Source: Cyanidioschyzon merolae
Taxonomy: Eukaryota
Length of the DNA stretch: 64,000 bases
Assembly (NCBI GenBank): GCA_000091205.1
Contig: AP006502.2
Reading direction: 5' to 3' (one strand)
The translations under genes were made by a program, and so were the position numbers. Positions 1-64,000 of the stretch are shown here, piece by piece. A model generated the notes under the pieces. The model searched no databases, had not been told where the DNA came from, and worked only from the letters and a program-made list of their open reading frames with translations. Numbering within the stretch: position 1 is the stretch's first letter; every line of letters begins with the position of its first letter.

Positions 1-3000
1 CCAGAGCGAGACACCCGACGCGAACGATGCCCATAGAAGAAACGGCATCTGTTTGCACACCGGAAGCGAGCACAGATGAAGCTTCTCGTCTGATGAGCGG
101 TAACTGTGCTGTGAGGTCACTGAGCTGCACGAGCAGACAGCGCTGCGCTAGCTCGAGCGCCAAGGTTTCGGCTTCGAACACCAGACAAGCTCCGGGCGAG
201 GCCAATGCCAGCCGCTTTCGTACCTGCAACCGCATGCGAGAAGCTTTGAGAATGCACGCTCCGGCTGCTGCGGTACCGTCGAATCCTGCCCAGTCGATGA
301 CCAAGTGCAGACGCTGACACTGCACATCCGAACTGCCGTCCAACGATGTATCCACAGGTGGCTGCTCGGTACTCGCTGCGGACACCCAGGGGGTGCGCAT
401 GATGCGCAACAGGCTCTCTTGAGCTTGGTATACGTATCGGAGTATTGCAACCGGCACTAGACGCACCGACACCTGGGACAGGATGACCATAGGTATGCGG
501 GCGTGCGGATCGCGAGCACCATCAACAGCGACTAGTTGTGAACGCGAGTGCCCTGCCCAGTACCAAGCAGTCAGCAAAAATGGCTCTTCGGAAGCGAACA
601 GTGTCATTTCCGTGGGGGCGCTCGCGTCCAGCTGCTCGATCGGCAGCGTAGTGCAGCAAGCAGACCAGTGACCGGTGCCAGTATGCACTTGTAGACCTGC
701 CAGACAGGGCGCTGCTTGCTCCTCTCGATGATGTGACTTCAATGGAGCGGCTGCTTGCGGTCGCTCCTGCTCTCGATAAACCCGACAGGCAACCGCGATG
801 GCATCCTGGCCGGTTGCAGTTGCGTTGGCGATGCTAGCGCTGTCGAGTGCAAGCGCGTCAACGGGATCGACCCAGGGCACCCGGATTCCGTGCAACTCGA
901 GTGAGAGCCTCCCAGACGTCTCATGGATCAGCTCAACGTGCAGTCTATCTACCTCGACAACCGCGACTATGCGAGTTCGTTTCGGGAACGCCGCGTGCTC
1001 GCCTCGCGTTGCAGCGGCTGCGGCTGCAGGTTGCGTATCCGACACAGAGAAGCGTTGAACTGAGGCGCTTAGCTGGGGTTCCATCACCACGTTTCCCGCG
1101 TTGCTGTTGCTAACGTTTCTGTCGTTCGTGTTGCCTTGATGGCGATGCAGAAGCAGCGCATCACTTAGCTGCAGGTCTATAGCGGCAATCGCAGCGCTCA
1201 GCTGCTGGCAAACGAAAGCGTCAGCCGTATTTTCCGCTAGTATTGCGCGTGTTCTCGCTGTCTCGGGAGCCGAGAGCACCCAGGACCCCGCTGTAGTCAA
1301 CGTCGACGGCTCGGGAGCGTCCTCCTGGGTACCGGAGAGCATGCCCGAAAGCCAGTGCAAACGCAATGCTACCAGCTGTGTGCTGGTCGGGCGAAGCGTC
1401 AACCGGAGGGATGCCAGCGGAGTGCTCGTTTTGCTACTCGAGGCGGTTGCCACTTGCAGATCGTTCACTGCTGGCCTTGTGCTGGGATGCAGCTCGAGCG
1501 TCAACGATGCAAGTGTCAGGCATGCTGTGGTCAGTTTGTTTCTCCAAAATTGCAGCTCAACATTCCACGTTTCCGTACGCAAACCAATAGAAAGCGGTGG
1601 CCAATCGTTCAGCAGCGAGACGTACTCGGTAAGCCACTTCGTGTCGATCTGGAGTGCTTCCAGCTGTCCAGCACAGGCGACTTGGAGCGCTCTGTGTTCG
1701 AATGCTCGCCAGAAAGGCACCCAAGGCACGGAGAGATTCGCTTTCGCTTCCGTTGTTTCAGGGCTGATGCAGTAGTTACCATGCAATGCTGCTTCTCCTG
1801 CTTCTGCTTCCGCTGATGGCGTTGCGGTGCCTTGGCGTTGGGGTTGTGCAGCGAGCAGCGCCGCTAGCGGCCGCAGACCACCAGGGATACGGATCTGCAA
1901 CGGTGATATCTGGAACCATATTCGGATGATGTTGCCAGCATAGGCGTTCATTAAGAGCATAACTCGGAGGTAGAGAGGTTTCACTACGATCTGATCTTTC
2001 CAGCGCAATGCCAAGGCGTCCAGATGGAGGCACTTGCATATCGTACCATCGAGGCGGAGCCAGTGAAGAAACTGTTCGGGTGATGGCGCCTTATCTTCCA
2101 GTTTCATGGCGTCGAGAAACCGAATGGCCTCGCTCTCGTTCGCGGGACTAAAGAGCATCAAGCGTTCCCATGTGATCCAAAAGGCACCAGCATCCAATGT
2201 TGGATCTGTTTTCGCTCTCTGTTCACCGGACGTGTCAAGCAACCCCGGCAAGTGGATAGATACGGTGCAATGCGTTACGTCGATTCGAAAGCTGCAAGCG
2301 TAGACACCTAGCCGCTCCAGCAAGTACCAGGCAATGGAGGCAGCTGCCCGCTGAGAGGAACGTCCCGTGGCACGCTGCTGAGCCGCTCTCAACGCAGACG
2401 AAGCCGTTTCAGCGTCTGGGTGCCTTGGCGTGCTTTCCCCAGTTTGCTCGGAGTTTGGAGCGTATCCAGCATTCGATGCAGTGCAGTGCGTTGTGCCCGT
2501 TTCACTGCTTGAGGCAGTCTCGACAGATGTGCGTTCGTACCGGAGCTCCAGGAATACCTCATCCAGCACCAACGCAAAGCTCTTTCGCCAAGAATGAAGC
2601 CACGGAAGCGACAGCGTGATCTGACCTATCTGGCCACCGCTTAGTTCCAGACGTCCCGTAGTGACACCCGTGTTCGCCGGGTACAGGGTTTGCGGCAGCA
2701 GCGTCGCTCGGTGCAAGTTGAGGAAGCCGCGTCTCAGACTCCACGCAACTTGCTCCGGTGCCAACTGTTCAAGGTACTGGTTCAGCCATTTTTGCAAGGT
2801 GCGCACGATGAAGCCTTCTCGCATAGCCAAGCAGCGTTACTGGGCCAACTGATGCCTCAACTGCACACCAAGCAGCCCAGTGGTGTGGCACCAGGGTTGA
2901 GCGCAGGGGCTCGAATCTCGTGCTCTGTTCAGTGTTCCGTTTTTTGAATCGCAGAGCGCCGCAGCAGGTACGGCAGTGGAACGTTCTGCCCTGTTGCTGG

Positions 3001-3867
3001 GTGCATACCAGGAGCAAGCGTTTGGTAGTGACAGCACTTCCTGTTGCTGTCGTTCGTGGTGGTCAGTGGAGGTGTCTCAGTACCCGGATGAAGAAGCGTG
3101 GATACCTGGAGGTCATGGTTGTTTCGGGCCGGTTTCGGTGTGTTATCGAGGCTTGTTGACGTTAGGTGCTGGTGACGATGTGGCGCGTCGGCAACGATCC
3201 ACACGAACACGCGTCAGAACAGAACGGGAAGCGTCCGCTTCTGTAACTCGAGCGTAAACGCTAGAGTTTGGGACAATGCCCAATATCACTCGTACAGCGT
3301 TTGGGGGTTCTATCTGTAAAGGATTCCTTTTTATCCACCTAATCGATGACTTGAAACACGCAGGTCTGTCTCGTCTGTCCATTTTCATTGTCAGCAGTTG
3401 AAGCATATCGATGACGGTGTTCATGATCCGATTGTGCTGCTCCTGGATATTGTCGACGCATTTGATGCACAGGCAAATGTTGCGGTCGACGCTTCGCTTG
3501 TTCGTTGCATCTTTTTCGTGGACAGCTCCAATGCATCATTCATTCGCATGGGTGACTCTTGACCGTGGTCGAGTGCTCCCAGATATCTGCCATACCTCTG
3601 CCTCCGAGTGCTGCTGTATAATGCATGCACGCTAGCTTTATCACTCATTTCATGTCCTGGATAGGTAAACAAGTCTTCACGCTATCGCATCCTCCGTTTT
3701 CGCGCGCGGTTCAGTACCTAATGTCGACATGCTTCTTCCGAGCGATAACGATTGGGGATTACGCTGTCCATTGCACACCTAAGTGCAAGGGATTCCATCC
3801 GATATTGGATTTGCACCGTGCAATGTAGTCCATGATGAAACAAGTACTGAAAGCAAAATCCAGACTG

Positions 3868-3896
3868 AACAACAACAACAACAACAACAACAACAA
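3868..3896. repeat. (AAC)n microsatellite
   Basis: aacaacaacaacaacaacaacaacaa. Confidence 0.95.
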
Positions 3897-6529
3897 GTCG
3901 AGGATTTTCGCTCCATCTACGTGCCATTCGTACAACGCGGTGATGTAGGCTGCATTGGAGGCAATCACTGCGATACTTCAAGTTCGAGTCCGAAACCCCT
4001 TTCGATGCAGGTAGAAGTGTCGGGCGCCGCTGCGAACAAATCCCCCGGAAGGTATCAAGCCGCTGACGAGTGACGTTTCATCGATGGCTACAAAAACAGG
4101 ATGATTTCGTTTTCGAAACGAGGTTGATTATTCGGCGTCATAGATGATACGAGCTTTGGACTTGAGCTTCAGGAGAAATCGTCAAGGCCTGATGTCGAGT
4201 AGTTTTTGCATCATATATCCATCGGTACGAATTCATGTACACACGACTTGTTTTGAAGCATAAAGATCGAAATCTCGAAGATTGCGAGATTCAAGCACCC
4301 GACATGTAAGTAATGAGGAAGCGTGGGGACCCCCACGAATGCATGGGATAATGATATCGGTTATGTTCAGGAACACGTGTTCGTGGGCATCGCGCTGGAT
4401 CTCGATCCCTGGAACGAAACAAATTCCAGCTGCGGAGAATCGGCGGAACCTCGTTGGAAAAGACACTCGAATATCCGGAATACAACGTATACATTCCCAA
4501 GCCCATGTTGCCGCGCTTTACCTGTCGTGAATGTTCTTCTGAAGTTCGTTCGGAATCACGTGGAACGACAGGAAGAGAGTGAGTGGCAGAAAACGCTGGT
4601 TACGCTGACTAGGGTACAGCAGGCGTCTTGGTAAGCGCGTTTGAGCACGTTGTGTCGAGTGCATACCGGTTCTTTTAAAGTTTGCGAAATATCGACTGTG
4701 TTTTTCTGAAGTTCTGGCGTCACTCGACACTGGCGGTGCGATGTGTAGGACGAGCAACGCGCTCTCACGCAGAAATCGACATGCTTTACATGTTTCCGGT
4801 AGGGGGCTTATGACCAAGCAGAGACGTATTACCGAACTGTGTTTTCGTTGCAGAAATCGATACAACGATAGATCTGGCAAGCTGGGCTGTTCGCGAAACG
4901 TGCTATCGGTTACATGTAAACGGTAGCCACGAGCAACTTTCTGCAAGTGCCGGAGATTCTCGTAAGCTTGCAACGGCTACCGCACCCTAGATCGTACACG
5001 AAAACTGCGTGACGTGGAGTGCGTTCACGTTCACGGAAGTTATTGTTCGCGATGGAGGGGTGCTTTGGAGGCACGTTTCCGAACGTGGCTCGTATCTGTG
5101 AAGGTGTCTGCTATGCGTTTACAAAATGACGCTGCAATGGGCATTGGCTCACGCGGTTTGCGATAGAATGGGGCGGGGACTCGTCACCGTGCCCCGCCTT
5201 TGGCGTGCAGCACGTCTTGCCTCACAGAACGGACGCCCCCGGGGGCGCGGCGGGTCGCAACCCGCTAGACCGTACACTGCTCTGGGATATCATGAAGCCG
5301 TGCTTTCTGCCGAACGTTTCTACACACGCTGCGCTGCGCTGCGCCGCACCGCGCCACCGAAAACGTCTTCCTCAGACTCGAAGTCGACAAGGCCACAACG
5401 AAGCCGTTTAGCTCTGAGCCTTGCTCGAAGAAAGCCTGACCCGTTCCGTACAATACTAAAGTCGCTTGCCCATGCACACTCCGGGGAACGCAAGGCAAGT
5501 CTGGACGCACCTCCTCGAGCCGCGATCTCTGCCCACAGTGGTCCATGCGGCAGACTCGCGAAAACTGCGCGAGGCATCTCGGGAAGAATCGCTCAAACTT
5601 GTTGTTGCTTGGAGTGCTCAGGATGCGCGCAGCTGCATTTCGGATCCCCACTCCTGAGCGGAAACGGCACATGTGTCTTCGAGCATGTTGAAGGCGACTT
5701 GCTCGCATCTCAGCGCAAAAGTGTGGAGTCCGGTGTTCCACCAATGTATGCAGGCACTAATTGAGGCAGGCGAGTGCTCGGAAACGCTACGTCGATTGCA
5801 AACACTGCAAGCAGAGCGTGATCGGAGCACCTCGATATGCATCACGAGCACAAGGCCTTGCGGCGATGAGCGGCATTTCTCGCGGCAGCATCAACTTGAC
5901 CGCCACGGTGCAGGGATGCCCTTCATGGACGCACGGCTGTGTACAAGCAGCGTGTTGGCTCTGAATGAGAGCCACTAGAACGCAGGTGCACCCCGAATCA
6001 CTGAGTGCGCAACGGCAAGCACAGTTCGTCTCCAGCAAGTACGCTGATGCAATGTGCGAGAGCGCGCAGCCTGGTCTTCACAGCGCTGTGAGAACTGTAG
6101 ATGTGGCTTTCCAGGTTTCGCTGCTGGTCGAAAGACGCGCTCATGTGGGCTCGTTCACAGGGGTCAAGGCTCGTTCACGAGGCGATGAGTCGGACTTGGA
6201 CGATTCGGCACCGGGTTTTCCGTCCCGTAGCCTTGAAATCGTGCTTTCCATGACGCTTTTGATCGCAGCTGTTGATTTGTAAAGCCAGGTCGCTTGTGTA
6301 CTAGCGATCAAGAGCATAGTCATGCATATGGACGTCGTTGCCGCGGCTCCATCGCACCGCAAGCGCAAGCACTATGGTGCAATACGCGGCACGTACTGCT
6401 GCCTGCTATCCAGTAGATAATCAAAGCACGGGGTAGAGTGAGATCAGCGTTATGGACTGTGGAGCGGAGCAACCGGATCCGCGTAGGGTAGATCAGCGAA
6501 CGTACACACTTGGAAGTAGTCGTGTGCGA

Positions 6530-6800
6530 TCGAGCTATTCAGCATCAAACTGACCCTGCACGCCTAAAGGATGTGTGCAGTGCCTTGTTGCAGCAACAGA
6601 CAGTATTCAGCACCAAAGATTCTCAGGGGGTTCCAATCAGAGTTCACTACCGCACGCTCAGATCCGAAGGCACGTAGCACCCGAAAACCCCTTGAGACGT
6701 AGACTGGAGGTAGAGTGCCTTGTTCCTAAAACAGACAGCATTCAGCACCCTCCAAGTTCTAAGGGTTTCATTCTGATATTCAGTACCTCGTTACCACATC
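6530..6800. repeat. degenerate ~65-130-bp tandem repeats upstream of the hisC-like gene (recurring 'YATTCAGCAYC' blocks)
   Basis: Related blocks at ~6537, 6604, 6738 and 6776, each containing '..ACAGACAGYATTCAGCACC..'. Confidence 0.5.
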
Positions 6801-7166
6801 AGTCCGCTTTCCGTACCAGTCGATTCAGGAATGAAAGACCACAAGTTTCGTATCTCAATCCCGCTTCAGAATGCACCCTGCACTGCTTGCAGGCAAGAAG
6901 CAGCGACACCGCCGCGCATCTTCGCTTCAGACGTGGCAGCAGCGTTGGCGTTCTCGTGAACGGCGCATAGGATAGACGTTTCGTCTGCTTCATTTCGGAC
7001 CTAGACCATGTTTCTGTGGTTTAGTGCTCCCTTATTTACAAGAAGCAATACGGGCACGCGGTGGATACCTGTAGGCAAACACCCGCTCGCCTGGGAACAG
7101 GCACGAGTGTGGCGTTGTCTTCACGAGCCGGCTGTGTTGGCGCTCCGCGGCCAGGACGCTGCCGCA

Positions 7167-8471
7167 ATGTCGAAGAAACGAGTCAGCAGCGCTTCGATGG
7201 AGCCGTTCAACGTTGAATCGCTCGTCCGGGACGAACTTCAGCGTATGGAACCCTACGCGCCGATCCTACCGTACGAAGTACTCGCGCGACAGCTCGGACG
7301 CGATCCGAGTGAAATCATCAAACTGGACGCGAACGAGAATCCTTATGGCGTTTGTCCCGCCGTGCGAAACGCAGTGGCGGCTGCACCTTTCCCGCATATT
7401 TACCCGGATCCCGAGTCACGAGAGCTGCGCGAGGCGCTGGCGGCGTTCACGGGCGTACCTGCCTCGCGACTCCTTGTGGGCCACGGTGCCGACGAGCTCA
7501 TTGACCTTATTTTTCGACTCGTGATCCGAGCGAATCATCAGGATACTGTAGTGAACGCTCCACCTACGTTCGGTATGTACCAGTTCGATGCGGACTTGAA
7601 CGCAGCCAAAGTGGTTTCGGTATGGCGAAAAGCTGACGATGGCTTTCGCTTCCCAACCGAGCAGGTGGAGGCGTACTTTGCAGAAATCGCTGCTGCACGA
7701 GAGCGAGGCGTAGACCAGTCCTACCCCAGGATTGTCTTCGTGACTTGCCCCAACAACCCCGATGGCTCCCGAATATCGGATAGCGATCTGCGACGACTTT
7801 TACGCCTACCAACCCTGGTGGTGCTCGACGAAGCCTATATTGAGTTTGCGGATAGCGAGGAGGAGCGTTACCCAGATGCATCGGGCGGCAGCGAGACGCG
7901 TGCAACGGTTACAGAGCCACCCACACGGATTCGCTGGGTTCTTGAATACCAGAATCTCATCGTTTTACGAACGTTTTCCAAATGGGCCGCCCTAGCCGGC
8001 CTGCGGGTAGGTTATGGTGCTTTCCCGGAAGCGCTTCTGCCGCATCTCTGGAAAATCAAACAGCCCTACAACGTCAATGTGGCTGGGCAGGTTGCCGCCC
8101 TGGAAGCGCTATGTCAACGAGATCTCCTGTTCCAGCAAGTTTCATGGATGAAAGCGGAACGCCAACGCCTTTACCAAATCCTTCAGGCACCGCAGTTCGC
8201 GTGGTTGCATCCATACCCATCACAGAGCAACTTTGTGCTCTGTCGAGTGCGTTCTGATGATGCGCTCTGTAATGGATCCCGAAGAAAGGTTGCCTCTGCC
8301 CGGGCCCTGCGTGATTTTCTGCGAGATCGCGGTATTCTCATTCGTTACTATGATTCGAAAGGTCTGACAGACTGTATACGAATTTCCATGGGGACACCCG
8401 CCCAGATGGATCGCCTCTACGAGGTGTTGGAAGCGTACGCTCGTGTTCTCGGATATGGAAATGAAAGATAA
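7167..8471 (+). CDS. histidinol-phosphate aminotransferase (class II PLP-dependent aminotransferase, HisC/HIS5 family)
   Basis: ORF 7008..8471; the first ATG in that frame is at 7167 (MSKKRVSS...). Motifs: LDANENPYG, GHGADELIDL, PLP-lysine context RTFSKWAALAGLRVGYG, C-terminal GILIRYY. An acidic ~50-aa insert sits between the large and small domains. Confidence 0.85.
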   Translation: MSKKRVSSASMEPFNVESLVRDELQRMEPYAPILPYEVLARQLGRDPSEIIKLDANENPYGVCPAVRNAVAAAPFPHIYPDPESRELREALAAFTGVPASRLLVGHGADELIDLIFRLVIRANHQDTVVNAPPTFGMYQFDADLNAAKVVSVWRKADDGFRFPTEQVEAYFAEIAAARERGVDQSYPRIVFVTCPNNPDGSRISDSDLRRLLRLPTLVVLDEAYIEFADSEEERYPDASGGSETRATVTEPPTRIRWVLEYQNLIVLRTFSKWAALAGLRVGYGAFPEALLPHLWKIKQPYNVNVAGQVAALEALCQRDLLFQQVSWMKAERQRLYQILQAPQFAWLHPYPSQSNFVLCRVRSDDALCNGSRRKVASARALRDFLRDRGILIRYYDSKGLTDCIRISMGTPAQMDRLYEVLEAYARVLGYGNER

Positions 8472-10265
8472 TCGGAAAAGCGACCTGGTTGCTTTTGCTT
8501 CGTGCTCACCGAGAATGCCAGTAAGGCGTTCGCGGAGCCTTTGCCAGCGAGTCATTCCGCGAATTCCAGCAGTAAACCTGTTGCTTGAGGCAAGAGCTTG
8601 TGAGCCGTACCCATGTTGCATGCATATGTGAAGGGTGTGGTGCTTGCTTGTAGGTATCTGGTACTTCCAACCGAAATGGACTCGAGGTTGAAGCATCGTC
8701 GACATGTACACGCAACGCTGCATGGAGCACTTGTTCAGTGTCCAGCAGAGACTCGGACAAGAACATTGTCGGGACTCGAGGGCGTCGCACGAGCAAAGCT
8801 CAACATGGCCCTGTACTCGATATCGGGGCATTTCCGGTTCTCTGAAGCATGCCCGGGTCTACTGGGCGTCGTCTTGAACAAAATGAAAATATGTTGCAGG
8901 CCCAGCTGATCAGAATGATTCCCAGTGAGCACGGTTGCCTTCACCCGCAGTGGCGATCTTCCCAGAATGGGAGCAGGAACCGTTTCTCGTTTGGCGCCCA
9001 GCTCAGCGTCTGCGTCGATCCGACAACCACATCATTGTCGAGTAAATCAGAGAAATCTGTAGCGATGTTCGCATTCCAAGTTTAGCGAGTTTGCAAGGCA
9101 CAGCGCTCCGAAACGGGCACGAACACAATCGAGAGGTTGTTCGAATATGCCAGGTAACTTTTCTGATACACTGTATTTCCGCGAACGGATGAGCTTCCTC
9201 GTATTTCCTCATACTTGATTCATAACTTGACGCGAGCGCGTATTGCAAATAAACGTCTATTCGCTCAAGTCGGAAGGTCGGGGCATTGCGAAAGCATTAG
9301 AAAACTGTCAGCACTGGAATCAAAGTGTGCCTCAACGCTGCTTCATGCGTAATCGACATCACCAAGAGTTTCTCGCTCATTTTCAGCACGCGACAGCGTT
9401 AGGCAATGTTGCGCATACGCCACCAAACCACGAGTTTTCTACTTTGCTCCAGCGTATGCGAATGGCTTCTGAAGCAGCATTCATTGCCGGTCGCAAAGCG
9501 TGGTCTTCACTTTCATGGTCTGAATGCCCGCTGATGTAGACACAGGTACGGTTTCGACCACGCTCCAGCGCATTGAGTACCGTCGGAAACAGGCAACATG
9601 CGGGCCCTCGAGTCGAAACACGCGCTTGCTGAACGCAGATGCACGAGTCGAAGCGCAGTTACTTCTGCGATACTGCTTTCATCGCTGCAGAGTTCGTGAT
9701 CGTAACAGACGCGGCTGTAACTCGTCATGTTCATAAAAAGTTCGTGTTATGCTAAAGAGTTCTTCATCAAGAGATCGATCTCAAATGAAATTACTCAGGT
9801 GTGGAGACGTGTTTCGGACAGAGTAGCGAATCCTGCGGAATGTTCACGGGGTTGGATCCCAACGCCATGCTCGACTGCGTATATGGGTCACGAAACGTGT
9901 GTTCCATGGAGCGTCGAATACAACAGCACTACCAACGATATGGACTCGATTGCTCTTTTGAAACAATGGACTTTACAGAATCCACGTCTGCTCCTTTGCA
10001 GATCATTTCGATATAACCACAACCGCGATTCATCCAACAAGTATTATTATGCGCGATATGGACTCGAATGCTCTCTTGAAACACTGAACACGATGGACCG
10101 CAGCGTATGCTAAGCGCTTGACCACGTGATCCACAGCGCAACACTTATTCGTTGACCCAGCGTTCTTGCGTCCGTTGTTGTGCTGCGGGACGCTTCTGCT
10201 CAGAAAACAACGAAACACATCATAGTTGTTTTTTGTTTTAAAAGAGTCGGGTTATAGTGAAGCAA

Positions 10266-10736
10266 ATGGCCACAGGCACGACAGGCGCAAGAGTGCTCTC
10301 CATGGCCTCCATTCTGCGTCACAGAGCGTCGTTACCAACGCGAGCGATCGCTCGGGTGCTGCTCGAAGCCGACGGAGGTCCGATCGAGCACAACGCGCTG
10401 TGGAAGCTCGCCCGACGAGTGAAGCGTCTGGAAACGAAGGGTAACCCGGTTCACGCTACCCAAGACTCAGCGGCAACTGTCGAGGCGTCACCGGCACTCG
10501 CGGACAACGTGCGCACGACGACTCCTGCAACGCCGGTGCTCCGCAGTAAGACGCACTTTAAGAAAGTACTTTATCAGATGAAGCGCATGCAGACTGTGGA
10601 AGTGCGTGCCGAACCTTTGACGGAAGCAAGGGAGTCAACAACTCGTCGTCAATTTCTTGTTCGGCTGACTGACAAGGGCCTTCGAAAGTACACGCAAGAA
10701 CTCGATACCTTATACAAGAACCAAATCCTAGAGTAA
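10266..10736 (+). CDS. hypothetical protein (basic, ~156 aa)
   Basis: 159-aa ORF 10257..10736 that starts at GTG in the track; the first in-frame ATG is 10266. No motif I can name; codon usage is consistent with neighbouring genes. Confidence 0.3.
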   Translation: MATGTTGARVLSMASILRHRASLPTRAIARVLLEADGGPIEHNALWKLARRVKRLETKGNPVHATQDSAATVEASPALADNVRTTTPATPVLRSKTHFKKVLYQMKRMQTVEVRAEPLTEARESTTRRQFLVRLTDKGLRKYTQELDTLYKNQILE

Positions 10737-11088
10737 GCTACGTCGCTGGAATACCACTCGAGCCTGGTGATACAGCGGTTTTGTAGATTCGGTGCGCCCT
10801 ATGAACCCTGGGCGGCAGATCAGTTGACAGCCTCGTATCTATGCTGCATTTCGAGCGCAAGAAAAACAATGCCCTGGGGTATCGCGGGCAAGCACCAATT
10901 CAGCAACCGAGCGAAGGGTTTCCTAACAAGCTCCACAATCGATGAAACGAAAGCGTTTGAGAAACAACCGGTCAGATGGGATGCAGTGGCAGTGGCAGCA
11001 GGGCGAATGCCTGGCATTATGATCGCAAGTCTCGCATCGAAGCCTCTCGATGTAAGCCAGCCAATCAACTATCATGATCATCTCCAAC

Positions 11089-12528
11089 CTATTTACCAAC
11101 GGTTGCTGTGGATGCTGCACCCGTATGGCGTTGATGGAAAAGCAGGCGAAGGAGTGCTCTGGTTAGCAGATGTGGGTCGTGACCTGGAGGTTTGCTGGTG
11201 GAAAGCATCGCACCCGAGGCCGCAGACTCCTCGCTCGGCGCCCGTAAGCGATCCACTTGAAAGGATACACCTGAGTGCGCTTCTATGATTAGTGATTCAG
11301 TCGCTGCTGCTGCTGCTGCTGATGATGATGATGATGACGAAGACGACGACGGCAACAACGAGACGAGTACAGGGTGCGTCTGTGATGATTTTGTTGCAAC
11401 GGAAACCTCTCGATGCTGGGGCTCAACGAGCGACGCCTCTACGGCATGCGACTGAACCTGGGAGACGTCGATGAGCACCTGCAGGGGTATCCTTGACGCG
11501 GGTTGTTCAAACTCGGATTCCTCAGCATCCAGGATGGCTCGCAGCGCATCCACATGAGCCCAAACATCCATCCCGTCCGTCTCTCCTGGTTCTGTCCACA
11601 AATTACAGACATAGATTGGACGTTTGGGTGATCTGGGATCTACGCTACTCCACTTTCGAATAGCGTCTCGAATTGGCGTGATCGCCGCAACGGCTGCAAT
11701 GCTGGTAAATAACGAGCCAGGTCCCAGAATGATCGCATCCGCAGTACGAATGGCCTCGAGGGCCTCTGGGCAGGCGCTTGGCTCGCCTCGGGTGTCGTCA
11801 TTCGTCGATGCAGTGGTACCATTGGCGGCTGCAGTGCGCTCCACGTGCACTTGGAACAAACGCCCTGGAGAGCGCGCAAAGTTGCTTTCTCCGCGAATGG
11901 TTTCGCAAACAGGCTTGGATCCGCTGTGTCTAGGATTAGAGCCCGGCGAAGACGCTTTGGATCCCACCAGCTCAAGCAGATCATCGGATGCAGGCCATAT
12001 GCGACAGCGCTCGACGGGAATCCCCAGCAGGTGGCAGAAAGCCTGCACAGCACGCGAGCAACGCCGTCCGCAACTTTCGTAGAGCGCAGCCAACACCAAG
12101 TTCCCGAGTGCATGGCCAGTCAAGGCCTGCTCGCCGTTTGTTTCGACCCTGATGGAACCGGTGCCCAGGCGATGGCCCAGCAAACGCCACCAGGCGATAT
12201 CCTCCGCAGTCGACGATGCGTTTGCATCAGCCGCAGAATCGTAACGCTCGCTACCACTTACCTCAGCGTTACATCGTGCGCTGAGCGCTAGTGCCGAGCA
12301 GACTCCTTCCAATGCATTGCGAATATCACCCATAGCAGGCATACCGAGCTCAGCGCGAATGCGACCAGTGCTACCGCCGTCATCCGAGGTGCAGATCACC
12401 GCTGTAATATCCAACGGCATATGGACTTGCGACCAGTACACGAGACCATGGAGAAGGCGATGCATTCCTGTACCGCCGCCCAGGAGGACCAGACGTGGTG
12501 GTTTTCGTGTCGCTCCTGCATGATCCAT
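11089..12528 (-). CDS. CofD/YvcK (UPF0052) family protein (2-phospho-L-lactate transferase / gluconeogenesis-factor-like)
   Basis: 644-aa stop-to-stop ORF 11089..13023. Family hallmarks begin after Met166 (ATG = rc of 12526..12528): 'PRLVLLGGGTGMHRLLHGL' (N-terminal GGGTG loop) and 'AIILGPGSLFTSIAAV' (GPGSLFTS), then 'PIYVCNLWTEPGETDGM'. The C-terminal tail carries an S10-A6 homopolymer run encoded by (GCT)n(GAT)n at 11303-11350. The upstream 165 codons have no motif and are probably read-through. Confidence 0.7.
   Translation of the reverse strand: MDHAGATRKPPRLVLLGGGTGMHRLLHGLVYWSQVHMPLDITAVICTSDDGGSTGRIRAELGMPAMGDIRNALEGVCSALALSARCNAEVSGSERYDSAADANASSTAEDIAWWRLLGHRLGTGSIRVETNGEQALTGHALGNLVLAALYESCGRRCSRAVQAFCHLLGIPVERCRIWPASDDLLELVGSKASSPGSNPRHSGSKPVCETIRGESNFARSPGRLFQVHVERTAAANGTTASTNDDTRGEPSACPEALEAIRTADAIILGPGSLFTSIAAVAAITPIRDAIRKWSSVDPRSPKRPIYVCNLWTEPGETDGMDVWAHVDALRAILDAEESEFEQPASRIPLQVLIDVSQVQSHAVEASLVEPQHREVSVATKSSQTHPVLVSLLPSSSSSSSSSSAAAAAATESLIIEAHSGVSFQVDRLRAPSEESAASGAMLSTSKPPGHDPHLLTRALLRLLFHQRHTGAASTATVGK
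11303..11350. repeat. (GCT)n(GAT)n(GAC)n compound microsatellite encoding the Ser/Ala run in the CofD-like C-terminus
   Basis: gctgctgctgctgctgctgatgatgatgatgatgacgaagacgacgac. Confidence 0.95.
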
Positions 12529-13084
12529 TTGACATAGCAGAGCGCTGCCTATGCTGCGACGATATCGAGCTTTCCGCGGAGAACGCAGTGACGTATGCGT
12601 CCGCGTAGATAGCCTCCCCCTTGCGCCTAGTCGCGGCTCGCAGGCAACAGAAGCTCCACTGATGGTCCCATGCTTGAGCATCAGCATGGCTGGAGCGTTT
12701 CTTCTCCAAACTGTCCATTCCGATACGAAGCAGGGGTTGCAGTGCCGGCGCCTGTGCGGCACTCGCGGAGACTCCAGACGTGGCGAGCGACTCGCGTCAC
12801 TACCGAACACCGAAACAAGAGCTGTCTGGAAGACGTACGCGCGACCCGTCGCCTCACTGCTTGGTTTCAGGTTCATTTTATGCACAGCAAACTCGTGGAA
12901 GCAAACATACCGGTGAGGTTGCGCTGCGTCAACCTGCAACGATCCGGGCGGTGCAAGTGCACCGCGTGCTCTGCTGACCCCGTTGGCACCTTTCTCTCGC
13001 CCTGTTCGCACTGATGCGAGCATCTTCGGGTATATGCCTGATCAGGCACACGATATCAGGTACAGCACGGAGATTGCTTCACAT

Positions 13085-13100
13085 GCACACACACACACAC
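13085..13100. repeat. (CA)n microsatellite in the CofD/hydrolase divergent intergenic region
   Basis: cacacacacacacaca; (ACC)n follows at 13531-13548. Confidence 0.9.
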
Positions 13101-13651
13101 AAACTGGAGCCTGCGCACCCGAGGCAAAGCCGACGAACCCACCAGCTAACGCTCCTCGGATAACAACACGTGCTGAAGCGGGCTCGCTCGCTGAGTCTTG
13201 CCAACCAATGCGCACGCGATTCTGTTGGAACACCACTCCGCACGGACCAGTCTGGTACGGAATAGTGGACGCTCCCGCGGGTGCCGCTGACAAGCGCCCA
13301 GGCGAGGTTCACTGGTTCGCGTAAAAGCGATTCTGCGTCCCGCAAAACAAACCGAAAAGAAAGGACAGAACACCACACTGCTTCAGAAAGAGCCTTCAGT
13401 GACGAACCATGCTGGAAGCACGCTCTTCATAATAACTGATGAATCATAAAAAGCGCCTTAAAGCTAACGATACACGGAGACAAACAGGTATGGGGGTCGG
13501 ACGCTCAGCCGGCGCCCTCGACGGGGGGCCACCACCACCACCACCACCCCCAAAGCCTCCGGTGGTGTGCTCAAAACGCACTCTCTTTCGTGCCAGAGCG
13601 CATAACCGGTAGCACCTAAGCGCGTACCCTCCAAGAGATGGTCAAGTTTTC

Positions 13652-14941
13652 ATGAATATTTTGGCTGGGGTACTCTGGGTTCTGGGTTCTGGCTTCAAAG
13701 CTCTTCTTTTGTGCAGCGTCTTGGCACTGAGCCTCGCTTTCTGCAGCGCTGCGCTCTATGTTAGCCATCGGATAGCGTTCCCCCCGTGGCACGATCCTCG
13801 CCCTGGATCGTCAAGTTTAACCCAAAAGCGGATGCCAGAGGCCTGGGCTGGTTTCACACTTGATCCCTATACCTCGCTGGGTCTCCAGTTTGAGTCGGTC
13901 GCGTTCCGGAGTCGCTCTGGCAGATGGCTCCGAGGCTGGTGGGTACCCGCTCCCGTTGAGCCGCCAGCACCCATAGGCGTCGTCTGCGTCCACGGTGGTG
14001 GCAGGGACCGACGTGCATTCATGCGGCAGAGCGTACTCTTTCATCGGAGAGGGTGGTCAGTCTTACTTTTTGATTGCACGGGACACGGTACTTCTGATGC
14101 ACGTCACCGATTTCCTTTGGGTGCTTGGCCAGGAGCGGCTATCACCTACGGAACGCTGGAGTGGAGTGACGTCATTGATGCGCTACGCTACACGTATGAG
14201 CGTATACGAGAGCAGGCTCAAAGAAGCGCTGCTGCTTCCTCTGTGCGTATTCGCGTGGCACTCGTGGGCACCAGTCAAGGTGCCGTGAGTGCTGCATACG
14301 CCGCTGCCTACCTGACGAGGCGCTTCGAGCAGGGTGACGGCGCAGCTTGTCCACCTGTGGATGTGCTGGTTCTCGAGAATCCGTTCACGAGTCCATTAGC
14401 ACTGTTTGCCCATCTGGCCAGTCACGTGGCGATGCCAGTGGCTCGCTACGGATCTCGTTGGTGCTTCCTTCGCCATGTGGTCCGTTTTTGGGTCATGACC
14501 TGCACCACATTAGCGCTCTTCCGAACGGGAAATGTAGCCTTGACGTGTCGTATGCTGGCAAAAGCATGCGAGCGAGAAGGTCAACCTTACAGGTGTGCGT
14601 GGTGGCAAGGCATCGCTACCCTCGGGCAGCTGTTATCGGTATCGTTGTCGTTGTCGTCGTCGTCGTCGTCGTCGTCTCGAGAGACGCCTCCAGCTGGCGG
14701 TTTCGATTCTGTGGCGGAGGCAGTTCAGGCGTTGAAGTGCCCAGTTTTCTTTATGCATGGAATGAAAGATTGGATCGTACCGTACAAGCATTCAGTACAG
14801 CTCTATAAGGCAGCTAATGAGCCGAAAGAGCTCTGGCTGAGTGCTGAAGCGGGTCACACGATGATGTATCACTGTGAGCCGGATACCTTTGAAACGCGAG
14901 TTTGTGGTTTTATGGAGAGGTACTTGAGGGGATCGATGTGA
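13652..14941 (+). CDS. alpha/beta-hydrolase fold protein with N-terminal TM segment
   Basis: 429-aa ORF with ATG at 13652. Hydrophobic N-terminus; 'VCVHGGGRDRRAF...GWSVLLFDCTGHGTSD'; nucleophile elbow G-T-S-Q-G ('VGTSQGAVSAAYAAA'); 'FFMHGMKDWIVPY'; C-terminal catalytic His context ('AGHTMMY'). Ser8 run encoded by (GTC)n at 14641-14677. Confidence 0.75.
   Translation: MNILAGVLWVLGSGFKALLLCSVLALSLAFCSAALYVSHRIAFPPWHDPRPGSSSLTQKRMPEAWAGFTLDPYTSLGLQFESVAFRSRSGRWLRGWWVPAPVEPPAPIGVVCVHGGGRDRRAFMRQSVLFHRRGWSVLLFDCTGHGTSDARHRFPLGAWPGAAITYGTLEWSDVIDALRYTYERIREQAQRSAAASSVRIRVALVGTSQGAVSAAYAAAYLTRRFEQGDGAACPPVDVLVLENPFTSPLALFAHLASHVAMPVARYGSRWCFLRHVVRFWVMTCTTLALFRTGNVALTCRMLAKACEREGQPYRCAWWQGIATLGQLLSVSLSLSSSSSSSSRETPPAGGFDSVAEAVQALKCPVFFMHGMKDWIVPYKHSVQLYKAANEPKELWLSAEAGHTMMYHCEPDTFETRVCGFMERYLRGSM
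14641..14677. repeat. (GTC)n coding microsatellite (poly-Ser in the hydrolase)
   Basis: atcgttgtcgttgtcgtcgtcgtcgtcgtcgtcgtc. Confidence 0.95.
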
Positions 14942-16354
14942 GCGATGCTATCTCTCCAACACCGGTAGGATCACGAGCATCGTACTCTATTTTGTTTTTG
15001 ACGAGACCACGTCAGCGCTCTTGTGCTGCCAACAGGAGACATATCGCTGCGGATCCTTTGCGAACTCGCTGTCTACAGTAAGGCTGAGGTGTTCAATGCA
15101 CTGGAGCGTAGCGAAAAGGAGGCGCTATCATTGGATTGTCGCTGGAGCTTGTCGGAAAGAATAATGTGCTTTTCCTGGATCCAGACGAGATTTAGTTGCG
15201 CACTTTGCAAGCGACCATTTCGAGTTTGCACTTTTGCCGATGTTCTGAGTCTTCTACGTCCAGCAGCAAAGTTCGAGCAGAGCGCGGGTCGGGTCGGAAC
15301 GCTAACAGCCCGCACCCTGCCGCACTCGACGAACGAAACTGCGCAGCTGAGGTGCTTTTATGAAAGCACGTCTCCCATAAATAGTTGATGTTGTCGGACG
15401 ATTGGTAGTCAGCGTTTCTACTCCGATAAAGTGTTGACGTGACACGCGGGGCGCCATAGTACGCGGGGCGCTCGCAAAGACCTCTGTCTTGGCTGGTGCT
15501 CGCATGCGATGTTGAGCATCGTGTATGCTTGTTATCCGGAAATTGCCCTTATTACTTGGATCGCCTCGCTTGCACAAAACATAGCGTCAGTCTCCGCACC
15601 AACCGATTTCAGGAGACGTGTCTGCACAGCAGCAGGCTCTGGCCGCAGCACGTCGGACACCGTCCCTTGCAAACTGGAAGGCACGCCTTCCGGACTTCGA
15701 ATGCTAGCCCAGCAACGTCCATTCTGTGTCACTGGAGTTTGGAATAAGCTATATCGCTCCGTTTGGCATCCTTGAACGTGAGAGTAGCCTTGGGACGCTC
15801 GGCTTCGTGAGCAATGTCCGCCTCGAGCCTTTGGCACGTGACAAGAAGAAAGCCACTGCAATCAGAGTGCCAACGAAGACAGGTTTACTCTGGAATAGGG
15901 CATACCGCTTCCTGTAGTCTCTGAATACAGCCGGTTGCACTTCCTGGTATCGAGTATAAGACTAGTCTGTGCTGAAAACGAGGAATACAAAGCAGCGGGG
16001 TACTCGGTTGCAAGGAAACGTTTCTCGCCCAAACGATTCTGCACGTTACATGAGGCTTCGGGTCGAGCACAACGCTGCGCTTCAACGCAACGCGTTGACT
16101 CTTTTTCCAGACTTTTGTTGCCGTTCTTGTTGCTGTTGCTGTGCGGCACTTGGGTGTAGGAAAAGTGGACAGTACCCTTCATAGGTACACGCAAGTTCAT
16201 TTTTCAAACTTCTGACGAGAAGACTCGTAACAAGTTTGGAGTGCGCTGGACTTGTGTGCTGCTGCGGACGGAACGCTACGAGTCGCGCGTAACGCGTTGC
16301 CTGCACCGTCGTGTGCTGGAAGTGTTGAACGTGTTGGACGTGTTTGCACCCACA

Positions 16355-17542
16355 ATGACGGATAGACAACTGTACTGGGGGCCAGGGCAAAGTCCCGCGG
16401 ATGTATCCGTGCAAGTCGTAGCGGTTCGGGAGAACGGCGGAGCCATTAGCGACGATTCCGATGTCGAGTTTGTGGGAGAGTGGCAAACAGAGCCCACGAC
16501 CGCTGCTGCCTGCTCGCTCATAGAACCCGACACTATGGTGCTAAGCGAGCGACCGAGCACCAGTGGTCCCGATGCGAGGCTGGCGTCAACACAGCTGCAA
16601 CCTGGCCGACGAAGACGGCGCTCAACAGCGCAGGCTACTGCCATTCGAACGGTGCCTCCAGAACATGGGCCTGGCATGGCACCGGGTGGCAACCGACGAC
16701 AACGCACCGTATACCAGCGAATCTATCGACGTCTGCGTGAGCTTGCAGGGAATCGTCGCGAAGTGAGCAGCAGCCGACGGAACGATTCTGTGATTGCGCT
16801 ACCGAGTAGCGCGACATTCCTGGAATCGCTAGAGCCGTTTTTCTCCGGCGAGGGATGGACCTTAGAGACACTCACATCTATACCGCTATCCACTGATGCA
16901 CTGGATGCGACAGTGGAGCCCACCTGGAGTCCAGCATCAGCGGCTCTCGATGAGCACAACCGCAGCAGCAGCACCAACAACAACAACAACAACAATAACG
17001 CAATAGCGCCCTGGAACGCAACCTCGACGCGACGAGTAGTTCGATCGGGTCGAAGCTCTCGGCGAACGTCACGTCAACAGCACTGGGCAGTCGCCATGTT
17101 GAACTCATTCCTACAACCGAGCTTCGATTCATTGCCTTCACCACGACCGAACCCGTGCCCCCGAGCGCTGGTAGAATTGCTCCCTCTCCAGACGGCTACT
17201 GAGCGTGAAGAGTCGGATGCTTGCCCGATTTGCCTCAGTAATTATGAGCGAGGCGAGCGTTTACGACGTCTACCCTGCCTGCATTTGTTTCACAGAACTT
17301 GTATTGACCGTTGGTTTTCCAAACAGAATTCGTGCCCGGTCGACAAAATGAGCGTCGCGGATGGGTTTACGGATGAATGCGCTCAGAGCAAGCTGCAGGC
17401 CCTTGGCGTATCCAACGACGAGGCAACTGCCTGCAGCTCGGGTGTGTTTCATCCGGGCGTTGAGGCTCCATCTGACACAGTCGAGGCATTGATGTCACCG
17501 CCGAGACGTCGTCAACGAGTTCGACAACGTCGCCTGTCGTGA
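16355..17542 (+). CDS. RING-H2 finger protein (putative E3 ubiquitin ligase)
   Basis: 433-aa ORF 16241..17542 that starts at GTG in the track; the first ATG is 16355 (MTDRQLYW). C-terminal 'CPICLSNYERGERLRRLPCLHLFHRTCIDRWFSKQNSCPVD' has C3H2C3-type spacing. Poly-Asn run encoded by (CAA)n at 16975-17000. Confidence 0.75.
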   Translation: MTDRQLYWGPGQSPADVSVQVVAVRENGGAISDDSDVEFVGEWQTEPTTAAACSLIEPDTMVLSERPSTSGPDARLASTQLQPGRRRRRSTAQATAIRTVPPEHGPGMAPGGNRRQRTVYQRIYRRLRELAGNRREVSSSRRNDSVIALPSSATFLESLEPFFSGEGWTLETLTSIPLSTDALDATVEPTWSPASAALDEHNRSSSTNNNNNNNNAIAPWNATSTRRVVRSGRSSRRTSRQQHWAVAMLNSFLQPSFDSLPSPRPNPCPRALVELLPLQTATEREESDACPICLSNYERGERLRRLPCLHLFHRTCIDRWFSKQNSCPVDKMSVADGFTDECAQSKLQALGVSNDEATACSSGVFHPGVEAPSDTVEALMSPPRRRQRVRQRRLS

Positions 17543-18535
17543 GCGGATTCGCGACCAGTGCCTTTCGAGCTCTGTGACGCGACCTCAGTATCTAGTTAGT
17601 CGATGTGGTTGCCGGGGCGGAATGAAGCGCCCGAGGAGGACCAATCATTCCGCGTTCAGAGCGGGGGCGAAGGAGAAGGATAGGCTGCATACACAGGAGG
17701 GATGTTCGAAAGCGGAATTGCAGATCCTTTAGATTGCTCCCGTCTTTTCGTTGACATGAAGGCTCGGGCGGTATGCAGTTGTCAGGGCGTGCACGCTCTT
17801 CGCAGCAGCACAGAGGATCTTGGAAACATACGACACCGATGTCACGATGAATTGTGACAGGTCCCCGAACTCGGACGTGCACGCTAGGGTTTTGGTTTCT
17901 TCGCACTGTCATCGACACAAGTTATTGCAGAGTTTCTCGAATACTGCTGTATGTTTCTCCCTCTGGTCTTCAGCGACCGATACGCTGGTTTCAGCTGTTC
18001 CTCCCGCTCTGTTGTCATTAGTCTGCGGAGGTTGGTGGTAGCGTTAAAGCGGCACTTTCGGAGCTTCCGGCTGCAGTCGACGCATCTCATCTGTAGGTAG
18101 TCGTTGCGATCTACGCTTCAATTACCGTTGTCATCTTGTTTCCGGATACGCTCGGTGCGCCCTTGGCAGCGGTCGCACTAGACCGTGTCCAGGTATTCCA
18201 ATCCGTTCATGACAGCACCGCTGCCGCCGAGACCCGCCGTTTGCCTCATGAACGCTCGCTTTGTCGCACGGGATACATACGTTTTATGAGTACAGATTGC
18301 CACCGTCGATAAGCGCCTGCATTTCTGCGCCCGATAGCGTACCCTACGCTCACGGACTTGTACAGGAAGATCCCATCAGAGCGAACTCTGTCCGCTTCGC
18401 GTGCAAGCGGATGTTTTTCCATTTGATGTAGGAGCCGTGGAATGCGATGTTGTCCAGGATGGTCCAGGCACCGGAAGCACAATCCAGATCGGAGGCCAAG
18501 TCGAAAACTGCGCATCTGTACACGCTCTCTATGCC

Positions 18536-19051
18536 TCAAGTGGTGTTGCAGTCTCCATGGGAGGCGATCGCCGCGATGACTACAATCTGGGTCCAAGCCT
18601 GCTTTCCATCCAAGCCGAAGAGACACGAGCCTTCTGGAGACAGATCTCGTGCAAGGTATGATGCCAGTGTCGACACTCTGATGTGCTCAATGGGCCGAGG
18701 ATGTCCCACGACCATGGAGGCTACATAACTATCCGCCCGCAGGTGCCTTCCAGCCATTTCGGACCGGACCGCTGTTATCGGTTTCAGTTTATTCAGGCAC
18801 ATTTCAAGTCTGAAAGGCTGTACATCCAAGTTGGATCGCGTCAGCTCCTCGGGTCTCGTCTTCAGGAACGCACCTTGTCTGGTATGGATGGTGGCGTTGA
18901 AGACTCGCTGCGCGAACGCCATGCATTTCCTGCCTCTGGTTGAACTCGTGAATGCAAGGAGTCGTAGAACTGGTCCGCTGTGTTCCATTTGGTGCTGTGC
19001 CAGCTCCCCGTGATTCTCTATTGCCTGAGCGCCCAGCTGGCTTCTCACCAT
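18536..19051 (-). CDS. hypothetical protein (171-aa ORF)
   Basis: ORF only; the surrounding 18.2-19.1 kb has open frames on both strands. No recognisable motif. Confidence 0.15.
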   Translation of the reverse strand: MVRSQLGAQAIENHGELAQHQMEHSGPVLRLLAFTSSTRGRKCMAFAQRVFNATIHTRQGAFLKTRPEELTRSNLDVQPFRLEMCLNKLKPITAVRSEMAGRHLRADSYVASMVVGHPRPIEHIRVSTLASYLARDLSPEGSCLFGLDGKQAWTQIVVIAAIASHGDCNTT

Positions 19052-20617
19052 CTGGACCTTCTCAAGTGAAGGCCCAAGCTCACCCCATAGATTTTCTGAA
19101 ATGAAAGCACTTGTTTATGCCCTTAGGTGGAGATCGCCCAGGAAGGAGGCGGACTTGCGGAAGAAAGACAACATGTGTCCCGGTGGGTCATCGTGTGCTG
19201 GACGCTTCAGCGATTCGCTCAATGGAGCGATCATAATGCTTTACGATAGAAAACGTCCCTTCGATAGGTTCTCATCAAGGTGAGAATGGTGGAACGAAAA
19301 GCAGCTCTACCCACATAGAAGCGGAAAAGCTCGAGGGCAAGGAGAATGGAGAAATGCCACATCATCGAATAGAAGGACGTCATCAGACGTCAGCGGAAAA
19401 GTCGTCGATGATTCGACAATGTGGGTGCTGTTGTATGAGGCTTCTCTATAAGCCAAACTCGGGCTGCCAAATAAATCCACTGCAGCTAGAACAGATGATG
19501 ATGTCATCATTATCTTTGATTTCGATCAAACATGCAACGGGTTCCCTGCTCCACGAATACCCATATACGCTCCGACTGTTTCATCCGAGGCAAGTCTCAT
19601 CGACTGGAAAACAAACCGACGCTCCTGTGGTTCATACCAATGGTGACGCTCCAGGTAGGCTCTAGTTGCGGTTTCGGTGGAAGATGGCCGTGGCTGAACT
19701 AGGACTCTTTTTTGCGACTGTATTCCGGTCTTTCGAGGAGCATACGAACAAGCTGGTGAGAAACAGAGACGCCCTTGGCGGCTGCTATCGTCGCCTCTGC
19801 TTTCGGTAAAGTCATCAAAAGGCCGTTTTTCTACCGTTGACCGCAAGTGCTTCCTGGAAATATCCTTTTTTAATGCGAAGCGCATACGCCGCATTCTTTC
19901 TGCGTTCCTCAGCCATCTGCGTACGTTGGTATGCCTGCACTTAAGGAGGAATGCAGTTCTCCATGCACCGTTCAGTTAAGCGCATATCCTACATGAAATT
20001 TGTCTACGATCTAAAGCGTCCACGGCGTGGCGGTATCGATCGCCACCCAGACATCGCGGATCGGGTGGAACCCCGTTGATTTCAAAGATTAAAAAGACAG
20101 CGTAGTTTGTCTTTCAAGCCACATCACTTCCTTCAATCCGAAACTTAAGTGAGCTCGGAAAATGAACCTGTGAACAAGCCTTCGTCGGACAATATCGAGT
20201 TTGTTTCGTCGTCATTCAAGCGGCGAGCTTCGGTGCGCTTACCACTTGCCTTGAAACAAAACAGACGACGGAAGATCCTGAAACCACGTAAGCATCCGTG
20301 AGCTCTTATGACTTTATTTCAAAATTAAAAACTGTACATCTCATAAACTGTTCAAAATTGAACTGATGAACGGGAGCAGAGCGATCAGTTCCGTCTTCGA
20401 TACTCATCGAACACAAGTGCAGAAGCCAAGGCAGGCGCCAGAGTCGCCAATACTGAACGCCTTGCGTCAACTGTCGCCGCCGACACCGAAGCTAAGCGTT
20501 GGGTGCTCACGAATGCTCACCAGTGCTAGCAAAGTTCGGGCTTCTTTTTTGTCTCTATTTTAGTCCCAGCCGACGACTTGTGCGTTGCGTACTGGCTAGA
20601 CACGCTGGAAGAAAGAC

Positions 20618-23600
20618 ATGGTCCAGGAGTACCCCGCTTGGGCGAGTTTCGGAACTGGTTGGCAGGGAGCCGGAGCGCTGGCCCCCACGGCAGCTGCCTT
20701 CATCTCGCAAGGACGACTTGTTTTGGTACCTCAAGGTCGCTCTCTAAACGTGTACCGCCACGGCTTAACTAGTTGGCCGGGATCGTCACCTTCAGAGACG
20801 ACCGGCACGGCACTGATCCTGCAGCGACGTCTTCAGGCGCACGAGGGGCGCGTCACCGGCGTCGACGTGCTCGCTCCAGTCAACGTCTTTCAAGCCGTGT
20901 CCGCCTCGTTGGATGGAACTTTGCGGGTATGGGACCTGGAAGAGGGTACGCTGCTGCGCACCATTGATTTGGGCGTGCCTTTATGGAGGTGTCTTGTGGA
21001 CTCCCAGCAAGGGCGCACTTGCTATGTGCTCGCGAGTGCCTCGGACGGCACTGCAGCTGCGCTTGCGATGAACTGGTCTGAGCGAGCTACCGTGTCACGA
21101 GCTCCTATTCAAACACAAGCCATAGGCCCGGAAGTTGACAGGCCGGTTCATATGGCAACTGCTGCCTCGTCGGATGCCGGTCCGGCGTCATCTGCCCAGC
21201 CTAGTGGTAGCAATGAGCGGAAACACCTCTCACGAGCAGCAGCTCGGGCCTGCTTTGTCGCTCGCGTTGACCTGCGTACGGGACGCTGGAAAACGTTGTT
21301 CCAACTGCCTTTTGGCGAGGCTTGTATGGATCTGAGCGCCGATGGACAACTGTTGGTGGCATCTAGCGGCAATCAGCTCTATGTTTGGCGCAGCGGGGCA
21401 CCAGGCGATGTGCGTCGCTGGGAGCACACCGGTGCTCCTGTGACTACACTGAGCATAGATGCCAAGCGGGAGCGTGTTGCAGTTGGCGATAGCAGTGGCG
21501 TCATCAGCGTGTACCAGTTGCAGTCTCTTTTCCAGTCCGTAGACTCCGAGCAAAAGCAGCATTCCCAGGGTGCACCGTTGCGACAGCGTTGGCACTGGCA
21601 CGCTCGTCCCGTGCGAGCGCTCTGCTTCGGTCCAGGTAGTAGTAGTACGACGCTCTTCTCCGGGGGTCACGAAGGCGTTCTGGTGGAGTGGCACCTGCAT
21701 CAAATCGGCAACCTGCAACCGACCAAGCGCTTCTATCCGCGACTGGGTGGCCCGATTCAAGGCATCGCTGTGGAGCCGCAGACCCAAACCGCAGCGCTAA
21801 CGCTCTATCCAGGAAGTCTGATCGTCGTACATCTGCCATCCTATTCGAGCCGGACTCTTTTAAGAACGGTGATCGCTCCGTTTCCCGGCAGTGACAGACA
21901 GGAGGCGGTGGCAAGCGAACTCCGCTCCGACGCCAAGACTCGGCCTGGGTCAGCGACACGTCAGGTTGGTGCCTCTCTAGATCCCATATTGAATGTCCAC
22001 TGTAGGATGCAGACCGTTTCCTTGATGCCGGCAGTTTGTCTGGCATCGAAGCCTGGCACAGTGGAACCTATGCTTGTGTACTCCAGTCCCGACGGAGCGC
22101 TTTGTGTGTACGACATCATTCGCGATAGCGTGACTGACGTATTGCGAGTAACGACAGCGCCTCCTGTCGCTATCGCTAGGAATCCGCGAGCGTACCCATT
22201 TGCCTTCCATCTGGACGAAAGCGGCTGTTTTCTCGTGACAAGCGAAGAGAAGACGCCTCTCGGGGAGCGATGGCTCAATATGGCATCCCTCGAAGCGCGG
22301 ACAAGTCGGCAAGTATGCCTCCGATTCTGGTGCATTCCCCCAGCAGCCGCAAAAGCATCGGTAACCGACACAAACGAAGCCGAGCTGCAACTGCGACCGT
22401 GCGAAAGCGTGACGCTCCTGCATCGCGACCCGCTGGTGCTTCTAGCGGTGCGGCACTCGCAGGCATTTTCTTTGGACTGTTCGGGAACCTGGGCGGTTTG
22501 GCAATGGACCCTTGGCAACGTCGCAGGAACGCCTGTGCAGGATACCTCGCAGGCGATCTGGTCTGTTCACGCATTCAGTACTACCAAACTGCGCTGTCCG
22601 GTGCGTTTGGTTGCGGCGCTGCTCACGAGAGACGCCTCCTTGTTGGTTACGCTCCGTGCAGATGGTGTCCTGCAGATCTTTGCGGTGCAGGAAACGCTCC
22701 AGCTTGTGCACCAGGAAGCTGTCTCGGAACTCGTGCATCATTTCTTGAGCTCGGGCGACGTCATCGGGGCCTCGCAAGCACCCCTGATGCAGCTCGATGC
22801 GTTGGAAGTCGTCGCATCCGGTCAACTGCTGATCAGTGTTCGAGGTGAACGAATGCCGCCCCAGCTGGTGGTATACGATATGGCTCGTGCACAAGTGCGA
22901 TGGCGCCTTGTCCTAGCCGCCGACGCTGTCGCCGCGCTGACACCAACAGCAGCACTGGCAACGCTCACGAACGAAGCCTCTATACCGATGGATGTGTTTG
23001 CCGTGGCGCTTGCGTCGATACCAGCGGTACTCCTGTTTCGAGCGCTCGGGGAACCGACCCCGATGGCAATATGGCGGTTGCCCAGCGGCACGAGACCCCG
23101 CATCCTGTTGACCCATCCGCTGGTGCCGTTGGCGGTGCTTGACGACGATGCGCATTTGCATCTTCCCGAAGGCCCGTTGGATCCGTTCGCCGAGGAGGAT
23201 ATGGCGGTGCTTCGGATGGCCTTGCTGACGCGTTCCCAGGAAGAGGCGTGGCGGGAATCGCAAGCGCCCAGCTGGTTTGAGCACCTGCCTACCGAGGACC
23301 CGCTGGAGCCTCCAAGAGTGCAAGTCTCGCCGCAAGTTCCCGTGGAATCGTTGTTAAGCGACACTGTGCCCGCGTTTATGTCGTTGGAAACGTGCCTGGA
23401 TGCACTGCTTGGGCATCCAGGGACGCAGATGCCGGCGTCACAGACAGCTGCTACGGTAGAGGAACCTGCGCAACTTTCTGTATCGTCTAGCGGAGCGCAG
23501 CGTTCGCTCCATAGTCCGCAAGAACCTCCAGAGTCTACGTTACATATTCCACTGGGACCTGAAGCGGTGGCGAACATCCTGGGAGGGCATGGAGCGCGCT

Positions 23601-23635
23601 TTCGACAACTTCGGCTGCAGCGACTCAGCGGTTAG
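20618..23635 (+). CDS. WD40-repeat protein (1005 aa), N-terminal beta-propeller plus long C-terminal region
   Basis: ATG at 20618. WD-type repeats such as 'HEGRVTGVDVL...SASLDGTLRVWDLEEG' and 'VAVGDSSGVISVYQLQS'. I cannot assign a specific family; a nucleolar UTP-type WD protein is possible. Confidence 0.7.
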   Translation: MVQEYPAWASFGTGWQGAGALAPTAAAFISQGRLVLVPQGRSLNVYRHGLTSWPGSSPSETTGTALILQRRLQAHEGRVTGVDVLAPVNVFQAVSASLDGTLRVWDLEEGTLLRTIDLGVPLWRCLVDSQQGRTCYVLASASDGTAAALAMNWSERATVSRAPIQTQAIGPEVDRPVHMATAASSDAGPASSAQPSGSNERKHLSRAAARACFVARVDLRTGRWKTLFQLPFGEACMDLSADGQLLVASSGNQLYVWRSGAPGDVRRWEHTGAPVTTLSIDAKRERVAVGDSSGVISVYQLQSLFQSVDSEQKQHSQGAPLRQRWHWHARPVRALCFGPGSSSTTLFSGGHEGVLVEWHLHQIGNLQPTKRFYPRLGGPIQGIAVEPQTQTAALTLYPGSLIVVHLPSYSSRTLLRTVIAPFPGSDRQEAVASELRSDAKTRPGSATRQVGASLDPILNVHCRMQTVSLMPAVCLASKPGTVEPMLVYSSPDGALCVYDIIRDSVTDVLRVTTAPPVAIARNPRAYPFAFHLDESGCFLVTSEEKTPLGERWLNMASLEARTSRQVCLRFWCIPPAAAKASVTDTNEAELQLRPCESVTLLHRDPLVLLAVRHSQAFSLDCSGTWAVWQWTLGNVAGTPVQDTSQAIWSVHAFSTTKLRCPVRLVAALLTRDASLLVTLRADGVLQIFAVQETLQLVHQEAVSELVHHFLSSGDVIGASQAPLMQLDALEVVASGQLLISVRGERMPPQLVVYDMARAQVRWRLVLAADAVAALTPTAALATLTNEASIPMDVFAVALASIPAVLLFRALGEPTPMAIWRLPSGTRPRILLTHPLVPLAVLDDDAHLHLPEGPLDPFAEEDMAVLRMALLTRSQEEAWRESQAPSWFEHLPTEDPLEPPRVQVSPQVPVESLLSDTVPAFMSLETCLDALLGHPGTQMPASQTAATVEEPAQLSVSSSGAQRSLHSPQEPPESTLHIPLGPEAVANILGGHGARFRQLRLQRLSG

Positions 23636-24820
23636 ACTGCGAGCATCGAAGTTTGGAACATCTCTACCAATACGTGTTTTTTGGTCTGGATTGTCTCTGG
23701 TATTCAGGTTCAGCAGTAGGAATGTTTCCGATAGATTGGGGCATGGTGGTGGAATGACTTTATGATATCGCTGCGGGCCTGCGGGGGAAACGCCCTTGCC
23801 TCAACTTCTGGTTCATACTGCGGTGTTCCGGTGGTTGAACCACCGATTCAGAAGTACTTGCCTTGAACGCCAACACCCGAAATTGAAGATGTCAAACGCA
23901 ATCTATATTGCCACGTCTTTGTCAATCGATTCTACTCCATAGATCCCCTCAGAATGACCATCAAAGAGGCAACAGTTTGTGAAGTTTCCATGATACTCGC
24001 ACGAACATTGATGAAGAGACATGGATCGACACGGAATGAAGCAGGCTTCCATGGCAGACAGTCCACGTTGAATCGTACCTTGCCGATTTCGTACTGACAT
24101 GCGAATACTTAATCCATTTGGGACGTGTGCTCGTCTCGCTTCGTGAGGCTTCATTCGGCGTGCGCGGTAAACGCTTATATGGGTAGTCAAAGACACGCGA
24201 ACCGCTGGTTGTAAAGAAGAGCGAAGCGAGCATTCCAACAACATTGCGATTAGCGGCGATGCTGTCGTGTGTTCGCCTGCGACTCGCCGAGCGAACTGGA
24301 TTGTTCTCCAGTGCATCATTCATCAAAAGCGTTCCTCCTGGTTTTTCGTAATCATATGCCTGTATCCTGCTACGACATAACGTCGCTTTAGATCGCTCAA
24401 GAACGGTTATGGAGTTCTTTGCTGAGATCGGCGGTGAGCTGCTCTTCGCACCAGCCTATGCTCGCTGGTGAATCCACTCGATGGCGTCTTCGACGTGGGT
24501 ACCTGCCAATCTACATATCCACGGATCAATAAAAAGCATTCCTTCGCATCGATGAAATCGTTTTCCGAAAAGCTGTTCGGTACATGCACCAGCCCTGAGC
24601 TGTTGTGTTGCCGCTCTGCACATGCGCGAGATGCAGATCGTGACGTAAAAGATTGAAGGAATAGTGGATGTATACAAGGGAAAGGCGAGTTTCAATGGCT
24701 CTGTGCGTCCATAACGTCTTAATGCTGGAGGCGAAACCCGACACAGAGCGTAGGGACTACAGCTCTATTACCTTGGTGCATAACGGAAAAGGCGGTGAAA
24801 GATTCGGTCCCTGCAAGCAA

Positions 24821-26092
24821 GCAAGTTTAGAGCATTCGGGGAACTCCGAGCAGAGCACTGGCGGGGCTCGTTCACGATTTCTGGCGTCCTTGAAGGGTAC
24901 CGAAGAAAGTCTCTGGGGACAACGGAGACGGACGGAGTACCCATGTGCGTGCGTTCTGTGATACCAAGGCTTTAGTCGACAAACAAGACTCTTTTTCACC
25001 CGCTCAACACGCGTGACCAGAGGCAGTTTGTGGTGGACATCCAAATCGAGTTGAACGACACCATGACCGTCGCCGCAACTCCTATTCTAGAGAACGACAC
25101 GAAAGGCAGGAGCAGGAAGCAGATGCTGCTGCTGCTGCTGCTGCTGCTCAGCATTTCCAGCGCTCTACATGATCGAGAGCAGGGCTTCATCGACGGCAGG
25201 AAGCGCCCTAACAAATGAAAGGTCGGCGTCGCGACTTGGAGTTCGACTTCGACGCCCTGAGCACCTTTTCGAGCAAAGCGACACGCGCGGCACGCTTCAT
25301 GAAGGGAGCGTACGTCATCGTCCAAATGGCTTGTGCAGACGGCCTGTGGCAGTTCCTCGGATCGCACAAGCATCGTCTACCGCTTCGGTTGTGCGGAGGC
25401 AGGAAGCGTCCATTCGACTGCTCGATCCAAGAGCTGGGAACGCAAATGACCGATGAGTAACGTCGCTTGGTGGTAGCCAATGGCGCTGGACGTGCTGTGG
25501 CGCAGAAAGGCTGCACGCCTGCTTCTTGAACGACAGCATATGATAAACCATGAATCGATTCTGAAACCACACCCATGGATATGTTCAGGACGACGTGAAC
25601 GCATCACGAGCTCGGGCGCAAACAAAAACTGTTAGAGAAGAAGAGCGTGAGGCGGAGTCAGATGCACGGGATTGTGTACGGTAAGCTGACTTCACGACCG
25701 ATGGCGAGCTAATCGAAAATGAGAAGCATACTCTGGTGTGATTCTACTGCCAACAATGGGCGCAGGCAGTTTGTAGACCGCGACTCGATCGCCTCGATGA
25801 CCATTCGGGTATGTCCCATGCTTCCGGAGCGTTCAGCGGTATTGGCTCGAGCGAACGAACGGACGAACGAACATCCCGATGAGTCGTTGAGTGCTCCATA
25901 TGGATCATTTCCTGAAACGCTGCAGACTTTTGATGAAAATAACCAGCGTCCGGTCGACAGAGGATTCGATTCGCGCCTGCAGCTAGCCATGGTACCGCGC
26001 GTTTCACCAGTACTCCAGAGCTAAAGCGCGATCTCCATGTTTCCACTGGGAGCTGTTTTTCATGGGAGTTGTTGAACGAAAGCGATGGTGCA
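24821..26092. repeat. left arm of a 1.26-kb inverted repeat pair (reverse-complement of 38214..39474, ~98-99% identical)
   Basis: ORF-track proteins on opposite strands are near-identical (24996..25373- vs 38925..39299+; 25744..26106- vs 38201..38554+). Nucleotide homology stops sharply at 'GCAAGTTTAGAGCATTC' on the outer side and at '...GTTGAACGAAAGCG' on the inner side. Contains a (GCT)n microsatellite at 25125-25148. Confidence 0.9.
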
Positions 26093-27039
26093 TTACTCGA
26101 TATCACAGATTATAGACGTCCATGTCTATCAGGTTTATGCATGGGCCACATGCAGCAAGCAAGTCATCGAGGTTTCTGTTGTGCAAAGAGGTGATGGCTC
26201 CCAAGCAAACCGATTTGCGTATGTGTTGGTTTCTTCCGCGTGTGTGTGTGTGTGTGCCAGTCCATGGCTATGGCTGCTATTTATCCAGATGTCATGGTGT
26301 ATACCCCGTGGTACACAAGGATGAGCGCGACAATGTAAAATCTCTTACGTGCGAGACAAATGTCGTCCAAATGCGACCCAGAGAGTTCTCCATGACACCG
26401 TTATAGAATTGGATGGCTGGTGAACGGTTAAGGCCTTGCGGTCCGCCTGTGTACCTTTCAGATATTGTCTTTGCTGTCCGATACTGAAGCAGAATAGTTT
26501 CGGACGTAACCTCTAGACTTGAACGATAGCACTTCACGCGAACCTGTAGATAGTGTTTGATTCGTCGGCAAGTTCCTTGGTCCAGAGGAGTGGTCGAAAC
26601 CAAGCGAACATCGCCGGTCGCTAATGAAAGTACCGGTGATGATTTCCAGTTTCAACCTGTATCAAGCAGTGCCACCAGAATCTAGGCGATGCATCAGACA
26701 ACCGTTTCGAGCCTGACACGTGAGAGATAATGCTTTTGAACCTATCTTGTTCAGTGAAAATCGCACAACTTGGCTTGGGTGTGTTCTACTTTGAAACTTT
26801 CAAGCGCTTCCCTATTCCATGCCTCAGATATCCCTTGTGCCTTTGGTGCACTATGTATATGGCCCCAAGCGCATCTCTTGCATTCTTTTTACTTGGAAAC
26901 CCAGTAAGCGTTTCACGCTTCCCAGGGGTCATCGGCGACCCGGCTTTTGACGTTCCGTAAGACCTCTCCAGCATCACCTCCATAGAATCTTCCTTGGAAA
27001 CCTTCAGGGAATTTCCATACACTTGATTTGGCGATCCTT

Positions 27040-27190
27040 TTCGTCTTCCTTGGGGTATTTGACCTCCAGCGCATTGCCAGGATGAACTTTCCCGTGAAAA
27101 CCTTGACGTAACTCCCTCGCTTTGATTGATCCTGTTCGCCGATAAAGCGGTATTCGACCTCTAGCGCATCGGTTGGATGAACTTTACATA
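27040..27190. repeat. two-copy ~90-bp direct repeat 3' of AACS
   Basis: 'GGTATTTGACCTCCAGCGCATTGCCAGGATGAACTTTCC' vs 'GGTATTCGACCTCTAGCGCATCGGTTGGATGAACTTTAC'. Confidence 0.6.
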
Positions 27191-27212
27191 AACATCTCCA
27201 AGAAATTCCCTT

Positions 27213-29561
27213 TTACCCGCGTGCCAAATATTTCCTTTTGAGCTCCCGGTACGTTTCCAGGAGCTCCGGATCCATACAGGCATGTGTATTGTCCAGTGGT
27301 TCATCGTCGAGGATGCGTTTCACAGCGACTTCCATTTTCTTCATGTTCCTCGTATAGGGAATACCTGGAACAACGATGACCGTATGAGGAACATGCCGCG
27401 GAGATAACGACTGCCGCAGACGATTCACGATACGGGATCGAAGCTCCGAGTCTTCCAGTGGGCCCAGAGGAGCTTCGTGCGCCAGTTTCACAAAGAGAAT
27501 GATACGCACATCGTCGTGCCAACGTTGACCAGCTACCAGCGAGTCGCTAACCTCCGGCATGCGTTCGAGGACTGTGTAGAAATCAGCGGACCCAAGACGC
27601 ACACCACCGGGTTTCAGAGTGGCATCGCTCCGTCCCCGAATGATCAACGAACGTTCATGACCTGGTTCGCGAACCACGACGCGTGCATAGTCACCGTGGT
27701 GCCACACAGTCTCCCCAAAAGTTCTGAAGTAGGCCGAGCGATACATGGATGCATCAGTGGTGTCGTTCCAAAAAAAGAGCGGCATCGAAGGACAGGCGTT
27801 CGTGCACACCAACTCACCGTCCTGATTCTCGACCGGATGGCCGTGTGCGTCAAAGACCTGTACCCCAAGACCCAGCGCGCATGACTGTAACTCACCAGCG
27901 TACACTGCCCGACGCTGGAGTCCCAGTGCAAAGCACCCGTTGATATCCGTACCACCGGACATGCTCCAGTAACGGACGTGGCGACCAACGCGCGCCCAGA
28001 CGTATCGAAAGTTTGCAACCGTCGACGGTGAACCGGTCACCAGCACTGCCTGCAATCGCCCTAGAGACCATCGAGCTGGATGAACACCTAGCTGTTCTTG
28101 GATCTGCAGAAACTTGGCACCACATCCAAAATGGGTGACTTGCTCCTCTGCGACAATGCGCCAGAGGGCATCCTGCGGTGCATAGCCTGTCGACAATGAC
28201 GGATCGGTGTCGCGAGGTGTACTTTGTGTGTTCTCAGGGGCACCCGCTTCAACGCTTGCCGGGTGCTCCAGGGATGACCAAACCGCAGCGCCGTCGTAGA
28301 GAATCAGTCGACAGCCACGCGCTAGAGCTGCAACACTCCAGTTCCACATCATCCAACCACAGGTCGTGTAGAAAAAAAGCGTATGCTCTGGACCCATTGC
28401 GTAGTGCAGCAACTGCTCCTTCTCCTGGGTGAGCAGGATACCAGCACCCTGCGCCATGCACTTGGGTCTACCAGTGGTGCCCGAACTGAACATGGTCACC
28501 ACTGGATCTCGATCGAAACGAATACGTCGAAACGGGATCGCTGGCAATGCCTCATCGACAGCGGGCTCAGGTGATGCGGACGGAAAGCACTGCCAGTTGG
28601 GAGCGTCCAGGTGCTCGACTAGCGCGTCTCGCGGGCATCCGTACGGCACGATCCATACCGGAATGCCGGTGACAGCGTTCTCCTCATTGTTTTCGTTTCG
28701 TTTTTCTGTTCCCAGACGAGATGCAATTTTCTGTGCCTTTTTTAAACAGTCGTGGCGCTTACCTTTGAAGACAACAGCGTCCGCTGTAATCAGCAGCCGT
28801 GGTTGAAGTTGTCCGAATCGATCGACAGCGGCATCTTCACCAAAGTCAGGAGAGCAGGATGCCCAGATACCTCCCAGACTCGTCACTGCGAGCATCGCTA
28901 TGATCGTCTCGGGGATATTGGGGAGAAACCCCACCACGTGTTCGCCGCAACTGAGATGCAGTTGTTGTTCGAGCGCTTCAGCGACACGCGCAACCCATGC
29001 ATACAACTGGCGGTAAGAGAGCTCGCGGCGGGGAATGCCAGAGCCCGGCTCGCTGCGGAACACAATACTTGCCTGGGGATTACGCAGAATGTTCTCAGCG
29101 TAGTTCACTCGAATGTTCGGTAACCACCGGAGGCCGGTTATCGGCATGGTTCCCACAGTTGTGCGAGTGTGGGAATGTACAGGACTGCTGCTTTCGTTGT
29201 CGTTCTGGTTGGCGCCAGTGCCTATGCGCGTGCCTCTGCAAGCGGTCTCCAGCTGAAGTGTAGCTTCTCGGTTCGTGATAGGGACGTTGGCGTCCGTCAC
29301 CGGGGCACCAGTATCATCATAGAGACGAATACCCGCAAAATCGATGAATGTTCGGTAAAAGTCAGCGTCATGTTCAACTGAGAGCCGGTGCAGCCGCTCA
29401 AAGTCAAAGCTTTCGTGGTGCTGCACGGCCTCTTTGCCATAGAGTCGGCGCTCGAAAGCAGCTGCAAACCGCACCACAGGGTCGTCTGGTTGCCAAGGCG
29501 TGCTGTCTAATACCTGGTGGCCTTCGCACCAGACGTCCACAGCGTCCGCGTCATCGTCCAT
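27213..29561 (-). CDS. AACS: acetoacetyl-CoA synthetase (acetoacetate-CoA ligase, AMP-forming)
   Basis: 782-aa ORF with ATG = rc of 29559..29561. N-terminal 'WQPDDPVVRFAAAFERRLYGKE...ANVPITNRE' region as in acetoacetyl-CoA synthetases. AMP-binding signature 'MFSSGTTGRPKCMAQGAG', 'GWMMWNW', C-terminal 'GRSDATLKPGGVRLGSADFY'. Carries a low-complexity insert (EKRNENNEENA). Confidence 0.9.
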   Translation of the reverse strand: MDDDADAVDVWCEGHQVLDSTPWQPDDPVVRFAAAFERRLYGKEAVQHHESFDFERLHRLSVEHDADFYRTFIDFAGIRLYDDTGAPVTDANVPITNREATLQLETACRGTRIGTGANQNDNESSSPVHSHTRTTVGTMPITGLRWLPNIRVNYAENILRNPQASIVFRSEPGSGIPRRELSYRQLYAWVARVAEALEQQLHLSCGEHVVGFLPNIPETIIAMLAVTSLGGIWASCSPDFGEDAAVDRFGQLQPRLLITADAVVFKGKRHDCLKKAQKIASRLGTEKRNENNEENAVTGIPVWIVPYGCPRDALVEHLDAPNWQCFPSASPEPAVDEALPAIPFRRIRFDRDPVVTMFSSGTTGRPKCMAQGAGILLTQEKEQLLHYAMGPEHTLFFYTTCGWMMWNWSVAALARGCRLILYDGAAVWSSLEHPASVEAGAPENTQSTPRDTDPSLSTGYAPQDALWRIVAEEQVTHFGCGAKFLQIQEQLGVHPARWSLGRLQAVLVTGSPSTVANFRYVWARVGRHVRYWSMSGGTDINGCFALGLQRRAVYAGELQSCALGLGVQVFDAHGHPVENQDGELVCTNACPSMPLFFWNDTTDASMYRSAYFRTFGETVWHHGDYARVVVREPGHERSLIIRGRSDATLKPGGVRLGSADFYTVLERMPEVSDSLVAGQRWHDDVRIILFVKLAHEAPLGPLEDSELRSRIVNRLRQSLSPRHVPHTVIVVPGIPYTRNMKKMEVAVKRILDDEPLDNTHACMDPELLETYRELKRKYLARG

Positions 29562-31655
29562 GAGACGCGGCCTTCTCGTGACTAGGTCTGTTCCACGTGA
29601 GCGGACTAGACGGGTACCACGGTGAACGCCAGGGATCGCTCACCGATCCCGATGCAAAGACACACAGTCAGGTACAGACACGCACCCTAGTTTATTCCAA
29701 AGCCCAAGTGGCGCTTCGAGGAGCAACGCTATTTTCCCCAGCGCTTTGGTGGGTAATCTGCAGATGTTGTCCTTCACAAAAATTGGTATCTGATTTGAGC
29801 AGCGCCGAGCGCGCTCACGCGTTTTCGATTTCGATCGATGCTATCGCTTCTGGTACCGGGAAAATCTGCGCAACTCGATGAATGCTGAAGGCTGTTTCAC
29901 TTGGAAGGGCAAGCTTCGGTTGGCAGGCTCTGTGAACGTTGTCGCGTCGTCGCTATAGCCGCGTCAGATTACGATAGGCCATGGGGCTGCTCGTCCTGTT
30001 CGTGCCTTGAGATTTTCTGGACTTTATTTTGTAGATATACTGCCACGTCATTCACAGTGCAACAAGAAGCGCACACGGATGCATACACTGTTAAAAGATG
30101 CTCTATCGTCTTCTCTGAGTTGGTTAGTCGAATGTTCCGGGCTGGAATTCATGGCGTCAGCGCAATCAACACGATTTACGACGCCCTCGAATCAGCGTTC
30201 GAAACATACCCGATATCATCATCCAGTTCATACGTACAGGACTCCACTATTCTGCTTTCCCAATGTCTAGTATGCTCAGATCATGCACGCTTCAAGTTTT
30301 TGATGTTCCTGTCTCAAGGAATTAGGTGCGCGGGGCACTGCTCGCTGCTTGATGAACGAGGAAACAAATTCGACGTCGTTCCTTGACGACTTGTTTACAA
30401 GCTCATGCCAAACGTTCGCTCAACTTATCGCGTCAAATAATTGGTTTCGTTCTAAAGATAAAGCCTATTCTTTTTGTGGCCATCGACGAAACGGCATTCG
30501 ACCCCAGCAATGGTATCTCGGGAGGAATATGCCTCAAGACGATCCTGTCTCTTCTGTTTGCTTGATAACAAGTCTTGGACTCGGACTTGAGTCGTCGCAA
30601 CAATCGCACAAAGCGGAGCGTGCGTCACCATTTTGCATAACGGGAGCGTAGACGGATCAAATCTCTGGAACTCCTTCTCAGATTGGATTCTCCGTCCACT
30701 GCCTGATCCGTCAAGAACAATACTGTGTTGCACAAATCCTCTGTCGAATAGAGCAGCTCGTCGTTGCGCGTGCTGCGGACAGAGAACTACCCTGAGGCAT
30801 TACCACAAAGACGCCTGCGATCGCCGGTTGCAGCTTCGGGATCGAAAAACAGTGGTCGGCATGCGGGGTGCCTTCCGTATCCTCCCCGGGGATGTACTGG
30901 TCGGTGAGGCAAGCTTTCATGTGCCGCAGGCCGCCTTGGAGAAGGGAATATGGTGGGCGTATGGAAAAGCCTGGATCTACTCAAGCGGTATCGCTGTGCA
31001 AGTCGTACCGAGGCCGAATACAAAAAACATTCGCAGATGGCTGCTTTTGCATATGCATGAAATGCGCCGACAGCAACCACAACCTGCGAAATCGGGACGC
31101 TATGGCTGCCTTGAACATCAAACGATGTGTGCGGTAATGACGACGAGACACGCGAGGCTGGCGCGAGCGACCCTCATGGGGCATCCTCTCAGGCTAGAGG
31201 TGAACAAGGAGAAGCTGAAGCAGATGGCAAGCGGCCGATCGAAAAAGGCCAGGAGTGGTCTGTGAGTGAGTATTCCCTTGCCCTGCATGGCCGTGGGACA
31301 TTTTCGTTCCATGGAGCATGCTGGTCTGCAACCATTTTTTAGCTGGCAAATCGATTAAACAGGCCAGGGATCGCCGACTGTGCCCTTGGTATCAGCGCGT
31401 GGTGAAGCAAGCATCATTCCACGCCCTACTTGCAAATTCCATAACCCATACCTCTTCTCGGATATACTGGTCACTTTATTCGTTCTATCGTGCGCCGAGT
31501 ACCTGCCCTGATCATCCGCGATAGCGCCTATTCCGCCTGTGCAGTCGCTGCACGGAGAGAGAACGGCGTCGCCGTACCACTGAGGACGTCGGGTCGAGGA
31601 ACGCTACCCCTGATGGGGAGTTAGAGTACATAATCTTTCTGGGAGCCTGGAAGCT

Positions 31656-31684
31656 CTGCATACAGACCTATAGTCTGTATGCAG
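31656..31684. other. perfect 12-bp-stem palindrome (CTGCATACAGAC-ctata-GTCTGTATGCAG) near the inferred left end of Fanzor copy 1
   Basis: Read directly from the sequence. It could be a sub-terminal hairpin of an IS200/IS605-like end, or an unrelated terminator-like hairpin. Confidence 0.4.
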
Positions 31685-32211
31685 CGCGAAGCGATACGCA
31701 AGGAGATGATTGCGACCAGGGTGGTGCCCAAACGCAGCATACCCGCTCCTTGTACCAGAATAAACTGCGTTTCGAACGAGTTGCTCAGATCTCAATTAAG
31801 TAGCTACCGCTGGGGGAGCATGAAGCACTGCTGTGGCAGACACGTCCGGCTCGCGGGACATTTCGCCTAAAGAATAAACTTTCGGCAATCTGGACGCCGT
31901 TTTCCCCTTTTAATGTTTACCATAGAGGGGAGAGAAATTGTCATATCGTTGCTAGTTAGTCGTGAGTCTCTGTTCTTTGTTCTACATAGTGCGCTCGAGA
32001 CGCGCACCGGAGAGATCAGGCAGGCATGAGTTATGACGCGCTTGTCGCTGTTGAATGGAAACGCGATCCAAATCTTTATGATCTACCTGTAAAGTACACG
32101 TTGTATTTGCATTGAAGTCGTAGCAAACTGTAGTTTCAGTTGAATCGTGTTTCAGCGCTCAAGTAAGAATATTCAAGTGCTTTTTCGCGGTTTATAGCAG
32201 AAGCGTTCAAA

Positions 32212-34477
32212 TTGTGTTCTTTCTCGAAAGAAACTAAAAAAAGAAAGTTATGGAAAAGCAAGTGGAAGATCCTCGAGGGCCGGTACCGCCGGCTGCCAGA
32301 AGAAAAACAAAAAACAATATGGAGTCCAGAGGAACAGGAGAGGACGAAGAAGCAAAGGCAGAAGGCTCTACTTCAAAGGCTGCAAGAAAGACGACTGTAC
32401 GACGAGATGGTGGTGAAAGCCTTTCTTCTTGGACATATCAGGTATCCGTACATACAAAAATTGCGAGAGGCCATCAGAAACCGTGTCGATTCATGCTCCA
32501 AGAGTGTTCGCAAGGCTTCTTTAGGACTGATGCGTATGGCCGGGGATATATTCCGCGACGTGACGCACATGGAAACGGTCGAGATTCCGGACGAGTTTTT
32601 CGATAAGACGTGTATAGGTCAGCTGATACTTGGTACAGAGGAATCGCGGAAGGAAAATGGGCTAGTCCATGGCCTCCACGAAAAAAACATCCCTTTTACA
32701 GCTTCAACGGCGCTCGGTACAAGGGTGACCGGGATATTTACAGCTATGGGGCGATGAAGTACCTCACGAACCTGAAGAACCATTTGACAACGAACCTCGA
32801 ACGTTTCATGATACGCGCCGTGTTTGCACTCTACCCGGGCATCTCGCGCAATGGGAAAGGGGCGATGATCAACGGCATCACGAAAGATCGCAGGCATGAA
32901 GATGAGGTCGAATTCGTCGACAAGAAGGCATCAAACGCGTGCACGAATTAAGCTTCTGTAATCCGTGCGGCTGTACAAGAGCACCGTGCGGTACTGGGGT
33001 TGGCGTATCCAACAGACAAGATATCAGAGTTGAAAGAAGATAAGGAAAGATACTATCGCCTCATCCTGCGATATTTCGTGTTTCTGGACTGTGAACTCGA
33101 ACGCAAGGCGGAAATGAAGCTGAGTGAGGAAAAAATGAAGAGTGGGAGAGACGGAAGGCTGTCCTGTTGGGGAAGCGCTTCAAGGTCGGTGCGTTATGCA
33201 ACATCAAGTCACATTTTGTGAGTATCGATTCCGGCGTCCTCTACGGCATCATGAGGGAGATCTGTTCGGAGTTCGATGTTAGCAGGGAGGAATTCTCCCG
33301 GGAAAACCGGGAGACGTACTGGAAGAACATCTTCGATTTCAAACGTCTCAAAATGAGCGAGCAAAAGTTATTCACTGGGGTGATTGAAACCGATGGAGTA
33401 GCCATGTGTGTACGCTATCGGCGGTTGAAGAAAGATCGGCCAGTTCCGCCCTCGGCTGCGCCCGTCACGAAGGATGAAGAAAAGGAGGAGGCTGGTCCTG
33501 TGGCGCAGGAGGTGCAGGATGACGATCTTGTCGTTGGCGCGGCGAAGCATGAAGATGAGAAGGAGGCGGATCCTGTGATGCAGGAGGTGCAGGATAACGC
33601 CTTTATGGTTGGCGCGGCGAAGCATGAAGAAACGAAGAAGGCGGGTCCTGCGGTGCAGAAAGTGCAGGAGAACGACTTTGTCGTTGGCGCGGACCCCGGA
33701 AACACAAAAAGCATAACTATCGCAGCACCGAAGCGTGCAGAAGATGGTACTGATGGTAACTTGCGTCAGAAGGACATGCGCCTTTTGAGGTGCTCGAGAG
33801 CAAGATACTATCGAGAATCAGGTGTAATGAATGCAAGGAAGAAAATTGAGGCTTGGAACGAAGGAATGAAGGATCACCTGGAAGCTTTAAGCGAGGTGAC
33901 TAGACGAGGAGCGGACTTTGAGGCTTTTCGGAAATTCATGGAAGTTCGTGTTGCCCATTGGGATGCGCTGTGGGAGGAGTATACCAAGCCCCGCTGGGCT
34001 CGTTTGCGAATGAATCTATACTGTGGGAAGCAGCAGGCGTTCGCGAATTTTTTTAATGAGTTGAGCGCCCTGAAGGAGGATGAAAGTCAGAGGCTCGTCG
34101 TAGCGTACGGAGCAGGGCGCTGGAAGATCCGAAAAGGGTGTACACCAGCTCCAACAACGAGAACGTACAAGGAGTGTGCACGGCGTTTTGTTACAGTATC
34201 GATAGTTGAGTTTCGAGCATCGTATACACACCATGAGCTGGGCTGTATACTTCAGAGAGTGGAGATGGAAAAGTGCCAACGGAGCCCTGAGGATATAGCA
34301 AAGTACGGACCACTGACGGAGGAGCAAATGGAAAGGAGGGCAAAAATTCGTGGACTACTTGCATTAGTAAGTGCAACTCCCAACGGCACGAAACGTATGG
34401 AATTTGTGAACCGTGACTTTAACGCCGCTATCAATATACGGAGATGTGCGGTACTGGAGAAGAGACCTCCATCATAG
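32212..34477 (+). pseudogene. TnpB-like / Fanzor-type RuvC nuclease gene, interrupted (two frame changes plus one in-frame TAA)
   Basis: Frame A 32212..~32686 (MCSFSKETKKRKLWKSKWK..., Lys/Arg/Glu-rich and NLS-like) runs to an A7 homopolymer at 32681-32687. Frame B continues (KKHPFYSFNGARYKGDRDIYSYG...KKASNACTN) to TAA 32949-32951, after which the same frame stays open (ASVIRAAVQEH...). Frame C 33128..34477 carries RuvC-I '[16 protein letters not shown]', the Fanzor1-like RuvC-II region 'VVAYGAGRW...IVEFRASYTHHELGC' and RuvC-III 'EFVNRDFNAAINIRRCAV'. Copies 2 and 3 conserve all three parts at the amino-acid level. Confidence 0.6.
33482..33705 (+). repeat. 3 x ~76-bp in-frame tandem duplication inside the Fanzor ORF, immediately preceding/including RuvC-I
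   Basis: Units start at 33482, 33560 and 33635 and encode [26 protein letters not shown] / [25 protein letters not shown] / [24 protein letters not shown]. Only the third unit keeps the catalytic Asp. Copy 3 has a single unit. Confidence 0.85.
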
Positions 34478-34762
34478 ACAAGAGAGCACTTTATTGAACA
34501 ATCTGTCCAAGTCGAACTATATGAGAGAAAGTTGGAAGCAGTAGGAGGTGGCCGATCCAAGAAGGCGCGGAGGCATCTGCACAACTGTCGGAGATGATTT
34601 GTCCAAGGCGCGGTTGCCGCCACGACTGTCCACGCCCGACATCGTTCGAGTTTGAACAGCGTTTTGGAGGCGCGTAATCGATTCATTCGGTTCGCGTTGG
34701 AGCTTTTCGCGGCGTTTTCGTTTCGTGACTGCCGGACACGGGTTTTTGTGAGAAACAGCGAC

Positions 34763-34990
34763 ATGGCGTCACCAAAGAAGACTGCGACGAAAGCTGCTTC
34801 AGCACCGAAAAAGGCTGCGGCGAAAACGAAGGGCGAACGGAAACCAAACGCTTACCAAGAGTTTATGAAGGCAGAGAGTGCCAAGATTCGGGAGTACAAC
34901 AAAGCAAAAGGAATCGAAATGAGGCCACCTGATATTTTCAAGGAGTGTGCGAAGAGATGGAACGAGAAAAAGTCCAAGACAAAGGCGTAA
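34763..34990 (+). CDS. small Lys/Ala-rich DNA-binding-like protein (possible HMG-box-like, 75 aa)
   Basis: ATG at 34763 within ORF 34652..34990: MASPKKTATKAASAPKKAAAKTKGERKPNAYQEFMKAESAKIREYNKAKGIEMRPPDIFKECAKRWNEKKSKTKA. It has a histone-H1-like basic N-terminus and weak resemblance to an HMG-box helix pattern. It lies 180 bp downstream of the copy-1 right end. Confidence 0.35.
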   Translation: MASPKKTATKAASAPKKAAAKTKGERKPNAYQEFMKAESAKIREYNKAKGIEMRPPDIFKECAKRWNEKKSKTKA

Positions 34991-35340
34991 AGGCTCTGGA
35001 CTTGCGCGGTGGTGACGGTACTGGTGCTGGCGGCAGCGGGTCGTGCAGCTTGTAGTTCATAGTCGGTGACCTGGACGTTGACGGAGCGGTGGTTATGGTG
35101 GCAGTGCTCGTGGTTGAGCTCGGCCCGTTACCCGCCAACGCGCTGAGGGGTCAAAAAGCAATCGGGGCTGTCGGCGTGTCACCGTTACAAAGCTCTGCTG
35201 TTGCAGGATGCGTTTTCCCTCGCCAGTTTGGACAAGAAGCTGCCCTCATTTCGGGGCGCTGGAACCAGTGCGAGGCAGCGCCGAGGCCAGGAGCATATGT
35301 CGGGGACGTTCACAGAGCTGGTTTCGATTGAGGTTGTGAC

Positions 35341-35385
35341 GGTTGTGGTGGTTATGGTGCTGGTGCTGGTGCTGGTCGTGGTGGA
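35341..35385. repeat. (GGT/GCT)n compound microsatellite
   Basis: ggttgtggtggttatggtgctggtgctggtgctggtcgtggtgg. Confidence 0.9.
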
Positions 35386-36686
35386 ACTGTCAGGTTCGTG
35401 GAGGAATTTACTGGAAAATAAAAAATGGCAACATAAGATCCCGTATGTGTCTTTCAAGTCTTTCGATTCGGCTCTAACAGTGCTGTGTCTCCTCGGTGCA
35501 GTTTTCGCTGATGACGTAGATCCCTGAAACGCGCTGCAGAGGCCGTGGCGTTGCAGGCCTGCGACCCACTAGGTAGCATCTGTGTGTCGTCCATCGTGAT
35601 GCTTCCCTCGCTGCCAGAGACCATACCTTCCAGAGTGGACGCGATGAAGAGAGCGACGTGTGAGCGTGCGCAACTCTTGGGCTGTCAGCATTTTTGGTGT
35701 GTGAAAGTGTCAACCAGGCTCCCGGGTGAGGAAAATCTCTAAAATTGGTATTTCTTCCAGCAGAGGACACCCCAATCTGAGCTCCCTCACTGAACAGGAG
35801 ATTGACAGTGGCACGTGTGATACGGCTTTGCGGCCCTGGGTATCGGAGCACAAAATAGCTGCAACTCCTCGGCGTGCTTTTCCAGTGTGGGATTGATGCA
35901 TCGAAACTGGGTCCATCGGATGCGCGACGGCAACTCGTAACCAGGAGGCGATCTCAGTACCTCTTTAGACGAGTCAACATTCCGATGATCCCAGACCGGA
36001 CTTGCCGTCGAGAGTAGGCGCTTGATCGTTCCCGTGGCTCGCCAGGTGCCAAGCATACCGCGAGCGCTTCGCAGCGCTTGGCGCTCGCGGACCCGGTCGT
36101 CAACCGGATATGCCATGCGCCGGGGCATTTTTCCGCCGCGTGTCTGTTAACCACGGATAAGAGAGCGATATTTCGCCAATCGGAATGCATTGATTCATGG
36201 GCAAAGTAGATCGTTGCGTTTCTATGGATGATAGTGGTCGAGATCGGTCAGAGCTCCGCACGGACCGCGATCGATCGCTCCGATCAGCAAAGCGTGTTTG
36301 GAAGCCGGATCGTTGCCTCGGATCAAGCAATGCCCGATTCGATGATGTTTATTTCCGTCTTTAGACCAGAAAAGTGATGCTTGGAGAACCGCGGGGCTCC
36401 TGCGAAACATCGCGCGCTCGTTGTATAGGTAACCGCATAGGCACAGTGCTCTCAACCAAAGCTACGTGAAAATCATTCCGAAGCTCATGATGCCGCGCCC
36501 GGGGTTGCCGAGCTGCTGCGAAGTATGCCCTCTGCGGCAGACAATGGACAGTACAGCGTGACGACTCACCTGTAGTACGCCCAGCCGTATGGCGTCGTCT
36601 AAACTGGACTCTAGGATAACCAAAATTGGCCGCGTATAAGGAGAGCCTTACATCCGTGTCGTCATGCTCAGCTAGATGAAAACATT

Positions 36687-37544
36687 CTAGCCGTCAGGCC
36701 TGCGATGCAGCTCTGGATCAGCATCCGATACCGCTTGAAGGGATGATGGCGTCAAAGATTCCAGTTTCCGCAGTCGTCTTTGATGACCATTCGAAATCCT
36801 CTCTAGGATAGAATCGATCTGGTCAACTTCTTGGTCGCTTTCAGAACAAGCGTCCGCATCGCAAGCACGCATGATATGTCGACGACGACTCGATGCTGCG
36901 GATGCCAGGTCCCGGGCAGAGGCTCTTGATGACTCGCTGCTACTGCTTACGCTGGTGCTGACGCTGCAGACCTCACGGGCATGCCGCAGTCTCTGGCGTG
37001 TCCCCGCTGCACTTGAAGCGGAGATAGGACACGTCATGTGTGCTTCGTCTCGCGTGCTCGGCGTTGAAGCACAACTTGCGACAGACCTCGTCTCGAGAGC
37101 GTCTTCTTCGGCGAGTGCGGGTACTTCATGCTGCAGCTCGACACTTGTCGGGTCTCCAAAGCGCCCGTCCGGACAAGCGGTACCCACGTCCACGGCTTCA
37201 ACGTATTGCAGTACCGTACGCACTGGCAGCGATTCGATCTCAGCGATAAACTCTGCAAGCGACAGGCCAGGTGCGAAGCTCCTTTGCCAGTCTCGGAGCA
37301 ACCACAACAGCTCAAATAAGAAATATTCCACCTGCTCGTCGTTTTCAACGTTCAGTGCGCTGTCTTGGTGCAGCTGGTGCGTTGTGGCGAACCGAGCGGC
37401 CCGATGAAACAGAGCCGGAAGTCCGTCAGGGCCAGCAAGCAGCTCTGTCAGTTTCGCACGCGAGACAGCCAATGCGTTGCTTGGTCTCCCTGCCACACTG
37501 TTTGTTTTACGTTCTGAAAGTGTCTTCGCGGCACTCTGCACCAT
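36687..37544 (-). CDS. hypothetical protein with acidic Ser-rich C-terminus (~285 aa)
   Basis: ORF 36687..37673; I took Met44 (rc of 37542..37544, MVQSAAKTL...) as the start. No named motif. Confidence 0.3.
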   Translation of the reverse strand: MVQSAAKTLSERKTNSVAGRPSNALAVSRAKLTELLAGPDGLPALFHRAARFATTHQLHQDSALNVENDEQVEYFLFELLWLLRDWQRSFAPGLSLAEFIAEIESLPVRTVLQYVEAVDVGTACPDGRFGDPTSVELQHEVPALAEEDALETRSVASCASTPSTRDEAHMTCPISASSAAGTRQRLRHAREVCSVSTSVSSSSESSRASARDLASAASSRRRHIMRACDADACSESDQEVDQIDSILERISNGHQRRLRKLESLTPSSLQAVSDADPELHRRPDG

Positions 37545-38213
37545 ATTGCAAGGTAGCAGCGCCGAGCAACGTTTGCGCTTGAGCGGCAGCTCCCAGAAGT
37601 GACACTCAGGTTTACAGAAACAGAGGGCGCTTTGCACGCACACGCACGGATAAATACGCACGCAGACACGCACGAAATAAACTCAGACACGCAAACAGAA
37701 ACTTGGCGCCACGAAACGAATGCATCAGCGCCACGATCGCTTCGGCGCAATCGGCGATGGGCGCGCTGGTGCACTCGCTGGCATCTGTGCAGCGCGATCC
37801 GTCGCTTACCGGGTTCGTTAAAGGTAACGCGCAGCTGGTGGATGTAGTTCAGTTCATGGGTCTGAATGCTGACGAAAATTGTGCATTTCCAGGTCACTGG
37901 ATTTGTGTCGTGAGACCGCTGCATGTAGAAGCGGGTTGTTCATTCACGGCATCAAAAGCTCGTTGTGTGGTGAGTCGTTTTGCGCATTCAGCCTCGAAGT
38001 GTACGCTCGAATCGGCAACGGTCTGAGAAACATTTTGAGCTATGGGTGGACTCCAAAATCAGGCCAAGCAAAGTGTTTCTCTTCAAACGGGCATGCTGAG
38101 GCGCCATCACGAGCCTTCATAGGAGAGCCTCAAGTCGGGTACCGCGAGTAGAAGCCATGGAGATTTAGCGCGTTATTTTGGCTCTAGTCAGTGACGTGGA
38201 TTGAATGAAACAG

Positions 38214-39474
38214 CGCTTTCGTTCAACAATTCCCATGAAAAACAGCTCCCAGTGGAAACATATAGATCGCGCTTTAGCTCTGGAGTACTGGTGAAACGCG
38301 CGGTACCATGGCTAGCTGCAGGCGCGAATCGAATCCTCTGTCGACCGGACGCTGGTTATTTTCATCAAAAGTCTGCAGCGTTTCAGGAAATGATCCATAT
38401 GGAGCACTCAACGACTCATCGGGATGTTCGTTCGTCCGTTCGTTCGCTCGAGCCAATACCGCTGAACGCTCCGGAAGCATGGGACATACCCGAATGGTCA
38501 TCGAGGCGATCGAGTCGCGGTCTACAAACTGCCTGCGCCCATTGTTGGCAGTAGAATCACACCAGAGTATGCTTCTCATTTTCGATTACCTCGCCATCGG
38601 TCGTGAAGTCAGCTTACCGTACACAATCCCGTGCATCTGACTCCGCCTCACGCTCTTCTTCTCTAACAGTTTTTGTTTGCGCCCGAGCTCGTGATGCGTT
38701 CACGTCGTCCTGAACATATCCATGGGTGTGGTTTCAGAATCGATTCATGGTTTATCATATGCTGTCGTTCAAGAAGCAGGCGTGCAGCCTTTTTGCGCCA
38801 CAGCACGTCCAGCGCCATTGGCTACCATCAAGCGACGTTACGCATCGGTCATTTGCGTTCCCAGCTCTTGGATCGAGCAGTCGAATGGACGCTTCCTGCC
38901 TCCGCACAACCGAAGCGGTAGACGATGCTTGTGCGATCCGAGGAACTGCCACAGGTCGTCTGCACAAGCCATTTGGACGATGACGTACGCTCCCTTCATG
39001 AAGCGTGCCGCGCGTGTCGCTTTGCTCGAAAAGGTGCTCAGGGCGTCGAAGTCGAACTCCAAGTCGCGACGCCGACCTTTCATTTGTTAGGGCGCTTCCT
39101 GCCGTCGATGAAGCCCTGCTCTCGATCATGTAGAGCGCTGGAAATGCTGAGCAGCAGCAGCAGCAGCAGCATCTGCTTCCTGTTCCTGCCTTTCGTGTCG
39201 TTCTCTAGAATAGGAGTTGCGGCGACGGTCATGGTGTCGTTCAACTCGATTTGGATGTCCACCACAAACTCCCTCTGGTCACGCATGTTGAGCGGGTGAA
39301 AAAGAGTCTTGTTTGTCGACTAAAGCCTTGGTATCACAGAACGCACGCACATGGGTACTCCGTCCGTCTCCGTTGTCCCCAGAGACTTTCTTCGGTACCC
39401 TTCAAGAACTCCAGAAATCGTGAACGAGCCCCGCCAGTGCTCTGCTCGGAGTTCCCCGAATGCTCTAAACTTGC
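38214..39474. repeat. right arm of the 1.26-kb inverted repeat pair (partner of 24821..26092)
   Basis: See the left-arm entry; (CAG)n at 39150-39170 mirrors the left-arm (GCT)n. Confidence 0.9.
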
Positions 39475-39543
39475 GCGGAGCAACTAGCGGGAGCTAAATG
39501 AGCAGGCCATACAGTACAGCACACAAGCGTCTACGTTAGTGTG

Positions 39544-39879
39544 ATGAGCCTTTATCTAAAATGTGCGAGCAGCATCGAACACATGCTCGGGGAGGCTAAG
39601 GTGCTCGGTTTCGTAAACGGAGTCAGCCTTTCTCTGGAGGGCGCTTCACTGGAATACGAAGTAGCGCAAGATGGAAGCAAGGCGGGCATCACGTTCCAAT
39701 CATCCCTCGGATACAGTGTCCATTTGGCCGAGCCCGAGTTGAACGAGCTGAGCTTGCAGCATCTGAAACGACTCTCGCTCTCGTTGCGACATCTCTTCCG
39801 AACTCGCGAAAATCTCGAGCTCGTCGGTCACCAGCAACGCATTTGTCTCCATCGGCAGCCCAGTGATGTTTTCCATTAG
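39544..39879 (+). CDS. hypothetical small protein (111 aa)
   Basis: ORF 39541..39879 (GTG, then ATG at 39544). No motif recognised. Confidence 0.2.
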   Translation: MSLYLKCASSIEHMLGEAKVLGFVNGVSLSLEGASLEYEVAQDGSKAGITFQSSLGYSVHLAEPELNELSLQHLKRLSLSLRHLFRTRENLELVGHQQRICLHRQPSDVFH

Positions 39880-41485
39880 GATCCACTTTATTGGGCTAGA
39901 ATGGTGAGGCTAAAACGCGCACATGGTGCTCTTTTTGGAGTGTTTGAGATTGGCCTTCATATGATGTTTGAGGTCGGATCGACTTTTTCCTGGTACCTGG
40001 AGAGCGTTTCTTCCAGTCTCTGATCCCACTATCAGGCTGCACTGCATCTTCTGTGCCGAGCATCAGAGGTGCTGTTGCACGACGGTTTGGTCGACGCGTT
40101 CCAGAAGAATGTGAGCAGCTGTCAGCCCTGCATCGGAAACGAGTTTGAACCTACGCTTGACGAGGTGCAGCCAGGCGACTGAGGCTAGACGAGACATGCT
40201 CGAATCAGTAGCCACGAACATCTCTGTGGCATTCTACATCTTTCAGCCTCACGGATGCGAACGAATCGTCTATTGATCCGTAAGCGTAAAAATGACGGTA
40301 GATTGTAAAGAAGACGCTTTGGAGCAGACTGAACCGGGAAGAAGAAGTTCACACGAGGAGCAACACAGCGTAAATCTCAGCTGGGTACGTCTTGATAATA
40401 CTCGAGCGATGGAAAGTGGCATTCTCCAGGAGCAGAGCAAAACAGTTTGGCACGGGAAAGCCAAGAATTGTGCTTCGACGAAGGATATACTTTGAACAAT
40501 CCTGCTTTTTTTGCGATTTGTGATCGACCGCACGATTGCGTTGCTACAGCGGCTGATGTTGTCGTCGTTCTCGCTTGTCTCTTATGTACGCATACCGATT
40601 TTTCTTCTTTGAATACCCATATATAGACCCACCATTTATCCCAAATAGGGGGTCTTGTCAAGTGAGATGAACGCCAGCCACTCCTGCGATAAATGTACTC
40701 TTTTTCGTACGAAATCGACAATGCGTTGTTGAACACACAGGATTCTGGAATGGATGCGCAGTTTTTTGTCCATGCCCGTCCATAGCTCTTCATACCTGTT
40801 CGTGTCGACGCTATAAAAAGCTCATTTGCTGCTGCCTCATCTTGAGTATTTCGTAAAGAAACCTATGGAATAAGATCGATTGACATGTACAGTCGAGTCC
40901 ATAGAATTTGAAATGTTCTATTTCTGGGTGCGCTGTGTTCAGGTAAAGCACGACCCCGAGCGTGACTCATCCACCTGCAGGCCGTAGAATGACGAACTCG
41001 TAGAAGCACAACTGTTTTCCTGCAGCTGTCAGCGACAGCATCCAGTCTTTCAACGATGTTTCCCCACTTTCCAGGAAATACTTCTTTTGTTGAATACGTG
41101 CAAGAAAATCGAGTAAAAACGAAACATGGCATGCTTTAACAGGTATTTCAGAATCTACCGCTCCGCGTACCATGCTCTTCATCGACGACACCCGAGACTT
41201 ACTCGCGAAACGAACCCACCACCGAAAGGCCTATGCAGAAACGCCACACATGGATCAAACCGCACGCTCCGGGGAACGTCGGGCAGTTGCATTGGCGGAA
41301 CGCACACGAGCGTCGATAGAAGGACTCGAGTGTCTTCTCGCTGGTTACTGGGAGCGTGCTGTCGTTCGTCGGACTCGGGCCGTTCCTATTAATTCTTCTT
41401 CAGGAACAGTCCATTCATAAGTGATCCGAGCAACTCAATCGCTGCGTCGACCTCTTGAGTGTCGTTGAAACTTGCGCACTGTGCG

Positions 41486-41881
41486 ATGGCGAACAAGCCT
41501 CAATGGGAGCTGCTCGCCGAGGCGTTTGTCAACCACTACTACTCCGTGTTCGATACGGATCGTACTCAACTAGCAGCGCTTTACCGCGAAGTTTCGATGT
41601 TGACGTTTGAAGGCAACGCGTGCATGGGCGCGAGCGCGATCACCGAGAAGCTGGTGTCGCTCCCGTTTCAAAAAGTGCGCCACCAGGTTGTCACGTGCGA
41701 TGCGCAACCAGTTTTGCCGGAAAGTTTAAACGGGGTGCTGGTGTTCGTCAACGGCGACCTGACAGTGGATGACAGTAACCAGCCGATCAAGTTCGCCCAG
41801 GTATTTCATTTGTTACCGGATCAGGGCAACCCTGGAATGTTCTGGGTATACAACGACTTGTTTCGATTAAACTATGGATAG
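41486..41881 (+). CDS. NTF2: nuclear transport factor 2
   Basis: ATG at 41486 (MANKPQWELLAEAFVNHYYSVFDTDRTQLAALYRE...). Near colinear match to the NTF2 family: 'FDTDRTQL', 'SLPFQKVRHQVVTCDAQP', 'FHLLPDQGNPGMFWVYNDLFRLNYG'. Confidence 0.9.
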   Translation: MANKPQWELLAEAFVNHYYSVFDTDRTQLAALYREVSMLTFEGNACMGASAITEKLVSLPFQKVRHQVVTCDAQPVLPESLNGVLVFVNGDLTVDDSNQPIKFAQVFHLLPDQGNPGMFWVYNDLFRLNYG

Positions 41882-42928
41882 GTTCTGAGTGAGATTTCCC
41901 CATGGCTTACCATGATGCGCATTCCTGCGTGGAACGAACGGCTCTCAGCTGTGCGCATACGCCCGGGAGGAGTTGCCAAGTCCGGGTATTGCGATACGCA
42001 CAAGGCACACCAGACGGTATCTGGAGAGCGCTGGCGCACCTGCTGAAACTTTCCACCCGGACTCACCTATACAGACGACGCTGGGTGTGAATGTATGCAT
42101 GCCATATAACCAGGGTGGATGGGAGCTGCCCTGTGCAACCTGCAACGCTTTCGGACGCCTCAGGCTCTGTGTGCCGCCACCTAGATGTCACGCCCTCGCG
42201 TTGCTCGTCCGAATCGAGAAGGGCTTGCGTCGAACAATGCAAACGCGTCTGGGGTGACTCGGGTCCCTGCACATGCGCATGTTTTCGCACAGCATCCAGT
42301 ATTCGTTGCACCGACGAGTCTCGTCAATGGGACCTGCGGGGTGCCACGCACGCATCTATACGAAGGTCAACGCCTATTTGGAGATACAGGCCGTAGACTG
42401 CTCTTTGACGCCTCTTTAACCGAACTTCTTAGTGTGCGTTCCTTGGCCAGGCGTTGCCGGCAGCAAAGCACAGCTGGTGTTGGTGTTATTTTCGGAAGGA
42501 ACACTCTAGGACGACCTTTCTTATTGCTATGCATGCCCATGCGCCCTTGGGCAAAACAATTCAATACATCGTTCCGTTCAACTGCAACGGCGCGAGCGTG
42601 GGGCATCATCAGCGTTCGTGTATACCACGGCACTGGGCTTGGGCCTGCTCAGATACATAGCTATACGGTGAGACTCGAGCGAAACGGAAAGCGTCAGCGG
42701 CGTGGCGTCCCCGGTGTCTATTTCGGAACCGCGTCACAAGCAGTCATCATCTGTTTCTATGAGCAAATTCATGCACGAGGAAACGCACGGGAGACCACAT
42801 GCATGAGCGAGCGCATTGGCAAGCACACTCATGAGCGAGTTCCACGGCAAGTAAACTAGGTTGTCACCATCCGACTGCTACATATTTCGAACATGTATCC
42901 AAGGAAGCCGAGATGGAACGTGCAGCTG

Positions 42929-43399
42929 TTATACTCTTCGGAGTAACAAATAGACACGATTATCCAAGCGCAAGTCCGCGAGGTCAATGACATTTCGACT
43001 ACCCTGAAGACGCATCAGCAGACCGCCAAAGCTTATACAAACCGCAGATTGATGCGCACCTTCCGATTCCTGGTGGAAAACCTTGCCGCACATCACGTAA
43101 TCATATCGGTTGATAACTGTCGGTGCACCAGACTGATCATAGGTGCCGTCGCAGGGTGCACCGTCCAGCCTTACACTTGACATGAGAACCAGCAGAAAAC
43201 GGTCGCCCGCTCGAACCGGAAACAACTGGCTATGCACATCGAGCGTAAGTCGCATACGCTGCTGCAGTGACTCTGCTACCAGACGACTGACCCGGTCGAA
43301 CTTTTTCTCACGCACTTTCCCCAAAGCCGGATTCCGCGGATCCTTGTACACCATATCCACCTCTTGGCAGATAAAGGTGTCTTCGAGTATGGTCGTCAT
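42929..43399 (-). CDS. RPB8: DNA-directed RNA polymerases I/II/III common subunit RPABC3 (Rpb8)
   Basis: 156-aa ORF with ATG = rc of 43397..43399: 'MTTILEDTFICQEVD', 'LTLDVHSQLFPV', 'YDYVMCGKVF', 'ISFGGLLMRLQG', 'VYLLLRRV'. Colinear with the Rpb8 OB-fold subunit. Confidence 0.85.
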   Translation of the reverse strand: MTTILEDTFICQEVDMVYKDPRNPALGKVREKKFDRVSRLVAESLQQRMRLTLDVHSQLFPVRAGDRFLLVLMSSVRLDGAPCDGTYDQSGAPTVINRYDYVMCGKVFHQESEGAHQSAVCISFGGLLMRLQGSRNVIDLADLRLDNRVYLLLRRV

Positions 43400-45357
43400 T
43401 TTGGCGTAGTGTCCTGTGCAGAGCTCTTCTATAACAGCGCCGCTTCTCGAACACAGTCCCAGTTGCAGAATAGGCAGCTAAATATGAGCACAAGGTACCT
43501 CGGAGAACTCCGGGTTTGAAGGGAGCGCTTGAAACACCTGGCCCGTCCTCGATTCCTGTCAAGCTTTCAAAAGCCCCAGATAGAGGTTCAAGTCCGATCC
43601 TGATTGGCGCTCGTTGCAAGCAGTGTTAAGCACCACCTGATCGTCGTCCGTTGTGGTGGTAACGCTACGTGCGACTCGGCGAGTTTCTATTCCCGGTGCG
43701 CGGCTTCTTCACAGGTCTCTGGACCTAAACGTAGTCTCCTGGGTCACAAGGAAAGATCTCAGAACAGATGGCGTTCTAAGTTGGTGACGATATGTGGTTT
43801 AGTTCCAAGGTGACCCAGATCCTCCTTCCGCAAAAGACAATCCCAATGAAGCCTCAGCAGCGAGCCAACCAGACGTTGTCCTTGCAACAGCCAGTCGTCG
43901 CTAGGCAGCGGTCATGCGCTGCAGCGCCGAGTCGTGGAACGCTCGACGTTCTATTGACTCGACGGATGACGAACGCTGTCTTGTCGTTGTGTTCTCTGGT
44001 GACTGATCGTTGACGCTAACCAGAGGTTTTCTGGTTGCAGGACTGTTACGGGCTTCCATAAAAGCAAATATCCAACTATTCCAGACGCTCTTCCTTCATG
44101 TCGCCTAGCGTTCTCGTACTCACTGGACGTCGACGAAAGGCATCGATCTTGCGCCTCAGAGAATAGGATGTGTACTGCAGGGCCGAAGGGAACCCACCGC
44201 ATCGTCTGGAGACAAGATCAAGGCTCGAACTTGGAAACGCAATACGTTTGAGTACGTGCCGGAGCCTGTGTAGACACGGTGATCTTGAGCTCTCGGAAGA
44301 AAATTAGAGTTCTTGCGGACGTGGAACGCGCTTCTTCGCGGCGCCTGCTCTCTTCCTCACATCGAACGCAAGTCGAGCCAATGTTTTTGGTGCAGTAACC
44401 GATCCTGACGAGTTGAAAGTCGACGAGCGCCTCAAAACAGAGTTGTGTACAAGCACACTGGGCATTCTCTACAACGTCACTATCGGAGTACGGACAACAA
44501 ACCCATGATGAAAAAGCGCTCGCTCATAAGCGCCTAGGCGAAAGTCACTGGAATTTCACCATCCGCTCTCTCACCGAATGAGTGGAAGCACCTCTGGAGC
44601 CTGGGTCTTTTCACCGCACGCCGCCATGTCCGCACAGAGCCATGCAATGCTGCACGAGTCCTGCGATCCATCCTAGGTTCATGATCCCGATACGTAAAGG
44701 AACCTAATGCTTGTGGCGCTGCGGTTCTAGAGGTCAGCTCGATTAGCCGCCAGCCCCATACGCGGTTCAGATGACCGCAAAGCCCCCAGGACTGAGCAGT
44801 ACCGCTCACGTCCACGAGCACCCGTGCTGCCCGTCAGTGGACCCGTCGACCATAGACAGGCCATTCGCTGAGCATGCCGCGCACTGTTCACGCAAGAGAC
44901 GTGTACCCCAGGGGGATTGCAAAAGTTTACATGCTCGTCAGTTGCTCCAAATAGGGTATCTGCGGAAGCGCATCGAGCGCCCATTGCACATTGAGCATCA
45001 GTCGCAACGCCAGTCCTTGAAAGCGAGCTCCACCGTCGAGCGTCTCGTGCTCTGTAAATCACCACTGCCTCCGACAGAGCGCATCACGCGAATATCGACC
45101 GAGCAGCTCCGAGTCCCGGACCAAAGACCCGTTTCCATGTGAGGCCCTGCGTGAATCATGATATCAGGCGCTACTGTGGTCGCCGTCCCTGCTTCGTGCC
45201 AGCAGTTGGTGCAGGTGGCACCACGCCCATCCAGTCAACGCCACAGGTCCCGGAGAATCTGGAATATCCAACGGCACTAGCATCCACCTGGCGCCGTGCG
45301 AAGACACATTGTTTTCACTGTTTCTGGGTCGCAATATTCGCATCCCTCTGGACTGGT

Positions 45358-47826
45358 TTACGAGCATACTCGGTAGCCGTCCTCGAGCTGCTGAATTTCG
45401 TCCGGAAGCAGTTCCCGAATCCGGCGCGTTACTGGATCGAAACGATACGGAATGTTACCCAGTTCGCCATCGAAGCGATTCTTCCGCACATCCAGGTACT
45501 TGTAATGACGTCCGTTCTGAATGATGATCACATTATCGGCTTCCTGGGTTGCTTTCGCGCTTCCAAAAACGCTGGCTGTTTTGAGAAGTTGATCTTCGTC
45601 TTCTTTGCGCGGATGGATCACGACTGAGACGTGTACGTTATGTTCCGTCGCAAAAGCGCGAAACTTTTCAATGGCGCGATCCATGATCTCAAAGCGCTCG
45701 TATCCACGCCCCTGTCCACTCGTCATGAATTGCAAATTATCTAGTACCACATGAGCGACATCGTAAACATATGCTGCGTATTCCATAGCGTGAATGACCT
45801 GATCCACATCGCTGGACCCGAAGAATCGCAGAAAATAAAGAGGAAGTTGTTCAAACTGGTCAGCGACTTGATCGAACCGTTCCCCCATGGCATCCAGACC
45901 GATGCCGGCGAACTGACTGAGCATCACTTTCGCCATCCGAACATTGTTCAGTTCGAACGAACCCCAGAGTGTATTCGCACCTTGCATGCAATAATCAAGC
46001 GAGAGTTGCGATAGCACTGTGGTTTTCCCAACGCCGGTCGGTCCAGAAAAGATGGTGAGCTCGCCGCGACGGTGACCCTTCAGCAGACGATTAAGTCCGG
46101 GCAAGGTCTGACTCTGGAGGCCACGAACCTGCACAGGATTCGCCAACTCTCGCTGGACATCGGCCCGCAGGTCAGCAAACGTTACGATTCGCTCGTGCGG
46201 CACTGGACGTGCTCGCTCGATCATGGCGAAGAGGTCGCGCTGCTGCAAAAGCGCCTCGTTTGCGTCCTTCGGGCCGCTTCCATTGCCGCTTCCAACAAGA
46301 AAGCAGCGTTGCAACCCGAGCTTGTGTGCGAACTGCCTCGCTCCATCGTGTCCAGGGATATCGTCATCGAGCCAGAGATAAATCCGCTTGAAACGCTCCA
46401 ACCAGGTGAGAAGCGCAGGAGGCAGGGATCGAGCGCCGTTCGGAAGCGACACCGCACTGAGGCCCGTTGACTGGTGCACCGCCATCGCGTCAAACTCGCC
46501 CTCAGTCACCACGAGACACTCTGCATCCGCAGGGACAAGATGCATACCGAAAAGACCCCAGTAGCCACCACGCGGCTCCAGTCGCATTGCCGACTTGCGC
46601 AGCACAGAACGGATCTTCAGCCGCAACACGCGTGATGGCGGTGGAACACTGGAGTCCTGGCAGGCGCTCTCTTCGCTGCCGAGATTGGACCCTGCAGGGT
46701 TCGGGTCACGTCGGTGGTCTAGCTCCACCAGCGTTGATGGAGCACGCGTGGTAAGCCATTCCGGCTCTATCCACGGGAAGGTGATGCAGTCGTGCTCGGA
46801 CCAGATGTCTGCGGTGCTGCCGCTATCACGAAAACGAAAGCGGCCGGCTCCGACGCGGAACTTGCGTGCAGTTGCGAGTTGCAAGCCACGGGATTTCAGG
46901 AACTGTTTGACTGCGTCACTGCTCTCTAGGCGTGCTTCGCACTGAGCTGCAAGAGCCGCATCAACCACAGGCAACTGCTCCGTTGCCACTGAGTCTATTT
47001 GTGACGTATTAGCGCTCACTGACGCCGCTCCTGAATCCGCGGGGCGAGCACTTGTTGGATGCGCGCCTGGAGCAAGGTGCGCGTTTTCAGGAAACTGACC
47101 TCTCCAGCTAAGTGGTTCCAGGATATCACCAAAACTTCGTTTCAAGTCCCAGTGGTTGCCTTTCGCGCCACAGCGATGGCAGAAAAACACGCCACTAGAC
47201 GTATGGACGTAAAGTTTGAACATGTTGTCCGCCTTGCCGCGCACGGGCGGGCAAAAGGGACAGATGCGGACCACTGCGTGCTGGTCCATCATACGGACCT
47301 CGAGGCCTTTGTCTTCGAGATAGCGTACCATATGACCCGGGGGCAGTTCGAAGAATTGGGAAACAAACGGTGTTCCCGTGGGCGTCTCTCGTATCGGGGG
47401 GCGCGTTCGACGCTGAGGCCAGCGAGCCACTGCGGGCCACAGCGCCGCAGCTCTCAGATCGCGGAGACTCCAAGCGTTGCTGACACCTCGTCGCAGGGCG
47501 TCATGGTCGCTGTTTGTGTAGTTCAAGGGCTCACCATAAATTTCCGGCGGAAACAGGTCTGCTGGTGGTGCGCCAGCGTCCGCTGGCGTTGGATCGTTCG
47601 ACGCCTCTCGTCGGGCAGCATTATCTGTTGTCGGTCCGGGAGAGCCTTGGTTCGCTTTGTCCGAGCGCAGTGTACGCTTCAAACGCACCGGTGTGCTGCC
47701 CGCTCTCTTCAGTGAAAAACTATGGGCTAGAAACGAACGAACAGGTCCCAGGGACGGAAACAGCTGTCGCGACAGCGAAACCCACTTCCACTGCACAAGT
47801 CGCGCTCCATCTTTCCAGTATGTCAT
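45358..47826 (-). CDS. Twinkle-type mitochondrial/organellar DNA primase-helicase (T7 gp4-like)
   Basis: 822 aa. Arg/Ser-rich N-terminal presequence. Primase zinc-binding domain 'CPFCPPVRGKADNMFKLYVHTSSGVFFCHRCGAKG'. TOPRIM 'LVVTEGEFDAMAV...IYLWLDDDIPGHDGARQFAHKLG'. DnaB-like helicase Walker A 'IFSGPTGVGKTTVLSQLSL' and Walker B 'HVVLDNLQFM'. Confidence 0.9.
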   Translation of the reverse strand: MTYWKDGARLVQWKWVSLSRQLFPSLGPVRSFLAHSFSLKRAGSTPVRLKRTLRSDKANQGSPGPTTDNAARREASNDPTPADAGAPPADLFPPEIYGEPLNYTNSDHDALRRGVSNAWSLRDLRAAALWPAVARWPQRRTRPPIRETPTGTPFVSQFFELPPGHMVRYLEDKGLEVRMMDQHAVVRICPFCPPVRGKADNMFKLYVHTSSGVFFCHRCGAKGNHWDLKRSFGDILEPLSWRGQFPENAHLAPGAHPTSARPADSGAASVSANTSQIDSVATEQLPVVDAALAAQCEARLESSDAVKQFLKSRGLQLATARKFRVGAGRFRFRDSGSTADIWSEHDCITFPWIEPEWLTTRAPSTLVELDHRRDPNPAGSNLGSEESACQDSSVPPPSRVLRLKIRSVLRKSAMRLEPRGGYWGLFGMHLVPADAECLVVTEGEFDAMAVHQSTGLSAVSLPNGARSLPPALLTWLERFKRIYLWLDDDIPGHDGARQFAHKLGLQRCFLVGSGNGSGPKDANEALLQQRDLFAMIERARPVPHERIVTFADLRADVQRELANPVQVRGLQSQTLPGLNRLLKGHRRGELTIFSGPTGVGKTTVLSQLSLDYCMQGANTLWGSFELNNVRMAKVMLSQFAGIGLDAMGERFDQVADQFEQLPLYFLRFFGSSDVDQVIHAMEYAAYVYDVAHVVLDNLQFMTSGQGRGYERFEIMDRAIEKFRAFATEHNVHVSVVIHPRKEDEDQLLKTASVFGSAKATQEADNVIIIQNGRHYKYLDVRKNRFDGELGNIPYRFDPVTRRIRELLPDEIQQLEDGYRVCS

Positions 47827-48559
47827 TAGCTCCTTGGCATGGCGAAGGTCGTGTCTGCCGCACTCACAGCCACCGAAGTACAGTTAATCAAGTTAACGTT
47901 GCGTACTTGGTCGTGTCGATTCGTACAGGCCGCTAGGAGTCGTTCGCGTTACCGCCTCGTGCAGAAAGTCGACCTGGGCGGGCACCCAAGTTGCGTACTG
48001 CGATGCTGCATCTGAAGCTGTATATAATTGTAGGTTTCTGGACAGAAAGACTTTGCTGCTGGATTGTGTGGAAGATGTATCATTTAATGGATATTTGGCA
48101 GACAATTGTCCATGATATACACATCTGGAATTAGGTTCTTTTCTGTACAAAATGGTTCAACGAGTGCCTGGCTCAGCGCGCAGTCGCTGCATCGATTGAT
48201 TCCAGTTTTATTCGGCAACGCTACTGTTGAAGCCGCCGCTGTCCCTGCAGAGCAACGGAGTCGCGTGGGTTTGTGTATGGGATATGCGCTGGAGCGTGCG
48301 CTGTGAAACGCAACCATAGACGATCCTCTCGTAAAGCTTGCATACCAGGTCTGTAAGCGGCACGCACGGCGTACAGGTCACTGAGCCCACGCAGCAGCGC
48401 GGGCGACGGCCACCGTGGTCTACCTGCGTACTCCCGCAGACCAGCCGCTTCGTATAGAACGCTCGTGCCTGGTGATAGCCGTGCTCATCACAACGCATAT
48501 TCAACGCGTTTGAACAGTCCGTTCGTTCCGAGTTCATACAGCAACCTTGCTCGGGGAAG
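47827..48559. promoter_or_regulatory. divergent intergenic region between Twinkle (-) and the Nrap-like gene (+); putative bidirectional promoter
   Basis: 733-bp gap between two divergently oriented start codons. This is inferred from gene arrangement only. Confidence 0.3.
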
Positions 48560-51500
48560 ATGCACGTTGCACTGAACGCCTTCGAGGGGCTCACGTGGGA
48601 GTCGCGCGCTCGAGTGCTTCTCGCAGCCGCTCAGGTGTCGTTACCAGCGGACACCGGTGCCTTTCTGCAGCAGATCCGTGCAGCTTTGGAGGCGCTGGAT
48701 CCTCGGCGACTAGAATCTCCGGACGAGATCGCGGGTCTTTTGAAGAGTCAGAAATTGTTTTCTGGTGATCTGGAGCCGGTTCACCTCGACCAAATGCGTC
48801 TCCATTCTGTCGCATATCTGGCACCGTCGCGGGTTGAGCTGGTCGGCAGCTACGCGCTGGGTACGGTGGTTGCGCTGCCTGAGCCGCCGCTGGTTGACGT
48901 TGCCTTCGAAGTTCCGCGGAAATTCTTGCTCGAAAAGGATTACCTCGATGGACGGTACCACGTCAGGCGGCTTGTGTATCTCGCAGAGGTTGTTCGACAA
49001 CTTCGCGACCGTGTTCCCGATCTTGAAGCGACTTGGGTACCATCGAATTCTTTCACGAGATCCGAGAATCCGCTCCTGCATGCCGCGTTACAGAAACCAG
49101 TAGTCGTGCTCTCATCTCCGAAGGTATCTGGTAGGATTCGCTTGTTGCCTGCCCTAACTCCTGATAAGTTTCCGAAGCTGATGCAGCGCCCTGAGCTATA
49201 CTGCTTTCGAGCATTTCAAGATTTGCCGCAGGAGAATGAGCGCATTGCTCTGAACACGCATTATGTCAACAGCATCCGCAGCGACTGGAGCATCTGGGCG
49301 GATTTTGACTTGCTTGTGGCGACAACCAAGCGCTACGCAATTGTGTCGGATTGTGTGCGTCTCCTCAAACTCTGGTCAGCGAACCGACAACTGACGCTGA
49401 TAGAACCCGTGGAGGCGGCTCGCAGGCTCGTATCGGGCCACGAACTCGCTCTGCAGACTGCTCAGCTGGTGGAACAGGGCGAATTCCCTGCTCACGCCGC
49501 CTCCCTGAGTCGACTGGTGTTGGCAGTGTTCCGAGCGATACGAGCTCGCCTGCCTGTCGAACCCAGTATCGTGCGGGTTGAAGTGGAAGCAGCGCTGCGC
49601 TCGTTTGCGAGTCGATTGCGTGAGCTGGACCAAGTTGGCGGCATTTACTACACGCTTGCTGGCTGCTGCATGGAGCCGCTCGCGTACTTCGATAGCATCT
49701 TGCAGGTAACGCAGCGACGATCGGCGAAACGAAACCCACGCGATGCTACTCTCGACACCCTTCGAGGAGAATGGTTACAGCGAGTGTTTCGAACGCTGCG
49801 CCGAGCGCTCGGTGATCGTGTGGCGTATCTGGGGGTGCTCCCACGAAGACAGCACGCGAATACCAACTTCGTACAGGTCGGCATCAAATGGCAGCCACAA
49901 AATATGTTGCGAACGATTGATCGTGACCCCGATGAGCAGTTTTGGGGCAGCGGGCGTCTCGAATGGCGTCGCTTCCGATCCGGGGAGATTTTGCATTGCC
50001 TCGTGTGGGCCGAGTCCAGTATTGAACGCTTCCAGATACCCCAGCGAATTGTGGATGCAGCGCTGAAGAAGGAGCCAGATGCACAGGCCAAAGGGAACAC
50101 GCTCTGGTTGCTCGAGGAGCGACACACGCCCGGGCTTTGGACCCGCGAACACCTGGACCTCCGCCGTTGGCGCTACGTGAAGGATCCCCGCTCGCTCGCA
50201 TTGTATCAGGCCCGTTGTGTACTTTTGGGAAAGATGTATCAAGCGCTTTGCCAGCTTCTCATGGACGCAGACGGTGCGATTGGTATCAGCAAGGTCTTGC
50301 CGCTGCGGGTACAGGCCGTGCACGTTGCGGTGAACGACGGTGAATGGCTCCGCCATACCGCAGTGGAATGGCCGGAGCTCCAGGAGAACCTCCAGGGACG
50401 ATGGGCGAGTCGATACCGTCTCACCGCACACGTCGAGCTGGAGAGCACCCATTTATGGCCCGATGCAACCGAGTCAGCGGATGCCGCTCAGGCAGTTCGA
50501 GTTGCTTTCACGATTGCGCTGTATCGCGCACTGAAACGAGGTCTGCGGAAGCACGCAGAACGCTTACCGGTGCCAGTGCGTTTCATACAGGCCACCAGAC
50601 ATGGCGACCTGCTGCTGCTGCTGGGCTGCTTCCCCATCCGTCTTCGAGTCTGTTCGGCCGCTGAGGCTGTTTCGATGTCCGCTGCGTTTCGCCTTCACGC
50701 TCAGCTATCATCGATCTCGAGTCGATTCCCGGCTTTTGGGCCAACAGCACGGCTCGCGAAGCGCTTTCTCGCTGCGCATGGTCTTGTGGATCTGGCGGGT
50801 ATCGACGGCTTGTCTCCTGCCGCAGTGGAATTGCTCTTATCGCGTCTTTTTACCGATCCGCTCCCCTGGGGAGACTGTCCGGCGACTGCCTGGGGCGGCC
50901 TCGTTCGCTTCCTGCACCTGATCGCCAAAACTGAGACGGCGTTAACAGAGCCGCTGGTGATCCCCATTTTGAACCTGTCCGAGGATGAGCCACCCTGGTA
51001 TCCAGAAACCGGTGGACTCGAGTCGTCTGTCGCTTCCAAGCATTGTTGGCTCCGTTTGTGTACTGCAAGCGATCCTTGTGGCACGTTGCTCACGAAGCAA
51101 GTCGCTGCGGAAGTTGTTCGTCGTATGAGATTGGTGTGCAGGGCGGCCTTGCAACATCTGGGTGACGCCCTGCACCAGGACGGCGGCCTAGAGCCAGACC
51201 ATCTCGGGGTCATCTTCCGTCCGCCTCCGCTAGCTTCATTCTGTGATCTGGTGCTGGAGCTCGAACACGCTCTGGTGCCCGAACAAGTCATCGTAGACTC
51301 CGGCCTGGGTGTAGCGGACCGTGAGGTGCACGCTCCTGACGAGTTGCGGCAGCGTTTCGGTATCGCGGACGCAACCACAGAGCAATGGCTTGTTGGTTTC
51401 GATCCGATCGGTATGTATCTCCGTTGGTTGCGAGAGATGTTCGGAGACCTCTGGGTGTTTCTGTACGACGCCTATGGAGGCCGCTGGATTGGGGGTATCT

Positions 51501-51712
51501 GGCGCAGCGCAGCGTCGCAACCAGCCCTGTCCCTAGATGTTAGCCGCACAAGCTATCGTCGCGTGGTCAAGTCTGGCGCGCGCATACCAGCCGACTCGCG
51601 ACTAGAATGGAACTTGCCTGAAATACTACATGACATGCATGCTGTTGGCGCCGGACTTGTGCGGGAAATTCGTCTTTGTGGACAACTCACTGGTGCGTGC
51701 AGCGGATACTGA
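48560..51712 (+). CDS. Nrap/NOL6 (UTP22)-like nucleolar protein, nucleotidyltransferase-fold (1050 aa)
   Basis: ATG at 48560. N-terminal NTase-like 'LVGSYALGTVV...LVDVAFEVP' followed by long helical regions. Size and layout are consistent with Nrap; family assignment is tentative. Confidence 0.45.
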   Translation: MHVALNAFEGLTWESRARVLLAAAQVSLPADTGAFLQQIRAALEALDPRRLESPDEIAGLLKSQKLFSGDLEPVHLDQMRLHSVAYLAPSRVELVGSYALGTVVALPEPPLVDVAFEVPRKFLLEKDYLDGRYHVRRLVYLAEVVRQLRDRVPDLEATWVPSNSFTRSENPLLHAALQKPVVVLSSPKVSGRIRLLPALTPDKFPKLMQRPELYCFRAFQDLPQENERIALNTHYVNSIRSDWSIWADFDLLVATTKRYAIVSDCVRLLKLWSANRQLTLIEPVEAARRLVSGHELALQTAQLVEQGEFPAHAASLSRLVLAVFRAIRARLPVEPSIVRVEVEAALRSFASRLRELDQVGGIYYTLAGCCMEPLAYFDSILQVTQRRSAKRNPRDATLDTLRGEWLQRVFRTLRRALGDRVAYLGVLPRRQHANTNFVQVGIKWQPQNMLRTIDRDPDEQFWGSGRLEWRRFRSGEILHCLVWAESSIERFQIPQRIVDAALKKEPDAQAKGNTLWLLEERHTPGLWTREHLDLRRWRYVKDPRSLALYQARCVLLGKMYQALCQLLMDADGAIGISKVLPLRVQAVHVAVNDGEWLRHTAVEWPELQENLQGRWASRYRLTAHVELESTHLWPDATESADAAQAVRVAFTIALYRALKRGLRKHAERLPVPVRFIQATRHGDLLLLLGCFPIRLRVCSAAEAVSMSAAFRLHAQLSSISSRFPAFGPTARLAKRFLAAHGLVDLAGIDGLSPAAVELLLSRLFTDPLPWGDCPATAWGGLVRFLHLIAKTETALTEPLVIPILNLSEDEPPWYPETGGLESSVASKHCWLRLCTASDPCGTLLTKQVAAEVVRRMRLVCRAALQHLGDALHQDGGLEPDHLGVIFRPPPLASFCDLVLELEHALVPEQVIVDSGLGVADREVHAPDELRQRFGIADATTEQWLVGFDPIGMYLRWLREMFGDLWVFLYDAYGGRWIGGIWRSAASQPALSLDVSRTSYRRVVKSGARIPADSRLEWNLPEILHDMHAVGAGLVREIRLCGQLTGACSGY

Positions 51713-52232
51713 GCAACCTCGGGTAGGCGACGCCCTCAAGAGAGGTGGTCTACGCTCCCAAGCCTGGCCGCACAGCCGCGCATAATGCCCGAAGCATCCC
51801 ATGCGGTCGAAAAGTGAGGCATCGTGGTAGATGATGCACCGACTGGCGACACCCCTGGACTTGTTTCGAGCCGCATTCCTCACCATTAAAGCACGGAAAC
51901 TGCTGAACGCATTTCCGTATATCGCTGCGCTTGTGGTAATAGAGCGGTGCTGTTTCTCAGAGAAGCCTTTGGGCGGCGCGTCGTTGCGTACGCTTTCCGG
52001 GATACAGTGGATCCAGCTATCATTTGGGTCAACCGAGCTCTGGTCGCGTCGGAAGTACCCGCGCTGGACGATTTGCTTGAAGCCCGACCAAGAGCCTCGC
52101 CTCGAATATTGATCGTTTTTTAGCAACGCGCTCGCCCGTTCGCACACACTCTAGAGAACAGACGAACTTGGGTGGCAGTTTCAGGAGTGCAACGCTGCCA
52201 GTATATGGAACAGTGCCGCCGGGTCCAATGCC

Positions 52233-53243
52233 TCACAAAGTCGCGGACGCCTTGCGGTAATAAGGCGGCCACAGATCATAACCGAATCGCTCGTAATCCT
52301 CGGCGTACAATTTTCTAACCCTTTGCGCCAGACGTTCGTTCACGTGCTTGTGCAAGAGGCTTGCTGCGCTCTGGGAGTGCAGGGTATTCCGGCCGCTCGC
52401 TTGTGCTCGCTTCCGCATGGATTCGTGCCACTCGAGACCGGCCTGACCAAACATATCCACGTAAAACTTTCGAAGTGACTCGGGTTCATCTACTTTTCCG
52501 ATACAGTCGAAGAATGTCCGAGGCAGCATGCGAAAAAGGCAGAAGCCCGACTGTGGGCGCCAATGTTCGTCGAACGGTGTCAGATCTGGGGTCATGGTCT
52601 TTGCAGCCTCTTCCAGGTAGTCCACAAAACGTTCAAACGAGTGAGGGTATCGATTTTTCAATGGATATCGTTCCAGTTCGCGTCCAGCTTTGACTTTATC
52701 AAGGTAAGCCGACAGCAAGCGTGTAAGCGGATGGCGCACCAGGGCACCAAACTTCCACGATGGATCCGAGAGCACTCGAAGAAGCTCCTCGTCCTGCAAA
52801 TGAAGGAGCTGCGTCAAGTTTGCGCGGCCTTGCGGATGAATCAAGTGGATTTCATCGGCATCCAGGGGGTCCAGAACCACCCCCAGCGTTTCCCGCAAAG
52901 CAAATGCACGTGCGGCAGTACAACCGGCTTTCGGTATCGAGCAGAGCAGGCGCTGTTGTTTCGCGAATACGATAACGCCAACAAACGATTGCTCCTGTTC
53001 CCGACGCCAAAGATCAGAAATATTCTGAAAATACTCTGCAAGCGGTTTTTCATTGAAGAGACTTGCAAGCACTGGGGCTTGCCAGGAAAAGTTTACTGTG
53101 TGAGAACGATACTCACTCGGAGAAGATGTTTCGAGTCCGGGCGACGGAACCATGAGGGTTTGCAGCACGCGGTGCGAGGCCAGGATCAGAAGCAACACCC
53201 AGAAAACGGTGAACCAGAAAAACCACCGAAACCATAAATGCAT
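52233..53243 (-). CDS. carbohydrate sulfotransferase-like protein 1 (Sulfotransfer_2 family, type II membrane topology)
   Basis: ORF 52233..53369 that starts at GTG in the track; ATG = rc of 53241..53243 (MHLWFRWFFWFTVFWVLLLILA is a TM segment). 5'-PSB-like 'CSIPKAGCTAARAF', 3'-PB-like 'LVRHPLTRLLSAYLDK', 'DEHWRPQSGFCLFR'. Paralog of 58163..59236. Confidence 0.7.
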   Translation of the reverse strand: MHLWFRWFFWFTVFWVLLLILASHRVLQTLMVPSPGLETSSPSEYRSHTVNFSWQAPVLASLFNEKPLAEYFQNISDLWRREQEQSFVGVIVFAKQQRLLCSIPKAGCTAARAFALRETLGVVLDPLDADEIHLIHPQGRANLTQLLHLQDEELLRVLSDPSWKFGALVRHPLTRLLSAYLDKVKAGRELERYPLKNRYPHSFERFVDYLEEAAKTMTPDLTPFDEHWRPQSGFCLFRMLPRTFFDCIGKVDEPESLRKFYVDMFGQAGLEWHESMRKRAQASGRNTLHSQSAASLLHKHVNERLAQRVRKLYAEDYERFGYDLWPPYYRKASATL

Positions 53244-53456
53244 ATCTATTTCCTCTACACCGACACGTTGCTTTCCAGGGAAACGAGTGGGAAGATCGTG
53301 TTCCCTCACTCGCCTAATACAAAGCGCCAATGGCTGCAGAAGCGCTGGTGCGGAGTACGCCGCACGCACGCACCAAACGCCGTTCGAACTTGAACGACGT
53401 CGGGCGTGTACAGTAGTGGCGGGAAAACCGTCTTAGATTAGAAGTCTCCAACTGAC

Positions 53457-56450
53457 GTGCAGATGCCTCCGCGCCTTTTTGGATCGGCCACCTCCTACTG
53501 CTTCCAACTTTCTCTCATATAGTTCGACTTGGACAGATTGTTCAATAAAGTGCTCTCTTGTCTATGATGGAGGTCTCTTCTCCAGTACCGCACATCTCCG
53601 TATATTGATAGCGGCGTTAAAGTCACGGTTCACAAATTCCATACGTTTCGTGCCGTTGGGAGTTGCACTTACTAATGCAAGTAGTCCACGAATTTTTGCC
53701 CTCCTTTCCATTTGCTCCTCCGTCAGTGGTCCGTACTTTGCTATATCCTCAGGGCTCCGCTGGCACTTTTCCATCTCCACCTTCTGAAGTATACACCCCA
53801 GCTCATGGTGTGTATACGATGCTCGAAACTCAACTATCGATACTGCAACAAAACGCCGTGCACACTCTTTGTACGTTCTCGTTGTTGGAGCTGGTGTACA
53901 CCCTTTTCGGATCTTCCAGCGCCCTGCTCCGTACGCTACGACGAGCCTCTGACTTTCATCCTCCTTCAGGGCGCTCAACTCATTACAAAAATTCGCGAAC
54001 ACCCGCTGCTTCCCACAGTATAGATTCATTCGCAAACGAGCCCAGCGGGGCTTGGTATACTCCTCTCCCAGCGCATCCCAGTGGGCAACACGAACTTCCA
54101 TGAATTTCCGAAAAGCCTCAAAGTCCGCTCCTCGCCTAGTCACCTCGCTCAAAGCTTCCAGGTGATCCTTCATTCCTTCATTCCAAGCCTCAATTTTCTT
54201 CCTTGCATTCATTGTACCGGATTCTCGATAGTATCTTGCTCTCGAGCACCTCAAAAGGCGCATGTCCTTCTGACGCAAGTTACCATCAGTACCATCTTCT
54301 GCACGCTTCGGTGCTGCGATGGTTATGATATGTGTGTTTCCGGGGTCCGCGCCAACGACAAAGTCGTTCCCCTGCACTTTCTGCACCGCAGGACCCGCCT
54401 TCTTCGTTTCCTCATGCTTCGCCGCGCCAACCATAAAGGCGTTATCCTGCACCTCCTGCATCACAGGATCCGCCTCCTTCTCATCTTCATGCTTCGCCGC
54501 GCCAACGACAAGATCGTCATCCTGCACCTCCTGCGCCACAGGACCAGCCTCCTCCTTTTCTTCATCCTTCGTGACGGGCGCAGCCGAGGGCGGAACTGGC
54601 CGATCTTTCTTCAACCACCGATAGTGTACATACAATGCTACTCCATCGGTTTCAATCACCCCAGTGAACAACTTTTGCTTGCTCGTTTTGAGACGTTTGA
54701 AATTGAAGGTGTTCTTCCAGTAGGTTTCCCGGTTTTCACCGGTGAAGTCCTCCCTGCTAACATCGAACTCCGGACTGTTCTCCCTCATGATGCCGTAGAG
54801 GACGCCGGAATCGATACTCACAAAGTGTGACTTGATGTTGCATAACGGAACGACGTTGAAGCGCTTCCCCATTCGGACAGCCTTCCGTCTCTCCTACTCT
54901 TCATTTGTCTCTTCACTCAGCTTCATTTCCGCCTTGCGTTCGAGTTCACAGTCCAGAAACACGAAATATCGCAGGATGAAGCGATAGTATCTTTCCTTAT
55001 CTTTTTTCAACTCTGATATCTTGTCTGTTGGATACGCCAACCCCAGTACCGCACGGTGCTCTTGTACAGCCGCACGGATTACAGAAGCTTAATTCGTGCA
55101 CGCGTTTGATGCCTTCTTGTCGACAAATTCGACCTCATCTTCATGCCTGCGATCGTTCGTGATGCCGTTGATCATCGCCCCTTTCCCATTGCGCGAGATG
55201 CCCGGGTAGAGTGCAAACACGGCGCGTATCATGAAACGTTCGAGGTTCGTTGTCAAATGGTTCTTCAGGTTCGTGAGGTACTTCATCGCCCCATAGCTGT
55301 AAATATCCCGGTCACCCTTGTACCGAGTACCGTTGAAGCTGTAAAAGGGATGTTTTTTCGTGGAGGCCATGGACTAGCCCATTTTCCTTCCGCGATTCCT
55401 CTGTACCAAGTATCAGCTGACCTATACACGTCTTATCGAAAAACTCGTCCGGAATCTCGACCGTTTCCATGTGCATCACATCACGATACATCTCCCTCAC
55501 CAAATGCATCAGTCCTGACGACGCCTTGACAATACTCTTGGTGTACGAGTCGACACGTTTTACGATAGCGTCTCGCAACAATTCCCTGTGGGGATCCTTG
55601 ATATGTCCAAGAAGGAAGGTTTTCACCACCTTCTCGTTGTACAGTCGTCTTTCTTGCCGCCTTCGACGTAGGGCCTCTCCCTTTCGGTTCTTCTTCTATT
55701 CCTTTTCTCCTGGACTCGGCACTGTTTTTTGTTTTTTCTGGCAGCCTGCGACCCTGGGCCTCCAGGATCGTGGACATGCTTTTCCATAGCTTTCCTTTTT
55801 GTTTTTTTTTTGAAGAAGAACGCTCTTTGAACCCTTCTGTTATATACTGCAAAAAAACACTAGACTAGAGTTGTTTGAAGTTTGAAACAAAAACGAACTG
55901 AAAGGCTGTACTTTGCAATGACCTCAACGAAAATACAACTTTTAGAACAGAGCTACACGAATGAGATCGAGATCGCGTCTCTCTTCAACGACGGCACGCA
56001 CATCGTGTCAGTTAACTGCGCGATCTCCCAAGCGCGCTCGCTATGCGCAATGCGTGCACCGCGCGAGACGCTACTCGGATCGATGAAGGACACGTGTTCG
56101 ACGCCGCATTGGCACATGCGCGTTAGCATCGCACTGGAGCTGAAATAAAGTATCATAGACCGGAAACTCACGTGGAACGATCTCTTGCTATAAGCTATGT
56201 CGCTCGTGCACATCGCAGTACGGACCTGACATACATGGAGATGTAGGGGCCTGGCACGATACCCCTCGACGCTTCTATCAAAAGCGTAGTCGCGGTAGCA
56301 TCTTACGCTTGTGCGGGTAAGGTATGCATCACACCAGCTTGGAAGGGTTTCGTTCGGTTTATTGATCGTAAATAAAGTAGGCACAGTCGTATAACCAAGT
56401 ATGAATATACGTTTATTCTCTATCCTTGTTATGCATGCAGCGCAGACGCT
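53457..56450 (-). mobile_element. Fanzor/TnpB-like element, copy 2 (inverted relative to copy 1)
   Basis: The rc of 53457.. matches the copy-1 right end exactly up to 'GCGGAGGCATCTGCAC' and then diverges. The internal 3x tandem repeat lies at ~54340-54570. The 5' region is weakly homologous to copy 1 as far as ~56450. Confidence 0.6.
53562..55852 (-). pseudogene. TnpB-like / Fanzor-type RuvC nuclease gene (copy 2), same interruptions as copy 1 plus an extra N-terminal frameshift
   Basis: 436-aa ORF 53562..54872 is ~93% identical to the copy-1 C-terminal ORF (RuvC-I GADPGNT, RuvC-III NRDFNAAINI). ORFs 55089..55370, 55312..55629 and 55481..55852 match copy-1 frames B and A. The homopolymer is A6 here (T6 at 55353-55358 on the + strand). 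Confidence 0.6.
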
Positions 56451-57864
56451 GGAATAAGGAACTGACCTGAATTTTGCTTCTATCCTGCGTTATGTTCCGG
56501 AACTGATGGCACTTCAAGTCATTTCCATGCTACCGTCATTGTCCAAGTTATGGTGCCCGCTACTCTCCCGGATCCGGTGATCTCCGCAGAGGTAAAGCAC
56601 ACACATGTACCGTCCATACCTGCCATGACGTTTGAGCCTTGCGTCTCGCCTGGCACCATGGAGGCACCAGCACCACAGCGCCCCGTACGCGCTAGATCGC
56701 AACGAGTCTCTCGCGAAGCGCATTTTGCTGACACACCGGGGTTTCGATGGATCACGGATCCAAGTGCAGATCCCTCATGTGGCATGGAGGCATGGTCCAT
56801 GCATGCAGAGGAGTTATCCGTATGTCGTTGCGATTTGTGCGCTTCCACACAGGTGGCCCCAAGTATCGAACAGAAGCGTATGCAGAACGCTGCAGCACTG
56901 TCGTTGACAAGTATCGCTACAATATGGGGCCTTTAAAACCGTCAGGTACGCTGGCTTGTTTGCGTTTCTGTCGGACGAAGGTTGGTGACTTGGTTGTTAA
57001 AGAGGCAGCATGGCGTGAGCAGAGGCCGCGGTACTCGCGCAGGCACCATGACCTTCGGTTGGAGCCATAGGTGTGGGTCAGCGTCCCGAAAAGCGATCTG
57101 AAGAACAACGTCTGTGTTATGGGTCGAAAGCGGCTGCTTTTGTACACCACTGGGCGCAGCAAATAACGACACTTTAAGAACGATGCTCGCATCTCTGCAA
57201 CGGACCCGGTTTGAGGCGACTGCCCCTGCAGGCACACGATTCGCCACGCGGTTGCGCTTCTGATCGATGTTGTGCTCGATGAGCGTGGTCACGCATTGCG
57301 ACCGGTAAATAAGAGTATCTTTCCTTACGTTCAAGACTGGCATGCAACCGCGTTTGTGCTCACTAAATGTCTTATTCCAGAACCTAGTTGCACCTGTCGG
57401 AACAAGCATTTCGTTCAGTTGCTGGGGTGCGGCTGGTGCATCATTGTGGTTTGCAACGCGCTCTAGAAAGACGCGCTTCCGGTGCGCACTGCCGAGTGCC
57501 CGGCGGGTAGCGAACGAACGCAGCGTCTCTTATGAGTGACGAGAATCCGTGCGTAGCGCTGCTCGTTCCTCTCCGGACTGGAACGCTGGTGTCAAAGGCG
57601 GTGACTCGCAGACGGGAATCTAGTGCTCGTCGCAGGAACCGTTGTGGCACTAGACCGCACAGCTCCCATGACGCTGCTATACGCAAACACGCTGAAGGAG
57701 TCAGACGACGTTCCCTATGTCAAATTTTGCACCAGGACGCGTCCAGATGTTGCCACTACCGCATGTAGATTTCGAGCTCGTTAAAAAAAGAACCTTCTGG
57801 CCCTGCCAGCTTGGCGGATAGATCCCATTGCCAGATGCGTTCACCCGAATCCAAGCGAATGGAC

Positions 57865-58040
57865 GCGGCCATCGAAAAATGCATCACGTGATCGCACATC
57901 TCGACAGGTGAGCCACCTACCTATGCAGGCATTAGAAAATGCATCAAATAACGGTACTGATCGACAGGTGAGCAACCCACCCGCGCCTGCATCAGTATAC
58001 GCATCACGTCATCACACACGGTACCGGAGGTGAACCTTCG
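57865..58040. repeat. ~65-bp tandem repeat (about 2.5 units) 3' of sulfotransferase 2
   Basis: Repeated 'GAAAATGCATCA...ATCGACAGGTGAGCMACCYACC...GCMTSCATCAG' units. Confidence 0.6.
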
Positions 58041-58162
58041 GCGCGGTTAAGATTCCGCTCAGGTATTCCAGGCGAGACAGACGGGTACTCTAGCGAGATC
58101 GCTGTCAAAATCCTCAAGAACCGGACAGGGGGCATTATCATCCGAGCGCGGGTATCAGCGAC

Positions 58163-59236
58163 TCACGAGAGCGCGCCATCTGCATCCACCTCATCCGGCC
58201 ACAAGTCATAGCCGAAATTGATATAGTCTTCCGCGTATAGTCGCTGGATGCGCTTTGCTAGGTCCTCACTAACGTACGCCCGCAGCTTGGCATTCGCGGA
58301 TCGCGCATGTGCGGCCTGCTGACGATGCGCTGCGGCTCGTGCGTCTTGATCCTGGACCCAGCGGCGTCCGTCCTCGTCGAACATATCGATAAAAAGTTGT
58401 CTCAACGCGCTGCGATTCTCAACTTTCACGACGTAATCATACAATTGACGGGGTATAAAACGAAAAAGACAAAACCCCGACTGAGGTCGCCAGTGCTCAT
58501 CGACCCAGTCCCAGTTTTTCCGATACCGACGTGCAACGTCTTCCAAGATGCTTACAAAATGCTCAAACGATGTTACAGGTTGCCGCTGCAGTGGACGACG
58601 CCAAAGTTCCCTCTGGCCAACAATTTTATCCAAGTACGCTGATAGGAGGCGTGATAGAGGGTGTCGCACCACAGCAGCGTACCTCCAGTCCGGGTGCGTC
58701 AGAGCATAATGAACCTGGTCGTCTGAGAGTGACCCCAGCTGCAGCAGGAAGCGTTTGCTGACGGGATGAATATACGAGAAATTCTGCGCATCCGTCGGAT
58801 TGAGCTCAACGTTCAGCTGCTTGCGCAGGGCGAACGCCCGCAGGTTCGTGCACGCAGCCTTCGGAATACTACAGAGCAAGCGTTTCTCTTTCGGAAAAAC
58901 AATGACCCCAACGTAGCTGAGTTTCTGCTCCACTCGCCACTCTGGCTTCAGTTTGAGGCTGATGTTGTGCTTTCCGTTCACAAGACGTTCCGCTGCCGAC
59001 GGAGTTGCGGGCCCTATCGATCCCTGTCCGATAGTTGTGTCCGTTCTCTTTGGGAGCTGCTCAGATGAGAGTGGGCCCCACAGCGCGGAGCGTGAAGCAA
59101 TGTTGAACGCCGTTGACGCCACAGCCAGGCACCACAAAATGAAAAGCACTGTCAGCACCTGTCGCCAGCTCAGCCTCGAAGACATAAACAAACGTATACC
59201 CATTCGGCGACTGCGTACTAGCGAAACCCAGCTCAT
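58163..59236 (-). CDS. carbohydrate sulfotransferase-like protein 2 (Sulfotransfer_2 family)
   Basis: 357 aa, ATG = rc of 59234..59236. N-terminal TM 'VLTVLFILWCLAVAS'. 'CSIPKAACTNLRAF', 'AVVRHPLSRLLSAYLDK', 'DEHWRPQSGFCLFR'. About 50% identical to 52233..53243. Confidence 0.7.
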   Translation of the reverse strand: MSWVSLVRSRRMGIRLFMSSRLSWRQVLTVLFILWCLAVASTAFNIASRSALWGPLSSEQLPKRTDTTIGQGSIGPATPSAAERLVNGKHNISLKLKPEWRVEQKLSYVGVIVFPKEKRLLCSIPKAACTNLRAFALRKQLNVELNPTDAQNFSYIHPVSKRFLLQLGSLSDDQVHYALTHPDWRYAAVVRHPLSRLLSAYLDKIVGQRELWRRPLQRQPVTSFEHFVSILEDVARRYRKNWDWVDEHWRPQSGFCLFRFIPRQLYDYVVKVENRSALRQLFIDMFDEDGRRWVQDQDARAAAHRQQAAHARSANAKLRAYVSEDLAKRIQRLYAEDYINFGYDLWPDEVDADGALS

Positions 59237-61303
59237 ACTATAGTCGCTGGTCCCAGCTAGCGAGGTTTCCCTTCCAACCGTTCAACGCCGACGGAGCGTT
59301 TCAAAGGAGAAATAGACAATTTTGGTGGCGCTGCTGACAACTGCGCGCTGGCTCCGTGCCCTCAGTCGGTGGCCTGCGCAGCAGCGGGTGCTGTTCGATC
59401 GCGCTGCGATGGTGGCGGCGAGGCGGCGTCTGCCGCAGGCTGCAACGTTTGCCGTGGATGCATCCGGCTAACGTGCCAGAGCGGGTGACTGACGAGGTTT
59501 TTGTTGCTCACCAAGGAATATCGGTAAAAGTGACAGGGATCCGCTTTGTGTGTGACAGATGACAGTGATTCGTGGAGAAGCTGGGTTGCTTCCTCAAGTG
59601 CTTCGATAGGCCGGATCAGCCGCACCGCTTTTCGGATCGGGGTACAGAACTGCACTCCGTAAATTGGTCGTGTGGGTGTCAAGTCAGTCTGGGGTACGTT
59701 TCGTTGTAAGATCAATGGGCTTAAGCAGGTTGTCTTTGGGTGTGGACATACGATTGGAAACAAGGGAAAGCGTTTCAATCTACACGCAGACGCTTCTGTG
59801 TGCTTCTCAGTAGTCAGAGCCGTGTTTCGCTGAGGTGTAGCAGCTAGATCGATCGAGCGTTGCTTCGGATACCGAGCGTGCGTCCAGATGCTTGCCGGAG
59901 TCCTGGATACGACGCCGCTGCTGCCGATGCCGCGGTTGCTCCCTACACTCGTATCAGATAGAAAAAATGGAACACGGAGCTAGACGCTCTTTTCCCGCAT
60001 TTCGATTTCGTTTCGGGACTTTTTTTAGGCTTACCCTCCCGGAATTCGAATTGCCGCACTAAAGATTGTAGAGTCGTAGATGGTTTCGGGATTCTCGGTC
60101 GTGGCGATTGAGAGGATCGCTGAACGCTGTACTGCTGGTATTTGTGACGTCACCGGAATCAAGATGATTCGCTATGCACTCGAAGACGGATTCGTAAAAT
60201 AACCGACATCATTATCCAGTGCTTACGGACGAGCCCCCGCTCTTCTATTCTTCTTACGTATCGCATGGTAAAACCTCTTATTCTTCAAGTTGTCGATATT
60301 TCGTTTTCAAGGCAACCCATGGGTGCAGCAACTCGTGCCACGGGATTGAGGCGGACATGCACTCCAACTCGTCCCTTGAAGACGTCTTCTCCACATGACC
60401 ATGCCGGCATTTCACTGAACTTTTCTCGCTAAATGATCGATTTCGTTCAAACCAGAAATGCATCTCCGGTTCAGGCCACCGACGAAGCGGCATGCAACAG
60501 CAGCATGGTACCTCTGAGATAATACGCTGCCGAGACACCGCCATCACTTTTGTAAACATGGAAGAGACTTCTAGAATCGAAATTTAGCCATCGCATCGAT
60601 CGCTTCCAGTTCAGATTGCTTCTGCTTCTTGCATAAGAGCGGCGTCGACAGATAGAAATTTCTCGACATGATCTCCAGCTTGGATTGCCCTTTTGGTAAT
60701 TGTTTCACCATGGAAAACGCTGCGTTTCAAGAATGGTCTATCGAACAGAGCAGTGTGCGCTTGTGCATGTAGTGAACAGCGTACTCGCCGCGAGATCGCC
60801 CAGAAGAAGCACATGATCCGAAGGGCATCATACCGTGCTCAAAAGTGAGATGCGCATCGAGGCGGGCCTTCTGTATGCGTCAAGGGCAGGTATCGAGCGA
60901 TGATGCAAGCGTTCACGCCCCACATGTTGGTTCTCGGAGTTCGGCATACAGCGGATACATAGGAGCATGTGACCATATTCAAGTATCGCTGCCGCGAAAC
61001 GCGCACCGAAGCTGTATACAAAGAAAATTCGTAGACCGCAACTTCCACCTGGGCATGATATGTGTCGGCAACCGCCGCAAGCAGCGAAACGGCCGGGACA
61101 GGAAAGATCAGCTTACGTAAAGCCGGAGATAACAGAGAGGCAAAGAAAATAGTCACAAAACCTGTCCAGAAAGGCTGGCGTTGATGGCAATGAGAACAGC
61201 GTCCCAAAACTGTATTGTGTACGCCCGTAATCGTGGACTCGTTCCATGGTAGTCTTCTGGGGATGTAGCGACGACAGCAGCGTCAAAGAAATGTCGCACC
61301 GCT

Positions 61304-63309
61304 TCACGCGCAATGTCCGACGATCATGAGAGGTAAATGAATATCCACTCGCAGACGCCTCCCAGTCTTTCTCGACCGGCCTGCTTCTGTCGGTTTCAGC
61401 ATCTCCCTATACATTTCGACGCTGAAAGGCTGTCCAGCAAAGTTGGCTCGCGTCTGCTCCGCGGGTCTCTTCTTCAGCACCGCGCATCTTCGGATACTGA
61501 TAGCAGCGATAAGGTCTCGGCTCACAGACTCCATGCGTTTCTTGCCGCCGCCTGTACACGGCAATGCGAATAGGCCTCGAACTTTCGCCCTCCTTCCCAT
61601 TTGCTCTTCCGTCAACGCTCCGTACTTTCTTACATCCTCGGGGATCCGCTGACGCTTTTCCATCTCGACCCTCTGAAGTGTACACATCAGCTCGTGGTAC
61701 ACGTAGGACGTTCGGAACTCATCTGTAGGTATCGTGACGAAACGCCGTGCGCTCTCCTTGTACGCTCGTGTCGACGGAGCTGGCGTAGTCCCTTTTTTCG
61801 ACGCCCAGCGCTCTGCCCCGTATGCAACACGAGCCTTTGACTCTCGTCCTCTTTGAGGGCGTTCAGCTCGTTGGAAAAGTTGGCGAATGCACGCTGCTTC
61901 CCACAAAAGAAGCTGATACGCAGACGAGCCCAACGGGGCTTTGTGTACTCTTTCCACAGCGCCTCGTACTGAGAAACGCGAACTTTCACGAATTCCCGAA
62001 AAGCTCGAACGTCCGCCCGACGGCTCGTCACCTGGCTGATCGCTGCTAGGTGTTCTTTGACTCCTGAGTTCCACTTCTCACTCTGTATCCTTGGATTCCT
62101 TACCCAGACTCTCGGTAGCACCCAGCGCTTGAGAACCTCAAAAGACACATGCCTTTCTGACGTAAGTTACCTTCAATGCCGTTTCCCCCGCGTTCGAGTG
62201 CTGCGATGGTCACGGTATCCGTGTTCTCGGGGTCCGCGCCAACGACAAAATCGTTGCTCTGCACCTGCTGTGCCGCAGGGCCCGCCTCCTTTTCTCCACG
62301 CTTCGTCAAAATCGACAACAAAAACGGAATAGGACGATCCGCCTTCAACTGCCGATCGTGCACATACATGGCTACTCCATCGGTTTCGATGACGCCTGTG
62401 AATACCTTTTGCTTGCTCGCATGGAAACGTTTGAAATCGAAGATATTCATCCAGTATGTCTCCCGATTTTCGGCGTTGAACTCTATGTTCCTTACATCGG
62501 ACTCTGGACAGACCTCCTTCATGATGCCGTCAACGGCTGTGGAGTCGATAGTCACGAAATGTGATCTGATGTTGCACATTGGAACCACGTTGAAGCGCGT
62601 CCCCAGAAGCGCCGCCTTCCCTCTCTCTTACTCTTCATTTCTCCCTCACCCAGCTCCTTTTCGGCCTTGCGTTCGAGTTCTCAGTCCAAAAACACGAAAT
62701 AGCGCAGGATGAGGTGATAGTATCTTTCCTTATCTTTTTTCGTATGTGCAACCTTTTTGCTGGGTTGACAAGCCCCAAGACTGCACGGTGCTCTTGTAGA
62801 GCAGCACGGATTCCAGAAGCTTCGTTGTTTCTCCTGCGTGATGTCTTCTTGTCGACGAATTCGATCTCATCTTCACGCTGGCGATGGTTCGTGACGTCAT
62901 TGATGAAGGCCCGTATCCATCTACTAGACAGGTCCGGGTAGAGTGCAAACACGGCGCGTATCATGGAGCGTTCGATGCTCATGGTCAAGTGGTTCTTCAG
63001 GTTCGTGAAGGACTTTTTCGCATCGTAGGTGTAAATATCCGCCTCAGCCTCGTACCGTCTACAGCTGAAGCGATATTCGGCGTAATTCTAGTGGAGAACG
63101 TGCACTCGCTCGTCTCTCCTCGTCGTTCTCCCTGTTCCAAGCATCAGGTTGCTGATATATATCATATGGAAAAATTCCTCCGGAATCTCGACTATTTCCA
63201 TGTGCGTCAGGTCGTCGTGCATCTCGTTCACCAAATGGATTCGTTCTGACGAGGCCTTTATATTACTCATGGAGCACGAGTCGACACGGTTTCTGATGGC
63301 CTCTCGCAA
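61304..63309 (-). pseudogene. degenerate TnpB-like / Fanzor-type nuclease gene (copy 3), frameshifted; RuvC-III Asp/Asn replaced
   Basis: See above. The frame A to frame B junction is in frame here, separated only by one TAG, which shows the ancestral ORF was continuous across that point. Confidence 0.5.
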
Positions 63310-64000
63310 CTTTTCCTTTTACGGATCCATGACATGTTTAAGAAGGTAGGCTTTCGCCACCGTCCAGTCGTACTGTTGTCTTTCCCGCAGCCTTTTCTGC
63401 GTGGGGCCTCCTGCCTTTGCTTCCTTGTCCTCTACTGTTCCTCTAGACTCGGCACTGCTTTTTGTCTTTTCCGGCAGCTGGCAACAGCGGTCCTTAAGGA
63501 TCCTCTATTTGCATCCCCATAACTTTTTTTATTTTTGAAAACGAACGCACTTTGAACGGATCTGATATGAACCGCGAAAAATCACTTGAATAAACTGAAC
63601 TGAGGCTTGAAACACGATTGGATTGAAAGCGCACACTTTGCTATGACTTCAATGCAAATACAACTTGTACTTTAGAGCAACAAGCTAATGATCAGAATTG
63701 CATTTCTCTTCAACTGCGAGATACGAATCGTGTCTCATTCCTGCCAGATTTAGAGGTGCGCGGATCGACCGGGCTTTAGAAAAAAGAACAGATACGAACC
63801 ACTAGCTAGGAAACACAAGTTCTTTGGCAATCTACGGTAAACGTTTCAAGGGGAAAAGGTGTCCACATTGTCGGAAGTTTACCTTCTACGCGGAAAGTGC
63901 CGCAAGCCGGACGAGTCTGCACGTCTTGCGCTTCATGCTCCCTCCAGTGTTGGGTGGTGTTGTAAGATATGAGCTGCTCTTGTGCAATCCGGTTTATTCT
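61400..64000 (-). mobile_element. Fanzor/TnpB-like element, copy 3 (diverged; 5' part runs off the window)
   Basis: ORFs 61304..62074 (…RMESVSRDLIAAISIRRCAVLKKRP, degenerate RuvC-III), 61687..62148, 62100..588 (…FVVGADPENT, RuvC-I, single repeat unit), 62635..62988 and 63088..63309 are homologous to copy-1 frames C, B and A. The 5' non-coding region 63530-64000 is ~80-85% similar to copy 1 31748-32210. Confidence 0.55.

Follow-up and report, generated by a model that had tools for sequence, protein, structure and literature searches.

The window, a stretch of 64,000 nucleotides, contains three "nuclease" repeats, all of which are members of CMe-1A, a Fanzor1-carrying DNA transposon of Cyanidioschyzon merolae 10D. 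Two proteins encoded in the window matched exactly the C. merolae 10D entries BAM83381.1 and BAM83389.1, and the CMe-1A consensus aligned to all three copies with 81–87% identity (blastn). Copy 1 (31342..34661, + strand) is a full-length, pseudogenised element. Positions 84–3137 of the consensus align to it at 84–87%, consensus position 1 falls at approximately 31342, and its 3′ end, ...GAACAGCG, was located at 34654–34661. Copy 2 (53378..56477, − strand) is inverted relative to copy 1, as an earlier note on this DNA had stated, and is likewise pseudogenised. It aligns with consensus positions 687–3137 over 56009–53406 at 85–87% and ends at 53378–53385 with the reverse complement of GAACGGCG. 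Its variant 5′ region, which extends up to 56477, was found also at other loci, with which it forms a subfamily (L003, L020, L009, and L030). Copy 3 (61351..64000, − strand), an older and degenerate element, starts at ~61350 (or ~61270) and runs off the window past 64000; it aligns with consensus positions 413–3084 at 81% and shows 70–80% identity to copies 1 and 2 throughout. These limits replace those that the earlier note had set for the three copies. Just upstream of the RuvC-I motif, copy 1 carries three tandem 75-nt (25-aa) repeats (33468..33692, + strand), and the same three-unit array is present in copy 2 (54347–54571), as against a single unit in the consensus and in copy 3. A host sulfotransferase gene, BAM83389.1 (52236..53243, − strand; Sulfotransfer_2, Pfam PF03567, E 5.7e-24), lies downstream of copy 2, whose true end is 135 bp away. 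Because copy 2 and copy 3 are each followed by a sulfotransferase gene, the two being paralogous, a segmental duplication of an "element + sulfotransferase" unit was considered. This was dropped, since the sulfotransferase proteins are only 51% identical, their genes can hardly be aligned as DNA, and the distance from element to gene is not the same (135 bp vs. ~2 kb).

CMe-1A was described previously as a Fanzor1 element family of the C. merolae genome (Bao and Jurka, 2013, Mobile DNA 4:12; PMC3627910), and what we report is thus a known family in an ordinary process. According to that description, the element is ~3.2 kb long (consensus of 3169 bp, given in supplement 2), is present in ~150 copies, each ~80% identical to the consensus, has no terminal inverted repeats and ends at the 3′ side with ...GAAMRGCG. 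Its 5′ 635 bp are common to TE-N2_CMe, its protein CMe-1 is a Fanzor1 of 734 aa encoded by a single exon, and it was left unclassified by the authors who defined Helitron2 (PMC3627910). The window copies belong to the same genome and element, and their end ...GAAAGGCG agrees with the published one. They differ from the published CMe-1A in the 5′ region of copy 2 (~470 bp) and in the number of 75-nt units in copies 1 and 2 (three vs. one). Bao and Jurka (PMC3627910) did not describe the probable conversion patch that copies 1 and 2 share and that is presented below.

In tblastn comparisons, CMe-1 was ~75–76% identical to copies 1 and 2 over the C-terminal 440–590 residues (294–734 in copy 1, 149–734 in copy 2), while the N-terminal parts reached 50–64%. 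The stretch REAIRNRVDSCS of the N-terminal block occurs in copies 1 and 3 and not in copy 2, as had been noticed before, and represents the family consensus state (CMe-1: REAIRNRVESYS). The copies are indeed mosaic, as proposed on that ground, but the N-terminal likeness of copies 1 and 3 is shared ancestral sequence and not a product of exchange. Searches with CMe-1/P0004 (tblastn) showed that three frames are needed to follow the coding region in copy 1 and in copy 3 and two in copy 2, with in-frame stops in each of them. In copy 2 the frameshift occurs at an A-run; copy 1 has a different frameshift at the same run together with additional ones. Both have in common a premature TAG (34475..34477, + strand, in copy 1; 53562–53564 in copy 2), at which most relatives read through to ...RRLHVSWRRFV-stop. 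Copies 1 and 2 are dead genes, and therefore passive recombination substrates rather than active nucleases.

The RuvC motifs GADPGNT, (D)EFRTS, and NRDFNAAINI are present in the window ORFs, and residues D484, E656, and D725 were invariant in an alignment of 36 sequences (24–39% identity). Single-sequence and narrow-profile searches of Pfam, NCBIfam, and PDB with the 436-aa ORF gave nothing meaningful; matches to designed Kelch proteins in PDB were discarded, being due to the internal 25-aa repeat. Neither this ORF nor the 1005-aa ORF with its stop had an exact match on any contig. The family profile matched the green-algal Fanzor1 proteins CRe-1/CRe-4/CVu-1/VCa-1 (hhalign; 98.3% probability, E 1.5e-14), and a broader profile matched the Fanzor1 structures 9cf0 (E 3.5e-22), 8gkh (1.1e-12), and 9cer (1.2e-5). 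Judged by these profiles and by the literature, CMe-1 is a member of Fanzor1. An AlphaFold2 model of P0004 (20-sequence alignment) had a mean pLDDT of 31. CMe-1 resembles SpuFz1 (8GKH), PpFz1 (9CF0), and GtFz1 (9CER) (Saito et al., 2023; Jiang et al., 2023) in the profile homology of the WED/RuvC part and in the D-E-D triad. Unlike those proteins, the CMe-1 clade has neither a C4 zinc ribbon nor a Pfam match, and the window copies are pseudogenes. Between RuvC-II and RuvC-III we observed DEFRTSYTHHELGC-x10-C and then no further Cys (HH...C...C only), no Cys column was conserved in the wider CMe-1 clade, and PF07282 (OrfB_Zn_ribbon) did not match the window ORFs or 15 relatives. The clade without the zinc ribbon comprises >1400 cluster representatives.

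Copies 1 and 2 lie 19 kb apart in inverted orientation. They are 92.2% identical over 2569 bp with the differences concentrated toward the 5′ side, which is in line with the ~93% and the 5′ bias reported earlier for their ORFs. A sliding-identity comparison and a recombination test, both proposed in the earlier note, showed clearly that the divergence is not uniform. Identity is ~72% over 32009–32564, rises to 97% over 32565–34582 and returns to 72% over 34583–34661. The homogenised tract thus spans 32565..34582 (+ strand) in copy 1 and 53457..55474 (− strand) in copy 2, with 62 differences in 2019 columns. Its 5′ breakpoint at 32564/32565 is sharp, lies inside the element and its coding region, and mirrors the 3′ edge at 34582/34583. 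A two-breakpoint model had its optimum at 32567–34580, with a logLR of 149 vs. a maximum of 15.8 in 500 permutations. Since both edges are sharp and both fall inside the element, we interpret the tract as a recombination (gene-conversion) patch and not as a trace of transposition. Sub-blocks within it are 98.8, 89.9, 97.2, and 99.7% identical (chi2 63.8, p 9e-14), and this heterogeneity suggests repeated events.

The 3′ edge of the tract is the position that had been taken for a precise element end. Near-identity indeed stops sharply after ...GGCATCTGCAC (34582 / 53457), 214 bp from the sulfotransferase ATG (53243), and the reverse complement of 53457–53561 corresponds to the tail of copy 1, although not fully, as there is a single mismatch (A/G at 34561). 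The flanks beyond this point were said to be unrelated. Instead, homology persists ungapped and in the same register for another 79 bases (34583–34661 vs. 53456–53378), of which 57 (72%) match (binomial p ~1e-14 at p=0.3), and it is lost only after ...GAACAGCG / ...GAACGGCG (34661 / 53378), which is the family 3′ terminus ...GAAMRGCG. In an alignment of 38 sequences (35 unique metagenome copies and the three window copies) the 3′ region is kept up to ...GAAAGGCG, the consensus end that corresponds to 34661 in copy 1, except in copy 3 and two divergent metagenome copies. Every metagenome copy on a contig reaching that far, as well as the published consensus, could be aligned across the boundary for ~79–83 nt further. 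The boundary sits 7–8 codons before the stop of the ancestral Fanzor ORF (...GRRLH/VSWRRFV-stop, with the stroke at the boundary), and the coding tail frame TRENFVGQPLKVELYEKKLEAVVGGRSKKTGRRLHVSWRRFV with its stop is retained in most copies. Past the boundary, copy 1 (34583..34661, + strand) has the last 5 codons of the ancestral ORF (HNCRR-stop) followed by the 3′ terminal region with hairpins, the terminal one of which recurs across copies. The corresponding tail of copy 2 (53378..53456, − strand) consists of VSWRLLI-stop and the 3′ terminal region, and its peptide matches the metagenome protein P0001 (HVSWRLLL). The position 34582 / 53457 is not a transposon terminus; it lies inside the element, 79 bp short of the CMe-1A 3′ end and within the ancestral ORF. 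It is best read as the 3′ edge of a ~2-kb stretch homogenised by recombination between two old, broken copies.

We consider it probable that the patch was generated by repeated ectopic gene conversion between these two inverted, pseudogenised CMe-1A members. Each copy would have come in by a separate insertion; outside the true ends, the flanking sequences have no relation to one another. To that extent the transposition put forward in the earlier note holds, with the copies belonging to a transposon family of ~150 copies, but not at the end proposed for it. Copies 1 and 2 are diverged family members, ~72% identical at both extremities, and after insertion, non-allelic conversion would have overwritten the central 2.0 kb of one copy with that of the other, possibly more than once, as the uneven identity of the tract suggests. 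Ectopic gene conversion between dispersed repeats or paralogues likewise leaves a sharp-edged patch of high identity in otherwise diverged homologous sequence, likewise involves linked, inverted partners, and shows internal heterogeneity that points to repeated events. Copies 1 and 2 differ in that an ancestral state giving direction or date was not found for them. The patch is already in place in the metagenome contig L002, which is orthologous to the copy-2 locus (98.2% over 5.5 kb); this contig breaks off within the repeat, its tail being of copy-1 type, which may stem from a chimeric assembly or from a tract that is different in the population concerned. A pre-conversion state or an empty site was sought at the metagenome loci and not found, L002 ending and the sulfotransferase contig L054 beginning inside the element, and there was no ortholog of the copy-1 locus among them. 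The consensus-matching alleles gave no information on the direction of conversion. A weak indication that copy 2 was the donor comes from the nearest relatives of the tract, more of which are also nearest relatives of the 5′ part of copy 2 itself.

A patchwork of this kind could also be produced without any exchange between resident loci, if a chimeric CMe-1A master, recombinant or template-switched, with ends of one lineage and a middle of the copy-1 lineage, had formed copy 2 by transposition, or the other way round. The family is modular, with alternative 5′ regions, variable repeat numbers and the 5′ part common to TE-N2_CMe, and no pre-conversion locus was found, both of which would fit such an origin. 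Nevertheless, we regard it as unlikely: two switches, placed symmetrically inside the element, would be required, the 99 / 90 / 97 / 99.7% patchwork better fits repeated exchange between linked residents than one event, and the combination seen in copy 1 or copy 2 occurs at no other locus among the 53 fetched. Homologous recombination in C. merolae is known to be efficient, and a homing-like process has been shown for bacterial TnpB. A comparable process would be conceivable here, with the nuclease and guide RNA of an active family member cutting within or beside one copy and homology-directed repair copying from the other, given that Fanzors are RNA-guided DNA endonucleases with a guide derived from the element 3′ end (PMC10432273, PMC10530073). 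Yet no cut site is linked to the tract edges, copies 1 and 2 are both pseudogenes, no guide RNA emerged from folding, z-scores or Rfam, and ordinary double-strand-break repair accounts for the data equally well, so that we give this version very little credence. Selective constraint on the nuclease coding sequence would at first sight explain why the middle of copies 1 and 2, where most of the ORF lies, has remained similar. We attach next to no weight to it, because copy 3 is uniformly 70–85% identical to both copies there; besides, copy 3 and all other relatives together reach just 70–88% over that region, copies 1 and 2 are frameshifted with a common premature stop, and the 5′ breakpoint falls inside the coding region. 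An actual transposon 3′ terminus at ...CATCTGCAC, followed by unrelated flank and thus a signature of transposition, is equally hard to credit because the similarity of the flanks runs on past it: identity does drop abruptly at that base, and copy 3 and the 19-kb fragment, when aligned locally to the consensus, also stop near 3084, but the consensus and the 35 other family copies of the 38-sequence alignment, copy 3 excepted, run ~83 bases further with conserved motifs, the base falls within a conserved reading frame, and the 5′ breakpoint inside the element is just as sharp.

The sharp boundary is therefore a false lead: no new transposon end lies there, nor does it bear on insertion beside the sulfotransferase gene. 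With repeated ectopic conversion as the probable source of the patch, the compact haploid genome of this alga would still be homogenising its old Fanzor elements by ectopic recombination, and pairwise identity of copies would therefore be unfit for dating insertions or mapping element ends. Lying inverted 19 kb apart and being 97% identical, the two 2-kb tracts could also mediate inversion of the intervening segment.

The true termini offer some indications on the nature of the element, for which the literature searched contains no classification. No target site duplication was seen at copy 1 (flanks ...CCATTTTTTA and TTTTGGAGG). Six independent 5′ junctions of CMe-1A type follow TTT(T) within 2 nt, and most 3′ flanks of CMe-1A copies begin with TT/TC, while copy-2-type 5′ ends have no T-run. 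The consensus contains a 10-nt subterminal inverted match, in which GACAAAACGT at the 5′ side pairs with ACGTTTTGTC at the 3′ side. In L016 and copy 1 the two sides of the pair change together; L024 shows 1 mismatch, and in L025 and L037 the pairing is lost. With the Chlamydomonas non-autonomous Fanzor1 carriers of Helitron2 type, CRe-1/2/3 (PMC3627910), CMe-1A has a 3′ hairpin in common, and it may also share with them the lack of target site duplications and terminal inverted repeats, the insertion between 5′ flanks that end in T-runs and 3′ flanks that begin with T, and a short, asymmetric inverted repeat that joins the 5′ end to a site near the 3′ end. In CMe-1A, however, the candidate 3′ repeat is ~60 nt from the end instead of 20–30 nt, half of the few copies in which both ends are present show mismatches in the inverted repeat, and C. 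merolae has no known RepHel partner. We tentatively raise the possibility, which we hold to be rather doubtful, that CMe-1A is a single-strand HUH/Helitron2-like (or IS605-like) non-autonomous element. It would insert in an oriented manner at T-runs without target site duplication and carry a conserved terminal hairpin and a short subterminal 3′ sequence, overlapping the Fanzor stop, that has to pair with its own 5′ end, and its last ~60–170 nt would double as a guide-RNA scaffold, the flank supplying the guide. If this were true, the variable stretch just past the boundary would be an element-specific end-matching signal.

The T-run junctions, the terminal hairpin and the loss of the zinc ribbon provide a starting point to classify CMe-1A and to find its guide RNA. 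None was demonstrated for CMe-1A by folding, z-scores or Rfam, and the literature searched holds no report of one. With 32 aligned 3′ ends as input, the consensus structure from RNAalifold was weak (−6.9 kcal/mol) and had zero covarying pairs, shuffle z-scores of the terminal 60 nt of single sequences ranged from −2.6 to +1.2, and the 3′ end had no Rfam match at gathering thresholds. The 3′ 170 nt of CMe-1A are conserved, and the terminal hairpin is found in most copies, with G-U pairs and one compensatory change.

A repeat scan and blastn revealed three related segments in the window: copy 1 on the + strand (31342..34661), copy 2 on the - strand (53378..56477; 92.2% identity to copy 1 across 2569 bp by blastn) and copy 3, also on the - strand, which is ~74% identical and extends past the window edge at 64000 (61351..64000). 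Copy 2 is thus inverted relative to copy 1, and the earlier note's value of ~93% identity for their nuclease ORFs is close to the one measured. All three are repeats of CMe-1A, the one Fanzor1 family described in the C. merolae genome (Bao & Jurka 2013, PMC3627910), with a 3169-bp consensus and ~150 copies each ~80% identical to it; the family lacks TIRs, its TSD is undetermined and it was left unclassified (PMC3627910). Copy 1 aligned with consensus positions 84-3137 and could be extended to position 1 at ~31342, copy 2 aligned with 687-3137 and copy 3 with 413-3084. Across the C-terminal 440-590 residues, the conceptual translations of copies 1 and 2 are ~75-76% identical to the CMe-1 protein, and in their N-terminal parts the value is 50-64%. 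Two further proteins encoded in the window match C. merolae 10D proteins exactly. The family, host and protein have been published before, and gene conversion is an ordinary process among repeats; new here are the precise two-copy patch, copy 2's variant 5′ region, a missing zinc ribbon and the junction features.

Copy 1 ends 102 bp before the ATG (34763) of an HMG-box ORF. The distance from the end of copy 2 to the ATG (53243) of a Sulfotransfer_2 gene (52236-53243, - strand) is 135 bp, and that from the end of copy 3 to a second such gene (58166-59236, - strand) is ~2 kb. These two Sulfotransfer_2 paralogues share 51% aa identity, and each has a CMe-1A copy upstream of it in the same orientation; a simple tandem duplication of copy plus sulfotransferase units was rejected, as the DNA separating the units could not be aligned.

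The earlier note had placed an exact shared 3′ end of copies 1 and 2 at 34582 / 53457 and read it, with unrelated flanks beyond, as a signature of transposition. Compared ungapped in the register p <-> 88039-p, the two copies show 1 difference in the 303 bases preceding ...GGCATCTGCAC (34582 / 53457), and near-identity does stop abruptly at this point, 214 bp from the Sulfotransfer_2 ATG (53243) as proposed. The flanks, however, are related: 57 of the next 79 bases match in the same register (72%, p ~1e-14), and similarity ends only after ...GAACAGCG (34661) and ...GAACGGCG (53378). Transposition accounts for the dispersal of the copies, but its signature sits at 34661 / 53378. Most of the 52 related loci retrieved from hot-spring metagenomes align with copy 1 as far as 34629-34667, the exceptions being highly divergent copies and copies cut by a contig end. 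Across an alignment of 38 sequences, columns remain conserved at 0.7-0.95 through ...GAAAGGCG(T), after which conservation collapses; the published consensus terminus, ...TTTTGAAAGGCG, is exactly the 3′ end placed here for the family. The consensus ORF (906-3110) stops 24 nt beyond the boundary position. Copies 1 and 2 each have a 436-aa ORF closed by a TAG that metagenome proteins read through, running on as ...RPPELTRENF...GRSKKTGRRLHVSWRRFV*; the boundary therefore lies 7-8 codons before the ancestral stop.

Identity between copies 1 and 2, in copy-1 coordinates, was 71.7% over 32009-32564, 98.8% over 32565-33127, 89.9% over 33128-33422, 97.2% over 33423-34279, 99.7% over 34280-34582 and again 72.2% over 34583-34661. 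A two-breakpoint model (32567-34580) gave a log-likelihood ratio of 149, the maximum over 500 mismatch permutations being 15.8. Copy 3 is only 70-85% identical to both others throughout the region, so selective constraint cannot explain the block. A central 2.0-kb segment (32565..34582 in copy 1, 53457..55474 in copy 2) is homogenised, with both edges inside the element, and the partners are diverged, inverted and 19 kb apart; judged from the sequences, such a pattern is typical of ectopic gene conversion, which would have homogenised the middle of two such CMe-1A members. Identity within the tract is heterogeneous (chi2 63.8, p 9e-14), and conversion between the two copies was probably repeated. 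A chimeric element that arose before insertion would agree with the recovery of no pre-conversion locus among those examined, yet it is less parsimonious because the tract is internally a patchwork. The mosaic structure proposed in the earlier note holds, but with copies 1 and 2 as the exchange partners; 'REAIRNRVDSCS' is indeed present in copies 1 and 3 and not in copy 2, but this likeness is the consensus state (CMe-1: REAIRNRVESYS). The 5′ part of copy 2 is of another sublineage. A metagenome ortholog of the copy-2 locus, L002 (Ga0080006_1184230; 98.2% over 5.5 kb), ends within the repeat with a copy-1-type tail (locus positions ~5415-5474), and copy-1 and copy-2 alleles alternate in its 3′ half of the tract; either the assembly has joined the two near-identical copies into a chimera, or the hot-spring population carries a different conversion tract.

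Compared with intact relatives, each of the three copies is a pseudogene with in-frame stops, needing three (copies 1 and 3) or two (copy 2) reading frames. One A-run carries different slippage frameshifts in copies 1 and 2 (A7 and A6, where A5 is required). Both share a premature TAG (34475-34477 / 53562-53564). TAG also occurs at the same codon, after ...EKRPP(E/S), in several otherwise diverged members, including L010, L020/L019, L005 and L029; other members have TGG, TCG, TTG, CTG or CCG. That a stop recurs at one variable codon, 42 codons ahead of the normal end, suggests either a dispensable C-terminal tail, which includes the basic stretch GRSKKTGRR, or tolerance of the stop.

Searches of Pfam, NCBIfam and PDB with single sequences or with a narrow profile gave no match. 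The family profile matched green-algal Fanzor1 proteins (PMC3627910 supplement) with 98.3% probability (hhalign), and an exhaustive profile search yielded a CMe-1-like clade, represented in the window at 53562-54872, of 1468 cluster representatives at E<=1e-3, those tested having no Pfam match. A profile of 36 sequences (alignment A3: metagenome protein P0004 plus 35 representatives) matched the solved Fanzor1 structures 9cf0, 8gkh and 9cer (E 3.5e-22 to 1.2e-5). In A3 the D, E and D catalytic columns are invariant, whereas the canonical C4 zinc ribbon, strictly conserved according to the 2013 survey (PMC3627910), is absent, with no conserved cysteines at the position that the ribbon normally has in TnpB/Fanzor. 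Immediately 5′ of the RuvC-I motif (VVGADPGNT) lies a tandem array of a 75-nt (25-aa) unit, KHE(E/D)xKEAxPxxQEVQDNxFxVGA, with three units each in copy 1 (33468-33692) and copy 2 (54347-54571), one in the consensus and copy 3, and up to ~5 in metagenome relatives (P0002, P0003, P0004); unit number varies inside a nuclease domain boundary.

In Fanzors, which are RNA-guided endonucleases, the element's conserved 3′ end is the source of the guide RNA transcript (PMC10432273, PMC10530073). In CMe-1A the conserved stretch is the last ~170 nt, and most copies can form a terminal hairpin, CGUCGUUC...GAACGGCG or GCGUUUUUC...GAAAGGCGU, in which G-U pairs and one compensatory pair occur. Alignment-wide structure of the 3′ ends showed no covariation, their folding energies were not distinct from shuffles and Rfam gave no match; a putative guide RNA from this end is therefore only plausible. 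At the 5′ junctions compared (window 31332-31342; L036, L024, L016, L021/L025 and L003), flanks of CMe-1A-type copies carry T-runs, with TTT(T) within 2 nt of the element start, while 3′ flanks start TT/TC in the pattern TT(T/C)G (alignment A2, columns 205-215); no target-site duplication was seen at the junctions compared. A 10-nt inverted match links 5′ GACAAAACGT with 3′ ACGTTTTGTC, a site that overlaps the stop codon; the two sides co-vary in L016 (CAGAACGTTT) and copy 1 (CAAATC) and have mismatches in L025 and L037. In this small sample the junctions look similar to those of Helitron2 elements; a reading of CMe-1A itself as a Helitron2-like element is mostly inference and has a low probability.

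A second inverted repeat pair (~1.27 kb, 98-99% identity; 24821-26094, + strand, and 38204-39474, - strand, extending to ~39978) brackets copy 1. It carries degenerate Fanzor-like coding remnants with many stops, 26-36% identical in amino acids to CMe-1 residues ~170-700, and appears to be a second Fanzor lineage that has diverged much further; the 2013 survey gave a single Fanzor family for this genome (PMC3627910). C-terminal Fanzor remnants (34-43% aa identity) were found at 31039-31271 (+) and 19081-18740 (-). As the former ends ~70 nt upstream of the copy-1 5′ end, copy 1 seems to have inserted beside the 3′ end of an older element. In all, at least seven segments derived from Fanzors are present in the 64-kb window.
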